Shown: positions 1 to 64,000 of the stretch, in pieces
Numbering within the stretch: position 1 is the first letter of the stretch
Layout of the letters: each line of letters opens with the position of its first letter
Source of the DNA: Promethearchaeota archaeon
GTDB taxonomy: Archaea > Asgardarchaeota > Thorarchaeia > Thorarchaeales > Thorarchaeaceae
Assembly: GCA_048939765.1 (NCBI GenBank)
Contig: JBHLPF010000020.1
Coordinates: forward strand, 4,527 to 68,526
Length of the DNA: 64,000 bases
Direction: 5' to 3'
Notes under the pieces: generated by a model
Seen by the model: only the letters and a program-made list of their open reading frames with translations
What the model was told of the DNA's origin: nothing
Databases searched by the model: none
Translations under genes and position numbers: made by a program

Positions 1-575
1 GTCACTCCCACGTATGCACAAGTGTAGTCGGGATTGTCCTGAGCGTCTCCTGAAAGGCAGTGGAGACAACCGGTCTTGTCAGGAATGAAGGTACTCAGGT
101 TACTGTGAAACTCGATTGCCCCGGCGAATACATAGGGAATCTTCAGGGACACGCTGGCTCGATTAACAGCGAATCTGGTCTTGAAAGAGTCAAGACCATC
201 AATTATGATGTCAGACCCATTGAGGAGAGTTCTTGCATTGTCCTCAGCCAGAGAGGCGCTTATGGGTTCGAACTCGACATCCGGGTTAAGTAATGCAAGA
301 TTTGCGGCAGCAGCTTCGGCCTTGGGCATGCCAATGTCCACTGTGTTGTATACTGTCTGCCTTTGAATGTTTGATAACTCAACGATATCTCGATCGATAA
401 TTCGTATTTTGCCAAATCCAATGGCTGTCAATAGGCGGAGAGCCGGGCTTCCAAGACCACCAGCACCTACCACAGAAACAGTCGATGCAACTATTGATTC
501 CATATCACTCTCTGAGAAATCGTGGAGAGCAAGCATCCGTGAATACCGTTCTTTTTGTTTTGCAGTGAGTTTCAT
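1..575 (-). CDS. moeB: MoeB/ThiF/E1-like adenylyltransferase (runs off the window start)
   Basis: Manual translation of the minus strand: MKLTAKQKERYSRMLAL...VSVVGAGGLGSPAL...IIDRDIVELSNIQRQ, with RYSR, GxGGLG and SNxQRQ motifs; absent from the ORF track because it is truncated. Confidence 0.85.
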   Translation of the reverse strand, partial: MKLTAKQKERYSRMLALHDFSESDMESIVASTVSVVGAGGLGSPALRLLTAIGFGKIRIIDRDIVELSNIQRQTVYNTVDIGMPKAEAAAANLALLNPDVEFEPISASLAEDNARTLLNGSDIIIDGLDSFKTRFAVNRASVSLKIPYVFAGAIEFHSNLSTFIPDKTGCLHCLSGDAQDNPDYTCAYVGV

Positions 576-943
576 GGCTTTCATTAGAGTGGTGTATGTC
601 CAACTTAATCTATCGATAGGAGGACGGCGTGTTCGAAATCATGTACAGAAGACAAGTATGGTGTACAATGAGTTGAACATATGCGTTCAATGCGTAGCAT
701 ATTATCAATTTGGGAGGAATATAACTCAGAGTACCAGTAATGAAAATCGCGTCGGAATACGACTTGACAGCACCTGCATTGGTGCAGAACTCCTGGATCT
801 CCATTGTGACTTGGTGTGGGGAAGTCGCTTCAGAAGTGACGTTTTCCTTTTGGTGAAACAAGGCACGCACGGCGGGTGAGTGGCCCGGCATGCGACATCA
901 AAATCGATGAATCAAGCAACTAGTGGATAGAAGGTCAGGCAGA

Positions 944-2287
944 ATGAGAAACAAAAGATGCACACTCACAGTCATCCTCCTGCTAGTGTTCTCCGTGGAG
1001 ATCATTCAGATTGTGGGATCAGGCGGGAAGCTGATGTTCTTGGGTGAACCAACGGTGGAGGTATTCAGGGGAGGAAAACAGTATGCATTCATGCTCTCAT
1101 GGGATGATGGAGGAGACGATCTGCAGTTTTCGTTCCTCGAAGATGAGATTGGATTTCAACATACAACATTCGCAGTTACTAGCAACATTCAGCGCAAAAG
1201 ACTCTGGGGACTGGATATGCTTTTCCGTGGCCATGACATTCAATCACACTCTAGATTGCATGTGCATCATGCTACAATCAATGCTTCATATTGTGAAGAA
1301 CTTCTGCAACAGAGTATTGTGGATATTGAAGAAATCTATGGATATACACCCATCCTATTTGCGTATCCTTACGGGTCTCAAAATGCAGTGGTTCAGGAGC
1401 TTGTAAAGGAATATTTCAGGATAGGTAGGGGCATCAGGTATGAATGTGAGGAGAGTCTTGGGTCTTGGCCTATAAAAAGAGAAGGCAATGCCCTGCATTC
1501 ATTCCCAAGTGTTGATGGAGTTCAGGGTTCAACTATCAGCACACTCATCAGCTCGTTCAATCAGATGGTTTCCCATGATGATGGTGTTCATCGAGCATAC
1601 AAATGCTATGGACACTCAAAGTGGTTCAATGGCAATGAGCGAGATGAGTTCTTCGAGGCGCTTCGAAGAATCGCCTTTAGGAACGATACATGGTATACAA
1701 GTTGGGGAGAAGCTGTAGCTTATCAGATCACCAGAAGCAATGTCCTCATAGAGAGACACATTGGTGCCGACTCTATGGTTTCATTTGTGACCGCAATTGG
1801 GAGTAATTTCGACTATGGAATTCCAATTACATACCGGATTGAGATACCTACATCTTGGAACAATATCAACGTGATTGATGGGGGCAAGACTTCTGATAGG
1901 TTCTCAGTGATTGAAGGCGATTCGAAGAAATATCTCCTGTTGGACTCTGTTCCACACGGTCAGAGGATAAAGGTCATTCCAGGTATTCCAGAGGACTCAT
2001 CAAGGCCAGTGATAAATAACCTTCGGACAATCGTTACCGAGGAGGGGGTTGCCTTCATGGCTGATGTCGTTGATGGAGGGAGTTTCATATGTGATGTCAA
2101 AATGACCATACATGGAAACGACGAGGTTTGGCAATTCAACCGTGTTCTCAATCCCGTTTTTTGGGCGAATAGTACCTTCGGTCGTGTCATCTTTGAACTA
2201 GAGCCCGGATGCTATGATTTGACAGTCACTGCAATAGACTCCTGTGGGAACAAAGCCTCTCTAAGTCGATGGTTCAATCTGACATGA
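944..2287 (+). CDS. Secreted or membrane-anchored polysaccharide deacetylase (NodB-like) with C-terminal beta-rich domain
   Basis: N-terminal hydrophobic segment; SWDDG, SHSRLH and FAYPYG motifs. Confidence 0.7.
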   Translation: MRNKRCTLTVILLLVFSVEIIQIVGSGGKLMFLGEPTVEVFRGGKQYAFMLSWDDGGDDLQFSFLEDEIGFQHTTFAVTSNIQRKRLWGLDMLFRGHDIQSHSRLHVHHATINASYCEELLQQSIVDIEEIYGYTPILFAYPYGSQNAVVQELVKEYFRIGRGIRYECEESLGSWPIKREGNALHSFPSVDGVQGSTISTLISSFNQMVSHDDGVHRAYKCYGHSKWFNGNERDEFFEALRRIAFRNDTWYTSWGEAVAYQITRSNVLIERHIGADSMVSFVTAIGSNFDYGIPITYRIEIPTSWNNINVIDGGKTSDRFSVIEGDSKKYLLLDSVPHGQRIKVIPGIPEDSSRPVINNLRTIVTEEGVAFMADVVDGGSFICDVKMTIHGNDEVWQFNRVLNPVFWANSTFGRVIFELEPGCYDLTVTAIDSCGNKASLSRWFNLT

Positions 2288-2328
2288 ACAACCAGATGTT
2301 TATGTAGATGATTCGCAGAATAGGCATT

Positions 2329-2799
2329 ATGAACCTTCTTGAGAGAATGGGACAATATCTCGTTTGGGCTGACAGGACGATATGGGATATCGTGCAGAAA
2401 CTGAGCGATGAGGAATTCGATAGGTCGCTCGGTGAGGGCGGGGGCAGCATCAAAAAGCGATACATCCATCTTGCACAAGACACATGGGAATGGTATCACG
2501 ATTGGATTGACAAGGAACCGAATGATAGGCCCGACTTTGATGGAATGAACAGAGATGCCTTATTCAAGTTCCTTACGGACTACATCAATAGATTCCTCAA
2601 GATGATTGATGACACGGTTGTGGACAAGATCACATTCGAGAGTGAGGGAAAGAGAATTACCATCAGATTTGAGGAGATTCTGTTCCATCTCGTGAATCAT
2701 GCAGCCTATCATCGAGGTCAAATCGTCATGGCGCTACGACTTCTTGGCAAAGAAGTGAAGATGACTGACTACGTTCCATATAGACGCGCGATTGGATAG
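2329..2799 (+). CDS. DinB/YfiT family protein
   Basis: SIKKRYIHL and HLVNHAAYHRGQI motifs. Confidence 0.85.
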   Translation: MNLLERMGQYLVWADRTIWDIVQKLSDEEFDRSLGEGGGSIKKRYIHLAQDTWEWYHDWIDKEPNDRPDFDGMNRDALFKFLTDYINRFLKMIDDTVVDKITFESEGKRITIRFEEILFHLVNHAAYHRGQIVMALRLLGKEVKMTDYVPYRRAIG

Positions 2800-2948
2800 A
2801 AAGCACCTAAATCACCAGGAGGCTGGCTCGCTAGTTCCGTCTTTCTTGAGGATTATATACGACGGACGGTGAACGATTGTCCAAGATGAGGGTTTCCTAT
2901 CTATCCTGAAGAGATATTATGGGTGATAAGCCCTTTCACAAACAGATC

Positions 2949-4445
2949 TCACTTCTTCAGAGCCACAATGCTCTCTCTCAGTTTGAAAGACCTTCTTTGT
3001 CCAGAACGCCGAGGCCTCGCCACCTCAACAGATTCAATCGTAAAGCCAATAGCCACTCCCATCCGTGCCAAGATTAGGTCCGCTGGAATATACACACCTG
3101 CTATGAGGGAATCACCGATTACTATGATGAACGGTGCGTCTTTCTTGAGACCTCTGTATACATTTCTGAACACATGGTACACATCGTCGAAATACTTCCG
3201 GACAACATTGTGCATGTCCTTTCGTCTATAGCCTTCCTTTGATTTGATTCGATAGGCAATTCTCCCAGCAATCTCCTCAATCCATCTATCTTCATAGGCG
3301 CGAGGTCTTTCCGAAAACCCTCTGATGATGGATCGGGAAACATTGTCGCATGCCACCATTTCATCCTTCAACCGACTTAGGTCTTCATAGCCATTTACCA
3401 TGTCAAGCCAAGCCATCTCTATCTTGTAGTTAATGACATAGTCCAATCCATTGACATATGGAGGGCTTGTGATGGCGATATCAATGGAACCAGGCTCGTA
3501 TTGGACTAGTCGTGAGTCATCTTCTACTACCTCGACTTGGCCTTGAGGTTGATTCTGAACACTTGCAAGATCTTCAATCATGTCGTGCACCTTCTCTCTG
3601 AACAAGTTGAAAGGCGCATCATCAGAAACAGTCTTGGTCAAATCGTAGCCCAAGCAGGGGGACCGTTTCAGGTTGCTGGAGTCAACCAAGATACTGGAAA
3701 ACGCCAATCTGAAAAGATCGCGAATCTCTGATTGCATGATATCTGATATTGACTGCTTGAGAATGAGTAGGTTCTTCAGAACTCCCTCATTGAAGTGTGA
3801 CTTCCACCTCCTGAGGAAGGTCGGTGAGCTCAGTCTTGGCTCCTGAGTCCAGTCAAGGCCTTCGAGTTCGCTTCTGACTCTATTCACATCTAAATCCCAG
3901 TTCGTCTTTATTCGGGTCATGAAGGACATCAACGGTGCGAGGTCGACACCAATGGCGTCCATCCCTTTCATTTTGGCGCTCACTAGAACTGTTCCACTGC
4001 CTGCGAATGGATCGAGCACCCTATGCCCAGGTTCCATTTCATAGCGTTGCAGCATATTGTCGACAAAGTCAGCTGAGAACCCCTGCACGTACGGAGCCCA
4101 CCTCTGAATCTTCTTCTCCATGAAGTGGTTTGCAGAGAATGTTATGGTAGCACCATCATACTTCGATAATTGAATGCCATATTGGTCAGCGAATCTTTCC
4201 TCATACTCTGCAGGACTAATGAACTCGGGATCATTCTCTATCTGTTCATACTCCTTGAGAACCCATAGTCCCCTTCCCATTCTGACAACTGTACCGCGTT
4301 CCCAAAGAGCCTGAACACATCCACCTACTGTTTCGAGGTCTTCATCTATCGCTAATGCAATCTGTTTGAGCGTGACACCTATCGTGAGAGAACTCCTCAC
4401 AGTTTCGACTACTCGGTCTTCCAACCCAGACAGGGAATGCACCAC
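2949..4445 (-). CDS. Orphan DNA amino-methyltransferase (SPPY type, probably m4C) with N-terminal winged-helix domain
   Basis: DPFAGSGT (motif I) precedes ITSPPY (motif IV); N-terminal ~65 aa resemble a wHTH; no adjacent endonuclease. Confidence 0.8.
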   Translation of the reverse strand: MVHSLSGLEDRVVETVRSSLTIGVTLKQIALAIDEDLETVGGCVQALWERGTVVRMGRGLWVLKEYEQIENDPEFISPAEYEERFADQYGIQLSKYDGATITFSANHFMEKKIQRWAPYVQGFSADFVDNMLQRYEMEPGHRVLDPFAGSGTVLVSAKMKGMDAIGVDLAPLMSFMTRIKTNWDLDVNRVRSELEGLDWTQEPRLSSPTFLRRWKSHFNEGVLKNLLILKQSISDIMQSEIRDLFRLAFSSILVDSSNLKRSPCLGYDLTKTVSDDAPFNLFREKVHDMIEDLASVQNQPQGQVEVVEDDSRLVQYEPGSIDIAITSPPYVNGLDYVINYKIEMAWLDMVNGYEDLSRLKDEMVACDNVSRSIIRGFSERPRAYEDRWIEEIAGRIAYRIKSKEGYRRKDMHNVVRKYFDDVYHVFRNVYRGLKKDAPFIIVIGDSLIAGVYIPADLILARMGVAIGFTIESVEVARPRRSGQRRSFKLRESIVALKK

Positions 4446-4530
4446 CGCTCTAGAGCCATATTCTTCGGGGTCTTTTGATATGCATCTGGGCTTGTTAAAG
4501 CATGTGGATATTCGGACGCTCCTGAATGAG

Positions 4531-5232
4531 TCATCCCGTTAGCTGAACCAACCATTCATGGATTGGCGTCATTCTTAATATGTGTTCGAAACAGACATCG
4601 ACCAGTTTTGGTTTCTTCAAGACACTAACAGGTATCTTTGGTGAACTAGCATAAAGGCCATTGAAACGAAGCAATTCAGCCCGAGGATGGTCTGCATCAT
4701 AGCCTCTGGGGACTTTCTTGTAGTGCTCACCTCCAATACTGTACCCGCTAAGGGACCTAACCTTGTCAACTGCTTTGACCAGCTTCGTACCGGAAACATT
4801 GTCCAGAACAGAATTTCGATATTTTTCTAACAACTGTTTCGGAAACTGCCACAATCCGCCATGGATCCCTCCACCAGTTTCATCTATCCCAATAAAGAAG
4901 CCAGGTCGCTCCTTCTTCTTTCCAGGTCCTTCCCAGAATCGGACTCTTAATCTTGTGTTGTAGGGAGATTTGTCCTTGCTGAAACGGACATCACGATAGA
5001 TTCGCAAAATCGATCCGCTACCATTGGTGCGAGTATCATAGACCATATCTTCAGAGATGCTGGTAAGACGTTCTCCAAGAGCAACCACAAAGCTCTGTGC
5101 AGGTTTCACCAAAAGCTCTTGATAGTCGTTCTTTCGTTCATTGAACCATTCACGATAGTTGTTCTCTTTCAGTTCCGCGAGGAATCCCAGACCATTTTTT
5201 GGAAACCCTGTGAATGCTTGAATATCATTCAT
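4531..5232 (-). CDS. DUF2461 family protein
   Basis: FLAELKENNYREWF, RIYRDVRFSKDKSPY and KKVPRGYDADHP motifs. Confidence 0.85.
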   Translation of the reverse strand: MNDIQAFTGFPKNGLGFLAELKENNYREWFNERKNDYQELLVKPAQSFVVALGERLTSISEDMVYDTRTNGSGSILRIYRDVRFSKDKSPYNTRLRVRFWEGPGKKKERPGFFIGIDETGGGIHGGLWQFPKQLLEKYRNSVLDNVSGTKLVKAVDKVRSLSGYSIGGEHYKKVPRGYDADHPRAELLRFNGLYASSPKIPVSVLKKPKLVDVCFEHILRMTPIHEWLVQLTG

Positions 5233-5327
5233 TCTAACCGCTCCTCATACTAATCGATTCATTATAGTTAATCATGTTCATCGTATAAGTGGGTTTGCAT
5301 CTATGATTTCGTACTAAGCTGAGAACC

Positions 5328-5489
5328 CTAGAGAGCTAAATCAGATTTATTCACTGCATGTCTTGTGATTTCAAGGTTGCATGATTTTCGTTCTCGGCAC
5401 CAATCTTCACATTTCTTTGCCCAATGCTCTTCCTTGTAGAGAAGCATGCATTCTTCGCATAGATATAATCCGTTAACACGTTTGGTCAT
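5328..5489 (-). CDS. 53-aa Cys-rich small protein (CxxC...C..WC....SCNLEITRHA)
   Basis: Manual translation MTKRVNGLYLCEECMLLYKEEHWAKKCEDWCRERKSCNLEITRHAVNKSDLAL; paralog at 54708-54869. Confidence 0.75.
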   Translation of the reverse strand: MTKRVNGLYLCEECMLLYKEEHWAKKCEDWCRERKSCNLEITRHAVNKSDLAL

Positions 5490-5548
5490 TGCACGAAAAT
5501 ACGAAATTGAGACGATATTACTCTAACGATGTCGTATCTGATGAATAA

Positions 5549-5690
5549 CTAAAGTGACATGCCTACATCAACTGGAAGAATAGCCCCTGTACAAGAATTT
5601 GCCAACGCAAGGTACATGATGCCCTTCAGCAATCTCGGCAGGAGTCGCTAGTCTTCCCAGAGGCTGTCTTTCGATGACCTGCTTTCAAGC
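5549..5690 (-). pseudogene. C-terminal remnant of an SDR (FabG-like) oxidoreductase
   Basis: Minus strand reads QVIERQPLGRLATPAEIAEGIMYLALANSCTGAILPVDVGMSL*; no N-terminal Rossmann motif seen upstream. Confidence 0.65.
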
Positions 5691-5933
5691 GTGGCCTCAG
5701 CATCGACTATAGTAAACTCAACAGGAAGAGTGTCCAACACCGTAGAAAGGAAATCCATTGACAGTACGTTCAGCGAATTTGGGAGCGGCTCGATCTTGAC
5801 ACATCACGCCCAATTTCGTTCCAGTTCGGCATCCTATTGGTCTGTGTGATTGAAGGGAATCAGCAGATGATTGCATCAAGAGGTGTTAAATGGTCGTTGT
5901 GACAAAGGGATTGGTGTATGCCGGTGTGATGAC

Positions 5934-6584
5934 ATGAGTGGTGAAACTGACCAACTTGAGAAGAATCCCTTCGATATATGTGTCTGGAAGGCAAAGGAAG
6001 AGTGTGGCGACTGTTCGCTTCACAATGAGATACACTGTGAGATGCATCGAAATGACACGTTGATGTTTGGAGGCAGTGCAATGCTGTTCTTCATTCCCTC
6101 CATCGGGGGCATGCTTCTTGGTGGTATGTGGCCCTGGGTCATTGGATATTTCATCTACTGGTTGATCTTCTTCGAGCTCTGGGAGAACAGGATTCTTTGT
6201 AGTCATTGCCCATTCTACGCCGAGGACGGGGGGCAAGGCCACACTCTGCATTGCTACGCAAACTATGGACTGTATAAGACCTGGCCATACAATCCAAGTC
6301 CAATGAGCCGATCTCATCGGATTCAATTCCTAGTCGCTCTCACCATCTTTGCTGGCTATCCAATTCCATTCCTCATCTTGAGCAACCAATTGCTCTTTCT
6401 TGGTTTGACAATTGCCGGGATTGGAATATGGTTGAGTGTGTTGAAGTCCAATATCTGTCCGAGATGTGTGAACTTCTCATGCCCACTGAACGGTGTACCA
6501 AAGGAGACCGTGGATGCATTCCTCAAGCGAAACCCCGTGATGATGAAGGCATGGATAGATAGTGGCTATGAGTTGAGTGCTTAG
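5934..6584 (+). CDS. Membrane protein with Cys/His clusters (CSHCPFY, CPRCVNFSCP)
   Basis: About four hydrophobic segments and Cys motifs; GGTG-type RBS before ATG 5934. Confidence 0.65.
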   Translation: MSGETDQLEKNPFDICVWKAKEECGDCSLHNEIHCEMHRNDTLMFGGSAMLFFIPSIGGMLLGGMWPWVIGYFIYWLIFFELWENRILCSHCPFYAEDGGQGHTLHCYANYGLYKTWPYNPSPMSRSHRIQFLVALTIFAGYPIPFLILSNQLLFLGLTIAGIGIWLSVLKSNICPRCVNFSCPLNGVPKETVDAFLKRNPVMMKAWIDSGYELSA

Positions 6585-6589
6585 ATAAG

Positions 6590-6833
6590 GGCTATACACG
6601 AAGTCTATTCTGCAATCGCATTGAAGGCCAGAGCGGCGGATTGGATTAGAAATCATACCTCTGTTCACACATCAACCCATGAACTTGCCAAGATTGTATC
6701 CCAGTCAAAGCCGAAGCGCCTCGTTCTAAACCACCAGCTTTTCTGGTCGGATTCTGAAACCGAACTACTCCAAGAGAGCAAGAACAGGTACGATGGAATC
6801 GTGGCATCCGGCAATGACCTCGACGTATTCTGA
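6590..6833 (+). pseudogene. C-terminal fragment of an RNase Z/AtsA-like MBL-fold hydrolase
   Basis: IHEVYS...HTSTHELAKIV...PKRLVLNHQLFW...GNDLDVF; the N-terminal HxHxDH part is missing and the fragment starts right after the previous stop. Confidence 0.65.
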
Positions 6834-6836
6834 AGC

Positions 6837-8048
6837 CTAGAATAGTGTGACCTCCACCATTTCACCTTCTTCAATGACATCAAGATTTACTGGCAATATG
6901 ATGTAGCCATCGGCATTTGCCATGCTTGTGATGGCACCAGAATGCTTGTACACTGGATGGGCCACACCGTCTTGAATTCTTACTGTCAGAAATTGCTGAC
7001 GACCAGATGATGAAACGATACGTTTGCCAATCTTTGCCGTAACAGTCTTGGGCGGCACTGGCGGAAGCCTTGCCATTTGTCTAATAGCAGGAATAAGAAA
7101 CACGTAGGCATTACTGAGACAGGATGTGGGGTATCCCGGCATTCCAAACACAGGGGTATTGTCAGCTAATCCAAACAAGGTAGGTTTGCCAGGTTTAATC
7201 TGAACTCCGTGGAAGAAGACTTCACCAATTTCTGCGAGAATCCCTGCTAGTAAGTCCTTCTCGCCAACCGAGCTTCCCCCAGAGAGCACCACCATATTAT
7301 GCGTACATGCTTCGGTTATGGCGTTCTTGAGTAGTACATAATCATCCCCTACAATAGCATACCGTTCGACTTTAGCACCATTCTCACGAAGGACTGCTTC
7401 CAGCGTGAATGAATTGACATCGTAAATCTGGCCTGGAGAGAGTGGGTTTCCGGGTGCGACTATCTCCTCTCCTGTTGGGATGACAGCAACACTTGGTCTG
7501 GCGTAGACCTCGACATCAGTTCTTCCCAGCGCTGCTAAGGTACCAATCTTGGCTGGCGATAACCAGCTTCCGGCAGTCAGAACAATGTTGCCTTCTACAA
7601 TATCCTCTCCCTTCTTCGAAATATTGGCACCGGGATAGACCGGTCGTGTCACCAGAATTTGGTTCTCGTGTTTCTCAGTGTATTCCACCATGACCACAGC
7701 ATCTGCACCCTGCGGCAAAGGCGATCCGGTGGCAATCTGAATGCAACACCCTGGTGTAACTGCATTCTCAGAAACGTCACCTGCATGGATGACACCTTTG
7801 AGCTCCAATTTGATTCCACCCTCATCAGCCCCAAAGGTGTCCTCTGCGATGACTGCATATCCATCCATCGCGGACCTATTGAAGGGAGGTACAGAGCGAT
7901 CTGCCAGGATGTCTGTGGCAAGGACTCTACCTGATGCAGCTGATATTGGAACGGTTTCTGTCGCATCAAGAGGCCTACAGTTCCTCAAGACTAGTTTCTC
8001 TGCTTCGTGCTGCGAAACAAGCAGTTTGAATGGTTCCATCTCTTTCAT
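6837..8048 (-). CDS. moeA: Molybdopterin molybdenumtransferase
   Basis: PPFNRSAMDGYAV, TGEE, SGGSSVG, KPGKP and PGYPTS motifs. Confidence 0.95.
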   Translation of the reverse strand: MKEMEPFKLLVSQHEAEKLVLRNCRPLDATETVPISAASGRVLATDILADRSVPPFNRSAMDGYAVIAEDTFGADEGGIKLELKGVIHAGDVSENAVTPGCCIQIATGSPLPQGADAVVMVEYTEKHENQILVTRPVYPGANISKKGEDIVEGNIVLTAGSWLSPAKIGTLAALGRTDVEVYARPSVAVIPTGEEIVAPGNPLSPGQIYDVNSFTLEAVLRENGAKVERYAIVGDDYVLLKNAITEACTHNMVVLSGGSSVGEKDLLAGILAEIGEVFFHGVQIKPGKPTLFGLADNTPVFGMPGYPTSCLSNAYVFLIPAIRQMARLPPVPPKTVTAKIGKRIVSSSGRQQFLTVRIQDGVAHPVYKHSGAITSMANADGYIILPVNLDVIEEGEMVEVTLF

Positions 8049-8545
8049 CGGTCGACCTCCCATAATAAATGGCCAATGCTTGGAAGAATGATCTCTTTCA
8101 ATGCGGTGGTCATTGCATTCTTTGAGCCAGGAAGACAGAACACCACCTTCCTCCCGATTAATCCTGCAGTTGCCCGACTATAGATTCCTGGCAAGCCAAT
8201 CTCTGTAAGGCTCAAGCGTCTAAAGTGCTCTCCAAATCCTTCCAGTGTCTTCTCGAAGAGCTGCCCTAATACGCCTGCAGTCAGGTCCTTCTTGCTAACT
8301 CCCGTGCCTCCGCTTGTGAGAATGACTCTAATCTCAGAATCATCAATATATCTCAGTATCATCTTTCTAATTGCATTGGATTCATTGGGCACAATGTCGT
8401 AGGCGCCAATTTTATGCCCTTCAGCAATAGCCAGTTCCTTTGCAATCTTGCCTGATTTGTCGGTTGCCTCCGTACGTGTGTCACTGACTACAAGAACCGC
8501 GAACGTTGTTTCGACCTTCTGGTCCCTTCTGTGTTCATCGCTCAT
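8045..8545 (-). CDS. moaB: Molybdopterin adenylyltransferase MoaB/MogA
   Basis: VSDTR, DKSG, SGGTG and FCLPGS motifs. Confidence 0.92.
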   Translation of the reverse strand: MSDEHRRDQKVETTFAVLVVSDTRTEATDKSGKIAKELAIAEGHKIGAYDIVPNESNAIRKMILRYIDDSEIRVILTSGGTGVSKKDLTAGVLGQLFEKTLEGFGEHFRRLSLTEIGLPGIYSRATAGLIGRKVVFCLPGSKNAMTTALKEIILPSIGHLLWEVDR

Positions 8546-9408
8546 TGTAGTTCGGCCTTCTCTTTCTTGATTACTCGTACTCCATCTAGACGCGCAGTTG
8601 GATATTGCCCATCTGAGTCCTTCTCCAGATACTTTGTCATATCCCAGATTGAGAGAAGTGCTGTTGTGATACCAACCAAGGCCTCCATCTCGACACCTGT
8701 GGAGTATGTGGCAACGACTTCACATGTGCCTGTTATGTGGTCATCATGAAACCTGAAAGAAATATCCACCGAAGACAATGGTATTTGATGGCAAAGCGGA
8801 ATGATATCGGAAGTCTTCTTGGCGGCCATAATGCCTGCTATCTCGGACACTGAAAGCACATCCCCTTTCTTTGTTGTACCTAAACGTACTGCCTCCACAG
8901 TATTTGGACTGAGAACCAAATCACCAACCGCAACAGCCCTTCTGAACACCTGAAACTTCTCAGAAATGTCCACCATCTTGGTTTCAGAACGCTGCTTTGC
9001 ATCAGTTTCTCCAACCCAATGATCGCCTTCATCGTAGAATTCATGCTTCCATATTGGCACAATTTCCTTCAATCGTTCAATGACATGCCTGCACCCCTGA
9101 AATGCGTCGGCTCTATGGGCAGCTCCTACAACGATAATGACGATGTTCTGTCCAACCTGAATCTTGCCTTTTCTATGAACCACTGAAACATCAGTCACTT
9201 CGAATTTAGAGATCGCCTCATCGCGAATCTTCTCAAGTTCTTTTACAGCTTGATCGTCATCAGCTTCAAACTCTAGTTTCTCAACTACCTTGCCTCGACT
9301 CGTGTCTCTGACACTGCCTAAGAAGATGACAATGGCTCCCATCTCTGGTCGCCTAGTCTGCGATATGACTTGTTCAATAGCGAAGTCTTGATCTGTGACC
9401 TCTATCAT
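8542..9408 (-). CDS. MoaE-MoaC fusion
   Basis: N-terminal MoaE (FLGSVR, HRKG, AHRADAF, LKEIVPIWKHE) followed by MoaC (MVDISEK, KGDVL, IPLCHQI, TGVEMEAL, IWDMTK). Confidence 0.9.
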   Translation of the reverse strand: MIEVTDQDFAIEQVISQTRRPEMGAIVIFLGSVRDTSRGKVVEKLEFEADDDQAVKELEKIRDEAISKFEVTDVSVVHRKGKIQVGQNIVIIVVGAAHRADAFQGCRHVIERLKEIVPIWKHEFYDEGDHWVGETDAKQRSETKMVDISEKFQVFRRAVAVGDLVLSPNTVEAVRLGTTKKGDVLSVSEIAGIMAAKKTSDIIPLCHQIPLSSVDISFRFHDDHITGTCEVVATYSTGVEMEALVGITTALLSIWDMTKYLEKDSDGQYPTARLDGVRVIKKEKAELQ

Positions 9409-10409
9409 TTTGATTCGTCCTCCTGCCAATATGGCTCCCGCAGAGATGCGGCTTTCACATATGCACCAAGCAACAGGTTATCGTATTTGCAGTCAGATAG
9501 AAGGTGTCGGACATGTACTAGATTGTCTTCTCGATACAGACAGGGTTTGAGCTTTCCATCGGATGTGACTCTAAGACGAGTGCAGTTTTTGCAGAAACTC
9601 GAATTGCCCATGGATCTTACAACTTCCACCTCCACCGATCCATTCTCAACTGGAATGGTATATCGCCTTCTGCCGTGAAGGGTTCGTTGTTCGATCTTCG
9701 TAGCGACCTGCTGAAACTGTTCTTCGAGTCCATCCATTCTAGTTCTTTGGTCATCGAGTTTCATATTTGGCTGCGTTGGAATGTCTTGAAGCTCAATCAA
9801 CTGTAGAATTGCGCCTAATCCCGAAGCGAAGCGCATCATGGAGTGTATTTCGTCATCATTGATTGACTTGATGAGTGTCATGTTGATTTTCACTGGTGAA
9901 AGACCTGCATCTATCGCACTCTGTATGCCTCGCTTGACCTTTGATAGATTGTTGAACCCCGTGATTCTTTGGTAGGTTGGCGCTCGAAGGGTGTGAAGGC
10001 TCACATTCACTCGGTCTAATCCAGCATTTTTCAAGTCAGTAGCCATTTCTTCGAGAAATGTGCCATTGGTTGTGAGTGACAAATCCTCAACAACTGGGGA
10101 AACCCTCCTGATAATCTCAAGTATATCTGAACGTAGCAGAGGCTCTCCGCCAGTTAGCTTCACTCTTGTGACACCATGTGCCACGCCCACTTGCACAAGG
10201 CGCTCAATTTCCTCAGGGCTCATCTCAGGTCCATCCAGAGATTGACCCTCTGTATGACAGAAGAAACAAGCATGATTGCACTTCTGTGTAAGGGATATCC
10301 TCAGATAGTTGATGTGTCGACCGTAGGCATCAACAAGTGGTTCATGTGCACAGGTTGGCTCTCTCTTTCGAATGGAGTCCTTGTCAGATTCTAGCATGGA
10401 TTTCAACAC
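9405..10409 (-). CDS. moaA: GTP 3',8-cyclase (radical SAM)
   Basis: YLRISLTQKCNHACFFC, TGGEPLLR and FCKNCTRLRVTSDGKLKPCL motifs. Confidence 0.95.
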   Translation of the reverse strand: MLKSMLESDKDSIRKREPTCAHEPLVDAYGRHINYLRISLTQKCNHACFFCHTEGQSLDGPEMSPEEIERLVQVGVAHGVTRVKLTGGEPLLRSDILEIIRRVSPVVEDLSLTTNGTFLEEMATDLKNAGLDRVNVSLHTLRAPTYQRITGFNNLSKVKRGIQSAIDAGLSPVKINMTLIKSINDDEIHSMMRFASGLGAILQLIELQDIPTQPNMKLDDQRTRMDGLEEQFQQVATKIEQRTLHGRRRYTIPVENGSVEVEVVRSMGNSSFCKNCTRLRVTSDGKLKPCLYREDNLVHVRHLLSDCKYDNLLLGAYVKAASLREPYWQEDESK

Positions 10410-10434
10410 GCTCCATACTTGTAGATTGATAATT

Positions 10435-10452
10435 GTTATGTTTGGTCATGCA
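10435..10452. promoter_or_regulatory. Candidate operator upstream of moaA (GTTATGTTTGGTCATGCA)
   Basis: 17/18 identical to 13372-13389 upstream of tupA. Confidence 0.55.
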
Positions 10453-10482
10453 GCTCGGTCAAATAGACATGTAGATACCGAC

Positions 10483-11565
10483 CTAGAAGACCACGACTGA
10501 TGATGCCTTGAATGTAACATAGACCGTGTCACCTATTCCAAGCTCGAGATCATTCAGAGACCTCTGTGTGATCTGTACTGCAATCTCAACTCCAACATCA
10601 ACAGTAAGTAAAATCGTGGAGTCGGAGTCATCAATTCCCACGACCGTTCCTGTGAGTGTGTTCCGGGCACTTGACAGAATGCTTTCCTTTGAAACAATGA
10701 CATCTTGCGGGGAGATCCACATCGTGACGTCTCCATCATGTGTTCCCACTGCCTGAACAGACACACTGTCTGTCAACTGGATTTGTAGTAGACCTCTCCA
10801 GACCCGCTCTTCAGACAGCCAAGTGGCCTTTCCTTTGAATGTGTTGAGTGCTCTTCCTTCATCCTGTAACCTCTCAAGTTCAGTCCCCAACATAACATTT
10901 GGCTTGCCAATCAGTCCTATCATTCCATCCTGAATGATAGCTGTTCTGTGTGCCAGCGTTTCGGCTTGAAACATGTTATGGGTCGAAACTACGATAGTGG
11001 TCCCACGCTCTGTATTAGCCTTCCTCAGAACATCCTCAACACCTCTGGCACTATCGATGTCTAGATCAGCTGTGGGTTCATCCAGTAGGAGTATCTCAGG
11101 ATCGAGCACAAGAGCTCGAGCGAGAGCCACTCGTCTTTGTTCCCCTCCAGATAGACTGCGGGCCATTCTTGTTCCAAAACCCTCTAGGCCAACAAACAAC
11201 AGAGTTTCCTGAACACGCTTTGCTATGATGGTTTCATCCATTCCTCTGATTCGAAGACCATATGCAATGTTCTTTGAAACTGATGTTCCAAAATGCACAG
11301 GCTTTTGGAAGACAACTGTTGCGGATCGCCGAAGTGACTCCCTGTTTTCGTCAGTCACAGTTTCATCGTGGAATGCGACCTCGCCTGATGACGGCGCGAT
11401 CAGCCCGCCAAGAGCTCGAAGAAGGGTTGTCTTGCCCGCACCATTTGGTCCAACGATGGACAGGATCTCGCCCTTCTGAACTTCAAGGTTGACTCCTCTG
11501 AGGGCATGAGTATCATCAAGATAGACGTGTAGGTCCCTTGCAGCAATTACTCCCAAAGCCACCAC
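10483..11565 (-). CDS. tupC: Tungstate ABC transporter ATPase with TOBE domain
   Basis: GPNGAGKT, LSGGE and LLDEP motifs; C-terminal SSARN/TOBE. Confidence 0.85.
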   Translation of the reverse strand: MVALGVIAARDLHVYLDDTHALRGVNLEVQKGEILSIVGPNGAGKTTLLRALGGLIAPSSGEVAFHDETVTDENRESLRRSATVVFQKPVHFGTSVSKNIAYGLRIRGMDETIIAKRVQETLLFVGLEGFGTRMARSLSGGEQRRVALARALVLDPEILLLDEPTADLDIDSARGVEDVLRKANTERGTTIVVSTHNMFQAETLAHRTAIIQDGMIGLIGKPNVMLGTELERLQDEGRALNTFKGKATWLSEERVWRGLLQIQLTDSVSVQAVGTHDGDVTMWISPQDVIVSKESILSSARNTLTGTVVGIDDSDSTILLTVDVGVEIAVQITQRSLNDLELGIGDTVYVTFKASSVVVF

Positions 11566-12209
11566 CTCACCCTTTTCTCTGCAATTCTTAGAAGGATGTT
11601 GAATGTCAGCATGAGTGAGAGCAGAACGGCAGTAAGACCGAGGCCAAGAGCGATCTCGCCTCTTGTTGTTTGAAGTGCAATGGAGGTGGTTAGGACTCTT
11701 GTGAGACCTTGGATGTTGCCTCCAAGCATCAATGCGACGCCAAGTTCCGAGATTGCCCTACTGAACGCAGCCGACACTGCCAGAAGAATCCCTCCTACAG
11801 ACTCTCTGAGTACAGATGCAAAGGCACCTCTTTCATCGGCTCCAAGCGTCATAGCCAATTCACGAATGCTTGGGTCAACATTCTCGACGGTTTCAGTGGA
11901 GATGCTGACTATTATTGGAAGAATCAGGATTGCTTGTCCGATGATCATAGCAAAGGGAGAATAGAGTACATTGAGAAAGCCAAGAGGCCCTGAATTTGAG
12001 AATAAAAGATATAGCAACAGTCCAAGTGCGACTGTAGGCAGCGCCATCAGACCGTTGACTACACCTTTGAGGTGTGACCTACCTCTAAACTTCTTCAGGC
12101 CAATAAGAACACCTAAGGGAATCCCAATACCAGCGGCAAGAAGTGCCGCAAGACTTGATACGAACAGACTCCGAAGAGTGATTTCTATAATCTCGGTTTC
12201 TAATGACAT
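11547..12209 (-). CDS. tupB: Tungstate ABC transporter permease
   Basis: ALPTVALGL, SGPLG, AISELG and GGNI..TRVLTT motifs. Confidence 0.9.
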   Translation of the reverse strand: MSLETEIIEITLRSLFVSSLAALLAAGIGIPLGVLIGLKKFRGRSHLKGVVNGLMALPTVALGLLLYLLFSNSGPLGFLNVLYSPFAMIIGQAILILPIIVSISTETVENVDPSIRELAMTLGADERGAFASVLRESVGGILLAVSAAFSRAISELGVALMLGGNIQGLTRVLTTSIALQTTRGEIALGLGLTAVLLSLMLTFNILLRIAEKRVRWWLWE

Positions 12210-12229
12210 CTATCTCCCTCTTCTTTCTC

Positions 12230-13276
12230 TCAGCGAATCACTTCAGTCCTCAATGGGATGTAGAACATCTCAATGAGAAGAGGATACAGGCCGTAACTTC
12301 CTGTTCTCCAAGATGGTGGACATTCATATAGTGTTCCTCCAAAGTCAAAGAACGCTGTAGATCGTATCCAGCCATAGACATCGGCAGGAGTCTGGGATTG
12401 AACAATGCTCGCGGCTGGATTGAAGAGGGCTTGACCATAGTCCTCCTGACCATATGCTCCAATCAAATCTTGAGCCTCTGCTCCCACTAGCCACCCGATG
12501 AACTCCATTGCTAAATCGAACTTGACACCCTCTACCTTTGTTGCATTCACTGCAATAGCACTATAGACGTTGATGAGAGTCTGGTCTGACTCAACATGCT
12601 TTGCCAGAGTAATGAGCCCGTCTGAGAAGTATTTCAGATATGTTCCAATGTCTGCCAACGTATATAGTCCCAATTCATCAGCAGTCTGCAATGTGGTGCC
12701 CATGCCGCTCCCCGATGATAGGAACCAAGACTCCCCCTTTATCGTTTCAAAATCCAGACCAGTCTGGGTCCACAACGAGATTTCCTTGGCGTTCGTACCG
12801 GAGCTATCATCTCGTGATATCCATAGACTGGTGCCGTGGCTGTGGCCGTAGTCATAGATTTGCTGAAGAGCAGCGGTTGTGTTCATTCCGTTTATTCCGG
12901 CTGGATCATCACTGGGCCCGACCACCACAAAGAAGTTGTACGCAATGATTTTGCGATTGACACCATAGCTTTGATTCATGAAGTCGAATTCTTGTGATGG
13001 CGAATGCACCAGTATTGCATCGGCATCTCCATTCATCGCATGTGTGATAGCAATACCTGTGCCAGCTGATATGAAGGCCAGTATCACTTGCGAGTGTGAC
13101 TCTTCATATACAGTCTTCACCTCATCGAGAAGCCCAGTATCATAGAGGCTTGTCGTTGTAGAGATTACTAGTGTTTCTTTGTTCTGGATCTGTGAGAAAT
13201 ACCACAAAGAGCCTGCTATTGCTCCAGTGAGAATCACAGCCAAGACAACCAGACCGATTTGTTGCTCTCGCCTCAA
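12230..13276 (-). CDS. tupA: Tungstate-binding protein
   Basis: TTTSLYDTGLL, GTG, VHSP and SRDDSSGT motifs. Confidence 0.9.
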   Translation of the reverse strand: MRREQQIGLVVLAVILTGAIAGSLWYFSQIQNKETLVISTTTSLYDTGLLDEVKTVYEESHSQVILAFISAGTGIAITHAMNGDADAILVHSPSQEFDFMNQSYGVNRKIIAYNFFVVVGPSDDPAGINGMNTTAALQQIYDYGHSHGTSLWISRDDSSGTNAKEISLWTQTGLDFETIKGESWFLSSGSGMGTTLQTADELGLYTLADIGTYLKYFSDGLITLAKHVESDQTLINVYSAIAVNATKVEGVKFDLAMEFIGWLVGAEAQDLIGAYGQEDYGQALFNPAASIVQSQTPADVYGWIRSTAFFDFGGTLYECPPSWRTGSYGLYPLLIEMFYIPLRTEVIR

Positions 13277-13371
13277 TATTTACACCCTGTGAACCAATGC
13301 TTGAATCTTACATAGAGGAATACTCAATGCTGGATTCGATTCGACGCGTGGAAATGGAGCTTGTAATAAGG

Positions 13372-13389
13372 GTTATGTTTGGCCATGCA
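13372..13389. promoter_or_regulatory. Candidate operator upstream of tupA (GTTATGTTTGGCCATGCA)
   Basis: Near-identical to 10435-10452. Confidence 0.55.
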
Positions 13390-13520
13390 TATCGATAGCG
13401 GTTAAAAGCAGAAATCAGGAGGATTAAGGACACTAAGTCAATGACATGAGCACGGTAGCTGTATCGCCTCATTCCCAAATCTTTTGACTAGTCTGGTATT
13501 CTGTATACTGGGTCATAAAG

Positions 13521-14354
13521 ATGACAGGTTTCGACCAGAAATTTGAGAGAGTCAGAGGGCTTTTTAAAGGAAAGAGAGTGCTGGTCGCCTTCAGCGGGGG
13601 TGTGGACAGCTCAGTTCTTGCTCAAATTTCACAGAAGTGTGCTCTAGAGACTGTTCTATTGACTGTGGACAGCATTACATTTCCCCGAACTGAACTGCAA
13701 GCGGCAATGGACGTCGCTGAAGAGCTTGGCATCAAGATAAAGGTCATCGAACTGGACGAACTTGCTAACCAAAATCTGGTAAAGAACCCAGTTGACAGGT
13801 GTTATCACTGCAAGAAAGAGCTTGCTTCTGTTTGGCTGAATACTGCAGAGCAGTTGGGAATGGATATTGTCGTAGATGGAACAAATGCTAGTGATATGAA
13901 CGATTATCGCCCAGGTGCAATGGCTCTTGAGGAGGCAGGGGTCATCTCTCCGTTTAGAGAGTATGGCATTACCAAGGAGGAGATTCGCAGTTATGCTAGG
14001 GAGGCAGGCCTGTCGGTCGCAGAAAGACCTTCAATGGCCTGTCTTTCAAGTAGGTTTCCTTACGGCACTGAGATAACAGAAGAACGAGTGAAACGTGTAG
14101 ACAAAGTGGAGCAGGCTGTGAAAGAGATTTTTGAGATCGAGTGTGTACGTGCACGGTTCCATGGCGATTTAGTCCGCATAGAGGTCGGTCGAGAGGAACG
14201 GGAGAGACTGTTTGATGTGAACAAGCTAGACAGGATTTATGAGCTCGCTAAGCGAGCGGGGTTCAAGTACGTCACATTCGATGTCCTAGGATACCGTACA
14301 GGGGCAATGAACGAAGTTCTTGAAGCTCAATCATCTGCTCTGATTGATTCATGA
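13521..14354 (+). CDS. larE: ATP-dependent sacrificial sulfur transferase LarE
   Basis: AFSGGVDS, RCYHCKK, DGTNASD..DYRPG and ACLSSRFPYG motifs. Confidence 0.9.
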   Translation: MTGFDQKFERVRGLFKGKRVLVAFSGGVDSSVLAQISQKCALETVLLTVDSITFPRTELQAAMDVAEELGIKIKVIELDELANQNLVKNPVDRCYHCKKELASVWLNTAEQLGMDIVVDGTNASDMNDYRPGAMALEEAGVISPFREYGITKEEIRSYAREAGLSVAERPSMACLSSRFPYGTEITEERVKRVDKVEQAVKEIFEIECVRARFHGDLVRIEVGREERERLFDVNKLDRIYELAKRAGFKYVTFDVLGYRTGAMNEVLEAQSSALIDS

Positions 14355-14450
14355 CACCTTGGCATTTCAAACCGATTTCTGAAGACCGACATATGACGGT
14401 TGAAGAATCAAATAGCAATTAGATGTGAAAGACATTCAAGGTGTCATCAG

Positions 14451-15200
14451 ATGTCTACTCTTACAGAAAGTCTGAAAGAACTTGCGCTTGGTAGTGGATT
14501 TGCAGATGTAGGAATTACTACACCTGAGAGAGTCAGTGATTTGTATTATGGATGGGTTGGCAAGATTCGAAAGATGAAAACACCTTCGGAGGAGTTGAAG
14601 TCCGTTAGATCTGTAATCATCATGACTCAGCAAATCTGGGATGACTCGTTCAGTTTATCCATATACCCGCAAGACTGGAAGGGGTATGGAATGCACCCAG
14701 AGAATGAGCAATTCGAATCATACTATGTGGGCTATGAGGTCATGAGGAAGAAAGCTCAGTTCATCGTCGATTATTTGAAAGATAGTGGATTTGAAGCACT
14801 CATTTCTTTTGAAATACCCTGTAAGACAACCGCTGTTCGGTGTGGTCTAGGTGCTCAAGGAAAGAACACCCTACTAGTGACTCCAAATCTCGGACCCAGG
14901 GTAATGTTGGTTTCTGTGCTCACATCCGCAGAGCTTGAGGTCGATGAGCCCTTTGAGGATGATTTGTGTGGGGACTGTGAGAAATGCATCACAGCATGTC
15001 CAAGTAGAGCGATTGAGCCATACAGGCTAACGATTCATAGATGTATGACATATTCTGCTGAGAGTCCTTGTTCTCCAGATGTTCCTCAGGATGTTCGGAA
15101 ACTAGAGAAGAAGTTGGTTCGCCGACCTACAAAGAATAGTTTCATCGATTGTTCGATATGTATCAATGTTTGCCCAGTCGGAAAGAAGCAGGGAGCGTAA
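14451..15200 (+). CDS. QueG-like/reductive-dehalogenase-like 4Fe-4S protein
   Basis: GLGAQGKNTLL..P..GPRV, CGDCEKCITACP and CSICINVCP motifs. Confidence 0.75.
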   Translation: MSTLTESLKELALGSGFADVGITTPERVSDLYYGWVGKIRKMKTPSEELKSVRSVIIMTQQIWDDSFSLSIYPQDWKGYGMHPENEQFESYYVGYEVMRKKAQFIVDYLKDSGFEALISFEIPCKTTAVRCGLGAQGKNTLLVTPNLGPRVMLVSVLTSAELEVDEPFEDDLCGDCEKCITACPSRAIEPYRLTIHRCMTYSAESPCSPDVPQDVRKLEKKLVRRPTKNSFIDCSICINVCPVGKKQGA

Positions 15201-15236
15201 TACTATAAGCCGGAGACATCACGGACTTAATGAGAG

Positions 15237-15953
15237 GTGACAACACTGAATAACGACCAGATCAAACAAGCCTTCACAATTCTGTCTACACCACAAATAG
15301 CTGATGCCTGTATACGTCTGGCTGTTCCTCTGAGAATAGGCCCACCTGGCATCAGGTTGATTGATAGTAGATTGCGCATTGCGGGTAGATCGCTTCCATG
15401 CCGACACTTCGGAAGCGTAGACATCTTTTTGGAAATCATGGAGAATGCAAATGAGGGGGATGTGCTGGTGATAGACAATGGTGGTCGGGATGATGAGGGA
15501 TGCATTGGAGACCTCATCACACTTGAAGCAAAGGAACGCGGACTTGGCGGAATTGTGGTCTGGGGCACTCACAGAGACACCAAGGAGCTGATAGAGATTG
15601 GACTTCCGATCATGAGCTATGGCACCTATCCTGCCGGACCACAAAGAGTCGACCCACGAACTCCTGACGCACTTGAGCTAGCTAGATTTGGTGAGTTCAC
15701 AGTGACACGCGAAGACGTGGTTTTCGGAGATTCTGACGGTGTTCTCTTTGTATCGTATGAGAATACTCCAAGTGTGCTGGAAGCTGCCAAGGCAATAATG
15801 GAAAAGGAACAGAGTCAATCCGCCAAGATTAGAAACGGGAATAATCTGAGCGAACAATTACAGTTTGAGAGATATCTTCGCGCCAGAAAGAAAGACTCGT
15901 CACTCACCTTTAGACAACACCTCAGAAGGATTGGTGGAGCAGTCGAGGAGTAG
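15237..15953 (+). CDS. RraA/HMG-aldolase family protein
   Basis: GDVLVID, IGDL, WGTHRD and FGDSDGV motifs; GAGG RBS. Confidence 0.85.
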
Positions 15954-16096
15954 CGATGGTGCAGACCGACTTCACATGTGATACGTGAGTGATACGCTAA
16001 AACCCACAAATTACTCAACCACACAGCTGAAATATCACTATAAGTAACAGATTGGTAGGAAGATAAAGCCGCCACCCATGAACGGAGGGAGTCAGC

Positions 16097-17212
16097 ATCC
16101 CATTTGAACTACACCGCCGGCAATTCAAAGTCTGCCTGATTGGCGATGGATTTGTCGGAAAGACGAGCATTCGTCGCTCATTCTTAGGTAGTGTGTTCAA
16201 GAGGAGTTACATCGCGACGTTGGGAGTGGATTTTGCGCAAAAGACCTTTGTTATGGGAAAGACTCCTGTGTACCTTCTAATCTGGGACATTGCCGGACAA
16301 CCCCTTTTCCAAGGCCTTCGTAGACGATATTATGAAGCGTGTAGCGGTCTCCTACTGACATATTCTGTAGTCAATAGAGAGTCGTTCGATAATGCATCGA
16401 AGTGGCTCGTCGAAGCCCATGGGTTCATGGGCAAACTTCCTCCTCTGATTATCATAGGGAACAAGATAGACCTGAGAGCGAGTCACCCAAGTGAAGAGAC
16501 CGTTTCATACGAAGAGGGTCAAGAATTCACCAAGAGATTTGGAGAGAAGATGAATACTCCGTCCATCTTCATCGAAACATCAGCATTGACCGGTGAGAAT
16601 ATCGACCAGGCCTTCAGGTCACTCGCAGAAATGATGATTGACGAAGCAAATGGTAGGACTGTAAAGAGTGAGCGTGTCCAACTCAGGATTGATAGGCCTA
16701 CGGCCATAGATCAAGGTGTGAACGATACAACCACTGTGAGTTCCGAAGCTGAACCAGTTCAGTCCGTGGTCGATGCTAGTTCTGTTGGACGTGCTGAGTC
16801 AAGTGACACAGGAGCCAGTGAACCGGCGAGTCCATTTGCAGCAAGGATGCAGGTTGCTGATTATGTATCATCAGTCCATGAGCCCATTACTGATGAGAGG
16901 CCAGTCAGGGAGCCACCCACTGAGATTCTTAACTTGCATGCCGAGCTGAAGAGAGCCGAATCGGAACTCTCGAATGTCACCTCAGACTTGGACACAGCCC
17001 TACTCAATCTAAAGAACACGGTACATGTCAAGAGAATCATGTACGAACATCTGAAACGGCAGCTTCGTGAAACCAGACAAGAATGGGCAGATGCCTATGA
17101 CGACTATGTGAGGACCAATCAGCGAAGGAAGGCTGAGTTAGACAAGAGGAACAAGGAGATCGCAGAGCTTCGAGAACGAATCAGAAAAGCTGAGAGATCT
17201 ATGTCTGAATGA
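16097..17212 (+). CDS. Rab/Ras-like small GTPase with C-terminal coiled coil (probable ATC start)
   Basis: Frame is open upstream of the track start: FKVCLIGDGFVGKTS (G1), YIATLG (G2), WDIAGQ (G3), NKID (G4), ETSAL (G5). Confidence 0.88.
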   Translation: MPFELHRRQFKVCLIGDGFVGKTSIRRSFLGSVFKRSYIATLGVDFAQKTFVMGKTPVYLLIWDIAGQPLFQGLRRRYYEACSGLLLTYSVVNRESFDNASKWLVEAHGFMGKLPPLIIIGNKIDLRASHPSEETVSYEEGQEFTKRFGEKMNTPSIFIETSALTGENIDQAFRSLAEMMIDEANGRTVKSERVQLRIDRPTAIDQGVNDTTTVSSEAEPVQSVVDASSVGRAESSDTGASEPASPFAARMQVADYVSSVHEPITDERPVREPPTEILNLHAELKRAESELSNVTSDLDTALLNLKNTVHVKRIMYEHLKRQLRETRQEWADAYDDYVRTNQRRKAELDKRNKEIAELRERIRKAERSMSE

Positions 17213-17269
17213 TTCCTTTTTCGACGACATATAGCAGAGCTTATCAATGAATTAACTATGGTTAAATCT

Positions 17270-17815
17270 ATGAGAGCTAGATGCAACACGAATGCCTTCA
17301 TCGCATTGTCAGGCCCACACCCGACGTATTTAGTCACAGCAAATGACCCAAGAGACAACAGCAAGGCAGCTATTGCTGTTGCATGGGCCACTCCTCTCTC
17401 GGTTCGGCCACCGTTGTTTGGAATAGTAATTTCTCCAAACAAGTTCAGCTACAATATAGTCAAGGAAGCTGGGATTTTCACTGTCAATGTGATGCCCCTG
17501 AATGCTCTAAGTGAGGTGTGGTGGGCAGGCACCCATACCGGCCGACAGTATGAGGACAAGATAACAGAGGCTGGTCTGAGTCCAGTCCCCGGGAAGACAG
17601 ACAAGAACGCAATCTCAGTAGAAGAGGCCATAGCCTCCTTTGAGTGCAAAGTGAAGAACATGGTCCCTATTGGAAATCATACACTCATTGTGGGCCAAGT
17701 CGTTTCTGTCGATGCCATGGAAGAATTCTTTGACACCAAGAAGGGCGTGTGGATTCCTGAAACTGCACGCTTGATCTACCATCTTGCGAATGAAGCATTC
17801 CTGACCAATTGCTAG
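17270..17815 (+). CDS. Flavin reductase-like (DIM6/NTAB) protein
   Basis: AWATPLS..PPL, FTVNV and ECKV...GNHTLIVGQV motifs. Confidence 0.85.
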   Translation: MRARCNTNAFIALSGPHPTYLVTANDPRDNSKAAIAVAWATPLSVRPPLFGIVISPNKFSYNIVKEAGIFTVNVMPLNALSEVWWAGTHTGRQYEDKITEAGLSPVPGKTDKNAISVEEAIASFECKVKNMVPIGNHTLIVGQVVSVDAMEEFFDTKKGVWIPETARLIYHLANEAFLTNC

Positions 17816-17856
17816 AAAAATCGACACCGCAGAAGTGAGCCTGTTTAGCCTATCAA

Positions 17857-18285
17857 TCATATGTATAAGCTCATCGCTGCATCTCGTGCAATGTCTACAA
17901 ACATCCCTAAACCAGCAACAGAATCGACCTCTTCTATCAGTTCTTCTTGTGTCAAATTGAAAAGAGCCATTGCTGTAACGCATACATGGAGTTGAAGTCC
18001 AAGACGCTTTGCTTCACGAATCTGCTCTGAAATTGGGACCAGAATTCCTACTTCGAGCCCCATCTCAATATCATCTCTCAAGTCGTCTTTAGTTTCTGGT
18101 GCTATGTCATCGATTGCTCCCTTAATCAGTCGCTTCAGGGCTCCAAATGTGAAAAGAGTAACAACTTTCATCCCAGAAGCCAATGCAGCTTTCGCTAGCA
18201 TGAGACCGTAGCTTATTCTATCGTATGCGGCGCTGTGGAATATCATCGCTAGTACATCGCCCTTATCATTATTCTCGTGCTTCAT
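17857..18285 (-). CDS. DsrE/DsrF-like (DrsE_2) protein
   Basis: LFTFGAL, LHVCVTAM and VAGLGMF motifs. Confidence 0.75.
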   Translation of the reverse strand: MKHENNDKGDVLAMIFHSAAYDRISYGLMLAKAALASGMKVVTLFTFGALKRLIKGAIDDIAPETKDDLRDDIEMGLEVGILVPISEQIREAKRLGLQLHVCVTAMALFNLTQEELIEEVDSVAGLGMFVDIARDAAMSLYI

Positions 18286-18543
18286 ATAGGCACCTTCCTT
18301 CACTATGAAAGATAGATTCTATCCTAATGACTCCCTTGATAGGTATGAGAGCATTGTTGGCTCCGATCTTCTCTATTGGAACCCCTTGAGAGCTTCAGGT
18401 ATGTAATCCTACAACTGACGCCCAACTTGGTTGCACTCAAACTCCACTCCAATGGTTTATGTAGAAATCCTAGCAATACTTGCTATTCGATTTACCTCAT
18501 GGTACTGACCTACTGTACCACCCAATCGAATGGAGAGATACAG

Positions 18544-18717
18544 ATGGCTGAGAAAATCAAGAAATTTGTGAGTGTGATTGGTGGAAAGCTCGATATCACC
18601 TGTGATGAGTGTGGTGGCAAAATGCGTCCTGGAGGACACTACCAGCTTGAAGTAGGAGGTAAGAGCTACCAATTTGACACTGAGAAGTGTATGGAGGCTT
18701 TTGAGGCAAAGCTCTAG
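18544..18717 (+). CDS. Small TRASH/YHS-like metal-binding protein
   Basis: GGAG RBS then MAEKIKK...CDECGG...YQFDTEKCM. Confidence 0.6.
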   Translation: MAEKIKKFVSVIGGKLDITCDECGGKMRPGGHYQLEVGGKSYQFDTEKCMEAFEAKL

Positions 18718-18884
18718 CCTTGTCAGTTTCATTCCTTTCCTCGCGCGGAGGCAATTCTGATTTGACCTCCGCATCAATCTTTTTGGAAACCTTCCGAAGA
18801 ATCTGAATGACCAGATTTCCTTGCAGAATCAGAATTGTAGAGTGAAATGGTGGTCAGCAATGAATAATGGACTCTTGACGCGGG

Positions 18885-19193
18885 CTATTGAATTGCTGCG
18901 TACTTCTTGGCACCTGTGTATATGAGAAAGATACCAATTATCAAAGCAACAATGATTATGGCGATTTCAATAATATCCAAAACCAAAGCACTGGTTACCA
19001 TCAAATATCCATACCAAGATAGTGGAGTGGCGGGAATCATGATTCCTATTATGACAATACCTAACCCTAACAGATGATTACGTCTAGTCAAGTCAGATCC
19101 TTCTCTATAGCCAAGAATAAGAAATACAAAGCCAATCAGAAATCCCAGTGCAAGCAGTATAGGTATAGGCACTGCAAACATCGGTTGCTGCAT
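18885..19193 (-). CDS. Small membrane protein (3 TM)
   Basis: Hydrophobic ORF with GAGGAG RBS. Confidence 0.65.
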   Translation of the reverse strand: MQQPMFAVPIPILLALGFLIGFVFLILGYREGSDLTRRNHLLGLGIVIIGIMIPATPLSWYGYLMVTSALVLDIIEIAIIIVALIIGIFLIYTGAKKYAAIQ

Positions 19194-19250
19194 TCTTCAA
19201 CATCTCCTCATAATTGAGATAACTATATTGAACCAAACCTACTTAAGAGT

Positions 19251-19263
19251 ATAACGGCGTTAT
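19251..19263. promoter_or_regulatory. Palindrome ATAACG-G-CGTTAT
   Basis: Perfect inverted repeat in a divergent intergenic region; identical copy at 20256-20268. Confidence 0.55.
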
Positions 19264-19325
19264 GAGAAATGCGCGTGCCCTGAGGAGGTCAATACTAGTC
19301 AGGCTGAAATGGAGGCAGAAATCAA

Positions 19326-19550
19326 GTGCTCAGACTAAATGTCTTGGTGCAGCTGCGCGCACATGAAGTGCGTAGCGCATACAAGACTATTAGTGAAATC
19401 AAGGGAGTTAGAAGAGCCAATCGAGTTGCAGGAGCTTATGACGTAATCGCATATGCAGAACTTGAATCGGTCAACGAGTTGAAAGGATTCATGGACATGG
19501 TGCGTCTAATGCCCGGTTTCATCCATGCTGACACCTGCGTGGCATTATGA
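19326..19550 (+). CDS. Stand-alone Lrp/AsnC ligand-binding (RAM) domain protein
   Basis: IKGV...VAGAYDVIAYAE...DTCVAL; no HTH. Confidence 0.8.
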   Translation: MLRLNVLVQLRAHEVRSAYKTISEIKGVRRANRVAGAYDVIAYAELESVNELKGFMDMVRLMPGFIHADTCVAL

Positions 19551-19576
19551 TCCCTTTCTGAAGTTGTTGAGAGTAC

Positions 19577-19710
19577 AAAAGTGGTGGATCGCTGCCGATG
19601 GTTTTTGGAGATCCTTCATGTCACGCTGATGGTCCTACCGTATTGCTGCGCGACCTCACCCCGATCGGTCGCGACCACCGCCCCAACCTTCATTCCGGAG
19701 GCCGCCTCAA
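19577..19710 (-). ncRNA. Candidate structured ncRNA with K-loop
   Basis: GC-rich intergenic island; CGCGACC-GAUCGGGGUGA-GGUCGCG hairpin; ends CCACCAC-UUUU; TATA-like sequence ~25 nt upstream. Confidence 0.4.
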
Positions 19711-19783
19711 TGAGTGAGGCAGGACATCGTAATATATCGGCATACATATACGGAATCATGCTTTACAAGAGCATGGTGTCTGC

Positions 19784-20170
19784 ATGCGGCCTCCTTGTGA
19801 AACCATTGTTGCAGCAATCCTCCCTGCTATTCGTTCTCTTCTAGCAAGAGAGCTTGTCGAAAGTCACTCCATGTCTCAGACAAAAGCTGCAGAATTGCTC
19901 GGTACTACACAACCAGCTATAAGTCAGTACCTTTCGCAAAAGAGGGGGGATCAGTTGACAGAGGCTCTAAGTTCTCTGCCTGATGTAAAGGCAGCAATCG
20001 ATGCCCTTGTTGAAGAGATTACTTCAGATACATTTTCACAGAAAGACACAGTGGGAACAATCTGTGCGATATGCATGTCCCTCAGGAAGGATGGCACGGT
20101 TTGCACAATACATCAGAATAGATTTGATACTCCGGAGGACTGTGATATGTGCCAATCCTTGTCTGATTGA
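19784..20170 (+). CDS. HTH transcriptional regulator (COG2522-like) with Cys-rich C-terminus
   Basis: MRPPCE, SQTKAAELLGTTQPAISQY and CAIC..C..H..C..C motifs. Confidence 0.85.
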   Translation: MRPPCETIVAAILPAIRSLLARELVESHSMSQTKAAELLGTTQPAISQYLSQKRGDQLTEALSSLPDVKAAIDALVEEITSDTFSQKDTVGTICAICMSLRKDGTVCTIHQNRFDTPEDCDMCQSLSD

Positions 20171-20255
20171 GTGTTAACAGACATCAGGTTCAACACGTGA
20201 ATACTATGATTGGGTCGAATTATCTTTCAGACACAAAAGGGAATCAGATATAGAT

Positions 20256-20268
20256 ATAACGGCGTTAT
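20256..20268. promoter_or_regulatory. Palindrome ATAACG-G-CGTTAT (second copy)
   Basis: Identical to 19251-19263. Confidence 0.5.
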
Positions 20269-20457
20269 TATAGTGGGCCTGATGCGGGTTAGGTGCTCTT
20301 GTGATGTTAAAACAAGTCGGAGGACAATGTTCTGGCAAGGGCTTGATATTCGCATCCTTCATCCTGTTTTCGATAATCATTGAACCACTTCTCGCCAAAC
20401 TTCACCATAGAAACGGAGGCATTGGGCAACAACCTCCCCTAAAGGAATGAATGAAGA

Positions 20458-20826
20458 ATGAACCTTAGAGAATCATTGATCCTGATTGCACATTCAGTTG
20501 TTATCTATTTCGTATGTTTTGCAGTGATGGGAATTTCTATGACTGCATTAGACATAGATTCAGCATTGATTGCGCATGCTGTTGCTGCGCCATTTGTATC
20601 TGCAGCGTTCTCATCCATCTACTACAAGAAATTCAACTACACGAGTCCTTTGGTGACAGCCACTGTGATAGTGGCTACAGTCATCTTGTTGGACTTCTTC
20701 CTCACAGCAACAATTATCCTCGGCGATTACAGTATGTTCTATAGCCCCATTGGAACATGGATTCCCTTCGCTTTAATCTTCAGTGCAGCGTTCATCGTAG
20801 GCTACTACTTGAATCGAGAGCAGTAG
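20458..20826 (+). CDS. Membrane protein (4 TM)
   Basis: Hydrophobic ORF with GTWIPFALIF motif. Confidence 0.7.
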   Translation: MNLRESLILIAHSVVIYFVCFAVMGISMTALDIDSALIAHAVAAPFVSAAFSSIYYKKFNYTSPLVTATVIVATVILLDFFLTATIILGDYSMFYSPIGTWIPFALIFSAAFIVGYYLNREQ

Positions 20827-21010
20827 AGACAATGTGCACACATCTAATCTTGTAGGCATCAACTTTGTTGAGGTTCCGTATCGCCTGCTTCGAACGCCGC
20901 CCTGAAATCAATCCAACATAATGAAATGTGAGAAAGGCAGTTGCCATTATCGCTCTCTGCTAGAAGCTTAAGATATAATGGCGGTTCGCTTTCTTCGTTC
21001 ATTCAGCTTG

Positions 21011-21066
21011 TTATGAATAGTAATTCATAAAAGCCGAATCAGTATATTATGAATAGTAATTCATAT
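21011..21066. promoter_or_regulatory. Two tandem TTATGAAT-N4-ATTCATA operators
   Basis: Inverted repeats at 21011-21030 and 21047-21066 (identical 19-mers) upstream of the RAM-mrp-RAM operon. Confidence 0.7.
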
Positions 21067-21115
21067 TGATGGTTCGTTCACATGCCACAATCAAATGAAC
21101 AAAAGGGGATGTTCA

Positions 21116-21346
21116 ATGGAAAACCTTAGAGTGAGTGTACTGATCCAAGTTGTTGGGAAACGAATATGGAGCATCTGCGATGAAATAAAGAGGGTTGAGG
21201 GGGTTAAGACAGTAAATGTCGTGGTTGGAACATTTGATGCAGTTGCTTATGCGGAATTGAATACAGCAAATCACTTGCCACTGTTCTTAGACAGGATGCA
21301 TAAGATACAGGGAATTACCAGAACAGAAACCTGTATTGCACTATAA
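21116..21346 (+). CDS. Stand-alone Lrp/AsnC RAM domain protein
   Basis: VEGVKTVNVVVGTFDAVAYAE...TETCIAL. Confidence 0.8.
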   Translation: MENLRVSVLIQVVGKRIWSICDEIKRVEGVKTVNVVVGTFDAVAYAELNTANHLPLFLDRMHKIQGITRTETCIAL

Positions 21347-21394
21347 TTGGAGAAATGTTAGCCACTATTCATTCCTTTGATTGAGAAATAACAG

Positions 21395-22243
21395 GTGGAT
21401 AATATGACAGACACAGCGACAAACGCAAAAGACCTGGTACCTCCTGAAGTCAGAGGGAATATGAAAGATGTTAAACACAAGATTGTTGTACTCTCTGGGA
21501 AAGGCGGTGTAGGAAAAACAACAGTAGCTACAAATTTAGCAATGTCCTTCGCCAAGCAAGGGCTGAAGTCGGGTATTCTTGATGTTGATATATATGGACC
21601 CAATGTGCCGAAGCTGTTGGGTCTTGAAGGACTTCATCCACAGGTAGAGAACGAAAGAATTCGACCCATAAGGGGCCCACTTAATCTCAAAGTAATGAGC
21701 ATGGGATTTCTTCTCAGAGAAACGGATGACGCAATCGCCTGGAGAGGTCCGATTGTTGGAAAAGCTATTCGTCAGTTTTTGAGTGATGTGATGTGGGGAG
21801 AACTTGACGTTCTGGTAGTGGACCTTCCTCCGGGCACAGGAGATGAGATACTTAGCATTCTCCAGTCGATTCCTGAAATAGATGGCGTGGTTATTGTATC
21901 AACGCCTCAGGAAGTTGCTGTGCTTGACGCTCGCCGAGCGATTCGTCTTGTGGGAAGAATGGGTGTGCCAGTTTTGGGCATAGTAGAGAACATGACTGAG
22001 TTTGTATGTCCGAAGTGCGGTGAAGTATACAGACTGTTTGGAGAAGGAGTGACCCAAAAAGCGGCGGAGGATTTCGGAGTGAACCACTTGGGCTCTTTGC
22101 CTCTAGATCCAAGAATCATAAGTCTGTCTGACAAGGGGACTCCTTTTGTTGAGGAGAATCCAGACTCCGAAGCAGCTAAAGCTTTCGGTTCTATAGTCAC
22201 TCAAATCAGCGAAATCATTGGACTAAGATTAGAAGGGAAATGA
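21395..22243 (+). CDS. mrp: Mrp/NBP35 (ApbC) Fe-S cluster carrier ATPase
   Basis: SGKGGVGKT, DVDIYGP, DLPPGTGD and ENM..FVCPKCG motifs. Confidence 0.92.
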   Translation: MDNMTDTATNAKDLVPPEVRGNMKDVKHKIVVLSGKGGVGKTTVATNLAMSFAKQGLKSGILDVDIYGPNVPKLLGLEGLHPQVENERIRPIRGPLNLKVMSMGFLLRETDDAIAWRGPIVGKAIRQFLSDVMWGELDVLVVDLPPGTGDEILSILQSIPEIDGVVIVSTPQEVAVLDARRAIRLVGRMGVPVLGIVENMTEFVCPKCGEVYRLFGEGVTQKAAEDFGVNHLGSLPLDPRIISLSDKGTPFVEENPDSEAAKAFGSIVTQISEIIGLRLEGK

Positions 22244-22476
22244 TTATGCATAGTATAAGAGTGAGTGTGCTAATCCAAGCAGTAGGAAAACGAATCCTGG
22301 AAGCCTCTAAGGAAATTGAGAAGATTGAAGGCATTAAGACGGTACATGTTGTTGTGGGGACGTTTGATGCAATTGCATATGCAGAACTGAACTCAACAAA
22401 TGAGTTGAAACAGCTCTTGAACAGCATTCATCGGATAGAGGGAATTGCCAGAACAGAAACCTGTATTGCAGTCTGA
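22240..22476 (+). CDS. Stand-alone Lrp/AsnC RAM domain protein
   Basis: Paralog of 21116-21346 (RVSVLIQ...GTFDAIAYAE...TETCIAV). Confidence 0.8.
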   Translation: MIMHSIRVSVLIQAVGKRILEASKEIEKIEGIKTVHVVVGTFDAIAYAELNSTNELKQLLNSIHRIEGIARTETCIAV

Positions 22477-22587
22477 CGCAGACCATAAGTAGAGACCTCC
22501 AAAGCCGGGATATGATTTATTGATGCTCACAGTATTTGGCGGAAAGGGAGGCACTGGACAATATTCTGTCATGATTCGAGGGAATGA

Positions 22588-23574
22588 ATGATGACATATA
22601 TCTACGGCCCCGTTTCTTCATGGAGGTACGGACGCTCTTTGGGTCTAGACGTGACTGCGCCTCCAAAGAAATGCACCTTCAATTGCGTTTACTGTCAGAT
22701 TGGTCCAACGAAAAGGCATGTTGATTCTCCTGAAGGATTGCAGAATACTATGCCTTCTCCCATTGATATCATCATCGAGCTAGGGCAAACATTGGAGAAA
22801 CTTGACAAGGAAACTATTGATGTTCTGACTTTCTCAGGAACTGGTGAACCAACGCTAAATATGAACATAGGGGAGACTCTCACTTCCGCTAGAGAGCGCG
22901 TAGGGGATCTACCGATTATTCTCCTGACAAATGCATCCCTCTTACCGAGAAGGGATGTTCGAAAAAGAATCTCAAGTTTCGACATTGTCACGGCCAAGTA
23001 TGATGCTGGCGATGAAGACACATTTAGGAGGATTAACCGCCCGGCACGGAGCGGATTTACCCTTCATGAGATTCAGGATGGAATTATACAGCTCCAGAGG
23101 GAAATGAAGGGCATGCTTGCCCTGGAGGTCATGTTGCTTCGTGGACCAAGAGGACTGTCAAACACTGAAGGTGCCTCTAGGAAGGCTTTGCTCGAAGGCA
23201 TAGCAGAGGTGAACCCAGACCTAGTTCAAATCTATACGCCCTGGAGACCTTCTGCAGTGAAATCAGTGAAACCTGTATCAAGTAGGATTCTTCATGAGTT
23301 TGGAAGTGAGCTTGAGGAATACTTCGGAAAGGAGAGGCTATGGATATACGGAACACATGATGCTCGAGGCCAAGGTGTCAAATGGAAGTCTCATCATAAC
23401 ATCGAGGAGGAGATAATGGACCTGCTGCGTCGTAGGCCATGTAGAATTGCTGACATTACTAAATCATTAGACTTACAGTCTTCCACAACTACATGTATCA
23501 TTGGTAAACTGCAGGTTGCAGGGAGAGTTAGAGTGAAGCGGATGCAGACCGATGTGTTTTATGAATCTGGTTGA
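22588..23574 (+). CDS. Radical SAM protein (COG0731-like) with C-terminal HTH
   Basis: YGPVSSWRYGRSLG, CTFNCVYC and SGTGEPTL motifs. Confidence 0.85.
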   Translation: MMTYIYGPVSSWRYGRSLGLDVTAPPKKCTFNCVYCQIGPTKRHVDSPEGLQNTMPSPIDIIIELGQTLEKLDKETIDVLTFSGTGEPTLNMNIGETLTSARERVGDLPIILLTNASLLPRRDVRKRISSFDIVTAKYDAGDEDTFRRINRPARSGFTLHEIQDGIIQLQREMKGMLALEVMLLRGPRGLSNTEGASRKALLEGIAEVNPDLVQIYTPWRPSAVKSVKPVSSRILHEFGSELEEYFGKERLWIYGTHDARGQGVKWKSHHNIEEEIMDLLRRRPCRIADITKSLDLQSSTTTCIIGKLQVAGRVRVKRMQTDVFYESG

Positions 23575-23664
23575 TTCCAGAGTTCTCAAAACTGAGCAAC
23601 TGATATTCTAAATCTCATCCCCACGGGACCTTATGGATATCCCTGAGATTCTTCATTGTTAGAG

Positions 23665-24534
23665 CTATGAAGTAGGAGTATGTTCCAGTATTGACTTGGC
23701 TGGCACCCTGTTCATATCAAGACCCACCTCGTTCTCATCAAGACCCATTGCGAGACCGAGTATCTGTGTATAGAAGAGGACTGGAAGGTCATACTCCTCG
23801 CCATAGGACTCCTTCAGACCTAGTTGTTGCAGGTCAAGCTGGTTGCAGCATGCAGGACAGACAACGGTGGCAAAGACAGCTCCCGACTCCTTCATTGATT
23901 TGAGCTTGTCACGGGCAAGTCTTATGGCCAAATCCTCATCCACTGGAAGCACCGTGGCACCGCAGCACTGCTTCCAGAGAGGATACTCGATGACTTTCGC
24001 TCCAGTGGCTTCCACAAGTTCATCCAGAATCCTATGATCGAATTCAGTCACATCTGCAGGACGCAGAAGATGGCATCCATAATGAATTGCTATCCCCACA
24101 CCATCAAGGGGCTTTGTAACCTTCTTTCTTATTGCATCAATGCCAATATCGTTGTAGAGGACTTCTACGATATGACGCGGTTTGCTCACGCCCTTGAACT
24201 CGAGGTTGTCTTTTGCTAGCTCTTCGTTGACTTTTTCTCTGTATTTGGCATCATGCATGAGAAGATGGCACACATCCTTCAGACTCCCAAAACAACCATT
24301 GCATGGGGTCAGAATGTCATGTCCAATGCGGTCAGCTATGGCAAGCGTACGAGCATTTACCTTCACCCAGCCCGAGTAGTCCATTGCCCTCAGATTAGGA
24401 CTGCCACAGCATGACACGCCTTCAAGGTATTGAAGTTCCAATCCTAAGGACCCTGCTACTCGAAGCATTGATGCTTCATAGTTGGGATAATTTGCTGGAA
24501 CACTGCAACCCATGTAAAGGCTATATGTTGGCAT
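23665..24534 (-). CDS. hdrB: Heterodisulfide reductase subunit B
   Basis: Two CCG domains (SCCG, PCNGC, HYGCH, QCCG, CPAC). Confidence 0.92.
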   Translation of the reverse strand: MPTYSLYMGCSVPANYPNYEASMLRVAGSLGLELQYLEGVSCCGSPNLRAMDYSGWVKVNARTLAIADRIGHDILTPCNGCFGSLKDVCHLLMHDAKYREKVNEELAKDNLEFKGVSKPRHIVEVLYNDIGIDAIRKKVTKPLDGVGIAIHYGCHLLRPADVTEFDHRILDELVEATGAKVIEYPLWKQCCGATVLPVDEDLAIRLARDKLKSMKESGAVFATVVCPACCNQLDLQQLGLKESYGEEYDLPVLFYTQILGLAMGLDENEVGLDMNRVPAKSILEHTPTS

Positions 24535-24535
24535 T

Positions 24536-25084
24536 CTATTCACCTCCCTTGACGAGTCGCCCAGTTCTTGTTTCACTGAGAGTCCGTTTCACAGACTCGG
24601 TCGAGAGCCCAGGCACTTCGGGTTCTAAATCCAGGTCCTCCCTTTCCCAGTCAGCAGTGACAGTGTATAGCTGTCCCTTCTCAATGAGCTCCTTTCCAAG
24701 AGCAACGATGCTGCTTGGAATCCGACCCTCTTCAGCTGCGAGATTCTTACAGTCAAAGAAGATGTCGGTCACTCGCACATTCTGTGGACATCGTTCTTGG
24801 CACTCGAAACAAGTCAGACAAAGCCATATCTCCCTTGACGAGAGCACCTTTTCCCGCATTCCAAGAAGCATCATCCGAATCAGCTGGTGTGGTTTGAGAT
24901 TCCATATGTTCGCAATAGGACATGCTGCTGTACAAGTCGAGCAGGCAAAGCAGGCTGACAGATCATCAGCATTTGGCATGCTCTGTATCTCTCTTCGGAA
25001 TCCAGGATCCAGATCTGACATATCAATGGGGTCGATGAAGACCTCAGGAGGGGCTTTCTTGGCGTTGCCTTCTGGAATGGTCAT
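24536..25084 (-). CDS. hdrC: Heterodisulfide reductase subunit C
   Basis: CFACSTCTAACP and WLCLTCFECQERCP motifs. Confidence 0.92.
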   Translation of the reverse strand: MTIPEGNAKKAPPEVFIDPIDMSDLDPGFRREIQSMPNADDLSACFACSTCTAACPIANIWNLKPHQLIRMMLLGMREKVLSSREIWLCLTCFECQERCPQNVRVTDIFFDCKNLAAEEGRIPSSIVALGKELIEKGQLYTVTADWEREDLDLEPEVPGLSTESVKRTLSETRTGRLVKGGE

Positions 25085-27111
25085 GCACCTCCAGATGTCT
25101 TCTCAGCCTGTTCACGGCTTCTGTGTGCTGAGATGAGACCGAGTATCTCAGCCTCTATCTGCTCTGTTGTGAAGTTTCTTCTAGAGATGGCCCCAGTCGG
25201 ACAAACGACCTGACACTTCCCACATCCTGTACATAGAAGCGAGCTCACTTCCGCCAGCCCGCCTCCGTCTTCATTGACAACCATAGATATTGCAGCGAAT
25301 GGACACACCTTCTCGCAAAGACCACAGCCAATGCATAGCGTTTTATCGAGCACAGCCTTGTCCATCTGAACACGGACTGTCCCCTTGAGGACATGTGAGG
25401 CGGCTGCACTTGCTGCGGCTTTTCCATCAGCAACACTTGCTGGAATGTCCTTAGGACTCTGACAGGCTCCAGCGATAAATACACCCCTAGACTTGGTGTT
25501 CACGGGTTCGAGCTTCGGATGTAGTTCCTTCATGAAGCCACCTTCACTCCGGTCCACTCCAATCATATGCGCCAAATGTGCTGCTCCCGGTGATGGATCG
25601 ATAGCCATTGTCAAGACAACCATGTCAAAGTTCAGACGCAGTAGACTGCCTGTCCCCTGATCAAACACGGTGAAGCTGATGCTGCCGTCCTCTTCCTCCA
25701 CCATGTCACTTGGAAAGCCTCGAACAAACCTCACTCCACTCTCTCTCACTCGTCTATAGAACTGCTCGTACTCCTTACCACCGGCTCTGAGCTCATGATA
25801 GATTATCCATTGTTCAATCTCATCGGGGTACAGTCTATTGGTCATCTCAGCATGTCGCAGAGTGTACATACATCCGAAGTTACAGCACCAAGACCGATGA
25901 TTTTCATCCCTTGATCCTGCGCAGTTGACATACGCAATACGCTTGGGAACCCTCTCGAACTTTGGAGGCAAGAGTATCTTCCCCTCAGTTGGTCCCACAA
26001 GACTCAATAGACGACCATATTGACCTGCAGTCAACACGTTGGTGAATTTCCCTCCTCCATACTCTGGCAGCTCCTCGATGTCCATCTCTTTGTATCCAGT
26101 TGCAGCTAGGATTGCTCCAACAGTGATCTCAATCTCTTCCTCTTCCACATCGAATGAAATGGCTTCACGAGGACACTTCTCTTTGCAGATGGAACAACCT
26201 TCTGTCCAGTGAAGACATGATTCCCTATCGAGAAAGAACACACCTGGGACAGCCTGTGGGAACGGCTTGTATACTGCCTTTCTCTCTCCAAGTCCAAGGT
26301 TCCACTCATCAGGACCAGTTGCAGGACAGTTACGCTCACAGGCCCCGCAGTTGATACACTCCTCCATGTTCACATACCTAGGTTTCTTCTTGATGCGCAC
26401 CTTGAAGTTACCATAGTCTCGCTCAACATCAATAACCTCTGAGTAGCTGAGCAGCTCAATGTTCTTGTGACGCTCTATTGCAGACAGCTTGGGTGAGAGA
26501 ATGCACATCGAGCAGTCAAGGGTTGGAAAGGTCTTCTCCAGACGGGCCATATATCCACCAATTGATGTGTACCTCTCTACAAGGTAGACTTTGATGTCCT
26601 TGTCCGCTAGGTCAAGAGCAGCCTGTATGCCTGCAATTCCAGCACCAATCACTAGAGTACTCTTTTCCACAGGGTATTCTTCAAACCCGATGTCCTCCAG
26701 CTTCTTTGCCCGTTCAATGGCCCCCGCCACGAGGTCATATGCAATCTTGTATGCCTCCTCTGGTTTATCACCATGAACCCATGTGTCATGCTCTCTAAGG
26801 TTTGCTTGTGCAAGGCGGAATGGGTTGAGGCCACTCTCTTCAAGTATCTCTCTGAATAATTGTTCGTGGAGCTTGGGTGTACAGGCTCCGATGACGACAC
26901 CCGTGAGGTTATGCTCTTTGACCTTCGAAGCTATCGAGTCCTGTCCATCTTTTGAACAGGTGAACATGTTTGACGTGGAAAACACAACACCAGGATAGTC
27001 CTTGAACTCTCGAGCCAGTTTCCTTACGTTGATTACACCACCAATGTTTGTCCCACAGCTGCAAATGAAGACTCCAATCCGATCTTCCTCTTTCTTCTTC
27101 TTCTTTGTCAA
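25081..27111 (-). CDS. hdrA: Heterodisulfide reductase subunit A (canonical)
   Basis: GVFICSCGTNI, GAGIAG, KTFPTLDCSMC, CAGSRD..WCCNFGC and ferredoxin motifs. Confidence 0.95.
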   Translation of the reverse strand: MTKKKKKEEDRIGVFICSCGTNIGGVINVRKLAREFKDYPGVVFSTSNMFTCSKDGQDSIASKVKEHNLTGVVIGACTPKLHEQLFREILEESGLNPFRLAQANLREHDTWVHGDKPEEAYKIAYDLVAGAIERAKKLEDIGFEEYPVEKSTLVIGAGIAGIQAALDLADKDIKVYLVERYTSIGGYMARLEKTFPTLDCSMCILSPKLSAIERHKNIELLSYSEVIDVERDYGNFKVRIKKKPRYVNMEECINCGACERNCPATGPDEWNLGLGERKAVYKPFPQAVPGVFFLDRESCLHWTEGCSICKEKCPREAISFDVEEEEIEITVGAILAATGYKEMDIEELPEYGGGKFTNVLTAGQYGRLLSLVGPTEGKILLPPKFERVPKRIAYVNCAGSRDENHRSWCCNFGCMYTLRHAEMTNRLYPDEIEQWIIYHELRAGGKEYEQFYRRVRESGVRFVRGFPSDMVEEEDGSISFTVFDQGTGSLLRLNFDMVVLTMAIDPSPGAAHLAHMIGVDRSEGGFMKELHPKLEPVNTKSRGVFIAGACQSPKDIPASVADGKAAASAAASHVLKGTVRVQMDKAVLDKTLCIGCGLCEKVCPFAAISMVVNEDGGGLAEVSSLLCTGCGKCQVVCPTGAISRRNFTTEQIEAEILGLISAHRSREQAEKTSGGA

Positions 27112-28026
27112 CTAGGAGTCCACCTCCAGTTTCCCTCTGACAGGACTAGGTCCCAAATTCTTGATCCTCTCAACAAACTCAGTCACAATCTCTGCAAACT
27201 TTACTCCCATAGCCGCTGATGCAAAGTCGATGTATAGCCTACCACCAAGACCAATATCCTCAAGCATGCTTTGCCAGAAATGAACGAAGTCAGCCTGCAT
27301 GAAGTTTCCAGCCAGTGGGTCATCACCGCCATAGTGACATTCAGACAGAAGGCACCCTGTCACCAATACTCCATCTACTCCATTCTCCAAGGCGGTCATT
27401 ATCTGAATGGGTTCCACTGCGCCACTACAGGGAACTCTTACAGTGCGAATATTGGTAGGATAATGTAGATGCATCAGTCCAGCCAGATCAGCGGCGGAAT
27501 GAGAACACTCCCAACACACGAAACAGATTATGAATGGCTCCCAGTCAGACACCTCTACTGATGGAGGTGCTTCTACCTCACCTATGACACTCACCAAGTC
27601 ATAGGTCTTCTCCAGTGTGAGGCAGTCCTCTGGACAAGCCTCAACACACTTGTTACAGGCAATGCATCTTTGAGCTGACCAAATTATGGAACCGTATCCT
27701 GGAAGACCAGCGGGTACAGATACGACTTGCGTTTCACCATTCTGATTCAGCGCCTGTAACAGTGATATCAGGGATCCACGGTTTTTAGACCTGAAACCAT
27801 CCTCAGGCAATACTGCCGCTAGATAATCTGGAAGTCTCACTGATGCCTCCAAGTCAAGAGCCTCAACCTCGCACGCCTCAATGCACTTCTTACATGCACT
27901 GCACGAAGGCGGCCTGTAACTAATGCTTCCAAATCCCTCCACTTTCTCTGGCACTTCCAGAATCTGGGTTGGCGTCTGCACTGCAATGTTCCGTATCTTC
28001 TGAATGAGTCGTTCACGCTTATCCAT
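27112..28026 (-). CDS. Ferredoxin-MvhD fusion
   Basis: Two CxxCxxCxxxC motifs followed by MvhD (CWECS, VPCSG, GCLLSECHY). Confidence 0.85.
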   Translation of the reverse strand: MDKRERLIQKIRNIAVQTPTQILEVPEKVEGFGSISYRPPSCSACKKCIEACEVEALDLEASVRLPDYLAAVLPEDGFRSKNRGSLISLLQALNQNGETQVVSVPAGLPGYGSIIWSAQRCIACNKCVEACPEDCLTLEKTYDLVSVIGEVEAPPSVEVSDWEPFIICFVCWECSHSAADLAGLMHLHYPTNIRTVRVPCSGAVEPIQIMTALENGVDGVLVTGCLLSECHYGGDDPLAGNFMQADFVHFWQSMLEDIGLGGRLYIDFASAAMGVKFAEIVTEFVERIKNLGPSPVRGKLEVDS

Positions 28027-29983
28027 GCAGCCCCACCTCCTTCTGCATCTTCTCAGGCGTAGCCGCCATCATATATGTCGCAAGAACCTGGGCTGGGTCT
28101 TGACCTATCTCACGTAACAAATCCTTGGTAAGGCGTACAACAAGCTCTGAGTGATGATCACCGCTCTGGTGATGACATCCGCCAGGTGGACAGTGTGCCA
28201 CAATGACTCGCTCCGCTCCTACAATCAGGCCCTTTAGAATCTCAATAGGGGAAACCATCCCAGCACAAGGGAACTGAATCACATAGGTTCCTGTAGAATA
28301 GATCTTTCCAGCAAAACCAGCTTGGTCCACAGACGCGTTGGCACACTCACTACACGCGTAGATGAGTGTGAATGGGTTCTTCTTCTCAAGACGCTTGTGG
28401 GTCTTAGCTATCATCTCGAGTCTCGCAAACCAGCTCTCCTTGCTGTGTGATTGGAACTCAATAGCACGGGTTGGACAGGATGACACACAGATACCACAGA
28501 ACTCACAGTGTGCAGGAATGTGAATCACTTTGTCATCGTACAGACGTAATGCATCATTGGGACAGGCCTCAATACAGGCCTTACAAGCATCACATGTTTC
28601 GTCATCGATGACAGGCATCCATCCAGAACGCTGTAAGGGAGTCTTGACTATCTTTAGGGCCTCCAAGACGGCATTCTGAGCCGAAGCCAATGCATGTGAG
28701 AGGCCCATTGGCATCTTCGCCCCTCCTGCCACAAACATACCCCTTCTTGAGGTCTGTACTGGTTTCATCTTGTCGTACCTAGTCTTGATGAAGTTGTGAT
28801 CATTGCGTTCCAGACCAAGTGTGGTTGCCAAGCGGGCCGTGTCGCTGACTGGGCTGACCACCTGAAACACTGCGATGGTATCCACGGTGACCTCTCTCTC
28901 CATCGATTCGAGCGTGCTGTCAATAAGGCATGTCATACCCTCATCGTGTTCCTTGACCTTGGTCAACCCACCACGTACAAAGATCACTCCGGAGTCCCTG
29001 GCTTTTCGATAGAGATTCTCGTCCTCTGTCCTGATGCTTGAATGGGAAACAAAGACAGTGTTTCCTAGACTAGCAAGAAACTCAGCTGATCTCAGGAGAT
29101 GACTCCCCTCAGCTGAGCACATCTGGACGTCGGGATCGGTCACGACCAAGATGGTCGAGTTCCCCTTTACATCCTTCTTCCTGGGTCTCCTGACTAGGCT
29201 CTGAAGAGTCACAACCCTGTCGGATTTCCCATAGCGACACTTCCTTGCTATGCCAGGGAGGTAGTACTCAGTGCCTGTAGCGATTATGACCGCTCCATAG
29301 TCCTGCGTGGTCATGACGCCATTGGAGTCTTTCAAGGTGATCTCGTACGATCCCATCTGCCCTTGGACCTCTTGCACAGAACCCTGGACGCGCTCCACCT
29401 TAGTGAGTGATTTCTGAAGGGCCTCAAGTTCTTGTGTTAGCAACTCCCCCTCACCCATGTACAGAGAGGCTTCATAATACTTGTCATCATTCTGATCCAT
29501 TGGCTCAAGAAGAGTAACTCCCAGATTCAGATGTTTAAGATCTGATGCAGCTCGTAGACCAGCAATCCCGCCTCCAATAACAAGGACCCTTTCAATCACA
29601 TTCTCCCTGAATTCAGTCGGTGGTTCGATATAGTCCAGCTTTACTGCAGCATCAGATAGAAGGACGATGGCCTTGTTTGTCGCAGACTTACCCCCATCTG
29701 GATGAACCCAAGCTACGTGTTCTCTGAGAGGTACAAAAGAAATGAGTTCATGCTTGGTAGTCTGTTTCACTGGAATACCAATGATTTGAGAACTGCATGC
29801 TCCAATCGCCACGCTATCATCCTTTGAGAGGCTCATTTTGAGCTTGGATAGTCCTTCCTCCAAACAGAGACTGTCAACAGTTTCAATGATGTCAAAGGTC
29901 TTTGCCAGCTCCTTCTCAATCTTAGAGAAGTCCAATGTCCGATTGAGTGTCTTGTTGCAGGTGCAGAGAAACAGCTTCTTCAT
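28019..29983 (-). CDS. Divergent HdrA-ferredoxin-MvhD fusion
   Basis: LCTC, REHVAWVH and GGGIAG motifs; C-terminal 2x4Fe-4S and MvhD (CSEC, FPCAG, HCPPGGCHH). Confidence 0.85.
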   Translation of the reverse strand: MKKLFLCTCNKTLNRTLDFSKIEKELAKTFDIIETVDSLCLEEGLSKLKMSLSKDDSVAIGACSSQIIGIPVKQTTKHELISFVPLREHVAWVHPDGGKSATNKAIVLLSDAAVKLDYIEPPTEFRENVIERVLVIGGGIAGLRAASDLKHLNLGVTLLEPMDQNDDKYYEASLYMGEGELLTQELEALQKSLTKVERVQGSVQEVQGQMGSYEITLKDSNGVMTTQDYGAVIIATGTEYYLPGIARKCRYGKSDRVVTLQSLVRRPRKKDVKGNSTILVVTDPDVQMCSAEGSHLLRSAEFLASLGNTVFVSHSSIRTEDENLYRKARDSGVIFVRGGLTKVKEHDEGMTCLIDSTLESMEREVTVDTIAVFQVVSPVSDTARLATTLGLERNDHNFIKTRYDKMKPVQTSRRGMFVAGGAKMPMGLSHALASAQNAVLEALKIVKTPLQRSGWMPVIDDETCDACKACIEACPNDALRLYDDKVIHIPAHCEFCGICVSSCPTRAIEFQSHSKESWFARLEMIAKTHKRLEKKNPFTLIYACSECANASVDQAGFAGKIYSTGTYVIQFPCAGMVSPIEILKGLIVGAERVIVAHCPPGGCHHQSGDHHSELVVRLTKDLLREIGQDPAQVLATYMMAATPEKMQKEVGLHG

Positions 29984-31249
29984 CTAGGCACCCCCTAAGT
30001 CCATGTAGACCTGTAATGCCACAGAGTTTGCCTCAGTTACACTCGTGGGGATGTCAGTAGGTCCTGTTGATGTCCCACAAGCATAGATCCCTTTCTTGGA
30101 GGCCTGACGGGAGACGAATCCATACTGGTCAAGCATTGCCATGAATTCTTCATTCTCAGATGCGAGAGGGATGAGGGGTGAGGCCAATACAACAAGGTCT
30201 GACTCAAGCTCAAGTCGTTTCTTCGACTCGGTGTCCTCCACAACTGTGACCGGAGCCTCATTTCGGATGATGACGTGGTCAGGCTTTCCTCGCACAAAGC
30301 TGACCCCTAGCTCTCTTGCTAGATCGAGATAGTGCTGACTATGAGGCGGGATTCGGAGGTCCATGTAGCATATAGTAACGTTGACCCCTAGACCTCTCAG
30401 CATGGTTGCATGCTTCAAGCTATATGTACAGCAAGCCTGTGAACAATACTCGACCGCGTTCAGGTCCCTACTGCCTGCACACAGAACCATCGTGACGGAT
30501 TCCACTGGATTTCCTGAGGAGGTGAGGACTGAACCATTTGTAGGCCCTGTCGAGTCAAGAAGACGAGCTAACTCTCGTTGAGTAAGGATATCGTCGCACT
30601 CGCCATATGCATATCCGGGAAGCGAGATTGGATTTCTCTCCTCCACACCAGTCGCAATGACCACTGCATCAGCCTTCACAGTATGGCTCTTGGCTTTCTG
30701 TTCTAGATTGATGGCATCCACTCCGCAGACCTCAACACATTTCCCGCACTTGTTGCAAGACTCGATGTCAATCACTGGGATGAGTGGGGCTCCCTGTGGA
30801 ATTGGTCTGTAGATGGCCTTCCGCTGGCTCTTCCCGAGGTTCAGCGCGTCTGGTACCTCAACAGGACAGACGTTGATGCACTCCAAACACACGACACATC
30901 TGTCTGTCGAAATGAGCCTCGGAGCGGTCCGGAGGGATACAGAAAACTTACCTCCATCCTTCTTTATGGATTTGACATCGGTCAATGTATGGAGTGTCAA
31001 CCCCTTCTGTAGACCAAGTAGGCTCCTATATTGACAACGACGATGTTTCCCATCATACAATTCCTCACAAACATCAAGGCAAAGTGCACAGTCGTCAGTA
31101 GGAAAGACCTTGCCAAGATGAGTCGAGAGACCCCCCACTGTTGCTTCCTTCTCTACCAGATGAACTCTCAACCTGAGATCTGAAAGCTGTTGAGCGACCT
31201 GTATGCCTGCAAGTCCAGCTCCAATCACAACTACAGTCTTCGTCGTCAT
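29984..31249 (-). CDS. Short HdrA-like flavoprotein (core plus inserted ferredoxin)
   Basis: GAGLAG, KVFPTDDCALC and CAGSRD..YCSQACC motifs; lacks HdrA N- and C-terminal domains. Confidence 0.85.
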   Translation of the reverse strand: MTTKTVVVIGAGLAGIQVAQQLSDLRLRVHLVEKEATVGGLSTHLGKVFPTDDCALCLDVCEELYDGKHRRCQYRSLLGLQKGLTLHTLTDVKSIKKDGGKFSVSLRTAPRLISTDRCVVCLECINVCPVEVPDALNLGKSQRKAIYRPIPQGAPLIPVIDIESCNKCGKCVEVCGVDAINLEQKAKSHTVKADAVVIATGVEERNPISLPGYAYGECDDILTQRELARLLDSTGPTNGSVLTSSGNPVESVTMVLCAGSRDLNAVEYCSQACCTYSLKHATMLRGLGVNVTICYMDLRIPPHSQHYLDLARELGVSFVRGKPDHVIIRNEAPVTVVEDTESKKRLELESDLVVLASPLIPLASENEEFMAMLDQYGFVSRQASKKGIYACGTSTGPTDIPTSVTEANSVALQVYMDLGGA

Positions 31250-32148
31250 TTGCCAACCTCCATCTTCTCCAACAGAGGCTGGATTTTCACTCTATGATAC
31301 CTTCTGGAATTATCAACAACAAGATCTGTCAGTCCCATTGCAAGAGCGAGCATCTCTCCTAAGTATAGAACAGGCAGACTGAATTCTGGATCCAAGTACT
31401 CGATGACCTTCTTCTGCTGCATCTCCATCTGGGTGTAGCAGGTTGGACATACCAACACTATGGCATCTGCACCAGCGTCTCTTATCTTTTCCAGCTTCTT
31501 GGCTGTCAGGGCAAGAGATTTGGACTCATCCGAAGGGGAGATTGGTGCTCCACAGCATGCCATCTTGTCAGGATAGTCTATCGGATTGGCACCTGTCACC
31601 TCAATCAAATCATCCATCCACCTCGGGTCCTCTGCATCATCCATATGAGTCGCATCAATTGGCCTTACAAGATGACACCCATAGTGAGCAGCAATTGAGA
31701 GATTCTTGAGAGGCTGAACTATGTTCTTTCTAATCTTGTCTAGACCCACGTCCTCATGCAATACATGTAGAATGTTCTTCACGCTGACTTCTCCTGTGGC
31801 CTCCATTCCAATCTTGTTCAGTCGTTTGTTTATACGCTCGCGAATTTCGCTGTCGGATTGCAGTGTGTGCCTGACTAAAGCCAAAGTATGGAAGCAGCCA
31901 CTGCATAATGCCACCGTGTCTCTTCCAGTGCCCTCACTGACTGCAATGTTTCTAGCTCCAATTGTGAGCCATGCTTCAAAATCCACACCAGTGAAAGTTG
32001 TTGGTTCTGGGCAACAAGTATGTCCTTCATCAGCGATAAGCTCGATATTCAGTCGGCTTAGAACCTCCCGCATCGTTAGCTCGAAGTGTGGGAGTCTGAA
32101 TGGGATCATACAGCCAGGGAAGTATGTATATTCAATGGCTTTACTCAT
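31246..32148 (-). CDS. hdrB: Heterodisulfide reductase subunit B (second copy)
   Basis: FPGC, TCCP, CSGC, HYGCH, ACCG and CPTC motifs. Confidence 0.9.
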   Translation of the reverse strand: MSKAIEYTYFPGCMIPFRLPHFELTMREVLSRLNIELIADEGHTCCPEPTTFTGVDFEAWLTIGARNIAVSEGTGRDTVALCSGCFHTLALVRHTLQSDSEIRERINKRLNKIGMEATGEVSVKNILHVLHEDVGLDKIRKNIVQPLKNLSIAAHYGCHLVRPIDATHMDDAEDPRWMDDLIEVTGANPIDYPDKMACCGAPISPSDESKSLALTAKKLEKIRDAGADAIVLVCPTCYTQMEMQQKKVIEYLDPEFSLPVLYLGEMLALAMGLTDLVVDNSRRYHRVKIQPLLEKMEVGK

Positions 32149-32659
32149 CGACATCATCTCCTTCGATTGAATCGAGCCTCTTAGCAAGCCCTAGTTCCTT
32201 GAGTACCTTAGAAAGCTGCTCAACTGGAGGACTTCCTAGAGATGGAAGCCCCATTTTATCGCGGGTCTTGAGCATGGGGTCACTAACTTGGATTGTTCTT
32301 CCCTGTGACATAATAGAGCGAGCGCGTTCTAGAGCTATCTGAGGTGTATTTCCAATCGCTAGACCTCTGACCTTGGCAAGGATCAGAATCTGAGGTATTT
32401 TCACATGCTCAGGACATCGTACCTCACATTGCTCACAGGTAAGACAGGACCAGATGAGTTGATTCTCCGTTAAGGAATCATCAGCAAAGATGACTTTCTC
32501 AAGGAAAAGACGAGGATTGAAAGATGAATCAATCTCAGCGACAGGACAGGCACTAGTGCATCGCCCACACTGATAGCATCTAAGCAGTGTTTCTCCTTCT
32601 GGTTGTTGGAGAATCCAGTTTCTAAATACAAGGTCAGACGATATGTTACTGGAAGCCAT
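32141..32659 (-). CDS. hdrC: Heterodisulfide reductase subunit C (second copy)
   Basis: CYQCGRCTSACP and WSCLTCEQCEVRCP motifs. Confidence 0.9.
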   Translation of the reverse strand: MASSNISSDLVFRNWILQQPEGETLLRCYQCGRCTSACPVAEIDSSFNPRLFLEKVIFADDSLTENQLIWSCLTCEQCEVRCPEHVKIPQILILAKVRGLAIGNTPQIALERARSIMSQGRTIQVSDPMLKTRDKMGLPSLGSPPVEQLSKVLKELGLAKRLDSIEGDDVDE

Positions 32660-32721
32660 ATACAGCAACTCCGTTTTATGGATGTGCAATAAGAGAGGTC
32701 ATCGAAGTCACATCTGAATGA

Positions 32722-32739
32722 GTGAATCAGAATTCATAA
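32722..32739. promoter_or_regulatory. GTGAAT-N4-ATTCATAA operator upstream of the hdr operon
   Basis: Matches the motif at 21011 and 37524. Confidence 0.55.
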
Positions 32740-32786
32740 CTCCATTATTTGGGTGTTTGGATTCTCTTTTATGAGAGAGCAATAGG

Positions 32787-32866
32787 ATGGAAGGGTGCTC
32801 AGGACCGCGAGAGGGACGTTTCTCGAATACTCTATCTCACCGGCGTCTACGCATCTCTCTACCTTA
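32787..32866 (-). repeat. Diverged copy of the 16S 3' trailer repeat
   Basis: aagggtgctcag...aatactctatctcacc...tctctctacctta; abuts the stop codon of 32864-33685. Confidence 0.75.
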
Positions 32867-33685
32867 AGAGATGGATGAATCAATAATACGCCTAACACTC
32901 AGCAGCATATTATACCCACGTGTAAGCAATTTCGTCGAATCATGACTCCAAATCTTGCTAGCATGACCCCATTTGAATTTCAATTCACCATATCTCTTAG
33001 AGAGAATCGCGTATCGCTTCTTTAGGGTCTTGGGTTGCGTCCCGGTTCCTTTGGCTTGATCGCGCAAGTCTTTGGCTAGCGTTTCGAAGGATGTGAAATC
33101 ATGTGATAACGTACGAGCAACGGCATTATGTATTTCGGACGGATGATCAATTATTCTGAGTCGTGACCATCTGAACGCCTCTGCTCCTAGACCACGTAAC
33201 TCCTCACTCAGTTTCCTTGAATCCATTAGCACATACTTTTCATCGGATTCCAGTAGTCTTCGTCTTTCCTTTGATTTCAGAACAGGAAATAAGAGGACGC
33301 CGGGTCGTAATCGAATCGAAGTTGATCTTCGAACTAATCGCTCTACTCTCTTCTTCTGGGTGGCAGTAGGATTCCTGAAACGATAGGAAACGACTGAATA
33401 AACACGTCTGTCACCTGCTTCTCCTCCATGTTCACTGACACTCGGAATCTCACGTGCTTTCTTGAAGGCAATCGTCGGTAAGTCCTGTAAAGGTGATTTC
33501 TCAGTAGAAGTTTGGCTTTGAATAAGAAATGCACCCCTTCCGACTCTAACTGCGTTCCCGAGAGATCTGAGCTTCCTTGCAGACGCTCTTATTATCTTGG
33601 CATTGCCCAGAATTACAACAAGCTGTGACTGCCCCTTCATTGTGACATTGATTGCAGTGGAATCAGATACATCTGCATCGCTCAC
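32864..33685 (-). CDS. Basic hypothetical protein, possibly a PaaX/Cas2-like ferredoxin-fold domain plus helical C-terminus
   Basis: YSVVSYRF...KKRVERLVRRS..IRLRPGVLLFP pattern; weak assignment. Confidence 0.55.
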   Translation of the reverse strand: MSDADVSDSTAINVTMKGQSQLVVILGNAKIIRASARKLRSLGNAVRVGRGAFLIQSQTSTEKSPLQDLPTIAFKKAREIPSVSEHGGEAGDRRVYSVVSYRFRNPTATQKKRVERLVRRSTSIRLRPGVLLFPVLKSKERRRLLESDEKYVLMDSRKLSEELRGLGAEAFRWSRLRIIDHPSEIHNAVARTLSHDFTSFETLAKDLRDQAKGTGTQPKTLKKRYAILSKRYGELKFKWGHASKIWSHDSTKLLTRGYNMLLSVRRIIDSSIS

Positions 33686-33925
33686 AATACATCAGTTCTC
33701 CGAAACGACAAATAGTGACACACCTTCGCGCATGTCATATCTGCTAATATTCTTGTCTACGAGGTCTATAACCACTTTTAACAATTAACCAACTTGATAA
33801 CGGAGATTATTCGATAAATAGTGCTCATTGGCCTTTGATTCTGAGTTTGGAGCGTCATTCAGTCCATAATTTCCATGGTCATTTTTTACTCCTTTTTTGG
33901 GCAGCATAGTCAAGAGGTGAACTTC

Positions 33926-34006
33926 ATGTGCTTTGACGATGAAGACATCTGGGCCGATGATGACGACGATTGGGACGACGATGACTGGGATGACGATGAC
34001 GAATAG
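33926..34006 (+). CDS. 26-aa acidic Asp/Trp micropeptide
   Basis: GAGGTGA RBS (33914-33920); MCFDDEDIWADDDDDWDDDDWDDDDE*; mixed GAT/GAC codons. Confidence 0.6.
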   Translation: MCFDDEDIWADDDDDWDDDDWDDDDE

Positions 34007-34080
34007 TCTGAGTCAGATCTGATTCATCAATCTCATCCGTTGTCACTTCGTGTTTCTGAATTAAAAGGAGATAACCTAAA

Positions 34081-34155
34081 ATGGCAAAGAAGAAACCAGC
34101 TACAAAGAAGAAGAAAGCCGAACCAAAGGCGGCTCCTGCCAAGAAGAAGAAATAG
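34081..34155 (+). CDS. 24-aa Lys/Ala/Pro-rich basic micropeptide
   Basis: AGGAG RBS (34066-34070); MAKKKPATKKKKAEPKAAPAKKKK*. Confidence 0.65.
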   Translation: MAKKKPATKKKKAEPKAAPAKKKK

Positions 34156-34230
34156 CAGCATGCTGTAGGATGGGCTCATAGCTCATCCAGACTGCTGTTG
34201 AACTTCAGACTTTTTCTCATTTTGTTTTCA
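34156..34230 (+). terminator. Hairpin plus T-rich tract after the micropeptide pair
   Basis: GGATGGGC-N5-GCTCATCC stem flanked by CAGCA/TGCTG, then ttttctcattttgttttc. Confidence 0.5.
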
Positions 34231-34360
34231 CATTAGTTGACGAGAGGACAGGATGCCCACCAGGTGCCATGGAAACTTCCTCGGATAGGCCTTTTTTCCG
34301 ACGCAGCGAGGAGTGTTTCATCTTCCGACCCATCATTCATTAGCGGGATAGAATCCAATG

Positions 34361-34465
34361 CTAAATAGGAACTCCTCCAGCCAGCATGCTGATGCAGATA
34401 ATCATGGATAATAGAAAGATTGTCAACAACAGCACATAATATGAGAAGAACTCTTCGACAGTCAT
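34361..34465 (-). CDS. Possible 34-aa single-TM peptide
   Basis: MTVEEFFSYYVLLLTIFLLSMIICISMLAGGVPI*. Confidence 0.3.
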   Translation of the reverse strand: MTVEEFFSYYVLLLTIFLLSMIICISMLAGGVPI

Positions 34466-34617
34466 TGTATCATCTTTCGCGCGGTACCCTCGCTTTGGTC
34501 TTCTTTGACTCTTCCTCTACATGATATGAGCTGGTTTGACCGGAGCGGTTCTCTTTTGATTTGTGACTGTGCTCATCGTTTCCCGAGCAGCTCCATCTTC
34601 ATGTTTTCATCTATTCA

Positions 34618-34989
34618 TCATGAGCTGTAGTGTGTAGTGAATGAGCCAGAATATTCAATGGGCCGCATAGACCATTCCGATGCGATCGCATCTGTTTGAT
34701 ATGACGTCTTGACCGGGGGCATCCAAGTTTGTGGGTACATCCAGATCTCAACTATACTCCCCGTGAAGCCTGCAGACTCTGGAACGCGGCCACGCAAAGT
34801 GTTCCTGTATACTGACAGCTGAATCCTATAGTTGGCTATAGTTCCATTCTTCAGGGTAACGCCTCCCTTATAGCTCCCTGATTTGAGACCATAGAATTCT
34901 TTCACATATTTAGGCACGTAGAACAAGTGGTAGTGTCCTGCACCTTTCCTCAATCTTGACAGAAATCTCAAAGGCATTCTAGACTTCAC
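34618..34989 (-). CDS. Hypothetical protein, AbrB/SpoVT-like N-terminal motif
   Basis: FYVPKYVKEFYGLKSG; GTGAGG RBS overlapping the GTG start. Confidence 0.55.
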   Translation of the reverse strand: MKSRMPLRFLSRLRKGAGHYHLFYVPKYVKEFYGLKSGSYKGGVTLKNGTIANYRIQLSVYRNTLRGRVPESAGFTGSIVEIWMYPQTWMPPVKTSYQTDAIASEWSMRPIEYSGSFTTHYSS

Positions 34990-35027
34990 CTCACTCTCAG
35001 CTCTGAATCAGACAGTATCAGAACTAG

Positions 35028-35078
35028 TGTATACATATGTAAACAAAATGTATATAAATATGTCTATCTTTGTATACA
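35028..35078. promoter_or_regulatory. Phased TGTATACA-like boxes in a divergent promoter
   Basis: Boxes at 35028, 35038, 35049 and 35071. Confidence 0.6.
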
Positions 35079-35111
35079 TACGTAGTTTCGTTCGAAAAGG
35101 ATGCTGACACC

Positions 35112-35273
35112 ATGACTGAAGATATGATGATACGAGTTCCGCGTGAGCTCAAAAACCGTTTCGAGAATCTCGCAAAGAAGAACTCGTGGAAAGGCTTTGC
35201 TTCCTTCGTAAGAGAGGCAATACGATTCCATCTAGATCACCATGAAGAGATTGAGAGAGGCAACGGCAGCTAG
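35112..35273 (+). CDS. Ribbon-helix-helix (CopG/MetJ-like) regulator
   Basis: MMIRVPRELKNRFENLA...FASFVREAIR. Confidence 0.75.
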   Translation: MTEDMMIRVPRELKNRFENLAKKNSWKGFASFVREAIRFHLDHHEEIERGNGS

Positions 35274-35471
35274 TCTTCTTCCAAAGAGGCAAGAGGAGAG
35301 GCTGATTTGCACCTCTTGGTTCATTCATCCAAGTATAGGTGCATCCCTCCAATTTCCATAGAGGGCACATTGTCCACTTCCTGCCGCGGCTGTGATTCGC
35401 ATTGTTTTGAATCGATGTGAAGTCGATAGTGAATTGTGGCAGCAATCAATTGAATAGCACATACTTATCGA

Positions 35472-35532
35472 TGTAAACAAGTTTATAACCAAAAGAATAC
35501 ATTATGTATACAAATGTATACTATTGCATACA
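35472..35532. promoter_or_regulatory. Phased TGTATACA-like boxes upstream of the zf-PARP gene
   Basis: Boxes at 35472, 35505, 35515 and 35525. Confidence 0.6.
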
Positions 35533-35561
35533 ATACGGTGGTCGAAGTGTTGAATAGCAAT

Positions 35562-36287
35562 ATGCATCAGACTAATGCCAATCAAGAAGGTAAGCACCAG
35601 AGAATCGAGAGAGGCACGAATTGGGTCGAGATTGAAACCGAATGGGCCTATTGGATTGACTCCGAGTCATTCAACCTCAAACGGTTAAAGAAACGTGCCC
35701 CTGTAGGTGCAATCATTATTGTAAAGACCAGAAAGAAACTTGATGACGAAAGAACATACGTGGATGACTCATTTGGTTTGATTGTGGAAAATGGAATTGA
35801 GGATCTTACGAAGAGAGAAGCAAGCGACATTCTTGCCAAGCAAGCATTGGAATATATGAGATGGTCGAAACATTGGCCGCCTTTCGTGGAACTCAAGGAT
35901 ATTCAAAAGTCAGGAGATGTGAAGGTCATCTTTAAGCCCAGTGAATACGATTCCTTCATTCTCCTTATGACCCGCAACATGATTGGTGCTGATCCAGCCG
36001 AGTTCCTCAGTAAACTCAAGAAACATGAAGCACCAAAGGAACCTTCATGGAGAGTTGAAACTGCTAAATCGGGGAGGTCAAGATGTCGTTCATGTCGAGA
36101 TTACATATTTGAGGGCAGATTCCGAATTGGTGAACCGTATCTCTATGAGGGGAACCTTTCCTACAGATGGTATCACCCAAGATGCGTTGCAACAAGGATA
36201 GATCTGAATGAGCTTGAGAGTCTAGATGGATACAGCAAGCTCAGACCTGATGAAAAACAACGGTTGAAGCATCTATTAGCACAGTAG
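35562..36287 (+). CDS. Protein with C-terminal PARP-type zinc finger (start uncertain)
   Basis: VETAKSGRSRCRSC...RIG...WYHPRC...LDGYSKLRPDEK. Confidence 0.8.
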   Translation: MHQTNANQEGKHQRIERGTNWVEIETEWAYWIDSESFNLKRLKKRAPVGAIIIVKTRKKLDDERTYVDDSFGLIVENGIEDLTKREASDILAKQALEYMRWSKHWPPFVELKDIQKSGDVKVIFKPSEYDSFILLMTRNMIGADPAEFLSKLKKHEAPKEPSWRVETAKSGRSRCRSCRDYIFEGRFRIGEPYLYEGNLSYRWYHPRCVATRIDLNELESLDGYSKLRPDEKQRLKHLLAQ

Positions 36288-36358
36288 GAACTTGGAGTAT
36301 GAATGTCGATGAATCGCCGGTTTGGCGACTCATTATTTCGACAATCCTGTAATGAGAG

Positions 36359-36892
36359 CTAGAGGTCCCCAGAAACTCCACTGACGACGCGTGCAGCTCC
36401 GGCTATGATGAAAGCAATCGAAGCAAACAGGGCAAGTGTGATGAAACCAAGCCCAGGTATAATTAGAATTAGAACAGGTATTGCCGCTCCAATAGCCCCC
36501 ACAAGAAGGTGAAAGCCCCGGGTCCTCATGCTCATATCGGCCTCACTATAGAAGATTATAATCCTAGCAACACCTGAGAAGAAAAGAGCTATTGCCACAA
36601 TTGAGATTAGGAGATTAATTCCAAAGGCAGGAAAGACCAATACTATGAGAGCAAGGGTTACTGACAGGAAACCTGTGGTAACATGTATTGCTCTGTTTGT
36701 TCGTTTGAGACTCGTCACGACTACACCCTTGGAAATCCTTGCTATTCCAATAAGAACAAGGCCAACTGCAAAGATAAGAAGAATGATAGTTTCAGCGAGT
36801 GTTCCACCAAGAATCACCCATGAACCCAATATGATTAGGATCAGACCTACAATCAGATCTAATACTCGAATAGAGTTGGGACTAGAAGACAT
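36359..36892 (-). CDS. HdeD/DUF308 membrane protein
   Basis: Repeated G...I.G..RI TM hairpins. Confidence 0.7.
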   Translation of the reverse strand: MSSSPNSIRVLDLIVGLILIILGSWVILGGTLAETIILLIFAVGLVLIGIARISKGVVVTSLKRTNRAIHVTTGFLSVTLALIVLVFPAFGINLLISIVAIALFFSGVARIIIFYSEADMSMRTRGFHLLVGAIGAAIPVLILIIPGLGFITLALFASIAFIIAGAARVVSGVSGDL

Positions 36893-37089
36893 AGAATTCT
36901 AGCAAGAAATACATCATATCTTTCTTTTCCTTTGCACATCTTAATTCATGAATCAGAATGACAGCTCAATGGATAGTGTTCTTCATGCCATGCTCGTAAG
37001 GAGGGCCGTTCAGAAGCAATTGATCTGTTGGGTGCAATGCTGGAATTGATTGAGTGAATTGAGTGGTTCTGCTTGGTCAACATTGCGAA

Positions 37090-37323
37090 TTAGACGCGTT
37101 GATTAAGTTCTATTGTGTCACGGTCCTGAATTTCATTCTCAGGCGTTGCTAGAGCATTATTGATGTAGCAATCTCCAACATCACTCATTTTCAATCCCAA
37201 TCGATGCAATAGGTCTTGAAAATGCTCCCCGTCCACATGGTTGCACATCAGAATATTATTGGCATCAGGAATGCTGTTCTTGACAGTTTCTTTGAGATTG
37301 CCATAGAGATAAACTTCAATCAT
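37090..37323 (-). CDS. MoaD/ThiS-like beta-grasp protein lacking C-terminal GG
   Basis: MIEVYLYGNL...LLHRLGL...YINN...IQDRDTIEL. Confidence 0.55.
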   Translation of the reverse strand: MIEVYLYGNLKETVKNSIPDANNILMCNHVDGEHFQDLLHRLGLKMSDVGDCYINNALATPENEIQDRDTIELNQRV

Positions 37324-37523
37324 ATTTCTAGATACGTTTCTCAGAAGATAAGGAGTTCGCAAGAGGATTTCTCAGAATGAAGAGAACGCTCAATAGGTGA
37401 AAGAAGGTTGGATCTTAATACCCTATCCCGTCGCCGCCGTACCCATTTCGATTTCCAACTTCTGTGCAAGAACTTCGCTCTGATGTCTACACTTTACGTC
37501 ACACGGAAGTACATGAGAAGACT

Positions 37524-37568
37524 TTTATGAATACTGATTCATAAATTGTATCGAATCATGATTCATTA
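37524..37568. promoter_or_regulatory. TTTATGAAT-N4-ATTCATAAA operator plus a second degenerate site upstream of cdhA
   Basis: Perfect 9-bp inverted repeat at 37524-37545; CGAAT-CATG-ATTCAT at 37552-37566. Confidence 0.7.
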
Positions 37569-37833
37569 ATTTGGTGAGATTTGTTGGCGCGAATTCCTGT
37601 GATAGTGTCCGTGCTTGAAGAGGGCAATTCAGGAAAGATTGTGACAGAACCGGGAAACCTGACTCAGGAATTCGACAAGGTATATGATAAGCAGAGGGCC
37701 ATCATCGATGGGATTCCAAGTATTGGCTGCCCTGTCATTGCCATAGTCAGGGGTGTCTGGGGGGACTAGCGGTGCTATATGCCAGTGTCAAGGGAATCCA
37801 TGCGACTGCAAGAAGAACAGGATTTGTATAAGT

Positions 37834-40176
37834 ATGAAAAAGAAAGCACACTTCAAAGCTGACGAAGCGAAGACCGCTTTGGGCATCTTCAAAGGCCTTG
37901 AGATCAGAATTGGCCAAATTGTGGATGACGAATGGGATGAGCCAATGGGGCCGACCCCAATGCCGAGTCCAACCGGTCTCCGTTCTTGGGATCACAAACT
38001 CTTGTCCAAATACCAACCATCCTACATGCCTTATTGCCAAGTCTGTTGTCTATGTACATTTGGCAAATGTGACCTCTCTGGTGACAAACGAGGCGCTTGT
38101 GGGATTGACCTGAAAGGGCAACAGGCAAGGATTGTGCTTGCAGCAGCCAATATAGGCAATGCAGCACATTTGGCGCATGCAAGACACCTGGTTGACCACC
38201 TAATTGATGAATTCGGTCCTCAGACCGAACTTATTCAAGGGCCTGGCACTGAGATACATGCACCTGTTTCACGGTTGGCAACTGGGATGCGACCAAGAAC
38301 TCTCGAGGATGCAAGCATCATCCTTGACTACTGCGAGAGCCAGCTAGCACACACTCTCTCAGCAGTACATACTGGCCAAGAGGGAAGCTGGTTGGACTTT
38401 GAGAGCAAGGTTCTCCATGTTGGTATGATTGACCAAATAAGCATGGAGATTGCAGACCTTGTTCAGATTGCCACTTTGGATTTTCCAAAAGCCGACCCAG
38501 AAGCACCACTTGTTGACTCAGGCATAGGTATGATGGATACCAGTAAGGCTATCGTTCTAACCATTGGTCATAACATTGTACCAGCAGCATCAATAACTGA
38601 CTATATTACCGAAAAGAAACTGGGAGGGCAAGTCGAGGTAGGTGGGATGTGCTGCACTGCTTGGGACATCACACGACGTGATCCAAGCGCCAAGGTTGTT
38701 GGGCCAATCTCATGGCAACTTAGATACATACGAAGCGGCAAGGCGGATGTGGTGGTAGTTGACGAACAATGTGTGCGGACTGATGTTGTCAGTGAGGCTC
38801 AGAAAGTAAAATCGCCAGTCATTTCGACCAGCGACAAGGCCGTTATGGGGCTGCCTGACAGATCTGATGACTCGATTGACTCGATTGTGGAGGAACTCGT
38901 ATCAGGGAAAATACCTGGCGCATATATCCATGACCACCATAAGGTTGGAGCAGTGGCAACCAAAGTAGCCATTGCTGTCATGCCAAAGAGAAGGAAGATG
39001 AAATTCTTCCCGACGAAGAAGCAGATCCAGAAGATGGCCCAAGATTGCAAGAAGTGCAGCGAGTGCATTCGGTCATGTCCGAATAATCAGCCAATCATGG
39101 AAGCTGTTCTGGCGGCACAGACAGGGAATTTCGAGCCATTACGTGATGTCTATCGCAACTGCATTGGATGTGCACGATGCGAATCTGCATGTCCCAATGG
39201 CTATGATTTGCACAGTTGGATGGTTGTTGCAGCAGAAGAAGATTGCAAGAATGAAACCTACAAGCTTCGAACAGGCAGAGGTGCAATCCAGGACACTGAG
39301 ATCCGAAGTGTTGGACAACCCATCGTCTTTGGCGAGATACCTGGAGTGATTGCTCATGTTGGCTGCGCCAACTATCCAGGCGGAGGGGAAGACGTCTATG
39401 AGATGGCTGAGGAGTTCGCAAAGAGAAGATACATCATATTGACCTCTGGATGTGCGGCGATGTCAGCAGGCTCTGTAAGAGATGAGAATGGACAATCAAT
39501 CTACGAGCGACGTGGTGGTGAATTTGATGCGGGTTGCGTAGTCAATGTCGGTTCATGCGTTTCCAATCCCCATATCGCCGGTGCAGCAATAAAGATTGCA
39601 GCGATTTTTGCCAAGAGGAACTTACGAGGCAACTACGCAGAGATTGCCGACTATATCCACAACCGTGTGGGGGCAGTAGGGATATCTTGGGGTGCCATGT
39701 CACAGAAGGCGGCCTCAATAGCGTCGGGGTTCTGGAGACTTGGTGTTCCTGTGATTGTGGGACCGCATGGCTCAAAATATCGCAGGATGCTGCTTGGTAA
39801 AGCGGAGGATGAGGAGGCTTGGACTGTCTACGATGCGCGCACTGGAGAACGCGTAGTAACTGCGCCGGGTCCTGAACACCTCTTCTATGCCGCCGAGACT
39901 GTTGCGGAAGCCAATGTGATGACAGCAAAGCTCTGTATTAGGCCCAATGACACAAGCAAAGGACGAGCCATCAAGCTGAGCCACTACATTGACATCCACG
40001 AGAACTCGTATGGCTTCTTCCCGGAGGATGTCTGGAGATACATCCGTCGTGAAGCGGATATACCAATCACATTGAAGGACAAGATTCTGGCTCAAATGAA
40101 GGAGAACAAATGGAAGGAGAGGACAATTCCAGATCCAACGCTTCTGAAGGAGCTAGTCGTGGGAGGTGGCAAATAA
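37834..40176 (+). CDS. cdhA: CO dehydrogenase/ACS complex alpha subunit
   Basis: EPMGPTPMP, CCLCTFGKC, GHN, GGMCCT, 2x4Fe-4S, GSCVSN and IPDPT motifs. Confidence 0.96.
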   Translation: MKKKAHFKADEAKTALGIFKGLEIRIGQIVDDEWDEPMGPTPMPSPTGLRSWDHKLLSKYQPSYMPYCQVCCLCTFGKCDLSGDKRGACGIDLKGQQARIVLAAANIGNAAHLAHARHLVDHLIDEFGPQTELIQGPGTEIHAPVSRLATGMRPRTLEDASIILDYCESQLAHTLSAVHTGQEGSWLDFESKVLHVGMIDQISMEIADLVQIATLDFPKADPEAPLVDSGIGMMDTSKAIVLTIGHNIVPAASITDYITEKKLGGQVEVGGMCCTAWDITRRDPSAKVVGPISWQLRYIRSGKADVVVVDEQCVRTDVVSEAQKVKSPVISTSDKAVMGLPDRSDDSIDSIVEELVSGKIPGAYIHDHHKVGAVATKVAIAVMPKRRKMKFFPTKKQIQKMAQDCKKCSECIRSCPNNQPIMEAVLAAQTGNFEPLRDVYRNCIGCARCESACPNGYDLHSWMVVAAEEDCKNETYKLRTGRGAIQDTEIRSVGQPIVFGEIPGVIAHVGCANYPGGGEDVYEMAEEFAKRRYIILTSGCAAMSAGSVRDENGQSIYERRGGEFDAGCVVNVGSCVSNPHIAGAAIKIAAIFAKRNLRGNYAEIADYIHNRVGAVGISWGAMSQKAASIASGFWRLGVPVIVGPHGSKYRRMLLGKAEDEEAWTVYDARTGERVVTAPGPEHLFYAAETVAEANVMTAKLCIRPNDTSKGRAIKLSHYIDIHENSYGFFPEDVWRYIRREADIPITLKDKILAQMKENKWKERTIPDPTLLKELVVGGGK

Positions 40177-40718
40177 TGGTGATGAGACCGGTACCCTGGC
40201 AGACAGGAGAGATCTGCGGCCCTGATAGTGCAAAGTCACTCAACAAAGCCGCCCAACTCAAAAGAGCCTTCACAAAATCAAAGAAACCCCTATTGATTGT
40301 GGGATCAGATGCGGTTAACATGACACATGGGAAGGGCAACATGATTGACTATGCAATAGCCCTTTCAGAGGCTGGTAAGATACCGATTGTCGCGACTGGA
40401 GGCGCAATCAAGGCTTTCATTGAGAGGGGTTTTGAGGGCTGCAAATCAATGGGTGCAATGGAATTGGCAAACTACCTTCAAGATGAGTCGTGGCCAGGCC
40501 CCCATGGAAAGGGTCCTCAAGATTTGATTCTGATTTATGGCATCCCATACTATATGCAATGGACGCTGCTATCTGCCGTCATGAACTTCGGATCTCACCT
40601 GACAAAGATTTCTTTGGGGCGCTATTATCAACCACATGCAGACTGGTCATTCCCGAATATGAAAGAGAACCAATGGCACGATATTCTAGATGAGATTCTA
40701 GAGTTCGTGCGTGACTGA
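40176..40718 (+). CDS. cdhB: CO dehydrogenase epsilon subunit
   Basis: PWQT, KKPLLIVG, WPG..GKG.QDL and YYQPHADWSFPN motifs. Confidence 0.93.
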   Translation: MVMRPVPWQTGEICGPDSAKSLNKAAQLKRAFTKSKKPLLIVGSDAVNMTHGKGNMIDYAIALSEAGKIPIVATGGAIKAFIERGFEGCKSMGAMELANYLQDESWPGPHGKGPQDLILIYGIPYYMQWTLLSAVMNFGSHLTKISLGRYYQPHADWSFPNMKENQWHDILDEILEFVRD

Positions 40719-40818
40719 AGGATAGAGAACTGTTAATTCACTTTGGATTTGATTGGAGGAAAATCTCCAAGATAGCCCCGGCCAAATATGAGATCAATTC
40801 ATAATTCAAGCATAAGAT

Positions 40819-40899
40819 GATGAAAGGTGCTCAGGAATGGGGGATGGCTAATCCCCCAAAACACTGTAGTGACGCCACCTCTGCTTCCCTGCCCTGAGG
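40819..40899 (-). repeat. Strongly degenerate copy of the 16S trailer repeat
   Basis: gatgaaaggtgctcaggaatg...cccccaaaacact...cgccacctctgcttccctgccc. Confidence 0.5.
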
Positions 40900-41045
40900 C
40901 AATTCTCACCACAATACATCCCAACGGGTTATTTTGCAGACCACTTGCAGATTGAGGCAATAGAGATTCAGTCTACCTATGAAATGGTCAAGAATGCACC
41001 AATAGTTTCATTGTAGAAAGAAAAACAGAAGGGAGCGTGTGCCCC

Positions 41046-42749
41046 CTACTTTGCCTTCACAAGTTGCTCAGGCGTTTGGATTTTTCCTGTGAGTACCAAC
41101 TCTTTCAAGATGGCGCGCGCCATTTCGAGCGCAGAGGCATCGTCATAGATTCCCTTTCCCTTCTCGCGTGCTTCCGTCAGAATATCTCTTTGAACCTTGA
41201 GCTTTAGGTCACCGACGGCTAATGGTCCAATACCGAATTTGCCAGAGGCTAATTCCCTCAAGTCGTCAGATGGCTTTAGGCCTGCAATGCCAGGTGGAGG
41301 AACGGCATTTGCATCAAGTAGTATCTGGTTGGCGGACACATTCTCAAGAAGGTCTTTGGTCACGAGTTGAATGCCTGGAGCGCCAGTCACAAAGACAAGA
41401 GTTGCTTTCTCCAATGCAGCTTGTGTTTCTTCAGGTGTTGATGCCTGAATACCCTTAATCTTGAATTCATCCGTCGACAAGCGTTCTGCTACCTCTCTAG
41501 CACGGTCGGCACTTCTTGAGGTCAGGGTGGTCTTTGCACCTGCAGCTCCGCATAGCGCGGCAACGCTTTCACCTACAGGTCCAGTGCCTGCAAGTACGAG
41601 CACTTTCGCCTTGCTAAGTGATTTCACACCCATGGCTGGAAGGGAGGCTTCTGCCTTTGCAACCAAAGCGGCTGATGTGGTAAATGCACCATGAGGATCA
41701 ACGACGACTGCTGTCGTAAATGGCTTGACCATGGCCTCTTTCACATCTTTGGCCATCTTCCGAGCAGTAGGTACATCACGTCCTCCTAGGAAGAAACTCG
41801 TTTGCTTTACGCCTTTCACACCCCTAGAAAAGATGGCATCCTGAACAAGCGTTGTTACGTTGTCAGCTGATACCCTTGGATAAGGTACTACGACGTCAAA
41901 ACCAGCGTCATACGCAACGCAGATGTCAAACGGACTGGCGTAATCATCCGCCTCTAAGAAAAACAGGATGTTCTGCATCTTAGTCTTAGGACGTTTTACG
42001 ACAGGCACCATTTTCACAGAGGAGATTCCTGTCAGTTCGGTGATGCCTTTCACCTTACCCCCAGGAGCCTCTGAAGCTACGCTCTTGAAGGATATGGGTA
42101 CGACCTCTACGTTGAGGGTTTCCATAAGTTCTCTTAAGCCTTGGAAGTGTTGCGGACTACACAGATGCAGTGCCTTGACTTTCTTCTTATTGAGAGAATC
42201 GGCTTCCTTGAGAATGCCCATCGCGATCCAGCTCTCACGGATTCCAAACTCGATGTCGCGGATTTCATCCTCAAGCTGATTCTGTAGATACTGACCGTAC
42301 GTAGCAAGCTGGTCGATCTGATGCACCGTTTCAGAGTCTTCATCACGTTCAGAGAGAGACTCTATGGCTTCGAAAATCTCATTTCTTCGGTCAATCTTTT
42401 GCTCGAGACTATGAGCCAAGTAGGAGCGAGCGAACTCATCCATCTCGACAGCCTTATAGGGGACTCCTAGCTTGGCGAGTGTTTCCACGAGTGGATTCAT
42501 CTCTAGAAACTCCTTTGTAGAACGCATCCCCATCTCATCTGTGACAAAGTCAGGTTCCTCCTTCTCGGCCAGTGATTTTATCATCTCACAATAGGCCATT
42601 GAGGCGCGCTGAATGAATCTTATTCCAGACTCTGATTCCTTCAACGGAGAAGAGGTCACCCACCATGGTTCATCGTAGGCTTTCTGCACCAACAGTAAGC
42701 GAAGGCTCTTCCCTTTCAGTGGAGTAAGTTCAAGTGTTTCCAACTTCAA
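41046..42749 (-). CDS. NAD(P)-dependent methylene-H4MPT dehydrogenase (MtdA/MtdB type) fused to an N-terminal TraB/TIKI-like domain
   Basis: C-terminal SPFD..AYDAG, QDAIFSRG, DPHGAFTT, AGTGPVG and DANAVPPPG motifs; ~255-aa N-terminal extension. Confidence 0.8.
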   Translation of the reverse strand: MKLETLELTPLKGKSLRLLLVQKAYDEPWWVTSSPLKESESGIRFIQRASMAYCEMIKSLAEKEEPDFVTDEMGMRSTKEFLEMNPLVETLAKLGVPYKAVEMDEFARSYLAHSLEQKIDRRNEIFEAIESLSERDEDSETVHQIDQLATYGQYLQNQLEDEIRDIEFGIRESWIAMGILKEADSLNKKKVKALHLCSPQHFQGLRELMETLNVEVVPISFKSVASEAPGGKVKGITELTGISSVKMVPVVKRPKTKMQNILFFLEADDYASPFDICVAYDAGFDVVVPYPRVSADNVTTLVQDAIFSRGVKGVKQTSFFLGGRDVPTARKMAKDVKEAMVKPFTTAVVVDPHGAFTTSAALVAKAEASLPAMGVKSLSKAKVLVLAGTGPVGESVAALCGAAGAKTTLTSRSADRAREVAERLSTDEFKIKGIQASTPEETQAALEKATLVFVTGAPGIQLVTKDLLENVSANQILLDANAVPPPGIAGLKPSDDLRELASGKFGIGPLAVGDLKLKVQRDILTEAREKGKGIYDDASALEMARAILKELVLTGKIQTPEQLVKAK

Positions 42750-42825
42750 TATCTCCTTATATTTCGCTGAGAGATTAGAAGCAGGGAACCAACTAAAAGA
42801 CTATGAATACTCATTTTTCTGGAAA

Positions 42826-42849
42826 CAATGACAACAATATTTGTCATTG
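42826..42849. promoter_or_regulatory. Palindrome CAATGACAA-N6-TTGTCATTG upstream of the mtd fusion
   Basis: Perfect 9-bp inverted repeat; related site at 47592-47613. Confidence 0.65.
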
Positions 42850-42874
42850 CGACTAGTCACATATCACACAAAGA

Positions 42875-44209
42875 TCATTTCTGAGAGTGACGGGTCTTCG
42901 TCTGTGAGTGTGTAGCACATGACACACAAGGATCAAAACAGCGTATAATCATCTTGGCATAATTGATGATTCTATCATCTGACCATCCCAATTTGCTGCA
43001 GTTTCTAGTGGCTTTGGTCAACAAATGGACCATGGCAGCAGCATTCAGTTCTGTCGGAGTACAAATGTCAATATCGTTCACAAGCCCACCTGCACTGACT
43101 TCAAGCCGATAAAGCAGAGTTCCTCTGGAATTCTCAACGCACCCCCCACCTATGCCATCAATTGGGTCCCAGGTAGCTACTGTGCCCTCATCTGGTTTCC
43201 ATATATTATCAAGAAGATGGAGTGCCCTGAGAGTACAGAACTCCATTTCATCTAGTCTAAGCAAACCAGCATTGAACATGTTCGGACCATCTCTGGCGAT
43301 GCCTTCTTTCTGACCTGACAGATTCTGAATCGCAGCTAATCTTGCATGTGGACCAGTCAACAAGGGGCTGCTGGGTTCTTCCTTAAAGCTATAGATGATG
43401 CGAGTTGGTGCCTCTGATTTCCCTTGAATTTTCAAGTGAGTAGGATAGACAGAAGAGGAGAAAGCGCAAACGAGGGAATCAGATTTGATAATTGAAACTT
43501 CATCTGTGCCTGAAAATCGATGCCCCCTTGTATCGAAGCAACTTACAAACAATGGTGATTCGAGATAAAACGACAGAATATCGTCCTGTATTTCGTTGAG
43601 GATTGATTTGTAGAAATCCTTTGCCCATTTGATTCCAGCTAATCCAAGCTGCAAAGAGCTTCGCAGCTCCTTTTGCTCTTCATCTGTTATGTTGCGAAGA
43701 AAGCCGCCTAGTGTTATTGCAGGCGCCAGGTTGGCATCGCCGGCTATTATATCGACCATCTCTTGACTACTTCGGTAGAGATTCATTCCCTGAGAGAGAA
43801 GACGCTGCTGAATCTTTCCTTTTCCCAGTGTATCCTGTCTGGAGAGTGTTTCTGTTAAGCTAAGTAGATCGGGGGATGTACAGAAGAATACACTATATGC
43901 GTGTGAACGGATAATTTCACCCAAGATGGCAAGCTCTCGAAGTGTTTCAGCTAGCGGTGGCACAGAAATACTACTCGCCATTTCTATGGCCTTAACAGCG
44001 GCGATTCTATGTGAAACAGGACATGTTCCACAGATTCGTGCAACTAGCCTGGGCAAGTCTGCAATTCGCTGACCACGGAGAATTTGAATGAAATCCCTGA
44101 ATGTTTTCATTCGATACGTCAGATTAAGTTCGCCTCGAGCAGGGTGCCGAATCAACAGCTCACTTGGGCCGCCAACCTTGGTGAGGGGCTTTGACAACGG
44201 TATCTTCAT
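42875..44209 (-). CDS. Divergent group 3-like NiFe hydrogenase large subunit
   Basis: L1 RICGTC and L2 DPCVSCATH present; the RxEG motif reads KVGG. Confidence 0.88.
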   Translation of the reverse strand: MKIPLSKPLTKVGGPSELLIRHPARGELNLTYRMKTFRDFIQILRGQRIADLPRLVARICGTCPVSHRIAAVKAIEMASSISVPPLAETLRELAILGEIIRSHAYSVFFCTSPDLLSLTETLSRQDTLGKGKIQQRLLSQGMNLYRSSQEMVDIIAGDANLAPAITLGGFLRNITDEEQKELRSSLQLGLAGIKWAKDFYKSILNEIQDDILSFYLESPLFVSCFDTRGHRFSGTDEVSIIKSDSLVCAFSSSVYPTHLKIQGKSEAPTRIIYSFKEEPSSPLLTGPHARLAAIQNLSGQKEGIARDGPNMFNAGLLRLDEMEFCTLRALHLLDNIWKPDEGTVATWDPIDGIGGGCVENSRGTLLYRLEVSAGGLVNDIDICTPTELNAAAMVHLLTKATRNCSKLGWSDDRIINYAKMIIRCFDPCVSCATHSQTKTRHSQK

Positions 44210-44940
44210 TAGCTCTTTCCCAACTCCGGTTTTTGATAGCGAAGGGCAAGAGCCGCTAGTTTGCGGATCTGAGGACTGATTCTCAAGACTGAGAAGAAGT
44301 TCGCTATGGCTGCGGGCATACTTCGCTTCAATGTGCCAAAGCAGCCATCACATGGTGTTCCTGCCATCAAACACCTCGCTTCACAACCGGCCCTTGTGAT
44401 TGGACCCAAGCAGAGGACACCTTCCCGAATGAAACAGCTCTTTGGAGGCCTTGGTGGATTGATGCAGTTGATTTCAGTGGAGTAGTCTTGGTCCATTGTG
44501 TAGGGACACTCAGCGCAGACATTCTTCTCAGGAAGTATGAAATCGGTCCCTTGAATCGCAGAGAGCAATAGATTTCCCATTAGATACTGAGGCGGAGGAC
44601 AACCCGGGAGCAGGGCGTGCAAATCAACATATTTGCCCACTGGGTACACTTGCATGTTTTCCGATTGACTCATAATACCACCAAGGACTGCACAAGTTCC
44701 TAGAGCAACTATCTTCGCACCATCAGTGTAGAGCTGACGAAGGAGATTCGCTTCGGATTCATTTGTAACGCACCCTTCTACAAATGCTATCTCTGCTCGT
44801 TTAACAGAATTCTGGTCGGAGATGATAGGGAAGTAGCAAATATCCGCCGATTTTATGATATCAGGAAAGACAGGATTTGCAAGTAGCGAAAACAAACACC
44901 CGCCACAAGAGTTGAGTTGGACGAAAGCAAGTCGAGTCAT
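44209..44940 (-). CDS. NiFe hydrogenase small subunit (MvhG/HydD-like)
   Basis: SCGGC, EG, GTCA..GG, PGCPP, VCAEC, CLGPITRAGC and PCDGC motifs. Confidence 0.9.
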   Translation of the reverse strand: MTRLAFVQLNSCGGCLFSLLANPVFPDIIKSADICYFPIISDQNSVKRAEIAFVEGCVTNESEANLLRQLYTDGAKIVALGTCAVLGGIMSQSENMQVYPVGKYVDLHALLPGCPPPQYLMGNLLLSAIQGTDFILPEKNVCAECPYTMDQDYSTEINCINPPRPPKSCFIREGVLCLGPITRAGCEARCLMAGTPCDGCFGTLKRSMPAAIANFFSVLRISPQIRKLAALALRYQKPELGKS

Positions 44941-47468
44941 GTTTCAGTCGCCCCTCTCAAATCTTCTGCGAATTGATTGATATGATCTGCCACTATATGC
45001 CCTTCCAATGCTGATACTTTCAACACACGCACTCTGTTTTGTAACTCAGGCCCCAGAAACTCAATGAGCGCTTCAATCCGCTTGGTAGCTACTTGGATCC
45101 CATCGAGATGCCTACAAGCAGTTTCATGACACCCAATTAAGGTGATACCATCAAACCCAGCCTGTAGCGACGTTATTAGAAGATCGGCATCAATAGAGAC
45201 GGTACATGGCACACTGAGGAGGTAAGATCCGGCGTCATATTCGTACCGACGAGCGCCTGCATTGTCTACAGCAGGATAACCACAAGATTCACAACACAAG
45301 ACTAGGATTTTGGGAGATTTTTTCCCTTTTGATAGAGCTGAGATTGCGGCCCGCATTTCATCCTGAACACTCGATGCAGTAATAGCACCCGTGTGGCATA
45401 CGACCGCACACACTCCGCAGTTTCGGCATCCAAAGGAATCTATACGAATCGTATTCTCAACAAGTGCTATGGCATTATGAGGGCACGCCTCGACACACAG
45501 ACCGCACACTCCACATTTATCCTGGTCGACAATTACCGTCAACTCGCCAGTTTCAAAACTATCGCGACCGAGGAAGAGGAGCGCCTCCAAGGCTGCTAGT
45601 TGTGCTTCACTCTCGAGCTGGGGATATGGCTTAGGACCTGTTACAGCACCACAAGCCCACACGCCTGTTGGAAGACTCCGGGCGTCCACAAATCCTCCAG
45701 ATTTGAGATTGAAACCAATTTCAGCTTGGAGCTTCGTCATGCGCTCATCTGGAGTCATTCCCATGTTGAGTACTATTAGGTCCCCACTGAAGTCACCAAC
45801 ATCAGTCTTGATAACATGATGACGCTTCCTCATGTACGATTGCAGGACATTGCAGACATGTACACGCTCGTCCTCAGGAATTATTCCAGTGTGCGCGTGT
45901 GGTAAGCGTGAACGCTCATATAGAACCTTGACTGAAATCTCGTCATCCATATCATCTATTAGACCCATGTATTTGTGTGCAACATTGCAGCAATAACCGG
46001 AACAGACAGTTTCAGAACCTACACACTGTAGGATGATTAATGATTTCACAGGCTTCCCATCGGAAACGCGAAGGATTCGTCCTTGAGTGGGGCCATCAGG
46101 AGCAAGCATGCGTTCAAATTCGTAGGATGATACAACATCATTGTAGGGATCATAGGACAAGGGATGAGAAGAAGTCAAATCTTCAGCATTAGGAAGAACT
46201 GCACCAGTGGCTAGGATAGTCCCTCCAACTGTGAACTTGACAATCTTAGATTCTTGATCCAGATCTATTGCATGTGATGGGCATGCCTCCAAGCAGTCAC
46301 GACATGACTTGCAGAACTCGATATCGTCTACCTCAATGACGGGCTTATGAGGATAGGCAAATGGACAAGGCAGGTGAATTATTCGATGTTGTCCGATGCC
46401 AAGCTCAAACTTATTGGGCCTGGTTTCCGGGCAGGCCATGGTGCATTCTCCACACATTGTGCAGCGAGTTAAATCGACATAGCGTGGAGATTGGATGGCT
46501 GTGACTTCATAGTTACCCGCCTCTCCTGTTATGCTTGCGAGTTCGCTTTCCGTGAAAATGCGCACATTTCCAGCAAGCATGACCGATGAAACTAGCTCAC
46601 TAATCATACAAGGGCTGCAGTCGACTGACCCATGTATTCGTTCCCAGTGTCTAGCAGTTCCACCCAGACAGGGAGCACTCTCGATTAGTATCACCTCTAA
46701 CGGAGACTTGGAAAGCACGTTAGCTGCAATCAATCCTGCAATTCCCCCACCGATGATGGCCACGCTCTTGCGAATAGGTACCACCCTCCTTGTAGCATGG
46801 ACATAGTGATGTAGCTTCGCCACACTGGCCGCAATCAATAACAGTGCTTTTTCGGTAGCCGACTCAGGATTGCGACGATGGACCCATGAACAATGCTCTC
46901 TGATATTGGCGAACTCAACAGGCATCTCAAGTTGTTCGCATATCTTGCTGAACAAGTCATGGTGTAATCTTGGAGAACAGGCTGCGACTACCAGACCATT
47001 CAGAAAGTGCTTGCCGCACCACGACTTAATCTTCTCCACATTATCTAGCATGCACAGGAAGGGGAAAATCCTCTTGGCCATGACAGTTGGTAGCTCTGAA
47101 ACCTTTTCTATGAGTGCTGTTGTGTCTATCGCACGGTCAATCTCAGACCCGCATGAACATAGGATAACTCCAATTCTGTGAACCCTATCAATGGTTTCAG
47201 TGATGTGTGCCTCAGTTGGTCTACCAGTCATTAATTGATCTTTTGTTGACATGAGACGGACTGCATTCTGACCTGCTGCTGTAAGCCGATAGAGGCCGTG
47301 ATGCTTCTCTACGAATCCATCTAGCTTCTTGAGATGATAGTTTAGTAGGCCAGTTTCATCTAGTCCTAATCTACTCAACAGGGTCTTGTAGGGAACCAAC
47401 CGATCAGAATCAAGAAGCTTCAGTATCTTTTCTCGCAAAGGATGTGCGAGGGCAGCGTATATGTTCAT
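44937..47468 (-). CDS. Winged-HTH-HdrA-ferredoxin-MvhD fusion protein
   Basis: N-terminal ALAHPLREKILKLL...LLNYHLKKL...YRLTAAG; HdrA motifs (CSCG, NIREHCSWVH, GGGIAG, QCVGS..CSGYCC); MvhD motifs (CCESCG, VPC, GCHETACRH). Confidence 0.88.
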   Translation of the reverse strand: MNIYAALAHPLREKILKLLDSDRLVPYKTLLSRLGLDETGLLNYHLKKLDGFVEKHHGLYRLTAAGQNAVRLMSTKDQLMTGRPTEAHITETIDRVHRIGVILCSCGSEIDRAIDTTALIEKVSELPTVMAKRIFPFLCMLDNVEKIKSWCGKHFLNGLVVAACSPRLHHDLFSKICEQLEMPVEFANIREHCSWVHRRNPESATEKALLLIAASVAKLHHYVHATRRVVPIRKSVAIIGGGIAGLIAANVLSKSPLEVILIESAPCLGGTARHWERIHGSVDCSPCMISELVSSVMLAGNVRIFTESELASITGEAGNYEVTAIQSPRYVDLTRCTMCGECTMACPETRPNKFELGIGQHRIIHLPCPFAYPHKPVIEVDDIEFCKSCRDCLEACPSHAIDLDQESKIVKFTVGGTILATGAVLPNAEDLTSSHPLSYDPYNDVVSSYEFERMLAPDGPTQGRILRVSDGKPVKSLIILQCVGSETVCSGYCCNVAHKYMGLIDDMDDEISVKVLYERSRLPHAHTGIIPEDERVHVCNVLQSYMRKRHHVIKTDVGDFSGDLIVLNMGMTPDERMTKLQAEIGFNLKSGGFVDARSLPTGVWACGAVTGPKPYPQLESEAQLAALEALLFLGRDSFETGELTVIVDQDKCGVCGLCVEACPHNAIALVENTIRIDSFGCRNCGVCAVVCHTGAITASSVQDEMRAAISALSKGKKSPKILVLCCESCGYPAVDNAGARRYEYDAGSYLLSVPCTVSIDADLLITSLQAGFDGITLIGCHETACRHLDGIQVATKRIEALIEFLGPELQNRVRVLKVSALEGHIVADHINQFAEDLRGATET

Positions 47469-47591
47469 AGTTGTATCGCCCTTTAACCTGACTAGTTCTG
47501 GTGGAGCCCGCAGGAGCCAAGAGCTTCCCGTGCTAGACAGGACACCGAAACTTGCAGTTTCGTTGTCAGGTCCACATTCTTTGCGAGCAAT

Positions 47592-47613
47592 CATGACAAT
47601 AAATGTTGTCTTG
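47592..47613. promoter_or_regulatory. CATGACAA-N6-TTGTCTTG site upstream of the HTH-hdrA operon
   Basis: Same spacing and near-identical half-sites as 42826-42849. Confidence 0.6.
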
Positions 47614-47950
47614 GCACAGGATGCTTCTTATCAAGACATGTCATAGGTGAACCGAAGAAGCCCAGCGTATTGACGCAATTATTCCAAATCATGGTCTGAA
47701 ATCTTGCTCCGAGGAGAGAGATTTTCTCTTATCTTTTGATTATCTATAAAAACCGCAAAGTGAAGAGGTTTCCAAATGACCTCAAGAAACTGGTTCAAAT
47801 GATTGAAAGGGCTCGGAATTAAGTTCAGTAGCTGATTTGGATACAATGAAAAGGGCATAGAGCGACTCAAAGAATCAAGAAGTGTGGCTCTAATGGTGAG
47901 CTATATTAATCAACAAATGACTTTCATCCCAGGAGGACCTGGTCGATACT

Positions 47951-48628
47951 ATGAAGCTCGACAAGTCCGTGATTGGTCTAATTTCCTTATTTTTCGGACT
48001 TCTGGCATATTATCTACTTGCAATTGTAGCCATCTTCAATTACTCCGAACGCTTCGATATCTACAATGATTTATGGACCCATCTCCGCTGGTTTGAGTAT
48101 AATCTTGAGGGTGCATTGTTCTTTAGAATTGGCAATGTGCTCTATGCACTCACATTGGCAATCTTCTTCCTAAGTGCTAGTGGATGGCAAAGTGCAGTTG
48201 CGGAAAGGAAATCTTCAATCTATCTCATTCAGACGATTGGCATCTCCATTGCTATTTCGATGATAATTCGTGAAGTTCTAGCTGATCAAGCCAATATATT
48301 TGCCATTGCATCAGGAGCAGGTCTATTGCTCACTGTGATCATTCTAGTTGGAATTGCATTCTCATCATGGAGTTATCCGGAATTCTGGAGGGCGTCGATA
48401 CTATTCTTCATCATTAGCATAATATTGAGTTCATACTTGCTATATATGGGAATCATCGATGCACCTATTCAAGAATTCAGAATTATTGATTTCTTGGTAA
48501 CTGTTTTCAATCAAGCATCAATATTTGCAATTGCGCTAAACATGGCCAAAATCCAATCCCATAACTCCGCAAATACAGTACATATCAAAATAGAAGGGCG
48601 TTCAGCAATGCAGGTATGCTCTTGTTAA
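47951..48628 (+). CDS. Polytopic membrane protein
   Basis: About six TM segments; AGGAGG RBS. Confidence 0.7.
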   Translation: MKLDKSVIGLISLFFGLLAYYLLAIVAIFNYSERFDIYNDLWTHLRWFEYNLEGALFFRIGNVLYALTLAIFFLSASGWQSAVAERKSSIYLIQTIGISIAISMIIREVLADQANIFAIASGAGLLLTVIILVGIAFSSWSYPEFWRASILFFIISIILSSYLLYMGIIDAPIQEFRIIDFLVTVFNQASIFAIALNMAKIQSHNSANTVHIKIEGRSAMQVCSC

Positions 48629-48731
48629 TTGTGGAGTGAGAGTCAGCTTACGAGAGCTCGTTTTTGGTAACTTCCATTCCAAAAAGCCTTTGTTAGAGTC
48701 ATATCCTGATGCAATAAGCTGTGATGCATTC

Positions 48732-50552
48732 ATGACTAGAAGAGTATCAGTCCTTGCTTTGGTTGTGATGACTCTATTCCTAGGTAGTATCACAGTGATG
48801 TTGTTTTTTGTTGGGTCAAATTATCCTGAACGATATGCACCTCCTCCTCCAGTGGAAGATTTCGATACTAGTTTTTGGAACCTCACAAGTGCAGTCGCAT
48901 CACCTGTCAGTGTGAACAATCACTCATCAAGTAACTCTGTGATTGAGTATCAGAACACAAGTGTGCCCATCAATGAGTGGTATTTTGACTACATAAGCGA
49001 GGCTTACAATGGTGCGACGGTGAGAATCAATTCGGTGATCATTTCAAAACAGGACCTCACATCTACCAGGCCCACAATTCTCTATCTTCATGGCTATGGT
49101 GAGCAATACTCAGACTACTTGCCGATGCTTAGAGAATTTGCTGCTGCGGGATTCATAGTCATGGGAATTGATCAACCTGGCTCAGGCAACTCCACAGGAT
49201 ATCCAGCTCTGAGTCCATTCACATTCTTGAATGTGACCACTGGCCCTGAAGACTCCAGTCTTTTCCACTCTGTATGGGCCGCTGCACGTGCATTAACCCT
49301 CCTTGAATCGTTGCCTTTTGTGAGAACAGACGCGTTGATTGTAGCTGGAAACTCAATGGGCGGATTGGTCACTTTCATTCTATCAGGAATCGACTCTCGT
49401 GTTGATGGATCAATCCCAATGATTGCTGCAGGGAATTTCCCAAACTCGTTGACTTCAGGCTCTCTGCTGAATCTTGCAATAGTGCCCTCGTACAATATTG
49501 GATCTGATGAACTGGACAACATAGTCAAATGGTTTGACCCGCTGGCATACGCAAGATTGCTCACTGATCCTGTCTTGATGATGTTTGGCACGGACGACCA
49601 ATTTTTCCCCATCACATCAATGATGGATACAATAGGTGCAATACAAACAGATCTCACATTAGATATAGTCCCTAATTGGGGCCACGAAGTTCATCCTTCT
49701 TGGAGTCAGAATATTATAAGATGGGTTGGTAATCACTTCGAAGATGGCGCATCGCTGCCAGAACTCCACCTTTCTTTCGACAATCAACTGACTTTTCGAG
49801 GAAGTACCATCAGGACAGAAATAGAAGTAACAGACACCGACATGGCCTTTTTGTGGTGGAGGTCGAGTGAACCTGGCGCTATTTGGTTATATGCTCAATT
49901 GAATTCCGGTACCGGTCCTCTTTCCAATCTCTATACTGGGGAGATAGTACCATTGACCATGGGAAAGGTGCTCTTTTTTGTCATGGCTGTGCAAGAAGAC
50001 TCGACTCAGATATCCTCAGGGATCTTTGTAGGAAAAGCAGGATCTATCCTATTTCCAGCATTACTCATTCTGTCTAGTATAGGGATACTGCTTGTCCTCG
50101 ACTTACGCATATGGGAACCCAGAAGATTCCATCTGATTCGAGAGACCCCATATATTCTAGGAATACTCACACTTAGTTCAGGATTTCTGCTGCCATTCGT
50201 TACAATCCAAGGTAGAACAAGTCTTTCATTATTCCAATTTATTGAGATGTATGGAGAGAATTTCCTACTAAGCGGCTGGTTTCTTCCAGCTGTACTTGCA
50301 GCAATCTGCTTCGTCATTTCTCTCTCAGCATTTCGGCATAGATTCCAATTTCGTATCGCTGTTTACATATGGTTGCCAATCCTTGTAATTGTATCAGTCC
50401 TCTATACAATCTTCAATGGAGTATTCATTTTGGCTGGTGATTTCTTTTCAATTGAAACTGGTGTCGGTGCAGTGACATTGATAGCCGCAATACCGTTCAT
50501 GCAGATTCTGGATAGGCTCTTCAGAACTCATCTTAAAGAATCACAATATTAG
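48732..50552 (+). CDS. Membrane-anchored alpha/beta hydrolase (acetylxylan esterase-like)
   Basis: LHGYG, DQPGSG, GNSMGG, GTDDQFF and WGH motifs; TM segments at both ends. Confidence 0.8.
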   Translation: MTRRVSVLALVVMTLFLGSITVMLFFVGSNYPERYAPPPPVEDFDTSFWNLTSAVASPVSVNNHSSSNSVIEYQNTSVPINEWYFDYISEAYNGATVRINSVIISKQDLTSTRPTILYLHGYGEQYSDYLPMLREFAAAGFIVMGIDQPGSGNSTGYPALSPFTFLNVTTGPEDSSLFHSVWAAARALTLLESLPFVRTDALIVAGNSMGGLVTFILSGIDSRVDGSIPMIAAGNFPNSLTSGSLLNLAIVPSYNIGSDELDNIVKWFDPLAYARLLTDPVLMMFGTDDQFFPITSMMDTIGAIQTDLTLDIVPNWGHEVHPSWSQNIIRWVGNHFEDGASLPELHLSFDNQLTFRGSTIRTEIEVTDTDMAFLWWRSSEPGAIWLYAQLNSGTGPLSNLYTGEIVPLTMGKVLFFVMAVQEDSTQISSGIFVGKAGSILFPALLILSSIGILLVLDLRIWEPRRFHLIRETPYILGILTLSSGFLLPFVTIQGRTSLSLFQFIEMYGENFLLSGWFLPAVLAAICFVISLSAFRHRFQFRIAVYIWLPILVIVSVLYTIFNGVFILAGDFFSIETGVGAVTLIAAIPFMQILDRLFRTHLKESQY

Positions 50553-50672
50553 AATGAAAGAAAAGAACTGTTGTGATTGGACACGCGACTCAGTTGATCT
50601 TCCATCATTCTCGAGTACATGGTTCAATCTGAAAGTATTTAGTCATGAACCTGGAGCCCCTGCTGTCAAGGA

Positions 50673-51968
50673 TTGTTACTAATATTGTCAGAAACCCCAA
50701 TAGAACTAGACAATGCAAATTCTCCTAGCCTAGACTATGAAGGAGACGTACTTACTGTACTGAACCTCTCTCTGGTGACGTTCCTAATCATCATTGGTCT
50801 GAGCATGGTCGCTCCAATTCTACCAACATATGCGGAGAGCTTTCAAGTTTCATACACACTCGTTGGTTTCGTTGTGTCATCCTTTGCGGTAATGCGAATG
50901 CTTCTTGATCTGCCTGCGGGTCTTGTTTCAAGGAGGTTTGATAAGAAGAAAATCATGATGTCAGGCCTGGTCCTCATCTCTACCTCATCCGTGCTAGCTG
51001 GTTTTGCTCCCAACTATTCTACTCTTGTTATTGCTCGGATGATCGAGGGAGCAGGTTCAGCTCTGTATGTGACCACAGCAACAGTGTTCCTTGCTCAAAT
51101 CTCTGGAGAGGAGAAGAGAGGACAATGGATGAGTCTTTACATGGGAATGTTACTTCTAGGCTCCATCTTTGGACCTACATTTGGGGGTATTATTGCAGAC
51201 ACGTATGATATTCGTGCGCCATTCTTCGCCTACGCAATAGTAACAGGCATTAGTTTGATTCCAACATTTGTATTGCCAAAGCTGCCTAATTCTGGAAATG
51301 GGTCTTCTCTTTCCAGACATCAAATCCTTCATGACATGCGGGAAGTTCTCTCCACGCCTTCGTTCCTCTTGGTGACCTTTGCGGTCTTTACAACGTTCTT
51401 TCTGCGGACAGGGGTGAGAACTACACTAGTACCCCTATATGCGGCGAATAACCTAGGGCTGGACTCAGGTGCCATCGGCCTTATCCTAACTATTGGGGGA
51501 ATAACAACAGCTCTTACAATAACCCCGATGGGAAGTGTTTCGGATAGAATTGGTAGGAAGATACCCCTAGCATTATGCCTTATTCTGAGTGCAGGAGTTA
51601 CTTTGATAATTCCGTTTTCCACAGACCTTTTCGCATTATCTTTTGTTATGGCAATATATGGAGCAGTCATTGGGTTCTCAGGTCCTAGCGCGGCCTATGT
51701 GACCGATGTATCACCGCAGGACAAATTGGAGATATCCATGGGACTCTATCGTATGATCAGTGATTTTGGTTTCGTCATGGGACCTCTTCTACTAGGTTTC
51801 TTGGCAGACGCGACAGCCATGCCAGTAGTCGGAGCGCCTCACTCAGGCCTAATTGGGATAGTTCCTTTCATGGCGGCATCAATTATCCTCATTGTAGCAT
51901 TCTTTGTACTGGCAAAAGCTGATGATCCAGCAAAGGAAAGAAACCATTTGAAGAACAGGGAGCTATAG
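50673..51968 (+). CDS. MFS transporter (start uncertain)
   Basis: 12-TM pattern; GSVSDRIGRK and ARMIEGAG motifs. Confidence 0.88.
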   Translation: MLLILSETPIELDNANSPSLDYEGDVLTVLNLSLVTFLIIIGLSMVAPILPTYAESFQVSYTLVGFVVSSFAVMRMLLDLPAGLVSRRFDKKKIMMSGLVLISTSSVLAGFAPNYSTLVIARMIEGAGSALYVTTATVFLAQISGEEKRGQWMSLYMGMLLLGSIFGPTFGGIIADTYDIRAPFFAYAIVTGISLIPTFVLPKLPNSGNGSSLSRHQILHDMREVLSTPSFLLVTFAVFTTFFLRTGVRTTLVPLYAANNLGLDSGAIGLILTIGGITTALTITPMGSVSDRIGRKIPLALCLILSAGVTLIIPFSTDLFALSFVMAIYGAVIGFSGPSAAYVTDVSPQDKLEISMGLYRMISDFGFVMGPLLLGFLADATAMPVVGAPHSGLIGIVPFMAASIILIVAFFVLAKADDPAKERNHLKNREL

Positions 51969-52012
51969 ATTCCCAAGACGCAGAAGTGTCCCTTTGTTAC
52001 AATATGGTGAGA

Positions 52013-52138
52013 GAAAGGGTACTCGGCTATGTGAAAAGGGTGTGTCCCCATTACTCTATCGTACCGCCGCCAACACTTCTCTCTAACTTAGAAGGCAATG
52101 GTGATTCATCTGCAGCTTCCGCTACGAATACCTTGTTA
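52013..52138 (-). repeat. 16S trailer repeat copy carrying a degenerate 16S rRNA 3'-end fragment
   Basis: Trailer-like sequence at 52013-52095; 52100-52138 ggtgattcatctgcagcttccgctacgaataccttgtta matches 16S 59750-59788 with 3 mismatches. Confidence 0.9.
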
Positions 52139-52194
52139 AAGAATCAAAGAAATTGTAGGCAGAATAGACGCACTTCAATTCAGAGGGCCAATAA

Positions 52195-52785
52195 ATGAAT
52201 AGGATGAATCCTAAGGTTGATGCATATTTGAGCAAAGCCAAAGAGTGGCAGGAAGAATTCGAGAAACTGAGAATGATCATTCTTGACTGTGGACTGACTG
52301 AGGAATTGAAGTGGGGCAAGCCTTGCTACATGTTTCAAAAAAGTAACATAGCTGTAATTCAGGGATTCAAGGAATACTGTGCGCTTCTGTTTTTCAAAGG
52401 TGCCTTGTTAAAAGATGCCAATGGTATTCTAATCAAACCAGGGGAGAATACGCAGGCGGGGCGCCAGATTCGGTTCACCAATTCTGGAGAAATAGTCGAG
52501 ATGAAACCCATCTTGAAGGCCTATATTCATGAAGCCATTGAAGTGGAAAAAGCGGGTTTGAAAGTGAGTTTTAAACCGACTACAGAATTCATAATTCCTG
52601 ACGAATTTCAAGATAAATTAGATGAAATCCCTGATTTGAAAACTGCTTTTGATACATTGACACCGGGACGGCAAAGAGCATACATTCTTTATTTTTCTCA
52701 ACCCAAACAATCGAAAACCCGGAAGTCAAGGGTTGAAAAATATATGCAGCAAATTCTCGATGGAAAGGGACTAAATGATCGGTGA
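52195..52785 (+). CDS. YdeI/OmpD-associated family protein
   Basis: EELKWGKPCY, FFKGALLKD and LTPGRQRAY motifs. Confidence 0.92.
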   Translation: MNRMNPKVDAYLSKAKEWQEEFEKLRMIILDCGLTEELKWGKPCYMFQKSNIAVIQGFKEYCALLFFKGALLKDANGILIKPGENTQAGRQIRFTNSGEIVEMKPILKAYIHEAIEVEKAGLKVSFKPTTEFIIPDEFQDKLDEIPDLKTAFDTLTPGRQRAYILYFSQPKQSKTRKSRVEKYMQQILDGKGLNDR

Positions 52786-52886
52786 GTTTCTCAAAATTCT
52801 TGTGATATCTTGTCATTTTATGATGCCAATTTATAAGGCTGAGCAAAGAATGTCAAAAGCTAATTGACGGATTTGAGGAAGAAGCG

Positions 52887-53846
52887 ATGTATTCTGAGGC
52901 TCATGTCATTGAAACTGATAATTTGAGTAAGAACTATGGCGACATTCATGCGCTGAACAAACTCAACCTCAAGGTGCCTAAGAATTCTATTTTTGCATTC
53001 TTGGGTCCCAATGGTGCTGGCAAAACAACAACAATCAAACTTCTTCTTGGTCTCACAAGGCCTACAGACGGAAGAGCAAGTGTGCTTGGTCAGAATGTTG
53101 TATCTGAAAATGACAAAGTCAGAAGAAGAGTAGGGTATCTGGCGCAGCAGCCCAAGTTCTACAAGGAACTTACTGCATGGGAAACGATGAAGTTTGCTGC
53201 CCGCTTGTTTTTCAAGGGACCCGACGACAAGATAAATGAGAGAATTGAATATCTGCTGCAGGTTGTCGATCTTGAAGATAAATCGGATCGACCGATAGAA
53301 GGATTCTCTGGGGGAGAGATGCAGCGTTTGGGGATTGCGCAGGCGCAAATCAACTTCCCTGAATTACTGATTTTAGACGAACCTGCTGCTGGGCTTGACC
53401 CAGAGGGAAGGGAGCAGGTCCTGAAGATAATGGAGTCGCTTCGTACAGAATCAACCATATTCTATAGTACTCACATACTTGATGATGTCCAAAGAGTTAG
53501 CGATAGAGTGGCTATTCTGAATAAGGGAAACCTGATTGCACAAGCACCTATTGGAGAACTCCTTTCTGGAACTGAGGGAATAGCCTATACACTCATTCTT
53601 GATGGGGATTCACAAAAAGCCTACAGCAGACTGTCAGCTGAACCTTGGGTCACATCTATCTCTGAAAGAAAAGAGCGAGGCCAGACTCATTGGGTTGTGG
53701 ATGTCAATGATGACTCCACAGCAAAGAAGCGACTTCTTCGAACGGTGCTTGCTGATGATGGAGTTGATGTTGTAGACTTTGGCCTTAAGGAGTATGAACT
53801 TGAAGAGATTTTCATGAAACTAGTGGAGGATGACAGCAATGACTGA
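52887..53846 (+). CDS. ABC-2 type transporter ATP-binding protein
   Basis: GPNGAGKT, FSGGE, LDEP and STH motifs. Confidence 0.92.
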   Translation: MYSEAHVIETDNLSKNYGDIHALNKLNLKVPKNSIFAFLGPNGAGKTTTIKLLLGLTRPTDGRASVLGQNVVSENDKVRRRVGYLAQQPKFYKELTAWETMKFAARLFFKGPDDKINERIEYLLQVVDLEDKSDRPIEGFSGGEMQRLGIAQAQINFPELLILDEPAAGLDPEGREQVLKIMESLRTESTIFYSTHILDDVQRVSDRVAILNKGNLIAQAPIGELLSGTEGIAYTLILDGDSQKAYSRLSAEPWVTSISERKERGQTHWVVDVNDDSTAKKRLLRTVLADDGVDVVDFGLKEYELEEIFMKLVEDDSND

Positions 53847-54582
53847 GAAAGAGTTGTTCGAGCCAACCACTGACAAGGGATGGAGAATGGGCTTTTCGGC
53901 ACTAATGAGGAAGGAGTTGATAGCATGGTTTGGCACTTCTACTTGGTGGCAACAGACTCTCCTTTGGAGCCTCATTCTCGGTCTCTTTGGGTCTGCAGGA
54001 ATTCAAGACCCAGAGGCGGGTATAATCATATTCTTTTTCATGGCCACTATTTTCCCAGGAATTGCCACAATAATAATCACAACTGAAGTAATTCTTGAAG
54101 AGAAACGTTCTGGATCGGCTGCATGGGTTCTCTCAAAGCCGGTATCAAGGGAGGCATTCCTACTGCCCAAGTTCATTGGCCTTGCCATAGCCTTCTCAGT
54201 TTCAATGGTATTCCTACCTGGATTGGTAGCCTATCTGATTTACTTCGCTTTCGGAGCGGCACCGGACATCTTTCTTTTTATTCTGTCCCTCGGGCCATTG
54301 GCGCTCTGGCAGATGTTCTTATCCTTTCTGACATTGTGTATGGGGACTTTCTTTGATGATACCGGTCCTGTTATGGCAGTACCCTTTGCCTTTCTGTTCA
54401 TAGGAATCAACCTTGGTCAGCATCCTCTTATCGGACCATACGGCCCATGGGGTCTATTCCAGAATTCAATCAGCTTAGTGACTGGCGGAGATTTTCCATA
54501 CACTCCCATTATTGTCACAGTGATTGTGTTGCTTGTGTTAATTGCACTGGCAATTTGGAGATTCAGAAGGCACGAGTTCTAG
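53839..54582 (+). CDS. ABC-2 type permease
   Basis: EKRSGSAAWVLSKPVSR motif; six TM segments. Confidence 0.88.
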   Translation: MTEKELFEPTTDKGWRMGFSALMRKELIAWFGTSTWWQQTLLWSLILGLFGSAGIQDPEAGIIIFFFMATIFPGIATIIITTEVILEEKRSGSAAWVLSKPVSREAFLLPKFIGLAIAFSVSMVFLPGLVAYLIYFAFGAAPDIFLFILSLGPLALWQMFLSFLTLCMGTFFDDTGPVMAVPFAFLFIGINLGQHPLIGPYGPWGLFQNSISLVTGGDFPYTPIIVTVIVLLVLIALAIWRFRRHEF

Positions 54583-54707
54583 ATGGTGTCGCAAATATCA
54601 CTTAATGAAGGGGTGCTCAATAGAGGAAGGAAAGAGAAGGTTCCCTGTTCATCCGACACCGTCAGGATCCGCTTCATACCCATCTAGTGGTGATTTGAAT
54701 AAGTATG

Positions 54708-54869
54708 CTATGAAAGTGAGAGTTTGGATGATTCTGTTGCGTGTCGAGTTATTTCAAGATTGCATGATTTGTGTTTGATACACCATTGCTCACATTTCTT
54801 TGCCCAGTCTTCATCTTCATACATCAGATGACATTCCTCACATTCATAGAGCCCGTAAATTTCCTTCAC
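54708..54869 (-). CDS. 53-aa Cys-rich small protein (paralog of 5328-5489)
   Basis: MKEIYGLYECEECHLMYEDEDWAKKCEQWCIKHKSCNLEITRHATESSKLSLS (GTG start). Confidence 0.72.
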   Translation of the reverse strand: MKEIYGLYECEECHLMYEDEDWAKKCEQWCIKHKSCNLEITRHATESSKLSLS

Positions 54870-54935
54870 GGTCTAAGGTTTCACTTAGTTAATTATCTCT
54901 GTTATGGTAGGGGAGTTTGAGTGATTCACCGATCA

Positions 54936-55015
54936 GAAATGAAAGGGCACTCAGCAATGTGAGAAGGGCATTTCCCCAATACTCTATCTCACCGCCATCT
55001 ACACTTCTCTCTACC
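54936..55015 (-). repeat. 16S trailer repeat copy
   Basis: About 5 mismatches to 59647-59726; abuts the arsR stop codon. Confidence 0.95.
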
Positions 55016-55312
55016 CTATGGACTGACCATCTCTTGAGCAAGCCTACGTGTCTGCTCTATCATTCTCTCAACTCTCTTATCGCTAATTCTGTAGAGTTTC
55101 CTGACACCATCCTTTCGTACGTGAAGTATTCCAGCTCTGACCATTTGAGTCAGATAAGCAGAAACTGTGGATTGAGACAGACCAATTCGCGGAAATATAT
55201 CACATTGACATTGCTCACCGTCCAAGAGAAAGTCAACGATATCTAGCCGAACAGGGTTGCCAAGCGCTTTGTGAAATTCCACTCTCCATTTATTCTCCTT
55301 ATTCATGTTCAT
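55016..55312 (-). CDS. arsR: ArsR/SmtB family regulator
   Basis: FHKALGNPVRLDI, EQCQCD and LSQSTVS motifs. Confidence 0.85.
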   Translation of the reverse strand: MNMNKENKWRVEFHKALGNPVRLDIVDFLLDGEQCQCDIFPRIGLSQSTVSAYLTQMVRAGILHVRKDGVRKLYRISDKRVERMIEQTRRLAQEMVSP

Positions 55313-55385
55313 CCGGTATCTCTCTCCATATCTTCATTCCAGCATGTCACCGCCAATAAACCGCTTTGGCTTGACTTATTCGAAA

Positions 55386-56465
55386 CTACATAGGTTTTCC
55401 TTTCCAATAGTTTCTTCTTTGCAGGTACTTACCCAGGTAAACAATACCTAGCATCACTGGAACTTCCCAAAACAGTCCCATTGTAGTCCCTAGCGCAGCA
55501 ATGGATCCAACGCCATAAATTGCGATTGCTGTCGCTATAGCAATCTCAAAATGACTTGAAGAGCCAATGATGACAGTAATCACACCTTCTCGGTATGCGA
55601 GACCTGCTATTCGAGTCACTAAAAGATTATAGCCAACCACTATGGCAAATCCAATCAAGAGCGGGACTGATACAAGAACTAGGAGATCGGGATTATCCAG
55701 CATGACTCTCCCGTTCAAGGAGAAGAGTACCACAAGAGTGGTCAGGAGAGCTACTAAAGCCAATTTGCCTACAGCTGGGCGATACTTCTCATTGAACCAA
55801 TCTATCCCTTTCCAAGGTACAAGTGATTTCCTGGTAATGATTCCGAGCATCAGGGGTATTCCTATGAATACAAGTACTGAAACAAACAACGCCCATCGAT
55901 CAATAGGTATGGCCGAGATGCCTGTGAATAGTGCAACAATAGGTGCATAGAGGACTATTATTGTGGCTGTGTTCAAGGTTGTATTGACAACGTTTTGCTC
56001 CTGATTTCCTTCAGCCAAATAGCCCCAGACTAGAACCATAGCTGTGCAGGGACTTGACGAAAGCAGAATTATGGCTACTATCAGTTGTGCGTTTCCAGCC
56101 AAAAAGAGGTTCGCAAGAACAAATCCAACAATGGGGGCAATAATCCAATTCGAAAATAGTGTAAGAATGATTGGCCTTGGGTTTTTGCCGAGCTTCTTCA
56201 ACTCGGAGGCTTGAATGTTGAGCATTGCTGGGTACATCATGAGGAAAAGGCAAATTCCGATTGGCACCGAGATATTGCCAAGTTTCCATGAATCAATCGC
56301 TTCTCCTATGCCCGGTATGGTCAATGAAAGGAGAATTCCAGCAATCATGCAGATTGCAACCCAGAGGGGGAGATACTTCTCAAAGGTGCTAAGTTCTCTC
56401 TCTGGTTCAACCAGCTCTTCGACACTGGTATGAGGGACTGACTCATGTTGAATGTCCTCGTTCAT
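55386..56465 (-). CDS. acr3: Acr3 arsenite efflux transporter
   Basis: FEKYL..W, MMYP, PCTAMV and SSHFEIAIATA motifs. Confidence 0.92.
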   Translation of the reverse strand: MNEDIQHESVPHTSVEELVEPERELSTFEKYLPLWVAICMIAGILLSLTIPGIGEAIDSWKLGNISVPIGICLFLMMYPAMLNIQASELKKLGKNPRPIILTLFSNWIIAPIVGFVLANLFLAGNAQLIVAIILLSSSPCTAMVLVWGYLAEGNQEQNVVNTTLNTATIIVLYAPIVALFTGISAIPIDRWALFVSVLVFIGIPLMLGIITRKSLVPWKGIDWFNEKYRPAVGKLALVALLTTLVVLFSLNGRVMLDNPDLLVLVSVPLLIGFAIVVGYNLLVTRIAGLAYREGVITVIIGSSSHFEIAIATAIAIYGVGSIAALGTTMGLFWEVPVMLGIVYLGKYLQRRNYWKGKPM

Positions 56466-56592
56466 ATTTCGCACCAATCCCTGTGAGTGAGTTTCATCGA
56501 ATAATCTCGATATATAAATAAATGGACTGGATTGTTAGTTGTGAAACTATATGGCAATATTTCGGTTGCCACGCTAACACCAACCTGCTGCA

Positions 56593-56680
56593 AAATGAAA
56601 GGGTGCTCAGCAATGTGAAATGGGCATTTCCCCAATACTCTATCTCACCGCCGCCTCTACTTCTCTCTACCTTAGAAGGT
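56593..56680 (-). repeat. 16S trailer repeat copy
   Basis: About 5 mismatches to 59648-59735, including ccttagaaggt. Confidence 0.95.
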
Positions 56681-56708
56681 GATTTTCATTCTGGTCTTTG
56701 CTCATGCT

Positions 56709-57845
56709 TTAATCATTTTTCAAATTGTGTGGATAGCTGGTCAATACTAGAGGCTTATCTTTTCCTATAACAACCGTATCTTCCAACCTTACTCCCCATT
56801 GCTTCGTATAGATTCCGCAATTGCCGATAGCAATAGGTGTGTTCTCAGCAAGAGGAGGTGGGGCCTTTTCGCCATGGAAGAATGCATGACCAGGAGGCAA
56901 TGGAGCTTCTTCGAAATTAATCCCTATTCCATGTATGGGAGGGCCAAAGATATTCTCTCCATAGCCAGCGTCCTGAATAACATTATGGAGTGTATTTTCA
57001 AGCTCTACCATTCCCACTCCTGCGACTGATTTTGTAGTTGTCTTCAGCAATGCTTCCAAATATACATCATATGCCTTGACCTGTTCAGCGGTTGGTTCTC
57101 CAATATAGGCTATTCGGCAGATATCAGATGAATAATTGTTTACAATGGGATGAAGATCAATTAAAATGACATCTCCATCTTGCACTTTGCGATTTGTTGG
57201 AATGCCATGGGCGATTCGTGTCCGCACCCCACTCGCCACATAGGATCGCCAAAACCCTTCGGCACCAGCCTGACGCATGGCATATTCACCTTCTCCTGCA
57301 ATCTGGCTCTCGGTCATTCCAACCTCTACTGAAGTCATTGCGGCCTCCATTCCTACATCAGCAACTCTCCCTGCTTCTTTCATCAATTCTATCTCGAAAG
57401 AATCTTTCACTGTCCTCAGTTTAGAGAGAATATTCGTGCAATCTGCGACTGTCACAGCCTTCGGCTTTGCATGGGGATGTGTCAACATCTTCATCATTGA
57501 ACTGGTTAGGAATGTGTGTTCCAATCCAACAACACCCTTACTCACTCCAAACTGTCTGAAGAAGTCTGCAATCGAATGGATCATTCCTACTTCATCCTCG
57601 AAGGACAAGATGTGGTCAAAATGTGCTAGATCGGTCACATCCTCGATATCTGTTTGTGGAACTCCCATTGCAACCTGTTTGTCACTGTTAATCATTGTAA
57701 AGGCACATAGACGCCCATCTCCAGTGAAGTAATACATGTTTGAAGGCTTTGTTAACAATAGGACATCTAGTCCCTCCTTCTCCATAGCTCTAGCACAATT
57801 ATCAACACGTTGGTCGAAAATGCTCCTATCCATACTGGCTTTCAA
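56709..57845 (-). CDS. M24 family Xaa-Pro peptidase/creatinase-like protein
   Basis: LRTVKD, AHG, ID..Y.SD, HGIG and GVRLED motifs. Confidence 0.85.
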   Translation of the reverse strand: MKASMDRSIFDQRVDNCARAMEKEGLDVLLLTKPSNMYYFTGDGRLCAFTMINSDKQVAMGVPQTDIEDVTDLAHFDHILSFEDEVGMIHSIADFFRQFGVSKGVVGLEHTFLTSSMMKMLTHPHAKPKAVTVADCTNILSKLRTVKDSFEIELMKEAGRVADVGMEAAMTSVEVGMTESQIAGEGEYAMRQAGAEGFWRSYVASGVRTRIAHGIPTNRKVQDGDVILIDLHPIVNNYSSDICRIAYIGEPTAEQVKAYDVYLEALLKTTTKSVAGVGMVELENTLHNVIQDAGYGENIFGPPIHGIGINFEEAPLPPGHAFFHGEKAPPPLAENTPIAIGNCGIYTKQWGVRLEDTVVIGKDKPLVLTSYPHNLKND

Positions 57846-58071
57846 TTCTAGTCACCTGGCTCTCCAAATCATGCACTTGAAAAACCCGGCTCATAAGTCT
57901 AATCACCAACTAGCCCAGACCCATAATGATGTTACAGGATCCTCGACTCCCTTCTATTAGCCGATCCAAGACTGCCTAGGTGGATGCAAGGATATCCTCA
58001 TTGAAGTAGTTCATAATAGGAATCTACTGATTCACAAGAGGATTGGCATTCAATTTGATATAATAGGTTTG

Positions 58072-58150
58072 GAAAATGAAAGGGTGCTCAGCAATGTGAG
58101 ATGGGCATTTCCCCAATACTTTATCTCACCGCCGCCGCTTCTCTCTGCCT
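58072..58150 (-). repeat. 16S trailer repeat copy
   Basis: gaaaatgaaagggtgctcagcaatgtgagatgggcatttccccaatac...; ends 6 nt from the GNAT stop codon. Confidence 0.93.
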
Positions 58151-58156
58151 GCAGAG

Positions 58157-58657
58157 CTAGAGATGTTTCTCCATCCAGACATCAAAACCCCAAGGATTTC
58201 GAACCCTATATGCCAGTGTGTATCCTAGCTTCTGGTAAAAGCTAATAGCCCACTCTGCACCATTATCTGTGACCAATCTCACCTTTCTGAACCCCATTTC
58301 CCTCGCCACAGTTTCCAAGTGAAGAACAAGGGCTGTTCCTATCCCTCGCCTCTGATACTCTGGCAATACATAGACCCATCGAATTCGGCTGTTCATATCA
58401 TCCTCGATACTTAGTGCTGCCACTGCTACGACCTGCTTCTGGTGTCTATGCACATAGAATGTCATTTTCTCCAGAAATGCATCCAGCTCTTCTTGGGTTA
58501 GAATAGGTTCTTTGAAGTATGGCTTCGGGATTATCCGACCAAACGCTTCCCAATTGGCCCTATTAATCACAAGTAGTATATTCTGGAGATCCTCTGATTT
58601 TGCCTTTTCAATCCTAATGCTTGATTCATTCAAGCCAATCCACACTAACAAATACAC
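58157..58657 (-). CDS. GNAT family acetyltransferase (start uncertain)
   Basis: VYVLPEYQRRGIGT and AISFYQKLGY motifs. Confidence 0.88.
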   Translation of the reverse strand: MYLLVWIGLNESSIRIEKAKSEDLQNILLVINRANWEAFGRIIPKPYFKEPILTQEELDAFLEKMTFYVHRHQKQVVAVAALSIEDDMNSRIRWVYVLPEYQRRGIGTALVLHLETVAREMGFRKVRLVTDNGAEWAISFYQKLGYTLAYRVRNPWGFDVWMEKHL

Positions 58658-58730
58658 ATTGTGGGTTTTGAATTATGGGTTTTCATCTCTTCACTGCAGT
58701 CTTCGTTTCAGAGGAAAGCTCATGAATTTA

Positions 58731-58754
58731 GAAAATGAAGGGTGCTCAGCAATG
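58731..58754 (-). repeat. Partial 16S trailer repeat (terminal 24 nt only)
   Basis: gaaaatgaagggtgctcagcaatg. Confidence 0.8.
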
Positions 58755-58859
58755 GGTAATCCCCTGTTTGAAATCCAAAGCACCGGAAATTTATTGTACA
58801 GAACAGTCAGGTTGGTTTCAACTAGATTTCATCAGTATTTGCCATTTGGGGGAATTTTA

Positions 58860-59600
58860 ATGCAACTGAATAAGACAGATGAAAATTGGTTATTGTCATC
58901 AGTGAAAAAAGCTTGGCAAGTAGCTAGACACAATGCTTCGAAAGGTAATATTTGGACAGAGAGGGACCTCATTTGTTTATTTTATGGAGGAATGCGAGAA
59001 CTCGTGGAGCAGAGAGTAGATAATCCAATAAACACTCTTGGAGATATGCGCCTCTATACAGAAGTCATCATCTACCCAAAGAACCCAAAATACCGGGGAG
59101 AGAATAGAAAGCTGGATTTGATATTGGCACAGGTTTCTTCCGCAAAAATACCACAACCAAAAGCTATCATCGCAGCATTGGAATTCAAATTCGCTTGGGA
59201 TTATGGAAGGGCCAATATTGAAAAAAAAGTAAGAAAAGACATATGGAAATTATCTGATGGGAATGAGGATTGGACAATTTGGGGTATTGACAAGCATTCT
59301 GCAAGAACTGATTATGTGTTCTTTGGACTTGTGGCAGACAATTGGAAAGAGCATATTCACGGGAGTGCAATAAATCCCTATCAAGATGGAATTCTCCACC
59401 CAAATGGAGTTGCCTATTATTCAAAAAAAGGATTAAACGAAAACCCGGTCCCAAGTATCTCAGACAAGAAAGCATGGTTGAATTACTTTGAACTTCACGG
59501 ACCATTCTCGGTGAAACAGGATGAAGACTATATTCTCAGTGACGACTGCAAATGGTTGCTGTTCCGTATAGACAACTCTGGAAAGAGACATGATGTGTAG
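58860..59600 (+). CDS. Hypothetical protein, PD-(D/E)xK nuclease-like
   Basis: TERDL...KLDLIL...ALEFKF...KDIWKL pattern; visibly AT-rich. Confidence 0.55.
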   Translation: MQLNKTDENWLLSSVKKAWQVARHNASKGNIWTERDLICLFYGGMRELVEQRVDNPINTLGDMRLYTEVIIYPKNPKYRGENRKLDLILAQVSSAKIPQPKAIIAALEFKFAWDYGRANIEKKVRKDIWKLSDGNEDWTIWGIDKHSARTDYVFFGLVADNWKEHIHGSAINPYQDGILHPNGVAYYSKKGLNENPVPSISDKKAWLNYFELHGPFSVKQDEDYILSDDCKWLLFRIDNSGKRHDV

Positions 59601-59646
59601 TCTGACTAAACCGAAAGAAGCAGTTCTACTAATGGATAGATCTACT

Positions 59647-59745
59647 GAAATGAAAGGGTGCTCAGCAATGTGAGAAGGGCATTTCCCCAATACTCTATCT
59701 CACCGCCGCCTACACTTCTCTTTACCTTAGAAGGTAAAGAAGCTT
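59647..59745 (-). repeat. Native 16S pre-rRNA 3' trailer (processing-stem strand, hairpin and U-rich end)
   Basis: Complementary to leader segments 61336-61359 and 61385-61397; CUUUACCUU-CU-AAGGUAAAG hairpin right after the 16S. Confidence 0.85.
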
Positions 59746-61247
<1,502 letters not shown>

Positions 61248-61559
61248 TGATCACAATCATACACCTTAGCAAGGTAGACCTGAGTAGTAGAAGGTCTAGT
61301 GTATGACTCTTTTACACACATGAACTTAGCTTGATGAAGTACAGGCGTAACGGGGATAGTTGGTGAACTTACCCAATTAACCTGCACACTGCTGAGCGTA
61401 TCTTAGACAAGAGGGGATTCCAGCACAGTCGCACTGGTCTATCTCGTGTCCGCATCTTATTCTCGCGCCTGGAAATCGCGGACCATCATCGCTTGGCACT
61501 CGCCGACAGCATCAGGTCTGACACCGTTAGGGCGCGAAGGCACCATCAATCCCGCGGCA

Positions 61560-61580
61560 TCCGAATAAAAAGCTTTCCAA
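61560..61580 (-). promoter_or_regulatory. Probable 16S promoter (BRE/TATA)
   Basis: Minus strand GGAAAGCTTTTATT about 320 nt upstream of the mature 5' end, followed by a structured leader. Confidence 0.45.
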
Positions 61581-61643
61581 GGGTCCACTGTTTCAGCCCC
61601 CTTAGTGTAAATTAAAACACAACGAAGGACCCCTAGCGCATTA

Positions 61644-62678
61644 TTAGGTTGCCATCGCTTCTCCTGGAGCCTTTTCCCGACCCACGAAACCAACTATACT
61701 GACTAGCAATAGCAGGGTTGGTCCAACGATTAATCCGGACCAGGTGAAAACGGCAAGGCCAGAGAACAAAGCTAGTTTCAGGATACTGCCAGAGTCATTC
61801 TTCCACCCGGTCTTAAGAGCCCTCAGCGTAGCTATGCCAATTAATATCGGGAATGATGCGAAGAGTAGCGTTACTACCACCTGAGCGTTTGCAGTAACTT
61901 GAAGCAAGGCCCAGACCATCTGGTACAGAAGTGCCATTCCACTACCAATGAGCAGGAGCCCGGAGATGACACCAGCCCATGTCAGAGCGTCATTCTCGAT
62001 TCCTTTTTCTTCACCTCTTCTTGAGTAGAAGATGATGCCAAGAATGACAGTAATGAGCCAAGGAGATAGGATGGCCAAAATGTGCTGCCCTTCCCATAGA
62101 TGGATTGATATTACATTGAAAGCCACAAGAATCCACTCATCAAATGTGAACTCCTCTTGGAACCCAATAGCAAGGGCATATCTCTCATGTTCTGCCTCGT
62201 CATAGATTGCCAAGTAGTATGTCCCGGTTTCAGGAACTGTGGTGTCAATGTCAAGGATTTCGAAAAAGGCAGAGGGTGTGAACCCCTCATACTCTTGAAG
62301 GAGTGAAAGGTCATCGTAGATCACATAGCCTGCACCTTGGGGCATCTCGAAGTAGTCTGGAGCTGGAGTAGTATTAGCTATTCCCGGCCCTATTAGAATA
62401 AGAATGGGCCGAAACGCTGAGGCCTCTAGTTCTGCAGGTAAGTTCAGTATGAGCCGTAGTCGATCTCCAGCACTCATATCAAATGTGTAATAGTGAGCTT
62501 CACCGGCTTCATGTAGCTCATGATACATGACCCAAGACTTCAAGGGGTCCTCTATTTCTAGTGCTGTGTCAAGACTGCTACCCGGTTCACCTCCCACTGG
62601 CACATGTGCGGTAGCACCTTGGGCAAGAATGAGGAGGGTCACAGCTGCAGCTAAGAGCAAAACAAATTGTTTTCGCAT
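61644..62678 (-). CDS. Exported PPC-like domain protein with C-terminal TM helices
   Basis: Signal peptide ..ATAHVP; HYYTF and GTYYLAI motifs; C-terminal TM segments. Confidence 0.7.
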   Translation of the reverse strand: MRKQFVLLLAAAVTLLILAQGATAHVPVGGEPGSSLDTALEIEDPLKSWVMYHELHEAGEAHYYTFDMSAGDRLRLILNLPAELEASAFRPILILIGPGIANTTPAPDYFEMPQGAGYVIYDDLSLLQEYEGFTPSAFFEILDIDTTVPETGTYYLAIYDEAEHERYALAIGFQEEFTFDEWILVAFNVISIHLWEGQHILAILSPWLITVILGIIFYSRRGEEKGIENDALTWAGVISGLLLIGSGMALLYQMVWALLQVTANAQVVVTLLFASFPILIGIATLRALKTGWKNDSGSILKLALFSGLAVFTWSGLIVGPTLLLLVSIVGFVGREKAPGEAMAT

Positions 62679-63114
62679 AATATTTCCATTAATTATTGTT
62701 AATATAAGAGGTTTGTTATTGGTATCAACAGGAGAAACTGGTCGATTTCAACATGGGCTAGGCAAAGCGAGTACTGGTCAATGAGTAATACTTCAATAGA
62801 ATAAGAGGTGATGGAAGGGCGGGGCGGGAACCCCGCCTTTCATTCGCAGAGCCTGAAGGTTATGGCTGCTGCACGCAGTTGTCGAGCTTCTTCCATCATA
62901 TTTGTGTATCAGAATTATGAATCCTTGGTATAAAGGCAGGATGAACGATAACTCTGTATGATTCGTCTAGCAAGACTCTCCGCAGAATATGGCGGAAAAC
63001 TGGAAAATCGCATCCTAGCAGCAGGGATTAATCACCAATTCACTCAATTGTCATGGATGAATCATCCAATCACAATAAAGATGCAAGAGGAAAGTCTAGG
63101 ACAGGCGCACACCA

Positions 63115-63747
63115 ATGCAGGCAGAATGGCTCCCATTAATCAGACTCGATCTGCTCTTTGAGAGCGTCAGTGGCGTCATCGCCATGATAATTGCTTACTA
63201 TGCAACGAAAGCATACAATCTGACAGAGCAGAAGCGACTCTCAGACCTCTCGACTGGTTTCTTGGTCCTTTCAATAGGCATGTTCAGTCATGTCATTGGT
63301 ACTTGGTACTTCTTTGTGAGTCTTAGAATTGAAGGATCTGTGAGCCCAGCGCCAGGAACGACAATGACTGTAGTCACTCTCGCTTATCATTTTCTGCAGA
63401 TCATGGCATACTTGCTATTTGTAGTTTCTACTAGAAGAGGTGGGAGAGCCCAACAACCCGAAATGGCATTGCTCATGGCATTGCCCATTCTGATTGATGT
63501 TGATCTTGAGCTGATCACGATCTTTCTGATTCTGGTCGTTGTTCTGCAAGCATTACTGAACTATGCCACTGTAAGGAGCCGATTTGCGTTCTATGTTCTT
63601 GGGGGATTCTTTCTCATCTTCTTAAGTCATATTTCGCTCCTTACAGCTGGAGATAGCGTCTTTAGATATCTCGTGAGTCAGGCTCTGCAACTCCTAGGCT
63701 TCTTGACACTCTTGCTAATGGTGTATAAGGTAGGCCGAGTGGAATGA
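63115..63747 (+). CDS. Polytopic membrane protein
   Basis: 6-7 TM segments. Confidence 0.7.
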   Translation: MQAEWLPLIRLDLLFESVSGVIAMIIAYYATKAYNLTEQKRLSDLSTGFLVLSIGMFSHVIGTWYFFVSLRIEGSVSPAPGTTMTVVTLAYHFLQIMAYLLFVVSTRRGGRAQQPEMALLMALPILIDVDLELITIFLILVVVLQALLNYATVRSRFAFYVLGGFFLIFLSHISLLTAGDSVFRYLVSQALQLLGFLTLLLMVYKVGRVE

Positions 63748-64000
63748 GTAGAAAACGGGCTTATCGCTCCAAAATGCGCATCCTCGCGGACATGATGCGT
63801 GCCATCCAGAGAGAGGGTGATGAAGGAGCAGGCCCAACAAAAATACTCTATGCCGCCAATCTTTCCCATGACAGGTTGACTCAGTATCTTGACGAGCTCG
63901 TCGAAAAGGAACTTGTAATCGTAACAGGCAATGGTGACAGCAACAGAGTTTATCATCTCACGGACAAGGGACGAGATTTCTTACGAGAATTTGTTAAGAT
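63744..64000 (+). CDS. Winged-helix transcriptional regulator (COG3432-like), runs off the window end
   Basis: MSRKRAYRSKMRILADMM...PTKILYAANLS...YLDELV...YHLTDKGREFL. Confidence 0.8.
   Translation, partial: MSRKRAYRSKMRILADMMRAIQREGDEGAGPTKILYAANLSHDRLTQYLDELVEKELVIVTGNGDSNRVYHLTDKGRDFLREFVK

Follow-up and report, generated by a model that had tools for sequence, protein, structure and literature searches.

DSS1/Sem1 (PF05160) is a small, acidic and disordered protein with conserved Trp residues, which binds BRCA2, PCI proteins and RPA. A disordered polyelectrolyte complex is formed by prothymosin-alpha, which is not known to contain Trp, and linker histone H1. The A region of WASP-family proteins with its DDW motifs binds Arp2/3. 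In eukaryotes, acidic-aromatic binders and polycations rich in Lys, Ala and Pro (K/A/P) are known as parts of DSS1, prothymosin, histone chaperones and H1, and Asgard archaea are the closest known relatives of eukaryotes. PaaX-family regulators combine a central Cas2-like domain (PF20803) with a helical C-terminal domain. According to PMC9718836, translation in bacteria and eukaryotes is aborted by D/E runs at the N-terminus, and proteomes avoid such runs; archaeal ribosomes lie outside the scope of those experiments.

In the window, by which we mean the whole analysed stretch of 64,000 nt from a Promethearchaeota archaeon, two micro-ORFs of opposite charge lie side by side. The first encodes a peptide of 26 residues with 18 acidic residues and 3 Trp, which places it among the most extreme-charge conserved coding sequences that can be found. 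Literature searches on Asgard DSS1, acidic small Thorarchaeota proteins and Asgard microproteins revealed no account of these peptides.

Layout and conservation of the two micro-ORFs

The acidic micro-ORF ('type M', F0-linked) is located at 33926..34006 on the plus strand, from the ATG at 33926 to the TAG at 34004-34006, and its 26 codons specify MCFDDEDIWADDDDDWDDDDWDDDDE (16 D, 2 E, 3 W). The SD sequence GAGGTGA (33914..33920, +) stands 5 nt 5′ of the start codon and is a perfect 7-nt complement of the 16S tail, since the 16S gene in the window ends in ...GGAUCACCUCCU. A spacer of 74 nt (34007..34080, +) leads to the basic micro-ORF at 34081..34155 on the same strand (ATG 34081, TAG 34153-34155), the 24 codons of which specify MAKKKPATKKKKAEPKAAPAKKKK (12 K, 6 A, 3 P); an SD-like AGGAG (34066..34070, +) is found 10 nt 5′ of this second start codon. 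Terminator-like elements follow at 34153..34228 (+), composed of a hairpin (34153-34200) and T-tracts (34211-34228). On the other side, the divergent neighbour of the acidic ORF is the gene F0 (32864..33685, minus strand), which encodes 273 aa. The arrangement of tandem ORFs, SD sequences, 74-nt gap, hairpin and T-tract that the first-pass annotation had read from the DNA is thereby confirmed, and so is the fit of GAGGTGA to the 16S tail.

Comparable sequences are rare in this genome of 3.37 Mb, and the two micro-ORFs exceed what chance would give. A six-frame scan revealed four stop-to-stop frames with an equally acidic end, namely the micro-ORF in the window, a paralogue on another contig (C88) and the ends of two frames of 414 and 327 aa. 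Two acidic micro-ORFs and a single K/A/P micro-ORF were counted by six-frame scanning. Among the genomes of the family, a W-(D/E)n-W pattern at the DNA level matched 50 of 86 and the reversed control none (0/86).

Frame, SD, start codon (ATG, GTG or TTG) and stop codon are all kept across one Thorarchaeota family. An SD-like motif together with an in-frame start and a conserved stop was detected for 26 of 28 acidic ORFs (loci L002-L027, the first 26), and GAGGTGA itself is present in 22 of 25 intergenic regions. The acidic orthologues have 25-40 aa, differ in length by whole codons only and follow the pattern M-x-F-D-D-E-D-(I/V/T)-W...(W-(D/E)3-6)n; behind M-x-F, the product consists only of D, E and W plus a few I, A and Y residues. 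In alignments of 39 sequences W17 is invariant and W, F or Y recurs every 4-7 residues inside the D/E runs, and most orthologues terminate in ...D-W-COOH. Variable columns of the acidic ORF are distributed over codon positions 1, 2 and 3 as 0, 2 and 11. Its pN/pS amounts to 0.03 in the genus, and a second genus gives 0.21; the other frames have values of at least 0.5 or undefined ones. The basic orthologues comprise 19-31 aa with an M(A/S)KKKP... start and a KKKK(K) end, and show pN/pS values of 0.23 and 0.31 in frame versus 0.66-5.6 in the other frames. They were found 64-132 nt 3′ of the acidic stop codon in 27 of the 52 F0-linked loci, distributed over four genera. The GGAG(A) in front of the second start is kept in the loci of the genus, and GGATGTGA-like sequences occur instead in the second genus.

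Both micro-ORFs are real and conserved, evolve under purifying selection and look like genuine genes. The first-pass annotation had argued for coding rather than a microsatellite, and low pN/pS in the proposed frames only, along with the conserved frame, SD, start and stop, bears this out; a lack of conservation of frame and RBS in relatives, which it had named as evidence against its own claim, is clearly not what we observed. Two other reading frames at this site were rejected: a 43-codon reading from the ATG at 33875 is not conserved, because stop codons intervene in the relatives, and an antisense ORF of 72 aa (33924-34142, minus strand) is open in merely 5 of 15 loci.

Similarity searches gave little for the acidic peptides. 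Among 19 peptides compared with Pfam no family was found, the sole exception being a match of E=3 to an unrelated family, and composition filters in HMMER may penalise sequences of this kind. Nothing usable was obtained from a PDB profile search, from a word search in 5.8 billion proteins or from the ESM Atlas (best score 0.86, unnamed clusters). An HMM of the acidic peptide applied to 400 genomes of the phylum recovered only the genus of the window and missed known orthologues, so that it is too insensitive to describe the distribution.

The divergent gene F0, regulatory elements and paralogous loci

F0 is a strongly basic protein (pI 10.7, 53 K+R versus 27 D+E, net charge of about +26), and its invariant residues Q110, K111, K112, R116, R125 and R127 cluster in a K/R-rich stretch. 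The F0 family forms 59 clusters among 1.84 billion representative proteins, and its homologues carry the name Thorarchaeota, in agreement with the Asgard host that the first-pass annotation had assumed. For the fold, an AF2 model (pLDDT 82.9) predicts two ferredoxin-like beta-alpha-beta-beta units and a C-terminal three-helix bundle; in this model, residues 20-76 form a beta-alpha-beta-beta-alpha-beta unit at the place where PaaX has its N-terminal winged helix. F0 itself matched nothing in Pfam and NCBIfam, including any DNA-binding domain that Pfam recognises, and PDB sequence and profile searches returned only coiled-coil noise, the ESM Atlas only its own clusters. By Foldseek, the model had no PDB match at E<=0.001 and only weak ones to PaaX (8a39) and Rv0674 (3kfw) with TM values of 0.2-0.26. 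In VIA, residues 1-182 retrieved only generic ferredoxin-like folds (Z<=6.4) and the full model only three-helix bundles, e.g. spectrin (Z 12.3). When 25 F0 relatives were scanned, the distant relative P0098 matched PaaX_M (PF20803) with E 5.5e-8 and 33.2 bits at a cut-off of 24, and P0104 fell below this cut-off.

In 50 of 52 loci of the family, the acidic ORF is located upstream of F0 in divergent orientation, and the two misses comprise one contig end and one locus, L069. The pairing extends over the 14 genera of this family with a detected F0. In another family the acidic ORF adjoins a distant F0 relative once (G330, E 8.9e-14). In the neighbourhood of distant F0 relatives from two other families, no acidic ORF was detected within ~1 kb (0/8 loci).

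The distance between F0 and the acidic ORF measures 226-293 nt in 25 loci, and three elements stand out in this region. The 7-mer GTGACAC (33715..33721), some 30-36 nt upstream of the F0 start, is invariant in 10 loci of the genus and present in 21 of 25 intergenic regions; possibly it represents a transcription-start or operator element of F0. A TAATAT..TTGTCTA block (33745..33759, minus strand) consists of invariant columns in the alignment of the genus loci, and 7-mers from it recur in 10-15 of 25 intergenic regions, which points to a likely TATA/promoter region of F0 on the minus strand. For the micro-ORF transcript, a TATA-like promoter element is likely given by TTTACT (33885..33890, +), ~24 nt upstream of the SD and invariant in 10/10 loci of the genus; TTTACTC occurs in 17 of the 25 regions.

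The spacer between the two ORFs varies from 64 to 132 nt and has no T-tract, so both ORFs are probably carried by one transcript. TCATC motifs within the spacer are the complement of GAT-GAY codons in the acidic ORF. Compared with shuffled spacers, the predicted duplex of spacer and acidic ORF reached z < -0.9 in 15 of 17 loci and z <= -2.2 in 10 of 17. The predicted accessibility of the basic-ORF RBS is about equal with and without the acidic ORF, and a structural switch coupling both ORFs was rejected on this ground. The terminator-like hairpin has a dG of -23 kcal/mol (z -2.27). Hairpin and T-rich tail recur in relatives, with weak covariation (6 consensus pairs, 2 of them with compensatory changes).

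A second type of locus is represented by an acidic paralogue located between MTAP and a CN-hydrolase gene, 3′ end to 3′ end with MTAP. This is the context of the paralogue on contig C88 of the window's own genome, and the MTAP-linked form was also found where F0 was not detected (G339, G346, G350, G022 and genus g4, 4/4); the acidic ORF is therefore not strictly tied to F0. None of the MTAP-linked loci examined contains the basic ORF. Across the family, the module is a single syntenic locus beside housekeeping genes (MTAP, PRTase, CN-hydrolase). MTAP, which recycles a by-product of polyamine synthesis, is clearly annotated; the CN-hydrolase resembles nitrilases without reaching any curated cut-off, and a neighbouring GNAT weakly resembles spermidine acetyltransferase. 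A link to the polyamine pathway was no more than a thought and was dropped, the CN-hydrolase and GNAT assignments being weak. Some paralogues contain DWGD or EWGDE, which prompted a comparison with LysW, the tail of which reads EDWGE. A LysW-like amino-group carrier was rejected: no ATP-grasp ligase is encoded nearby, and most of the peptides end in Trp, not Glu.

Proposed function and competing explanations

Our leading reading, which we put forward tentatively, is that real, translated genes encode here a polyanionic, Trp-anchored and disordered acidic peptide that docks on basic nucleic-acid-binding surfaces, with F0 as the foremost candidate for a partner and the K/A/P peptide as a second one. 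Both ORFs would be expressed under a promoter of their own, on one short and probably bicistronic mRNA. With a net charge of about -18 and a Trp every 5-7 residues, the acidic product would form an intrinsically disordered polyanion with aromatic anchors and may act in trans on strongly basic nucleic-acid-binding surfaces, be it as nucleic-acid mimic, competitor or chaperone. F0 would be the first such surface to consider, as a very basic PaaX_M/Cas2-like protein that is encoded divergently and may share a control region of ~240 nt with the acidic ORF. A polycationic K/A/P peptide, encoded on the same transcript in some genera, would serve there as a lineage-specific second partner or counter-ion and could be a free-standing copy of the tails on RNA polymerase A'', eL32, uL18 and Topo VI-A. 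K/A/P tails are indeed attached to Rpb1 domain 5, L32e+HhH, L5e/L18 and TopoVI-A+HhH proteins in the same genome, which fits a polycation with affinity to DNA or RNA. The acidic peptide, 69% D/E from codon 4 on, may be poorly made in view of the abortion at D/E runs described in PMC9718836.

The first-pass annotation had seen the K/A/P peptide as a minimal nucleic-acid condenser resembling an H1 tail or Hc1, and the acidic peptide as its dedicated electrostatic chaperone, in the manner of prothymosin-alpha and H1, or antidote, the pair being the functional unit. Several observations agree with this: in 27 of the 52 F0-linked loci the ORFs lie on one strand, 64-132 nt apart and without T-tract between them, both are under purifying selection, their products have opposite charges (-18 and +11), and the genome contains one archaeal histone gene besides the K/A/P-tailed nucleic-acid machinery. 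The chaperone part does not stand as a core function. Of the 52 F0-linked loci 25 lack the basic ORF, as does every MTAP-linked paralogue locus examined, so that the acidic peptide has a function without it; with a basic ORF in 27 of 52 loci and an acidic ORF that is near-universal and tied to F0, chaperoning the basic peptide cannot be the core of this function. Moreover, loci with a basic ORF have acidic peptides of no greater length or charge than the others, and the unchanged predicted accessibility of the basic-ORF RBS gives no structural sign of translational coupling. We consider a dedicated pair rather unlikely.

Decidedly less credit is due to the idea that both ORFs are hard-to-translate sensors acting in cis, in which the D/E run would cause intrinsic ribosome destabilisation (IRD) depending on Mg2+ or polyamines, poly-Lys would cause pausing, and the act of translation, not the peptide, would regulate the transcript or neighbouring genes. 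PMC9718836 describes N-terminal D/E abortion as Mg2+-dependent and consecutive Lys or Trp as causes of pausing, and the acidic ORF represents an extreme D/E case. There is also the complementarity between its codons and the spacer that follows, and the paralogue and MTAP are convergent genes. However, at the MTAP-linked paralogues and at roughly half of all F0-linked loci, a hairpin or T-rich tail plus a convergent gene is all that lies downstream, and the predicted accessibility of the basic-ORF RBS does not depend on the acidic ORF. The Trp positions, the N-terminal M-x-F and the C-terminal Trp are conserved as amino acids, which goes beyond the needs of a pure D/E-run sensor.

Very improbable is an untranslated element, i.e. 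a conserved GAY/TGG plus AAR repeat that works at the DNA or RNA level, or mere annotation-free noise. Low complexity and the fact that every frame of a GAY repeat is open would allow it, but variation is confined to third positions with pN/pS of 0.03-0.31 in one frame only, SD and stop are conserved along with three kinds of start codon, indels comprise whole codons only, and the reversed control pattern is absent. The sequencing runs listed for the locus are DNA runs with no RNA run among them, which speaks neither for nor against translation. Least credible of all is a free eukaryote-like short linear motif (of the acidic-Trp type found in the WASP A region, in W-acidic motifs or in acidic-aromatic C-terminal motifs) engaging an Asgard cytoskeletal or trafficking protein, the cytoskeletal form of which the first-pass annotation had suggested with reference to Arp2/3: composition, DDW-like motifs and the ...D-W-COOH ends of most orthologues fit and actin is encoded in the genome, but the 26 residues include neither WH2 nor connector helix, the conserved neighbourhood holds no cytoskeletal gene, and ARPC4 (PF05856) and P34-Arc (PF04045) had no match in this 88.5% complete genome, a search in which the control genomes were silent too and which had no positive control.

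Translation of the two ORFs would have several consequences. A layer of conserved microproteins in these genomes would have been overlooked by gene callers, and an Asgard lineage would possess acidic-aromatic disordered binders and K/A/P polycations in the form of free genes. Archaeal ribosomes would tolerate a class of nascent chains that is aborted in bacteria and eukaryotes, which would make the locus a natural test case for IRD. The tight pairing with F0 also offers a handle on an uncharacterised, lineage-specific family of basic proteins.

Comparison with known systems

A type II toxin-antitoxin system with an acidic antitoxin and a basic Cas2-like toxin does not fit the locus: there is no operon, the acidic ORF and F0 being divergent on opposite strands, and in place of a patchy, mobile distribution we found a single syntenic locus by housekeeping genes. 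With the IRD sequences, as presented in PMC9718836, the acidic ORF shares a D/E run from codon 4 and the second ORF the poly-Lys; of the 23 residues from codon 4 on, 18 are D/E, as in a chain that is hard to translate at its N-terminus. Unlike IRD leader ORFs, most loci have no regulated downstream gene, a convergent gene or terminator-like tail taking this position at the paralogue loci and at 25 of the 52 F0-linked ones, and the aromatics are conserved at the residue level. A D/E run with conserved Trp is likewise common to the acidic peptide and the WASP-family A region, although the peptide is free and not the tail of a multidomain activator.

PaaX regulators and F0 both show a ferredoxin-like domain followed by a helical bundle. 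The matches are weak, and F0 differs by a second ferredoxin-like domain in place of the N-terminal winged helix.

Concerning H1 and Hc1, the basic ORF has the composition of a K/A/P-rich low-complexity tail, which is conserved in its orthologues. A GH1 winged-helix or Hc1 domain is absent from it, and with 19-31 aa in all 27 loci there is no room for a globular domain. As in prothymosin-alpha and H1, a polyanion and a K/A/P-rich polycation occur together, here side by side, and by analogy a disordered high-affinity complex is possible. The two systems differ in that both partners are stand-alone peptides of 20-30 aa in our case, that the polycation is devoid of the H1 winged helix and about half of the loci lack its gene, and that the polyanion has conserved Trp.

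In size and distribution the acidic peptide departs from DSS1/Sem1, with 26 aa as compared with ~70-90 aa and a restriction to one archaeal family, and the PF05160 HMM gave 0 genome matches at E<=10 (3 candidates scored). Both are small, extremely acidic and presumably disordered, with Trp and Phe spaced within D/E runs, and the 39 aligned sequences display such an acidic chain with conserved, spaced aromatics. A DSS1-like action, by docking on basic grooves or mimicking nucleic acid, is plausible for the acidic peptide. Taken further, and unlikely in this full form, the locus would be a minimal polyelectrolyte system analogous to DSS1, prothymosin-alpha and histone-chaperone motifs, in which an acidic-Trp peptide of 25-40 aa, joined in some genera by an H1-tail-like K/A/P peptide, tunes the nucleic-acid engagement of a lineage-specific PaaX/Cas2-like basic protein and perhaps of chromatin or ribosomal proteins. 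Free-standing acidic-aromatic 'chaperone motifs' would then have existed in Asgard archaea, the ribosomes of which would efficiently make an N-terminal D/E run that bacteria and eukaryotes avoid.

Gene structure and coding evidence

The acidic ORF comprises 26 codons (ATG at 33926, end 34006, +) and encodes MCFDDEDIWADDDDDWDDDDWDDDDE, as obtained from sequence reading and ORF listing. It is preceded by GAGGTGA (33914-33920, +). The 16S rRNA gene lies within the window and its 3′ end reads GGAUCACCUCCU; therefore, GAGGTGA represents a perfect 7-nt Shine-Dalgarno (SD) sequence. A spacer of 74 nt (34007-34080, +), which contains the second SD, AGGAG (34066-34070, +), leads to the basic ORF of 24 codons (ATG at 34081, end 34155, +; product MAKKKPATKKKKAEPKAAPAKKKK, by the same two methods). 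A hairpin (34153-34200; dG -23 kcal/mol, z -2.27 vs 200 shuffles) and T-tracts (34211-34228) follow. The unit stands alone on the + strand, divergent from the 273-aa ORF F0 (32864-33685, -) and convergent with a 123-aa ORF (34618-34989, -), and neither flanking ORF matched Pfam or NCBIfam. Further along the window, a 257-aa protein (35514-36287, +) carries at its C-terminus a zinc finger of the PARP type (zf-PARP, E 3e-13), which senses DNA nicks and is known chiefly from eukaryotic PARP and DNA ligase III; the N-terminal part of the protein is unrecognised.

A DNA search of 40 relatives detected the locus in seven congeners, with 72-92% identity; in other members of the genus the patches of the two ORFs were matched separately, in unchanged order. 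On translation, the acidic ORF was found in all 26 fetched loci, with the basic ORF 3′ of it in the main loci. An SD-like motif, mostly GAGGTGA, precedes an in-frame ATG, GTG or TTG by 5-9 nt in 26 of 28 acidic ORFs, the exceptions being one ORF at a contig end and one additional copy of atypical form. Relatives do not retain the in-frame ATG further upstream (33875), so the conserved product is the one of 26 aa. Among six equal-length acidic orthologues, 0, 2 and 11 variable columns fall on codon positions 1, 2 and 3, respectively; nine codons vary synonymously only and three non-synonymously. For the acidic frame, Nei-Gojobori counts gave pN/pS values of 0.03 in the main copy of the genus, 0.12 in the paralogue and 0.21 in a second genus; for the basic frame the values were 0.23 and 0.31, whereas the two other sense frames gave 0.48-5.6 or zero synonymous changes. 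These substitution patterns point to a single reading frame. Orthologues range from 25 to 40 aa (acidic) and from 19 to 31 aa (basic), always in whole-codon steps, which looks like gain and loss of W-(D/E)n units. Only five of the 15 loci compared have an uninterrupted 72-aa antisense ORF spanning the two genes. The first-pass annotation had proposed that both ORFs are coding and had named conservation of frame and ribosome binding site as the test; by conserved frames, SD motifs and start codons and by the in-frame pN/pS, this status is well supported, and the two ORFs are a real, conserved and probably bicistronic micro-gene pair. A search of sequencing runs recovered the locus from DNA runs only and from no RNA run.

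Such frames are rare in the genome (3.37 Mb in 108 contigs, 88.5% complete; contig C94 carries the window). Six-frame scanning of the full assembly returned just four stop-to-stop frames with at least 14 D/E in the last 22 residues: the acidic ORF of the window, a paralogue located on contig C88 (MFFDDDDWYDTEEDWEDDEWEDDDDW, starting at GTG and with the same GAGGTGA in front) and the ends of two long frames. Short K/R-rich frames number 18, and the window's is the only one of the K/A/P type. Across the family, the DNA pattern W-(D/E)3-6-W-(D/E)3 was matched in 50 of 86 genomes, nearly always at acidic micro-ORFs, and its reversed control in 0 of 86.

In the alignment of ten genus loci, the invariant positions comprise TTTACT (33885-33890), about 24 nt 5′ of the acidic-ORF SD, GTGACAC (33715-33721), the SD itself, most codon positions 1 and 2 of both ORFs and the GGA of the second SD. 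The commonest 7-mers in 25 intergenic regions between F0 and the acidic ORF were GAGGTGA (22/25), GTGACAC (21/25) and TTTACTC (17/25). No T-tract occurs between the two ORFs, and after the basic ORF each lineage has a hairpin and T-rich tail with weak consensus-structure support. From this conservation we infer the anatomy of the transcript. GTGACAC sits close to the expected start of the F0 transcript and could be an operator or initiator element. Through its TCATC motifs, the spacer shows complementarity to the GAT/GAC-rich acidic ORF, and the duplex formed exceeds in strength those of shuffled spacers (z below -0.9 in 15 of 17 loci). Predicted accessibility of the second RBS is unaffected by this pairing, which is therefore treated as an unexplained mRNA feature.

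F0 and the MTAP neighbourhood

In neighbour-ORF clustering across the fetched loci, the acidic ORF was always divergent from F0. The 63 F0 homologues are all named hypothetical proteins and nearly all belong to Thorarchaeota, a few being labelled Hodarchaeota or Promethearchaeota. A profile search was positive in 59 of 85 other family genomes, with distant matches in three other families (7/19, 1/3 and 2/5 genomes), and in a set of 1.84 billion representative proteins F0 accounts for only 59 clusters. The region 5′ of F0 was examined in 61 loci. An acidic ORF is present in 50 of the 52 family loci, the misses being one contig end and locus L069, at an intergenic distance of 226-293 nt (25 measured loci). 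A distant F0 relative in another family (genome G330) is adjoined by an acidic ORF for MDEDWDKEDEDWDMEDEDWEEDWEED, and next to eight distant relatives of two other families no acidic ORF was present. The basic ORF follows in only 27 of the 52 family loci, in four genera. The micro-gene pair is part of a Thorarchaeota-specific module with F0.

In some genera a second acidic-Trp ORF lies beyond F0 (L025:2709-2801, -; L093 at about 1474, +; L027:2741-3079, -), so that F0 has an acidic micro-ORF on either side; this second ORF contains a motif of the WG(D/E)EW type, as in MYKERDDLMDWDDVEWDEEEWGDEWEEYDNW. Upstream of F0 in the window (31246-32689, -) are HdrB-like (CCG domains) and HdrC-like (4Fe-4S dicluster) genes, which adjoin F0 in this genome only and lie outside the conserved module.

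F0 has a pI of 10.7 (53 K+R vs 27 D+E; middle third 11.4), and its invariant residues include Q110, K111, K112, R116, R125 and R127. The AlphaFold2 model (pLDDT 82.9, pTM 0.80) combines two ferredoxin-like units of beta-alpha-beta-beta(-alpha-beta) topology with a three-helix bundle at the C-terminus. Foldseek returned no match at E<=0.001, its weak top rows including PaaX (8a39) and PaaX-like Rv0674 (3kfw); VIA-align found only helical bundles with the whole model and only generic ferredoxin-like, ACT or Cas2 folds (Z<=6.4) with residues 1-182. Among 25 scanned F0 relatives, the distant P0098 gave a match (E 5.5e-8) to PaaX_M, the Pfam model for the Cas2-like domain in the centre of PaaX, and another lies just below the cut-off. 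F0 is thus a lineage-specific, very basic protein in which PaaX_M/Cas2-like domains are probably present; no DNA-binding domain was recognisable in it.

The C88 paralogue is located between the genes for MTAP (S-methyl-5′-thioadenosine phosphorylase) and a nitrilase-like CN-hydrolase, beyond which are a phosphoribosyltransferase (PRTase) gene and a MazG-like gene. Other genera show approximately the order MazG-like, CN-hydrolase, sometimes an acidic ORF, F0, acidic ORF, MTAP, PRTase; therefore, the window's genus appears to have split one ancestral region, each piece retaining an acidic ORF. Acidic ORFs linked to MTAP are present even where F0 went undetected, in genomes G339, G346, G350 and G022, in all four further loci of genus g4, in g26 and g25 and in only one of five loci of g3, while none was found 3′ of MTAP in the 17 loci examined in 10 other families. 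Accordingly, the acidic peptide family is family-wide, old and not absolutely dependent on F0, with one to three copies per genome. Also near the paralogue, a methyltransferase (C88:40427-41374, +; L089:762-1709) matches PrmA and the PRMT5 oligomerisation domain (PF17286, E 3.4e-8) and is possibly a PRMT-like enzyme methylating arginine. A predicted membrane protein of 185 aa (C88:45019-45576, -; L089:5354-5911) without Pfam match begins with a D/E/Y-rich tail, MPGEDFDSEDEYDESDDEEDYEDDDDYYEDEEGF..., another N-terminal acidic run in this genome.

Possible roles of the two peptides

K/A/P(T)-rich stretches in the style of the basic micropeptide occur within larger proteins of the same genome, outside the window (C12:8784-10127, C71:10381-11139, C71:11597-12427, C85:64295-66454, C78:62477-63301, C26:16567-17241, C71:25370-27907). 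A Pfam run on eight such proteins assigned four to nucleic-acid machinery, namely RNA polymerase subunit A'' (Rpb1 domain 5), uL18/L5e, eL32 with HhH and Topo VI subunit A with HhH; the others are an FKBP, a HEAT-repeat protein, an HdrA/FlpD fusion and one protein without Pfam match that looks membrane-bound. The addition of polycationic K/A/P/T tails looks like a lineage-wide habit. The basic micro-ORF represents a free-standing copy of such a tail, in keeping with a possible affinity for nucleic acids.

On the observed gene structure, selection, synteny and charges, we tentatively propose that the acidic peptide would be a disordered polyanion with Trp anchors which binds basic surfaces. F0 would be its prime candidate partner, because the divergent arrangement is kept across all 14 family genera in which F0 was found and once outside the family, and because the charges are complementary (about -18 for the peptide and about +26 for F0). 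The K/A/P peptide would then be a lineage-specific second partner. The first-pass annotation had taken the acidic and K/A/P peptides alone as the unit. This could hold in the four genera that carry the pair. It fails as the core role of the acidic peptide, since the basic ORF is present in only 27 of 52 loci, and overall we consider it unlikely. A serious rival, of distinctly low probability, is that the acidic ORF acts in cis as a 'hard-to-translate' sensor: as described in one report (PMC9718836), N-terminal D/E runs cause Mg2+-dependent abortion of translation in bacteria and eukaryotes and are avoided by proteomes. However, a downstream target is lacking in most loci, and the aromatic positions of the peptide are conserved at the residue level. 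The earlier suggestion of a cytoskeletal acidic-Trp motif of the WASP/Arp2/3 type found no support, as the peptide lacks V and C motifs and, in this 88.5%-complete genome, which does encode actin, ARPC4 and p34-Arc were not found in a search without a positive control.

The acidic peptide would be an acidic disordered binder or nucleic-acid mimic, and the basic one a K/A/P polycation. No Pfam family (including the DSS1_SEM1 model), PDB chain or protein cluster was matched by the peptides, and full-text literature searches found no paper describing them. Without having the full set of features that defines membership in any of these groups, the micropeptides are alike in composition and likely mode of action to DSS1/Sem1, to prothymosin-alpha with H1 and to acidic-aromatic chaperone motifs.

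Follow-up and report, generated by a model that had tools for sequence, protein, structure and literature searches.

The enterobacterial flavoenzyme PutA represses its own operon through a DNA-binding domain at its N-terminus, and the redox state of its flavin switches PutA off DNA; BirA and NadR are other trigger enzymes. Repressors of the ArsR/SmtB type act as dimers on inverted repeats in their own promoters. Syntrophy models of eukaryote origins centre on the hydrogen metabolism of Asgard archaea, and to our knowledge nothing is known of its regulation.

A validated archaeal enzyme-regulator is RbkR, whose binding is tuned by the enzyme's ligands and was proven in vitro, as its description reports (PMC5397151). 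In the methanogen Mvh-Hdr complexes the HdrA N-terminal domain lies in a mobile arm that switches state during turnover, according to passages of PMC13580544. The main text passages of a survey of archaeal gene fusions (PMC11237513) describe HdrA-HdrA-MvhD fusions and do not mention an HTH. Within the literature searched, neither a paper describing an HTH on HdrA nor any mention of DUF7347 was found.

The locus compared here with these systems lies in a window (the whole stretch of DNA analysed, 64,000 nt) from a Promethearchaeota archaeon (GCA_048939765.1, contig JBHLPF010000020.1, positions 4,527-68,526, forward strand). One of its genes joins an ArsR-like winged helix to the N-terminus of an HdrA-MvhD protein. 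As with other trigger enzymes, an enzyme and a predicted DNA-binding domain are found in one chain, with a putative operator at its own and pathway genes. PutA differs in its ribbon-helix-helix domain and membrane association, and no sign of a redox switch is seen here. RbkR is likewise an archaeal enzyme with a winged helix-turn-helix, its operators predicted by comparative genomics upstream of its own and pathway genes; however, it is described as a small kinase that senses CTP and FMN (PMC5397151), whereas the present protein is a predicted FAD/Fe-S electron-bifurcation subunit (843 aa) of a hydrogenase complex. Methanogen MvhAGD-HdrABC (PDB 5ODC, 9SW2-6; passages of PMC13580544) shares the HdrA core and cluster motifs, and its MvhA and MvhG are the nearest solved relatives of the hydrogenase subunits. 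In contrast to that complex, MvhD is here fused to HdrA as in HdrA2, HdrBC is not in the operon, and the subunits are shorter, divergent and under all NCBIfam cut-offs. None of the solved HdrA structures has the N-terminal winged helix. In BamF of class II benzoyl-CoA reductase a winged helix sits in an MvhD-like adaptor and contacts another subunit, no operator being described in the available parts of the preprint (10.64898/2026.04.10.717634), whereas the present one sits at the N-terminus, is joined by a floppy linker and has a conserved palindrome as partner. Fold and recognition-helix type are shared with ArsR/SmtB repressors (CadC 1U2W, CzrA 1R1V, AF 1Y0U), yet the domain studied here lacks metal-binding cysteines and histidines, forms part of an enzyme and matches HTH_20 only below its cut-off.

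Operon layout and cofactor motifs

The ORF list gives, on the minus strand, the fusion gene, the hydrogenase small subunit, the large subunit and then an MtdA-like gene. Stop and start codons overlap between the long ORF (44937-47594), the small-subunit gene (44209-44940; MvhG-like, 243 aa) and the large-subunit gene (42875-44209; MvhA-like, 444 aa), as an earlier note made from the letters of this DNA had described. The same note held that HdrBC is missing from the operon and present in a separate cluster, and this agrees with HdrB/HdrC genes at 23665-32689, in pairs 10-20 kb from the operon, which itself contains no CCG-domain gene. Homologues begin at M43 of the long ORF, so translation probably starts from the ATG at 47468 rather than at 47594. 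Palindrome 1 then lies not over the start but 127 nt upstream of a gene spanning 44937-47468 (843 aa, stop codon included). The gene named mtd in the note (41046-42749, minus strand) does have an MtdA-type methylene-H4MPT dehydrogenase domain (Pfam Mpt_N), preceded by a 270-aa N-terminal domain of unknown family.

All parts of the fusion protein are on the minus strand. The winged helix (residues 1-82; 47223-47468) is followed by a variable, low-confidence linker (about residues 83-97; 47178-47222; pLDDT <50 at residues 84-94). The HdrA core (45315-47177) comprises an N-terminal [4Fe-4S] domain, an FAD domain with the HA4 motif, and inserted and C-terminal ferredoxin domains, and an MvhD (FlpD) domain (44955-45308) completes the chain. 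Pfam searches bear out the in-frame arrangement of winged helix, complete HdrA, ferredoxin and MvhD first read from the sequence: FlpD/MvhD (PF02662) is matched at residues 763-880 of the long ORF (E 1.6e-25), together with FAD/Rossmann and two 2x[4Fe-4S] ferredoxin domains. The best NCBIfam model is HdrA2, at 496.6 bits under a cut-off of 1100. The core aligns to 5odc_A residues 5-633 with every motif present, including the FAD-binding GxGxxG and the cysteine motifs of six [4Fe-4S] clusters, HA4 among them (C386/C399/C403/C404, 5ODC numbering). The HA4 motif is present here and in 10 of 21 loci overall and absent in the 11 Loki-type loci, lineages that have lost this exit cluster.

Small and large subunits match Pfam Oxidored_q6 and NiFeSe_Hases, respectively. 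The small subunit has the proximal cluster, and the large subunit keeps both Ni-Fe ligand motifs of group 3c (Mvh-type) enzymes (L1 RxCGxCxxxH, L2 DPCxxCxxH). The nearest solved relatives are MvhA (5odc_F, E 2.5e-37) and MvhG (9sfi_I, 5odc_E), although the NCBIfam subgroup cut-offs are missed (VhuA 87 vs 800 bits; VhuG 124 vs 450 bits). The hydrogenase had been called non-canonical; with canonical ligands and these relatives it is better described as a divergent Mvh-type enzyme. A selenocysteine in the small subunit of relatives was considered and dismissed, the in-frame TGA being merely a stop codon. Since all HdrA cluster motifs and Ni-Fe ligands are kept, the fusion complex looks like a working enzyme with an added DNA-binding domain, and retention of every cofactor motif in this lineage, HA4 included, goes against the earlier idea of a bifurcating chassis repurposed as a regulator.

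Fold, conservation and distribution of the winged helix

DUF7347 is matched at residues 45-114 of the long ORF (E 3.6e-13, 50 bits against a cut-off of 27.6), while HTH_20 gives a weak match (21 bits against 27) and 1Y0U resembles the domain only marginally in sequence (E 0.028). The AF2 model (pLDDT 84) has the topology a1-a2-a3-a4-wing-a5 with a disordered linker after it, and Foldseek matches include CadC, ArsR, PagR, CzrA, HlyU and MarR-type repressors, so that the ArsR-like winged helix named by the earlier note has a repressor-type fold. The recognition helix, TGxLN(Y/F)HLKKL, is almost invariant. In 18 of 20 loci the winged helix is at least as conserved as the HdrA core (for example 72 vs 55% identity); the remaining two have 35.4 vs 38.4% and 39% for both. 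These values point to a domain under selection.

A search of 400 genomes of the phylum with residues 1-158 gave matches in 128, and in about 120 the winged helix and the HdrA N-terminus occupy a single frame of about 850 aa. The small subunit of this hydrogenase occurs in 121 of the 400, 114 of them within the fusion set; of the seven others, six have a contig that stops within hdrA and one has no adjoining hdrA. An unfused form of the operon was not seen among these 121. The genes follow the same order at 18 of 20 loci, and contigs from three other studies span the fusion junction without indels. By this comparison the fusion is not an artefact, a concern that had been raised along with the original reading. 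In two genomes hdrA and the hydrogenase genes are deleted, and the leftover winged helix has a dN/dS of 0.67 (80 codons only), compared with 0.17 for the neighbouring mtd and 0.11 for intact winged helices, so that it is not retained as an autonomous regulator.

Relaxed constraint on this remnant would also fit a structural adaptor or dimerisation module that docks the hydrogenase, the Mtd N-terminal domain or another partner, with a different factor binding the palindromes described below. Foldseek also matches winged helices that do not bind DNA, namely dimerisation domains of the methyltransferases PigF and SgvM, and the BamF contact with BamI in an HdrA/MvhD-type complex (available parts of preprint 10.64898/2026.04.10.717634) offers a precedent. 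Moreover, the winged helix and the N-extended mtd are always found together in the family (10 of 86 genomes). No family genome has this mtd without the winged helix unless its contig breaks off there, so a negative control of mtd without winged helix is impossible. We nevertheless regard a purely structural role as unlikely. It does not explain an almost invariant ArsR-type recognition helix, the linker is of low confidence in the full-length model, and no other conserved regulator or DNA-binding gene was found beside the operon at the compared loci. A predicted complex of the HdrA-MvhD core (96-843) with the winged helix (1-82) scored 0.00 and weighs neither way.

Palindromes at the fusion gene, mtd and winged-helix paralogues

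The core GACAA-N6-TTGTC has three matches in the window against 0.13 expected, a number reached in 0 of 100 shuffles. Palindrome 1 (47595-47610; extended AGACAA-N6-TTGTCAT) precedes the fusion gene. Palindrome 2 (42830-42845; extended ATGACAA-N6-TTGTCAT) lies in the gap that separates the large-subunit stop codon from the start of mtd. The third match (65-80) is inside an ORF and was taken as chance. Palindrome 1 is identical in the two closest genus mates and retained in other families, and the sites before the fusion gene and mtd are kept across families with variable spacers. Across 21 loci (229 kb), GAYAA-N6-TTRTC gave 19 matches in the two regulatory zones vs 8 elsewhere, whereas 19 composition-matched controls with permuted half-sites together gave a single match in those zones and were not enriched. 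Upstream of the fusion gene the site is exact in 14 of 30 loci and within one mismatch in 19 (best control, 1 of 30 exact); even with one mismatch, four of the seven loci in the window's own family and seven of the 17 Loki-type loci lack it. Next to mtd, 7 of 9 loci have an exact site, and six different spacers occur there.

The genome-wide motif scan proposed alongside the original reading gave 20 sites in this genome, 3 of them outside long ORFs, and palindromes 1 and 2 are two of those three. The third (contig C108, position 1668), flanked by an ATP-cone-like ORF and a membrane protein with no obvious connection, could be a chance match.

Palindrome 2 is 30 nt past the large-subunit stop and as RNA is predicted to fold stably (-12.1 kcal/mol, z -4.3), which would suit a hairpin behind the hydrogenase genes that forms the 3' end of the RNA or stabilises it; the AT-rich spacers could alternatively be TATA boxes read by general factors. 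That the palindromes act as RNA or as core promoter elements, unrelated to the winged helix, is nonetheless highly improbable. Palindrome 1 folds no better than shuffles (z 0.05), half-site letters are conserved rather than covarying, with variants like GACAA...TTATC that break pairing, and composition-matched palindromes are absent from the same zones.

Stand-alone, membrane-anchored winged-helix paralogues (45-51% identical) share the recognition-helix type with the fusion, and in 8 of 9 loci GACAA-N6-xTGTC precedes their own genes at a constant position, -78/-79. Three of these sites are exact, each the sole match in its locus, and control permutations gave no exact match. The motif thus follows the winged-helix domain and not HdrA, and its presence at paralogues without HdrA or hydrogenase is a further point against a docking role. 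The palindrome noted earlier upstream of the operon and of mtd is accordingly a conserved cis-element at both places that tracks the winged-helix type.

A candidate enzyme-regulator

We think it probable, on comparative evidence, that the protein is a bifunctional enzyme-regulator whose winged helix binds the palindrome and controls its own operon and mtd. The conserved Asgard module would consist of an Mvh-type [NiFe] hydrogenase and an HdrA-MvhD flavoprotein with an N-terminal winged helix tethered by about 15 residues of floppy linker, this domain being a sequence-specific binder of ATGACAA-N6-TTGTCAT. HdrA is dimeric in solved complexes, so two winged helices could be offered to the two half-sites, 11 bp apart. 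The fusion protein itself would then bind the palindrome and control transcription of its operon and the co-inherited mtd, most likely by repression.

In our estimate it is about as likely as not that binding is gated by redox state, by H2 turnover or by assembly of the complex. Any such signal must come from the enzyme, since residues 1-82 have no cysteine or metal-site residues of their own. The same property would also suit constitutive binding, with the operon and mtd under simple negative autoregulation or dosage control and without a redox, H2 or assembly signal. A disordered and variable linker may couple the domain only loosely to the enzyme core, a regulon of 2 to 3 intergenic sites, as in this genome, is typical of simple autoregulators, and the stand-alone paralogues look like autoregulators too. 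We consider this a serious though less than even possibility: the fusion to a large redox enzyme is retained in about 120 genomes with no unfused operon seen, and the remnant decays after HdrA loss, both of which suggest that the enzyme part matters for the function of the domain.

More tentatively, the bifunctional protein could act within a hydrogenase-HdrA complex that is itself the H2 or redox sensor. Its winged helix would be attached to the HdrA N-terminal domain, part of the mobile arm in methanogen complexes, and the state of the enzyme would set the fit of the winged-helix pair to the 11-bp-spaced half-sites. If so, H2 availability would directly set, without a separate sensor, how the hydrogenase operon and mtd, a Wood-Ljungdahl step, are transcribed in Asgard archaea. 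By carrying a DNA-binding domain, the electron-bifurcating partner of a hydrogenase would link enzyme state to gene expression in a new way; the domain is found in roughly 30% of sampled Asgard genomes and has a defined 20-bp candidate operator. These genes, annotated as 'hydrogenase iron-sulfur subunit' or 'HdrA', are not simply methanogen-type Mvh-Hdr: the operon lacks HdrBC, is linked to an N-extended Mtd and has lost HA4 in Loki-type lineages.

Next to the operon, the upstream neighbour is a 225-aa membrane protein that has no Pfam match and is not conserved; in one other family (f14) a small double zinc-ribbon ORF occupies this place. An atlas search with the Mtd N-terminal domain matched only unnamed Asgard clusters, with TraB/GumN at 0.77 as a weak lead.

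The fusion gene and its operon

Four consecutive genes, all encoded on the minus strand, make up the locus: a gene joining a winged helix to HdrA and MvhD (44937-47594 as the longest ORF), the genes for the hydrogenase small (44209-44940) and large (42875-44209) subunits, and mtd (41046-42749). Stop and start codons overlap among the first three. In Pfam the fusion product matched the winged-helix family DUF7347 above its cut-off (residues 45-114 of the longest ORF, E 3.6e-13), HTH_20 weakly, a Rossmann/FAD site, two 2x[4Fe-4S] ferredoxin domains and, at the C-terminus, FlpD/MvhD (E 1.6e-25). The best NCBIfam model was HdrA2, with 497 bits against a cut-off of 1100. Because relatives of the protein (840-857 aa) start at the residue matching M43 of the long ORF, with a GGAGG-like box upstream of the corresponding ATG, the start was placed at 47468, giving a product of 843 aa.

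The [NiFe] hydrogenase small subunit has 243 aa and 15 cysteines; the large subunit (444 aa) retains the two Ni-Fe ligand motifs, and its C-terminal tail is short. Their closest solved relatives are MvhG and MvhA (5odc_F at E 2.5e-37), and both fall far under every curated NCBIfam cut-off. The description of this hydrogenase as non-canonical in the earlier note does not hold for the catalytic motifs, which are canonical; the enzyme is divergent and Mvh-like. In the mtd product a 270-aa N-terminal domain precedes an MtdA-type methylene-H4MPT dehydrogenase domain (Mpt_N, E 2.7e-29); the N-terminal domain matched no known family and, in an Atlas search, retrieved unnamed Asgard clusters only. In Loki-type genomes (loci L042, L043 and L045) this N-domain stands apart, in one gene or two, each about 205-220 aa long.

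When residues 1-158, which cover the winged helix, the linker and the start of HdrA, were searched in six frames against 400 genomes from the same phylum, 128 genomes matched. The whole query lies within a single open frame of about 850 aa in about 120 of these, and the remaining eight hold winged helices standing alone or deletion remnants. The hydrogenase small subunit picked out 121 of the 400 genomes, 114 of them in the fusion set; the contig ends inside hdrA in six of the other seven, and no hdrA adjoins the small subunit in the last. Among these 121 genomes no operon of this type was seen in which HdrA demonstrably lacks the winged helix. Contigs from three other studies span the fusion junction without insertions or deletions. 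With a single frame in so many genomes and the junction independently spanned, the fusion proposed earlier is real and no artefact. Among the matches listed, the named relatives are Asgard MAGs, the nearest labelled Thorarchaeota and further ones Hermod-, Prometh-, Hel- and Hodarchaeota; each of the 80 records listed, ahead of 52 further matches, is a MAG. The family is narrow, since clustering a library at 50% identity leaves about six representatives of the architecture. The order fusion, small subunit, large subunit is kept in 18 of 20 fetched 12-kb loci, the exceptions being one locus cut by a contig end and one with a truncated gene. Locus L048 (genome G280) departs from the conserved order: the fusion gene there is truncated (645-aa frame), and the gene for the small subunit is located elsewhere on the chromosome.

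The winged helix and the palindrome

The winged helix is at least as conserved as the catalytic core in 18 of 20 loci, with 72 versus 55% identity in one; it is less conserved in L049 (35.4 versus 38.4%) and equally so in L043. Its recognition helix, TGxLN(Y/F)HLKKL, is almost invariant. AlphaFold2 gave a confident a1-a2-a3-a4-wing-a5 fold (pLDDT 84) followed by a low-confidence stretch, residues 84-94 falling under pLDDT 50 in the full-length model. Foldseek returned mostly repressors that bind DNA (CadC, ArsR-family, PagR, CzrA, HlyU and MarR-type), all with weak E-values of about 0.004-0.02, along with two methyltransferases whose winged helix does not bind DNA. The sole match in a sequence search against solved structures was an archaeal ArsR-like protein (E 0.028). 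There is no cysteine in the domain, so the domain itself lacks a sensing site of the ArsR type.

The window contains three copies of the core palindrome GACAA-N6-TTGTC, where 0.13 would be expected: at 65 (within an ORF), at 42830 (between the large-subunit gene and mtd) and at 47595 (upstream of the fusion gene). The looser form GAYAA-N6-TTRTC occurs 20 times in the 3.37-Mb genome; three sites lie outside ORFs of at least 120 aa, and two of the three are those flanking the operon. Matches were counted over 21 loci (229 kb) in two regulatory zones, namely the 250 nt before the fusion start (-250 to -1) and the stretch separating the large-subunit gene from mtd, giving 19 in the zones and 8 elsewhere. 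As controls we used the 19 other half-site permutations, palindromic, identical in composition and with the same 6-nt spacer; pooled, these gave 1 match inside the zones and 33 outside them.

Upstream of the fusion gene the exact motif is present in 3 of 7 loci of the window's own family, 5 of 6 of family f14 and 6 of 17 Loki-type loci, while the best control is exact in 1 of the 30. Allowing one mismatch brings the motif to 19 of the 30; it is missing from the other 11, which counts against the regulatory reading. Of the 9 loci with mtd downstream, 7 have an exact mtd-proximal site, with six different spacers; half-sites that are conserved while the spacer varies freely are the typical footprint of a protein site. 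Also on the side against, the palindrome before mtd would give a stable hairpin as RNA; that before the fusion gene would not, and natural variants break the pairing. The compared loci returned the same extended consensus as first given, ATGACAA-(AT-rich N6)-TTGTCAT. Loki-type genomes have the genes for the Mtd N-domain upstream of the fusion gene in divergent orientation, with one regulatory region common to both, an arrangement that fits the two sites in the window. In family f14 (L035-L038) the fusion gene is preceded, at a distance of about 130-390 nt, by a conserved ORF of 80-82 aa that carries two CxxC...CxxC zinc-ribbon motifs; three of these four loci (L036-L038) have an extra GATAA-N6-TTGTC about 180 nt upstream of that ORF.

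Some genomes of the same family without the fusion encode proteins of about 180 aa that combine a DUF7347 winged helix with transmembrane helices. As a family these membrane-anchored proteins span 150-290 aa (L071-L078, L099 and the window's own genome, at C50:20227-20418 and C98:16169-16414 on two other contigs). Their winged helix is 45-51% identical to that of the fusion, with the recognition helix STG(R/K)LNYH(L/I)KQL. GACAA-N6-xTGTC was found at a fixed -78/-79 from the paralogue's own start in 8 of 9 loci; three of these sites are exact, each the only match in its 2-3.5-kb locus. The controls gave no exact site, the best reaching 3 of 9 at one mismatch. In more distant paralogues with a changed recognition helix the motif is absent. 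These paralogue loci provide the co-occurrence test proposed in the earlier note. Upstream of the own-genome paralogue on C50 the palindrome is a different one, GTCAA-N6-TTGAC.

Regulator or structural element

Comparison thus establishes a conserved fusion, a repressor-type fold, a conserved operator at the fusion's operon and at mtd, and the same operator at paralogue promoters. We consider it fairly probable, judging from sequence, that the winged helix binds DNA with autoregulation; given such binding, the chances that the state of the enzyme gates it are roughly even. An HdrA dimer would bring a pair of winged helices to the half-sites, spaced 11 bp apart, and so control both promoters, most likely by repression, as the AT-rich spacer may contain a TATA box. 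The winged helix would be attached to the N-terminal domain of HdrA, and gating is conceivable because this domain is described in methanogen complexes as part of a mobile arm whose state changes during turnover (PMC13580544).

Among the evidence against this model are two natural deletions. In L056 (G343) and L057 (G358) hdrA-mvhD and both hydrogenase genes are lost and the winged helix is left directly before mtd, as a 90-aa ORF in G343 and joined to mtd in one frame of 671 aa in G358. The remnants are altered at positions near-invariant elsewhere, and their dN/dS is 0.67, versus 0.17 for mtd in these two genomes and 0.11 where the winged helix is intact, a noisy estimate over 80 codons. The domain is thus not maintained as a free-standing regulator, and its function depends on HdrA. 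Such dependence fits an enzyme-coupled regulator and also a structural role. A winged helix serves as a subunit contact in BamF of class II benzoyl-CoA reductase (10.64898/2026.04.10.717634), a further point against the regulator. The strongest argument that this type of winged helix reads the palindrome is the co-occurrence at paralogue loci, where the motif tracks the domain and not the enzyme.

PutA and BirA are fusions of enzyme and regulator. RbkR is another (PMC5397151), and in the literature searched none was found on an electron-bifurcating hydrogenase partner. Asgard work has treated such genes as a group 3c hydrogenase with Hdr (PMC11291895), and the main text of an archaeal fusion survey has HdrA-MvhD fusions without an HTH (PMC11237513).

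Electron partners and surroundings

The HdrA core aligned to residues 5-633 of 5ODC_A, from the solved methanogen MvhAGD-HdrABC complex, with every cluster motif present, including C386/C399/C403/C404, which we take to be the HA4 ligands. HA4 is described as the cluster passing the high-potential electron towards HdrB (PMC13580544). The window keeps this motif, as do 10 of 21 loci; the 11 Loki-type loci all lack it. With all cluster motifs kept, HA4 included, the protein in the window's lineage looks like a complete bifurcating flavoprotein.

Candidate high-potential partners are the neighbouring HdrBC and the co-inherited Mtd. As had been stated, HdrBC is outside the operon, in a separate hydrogenase-free Hdr cluster close by (23665-32689, minus strand). 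The order there is HdrC, HdrB, three HdrA-like genes (421, 654 and 676 aa, with an MvhD domain on the 654-aa one), a ferredoxin-MvhD gene, and another HdrC and HdrB; the palindrome is absent from this cluster. Mtd is present in 10 of 86 genomes of the window's family, and these are the ones in which the winged helix is present or its place is cut by a contig end. The operon is set among Wood-Ljungdahl genes. CODH/ACS alpha (807 aa, Prismane/CO dehydrogenase family) and epsilon lie at 37753-40718 on the plus strand, convergent with mtd.
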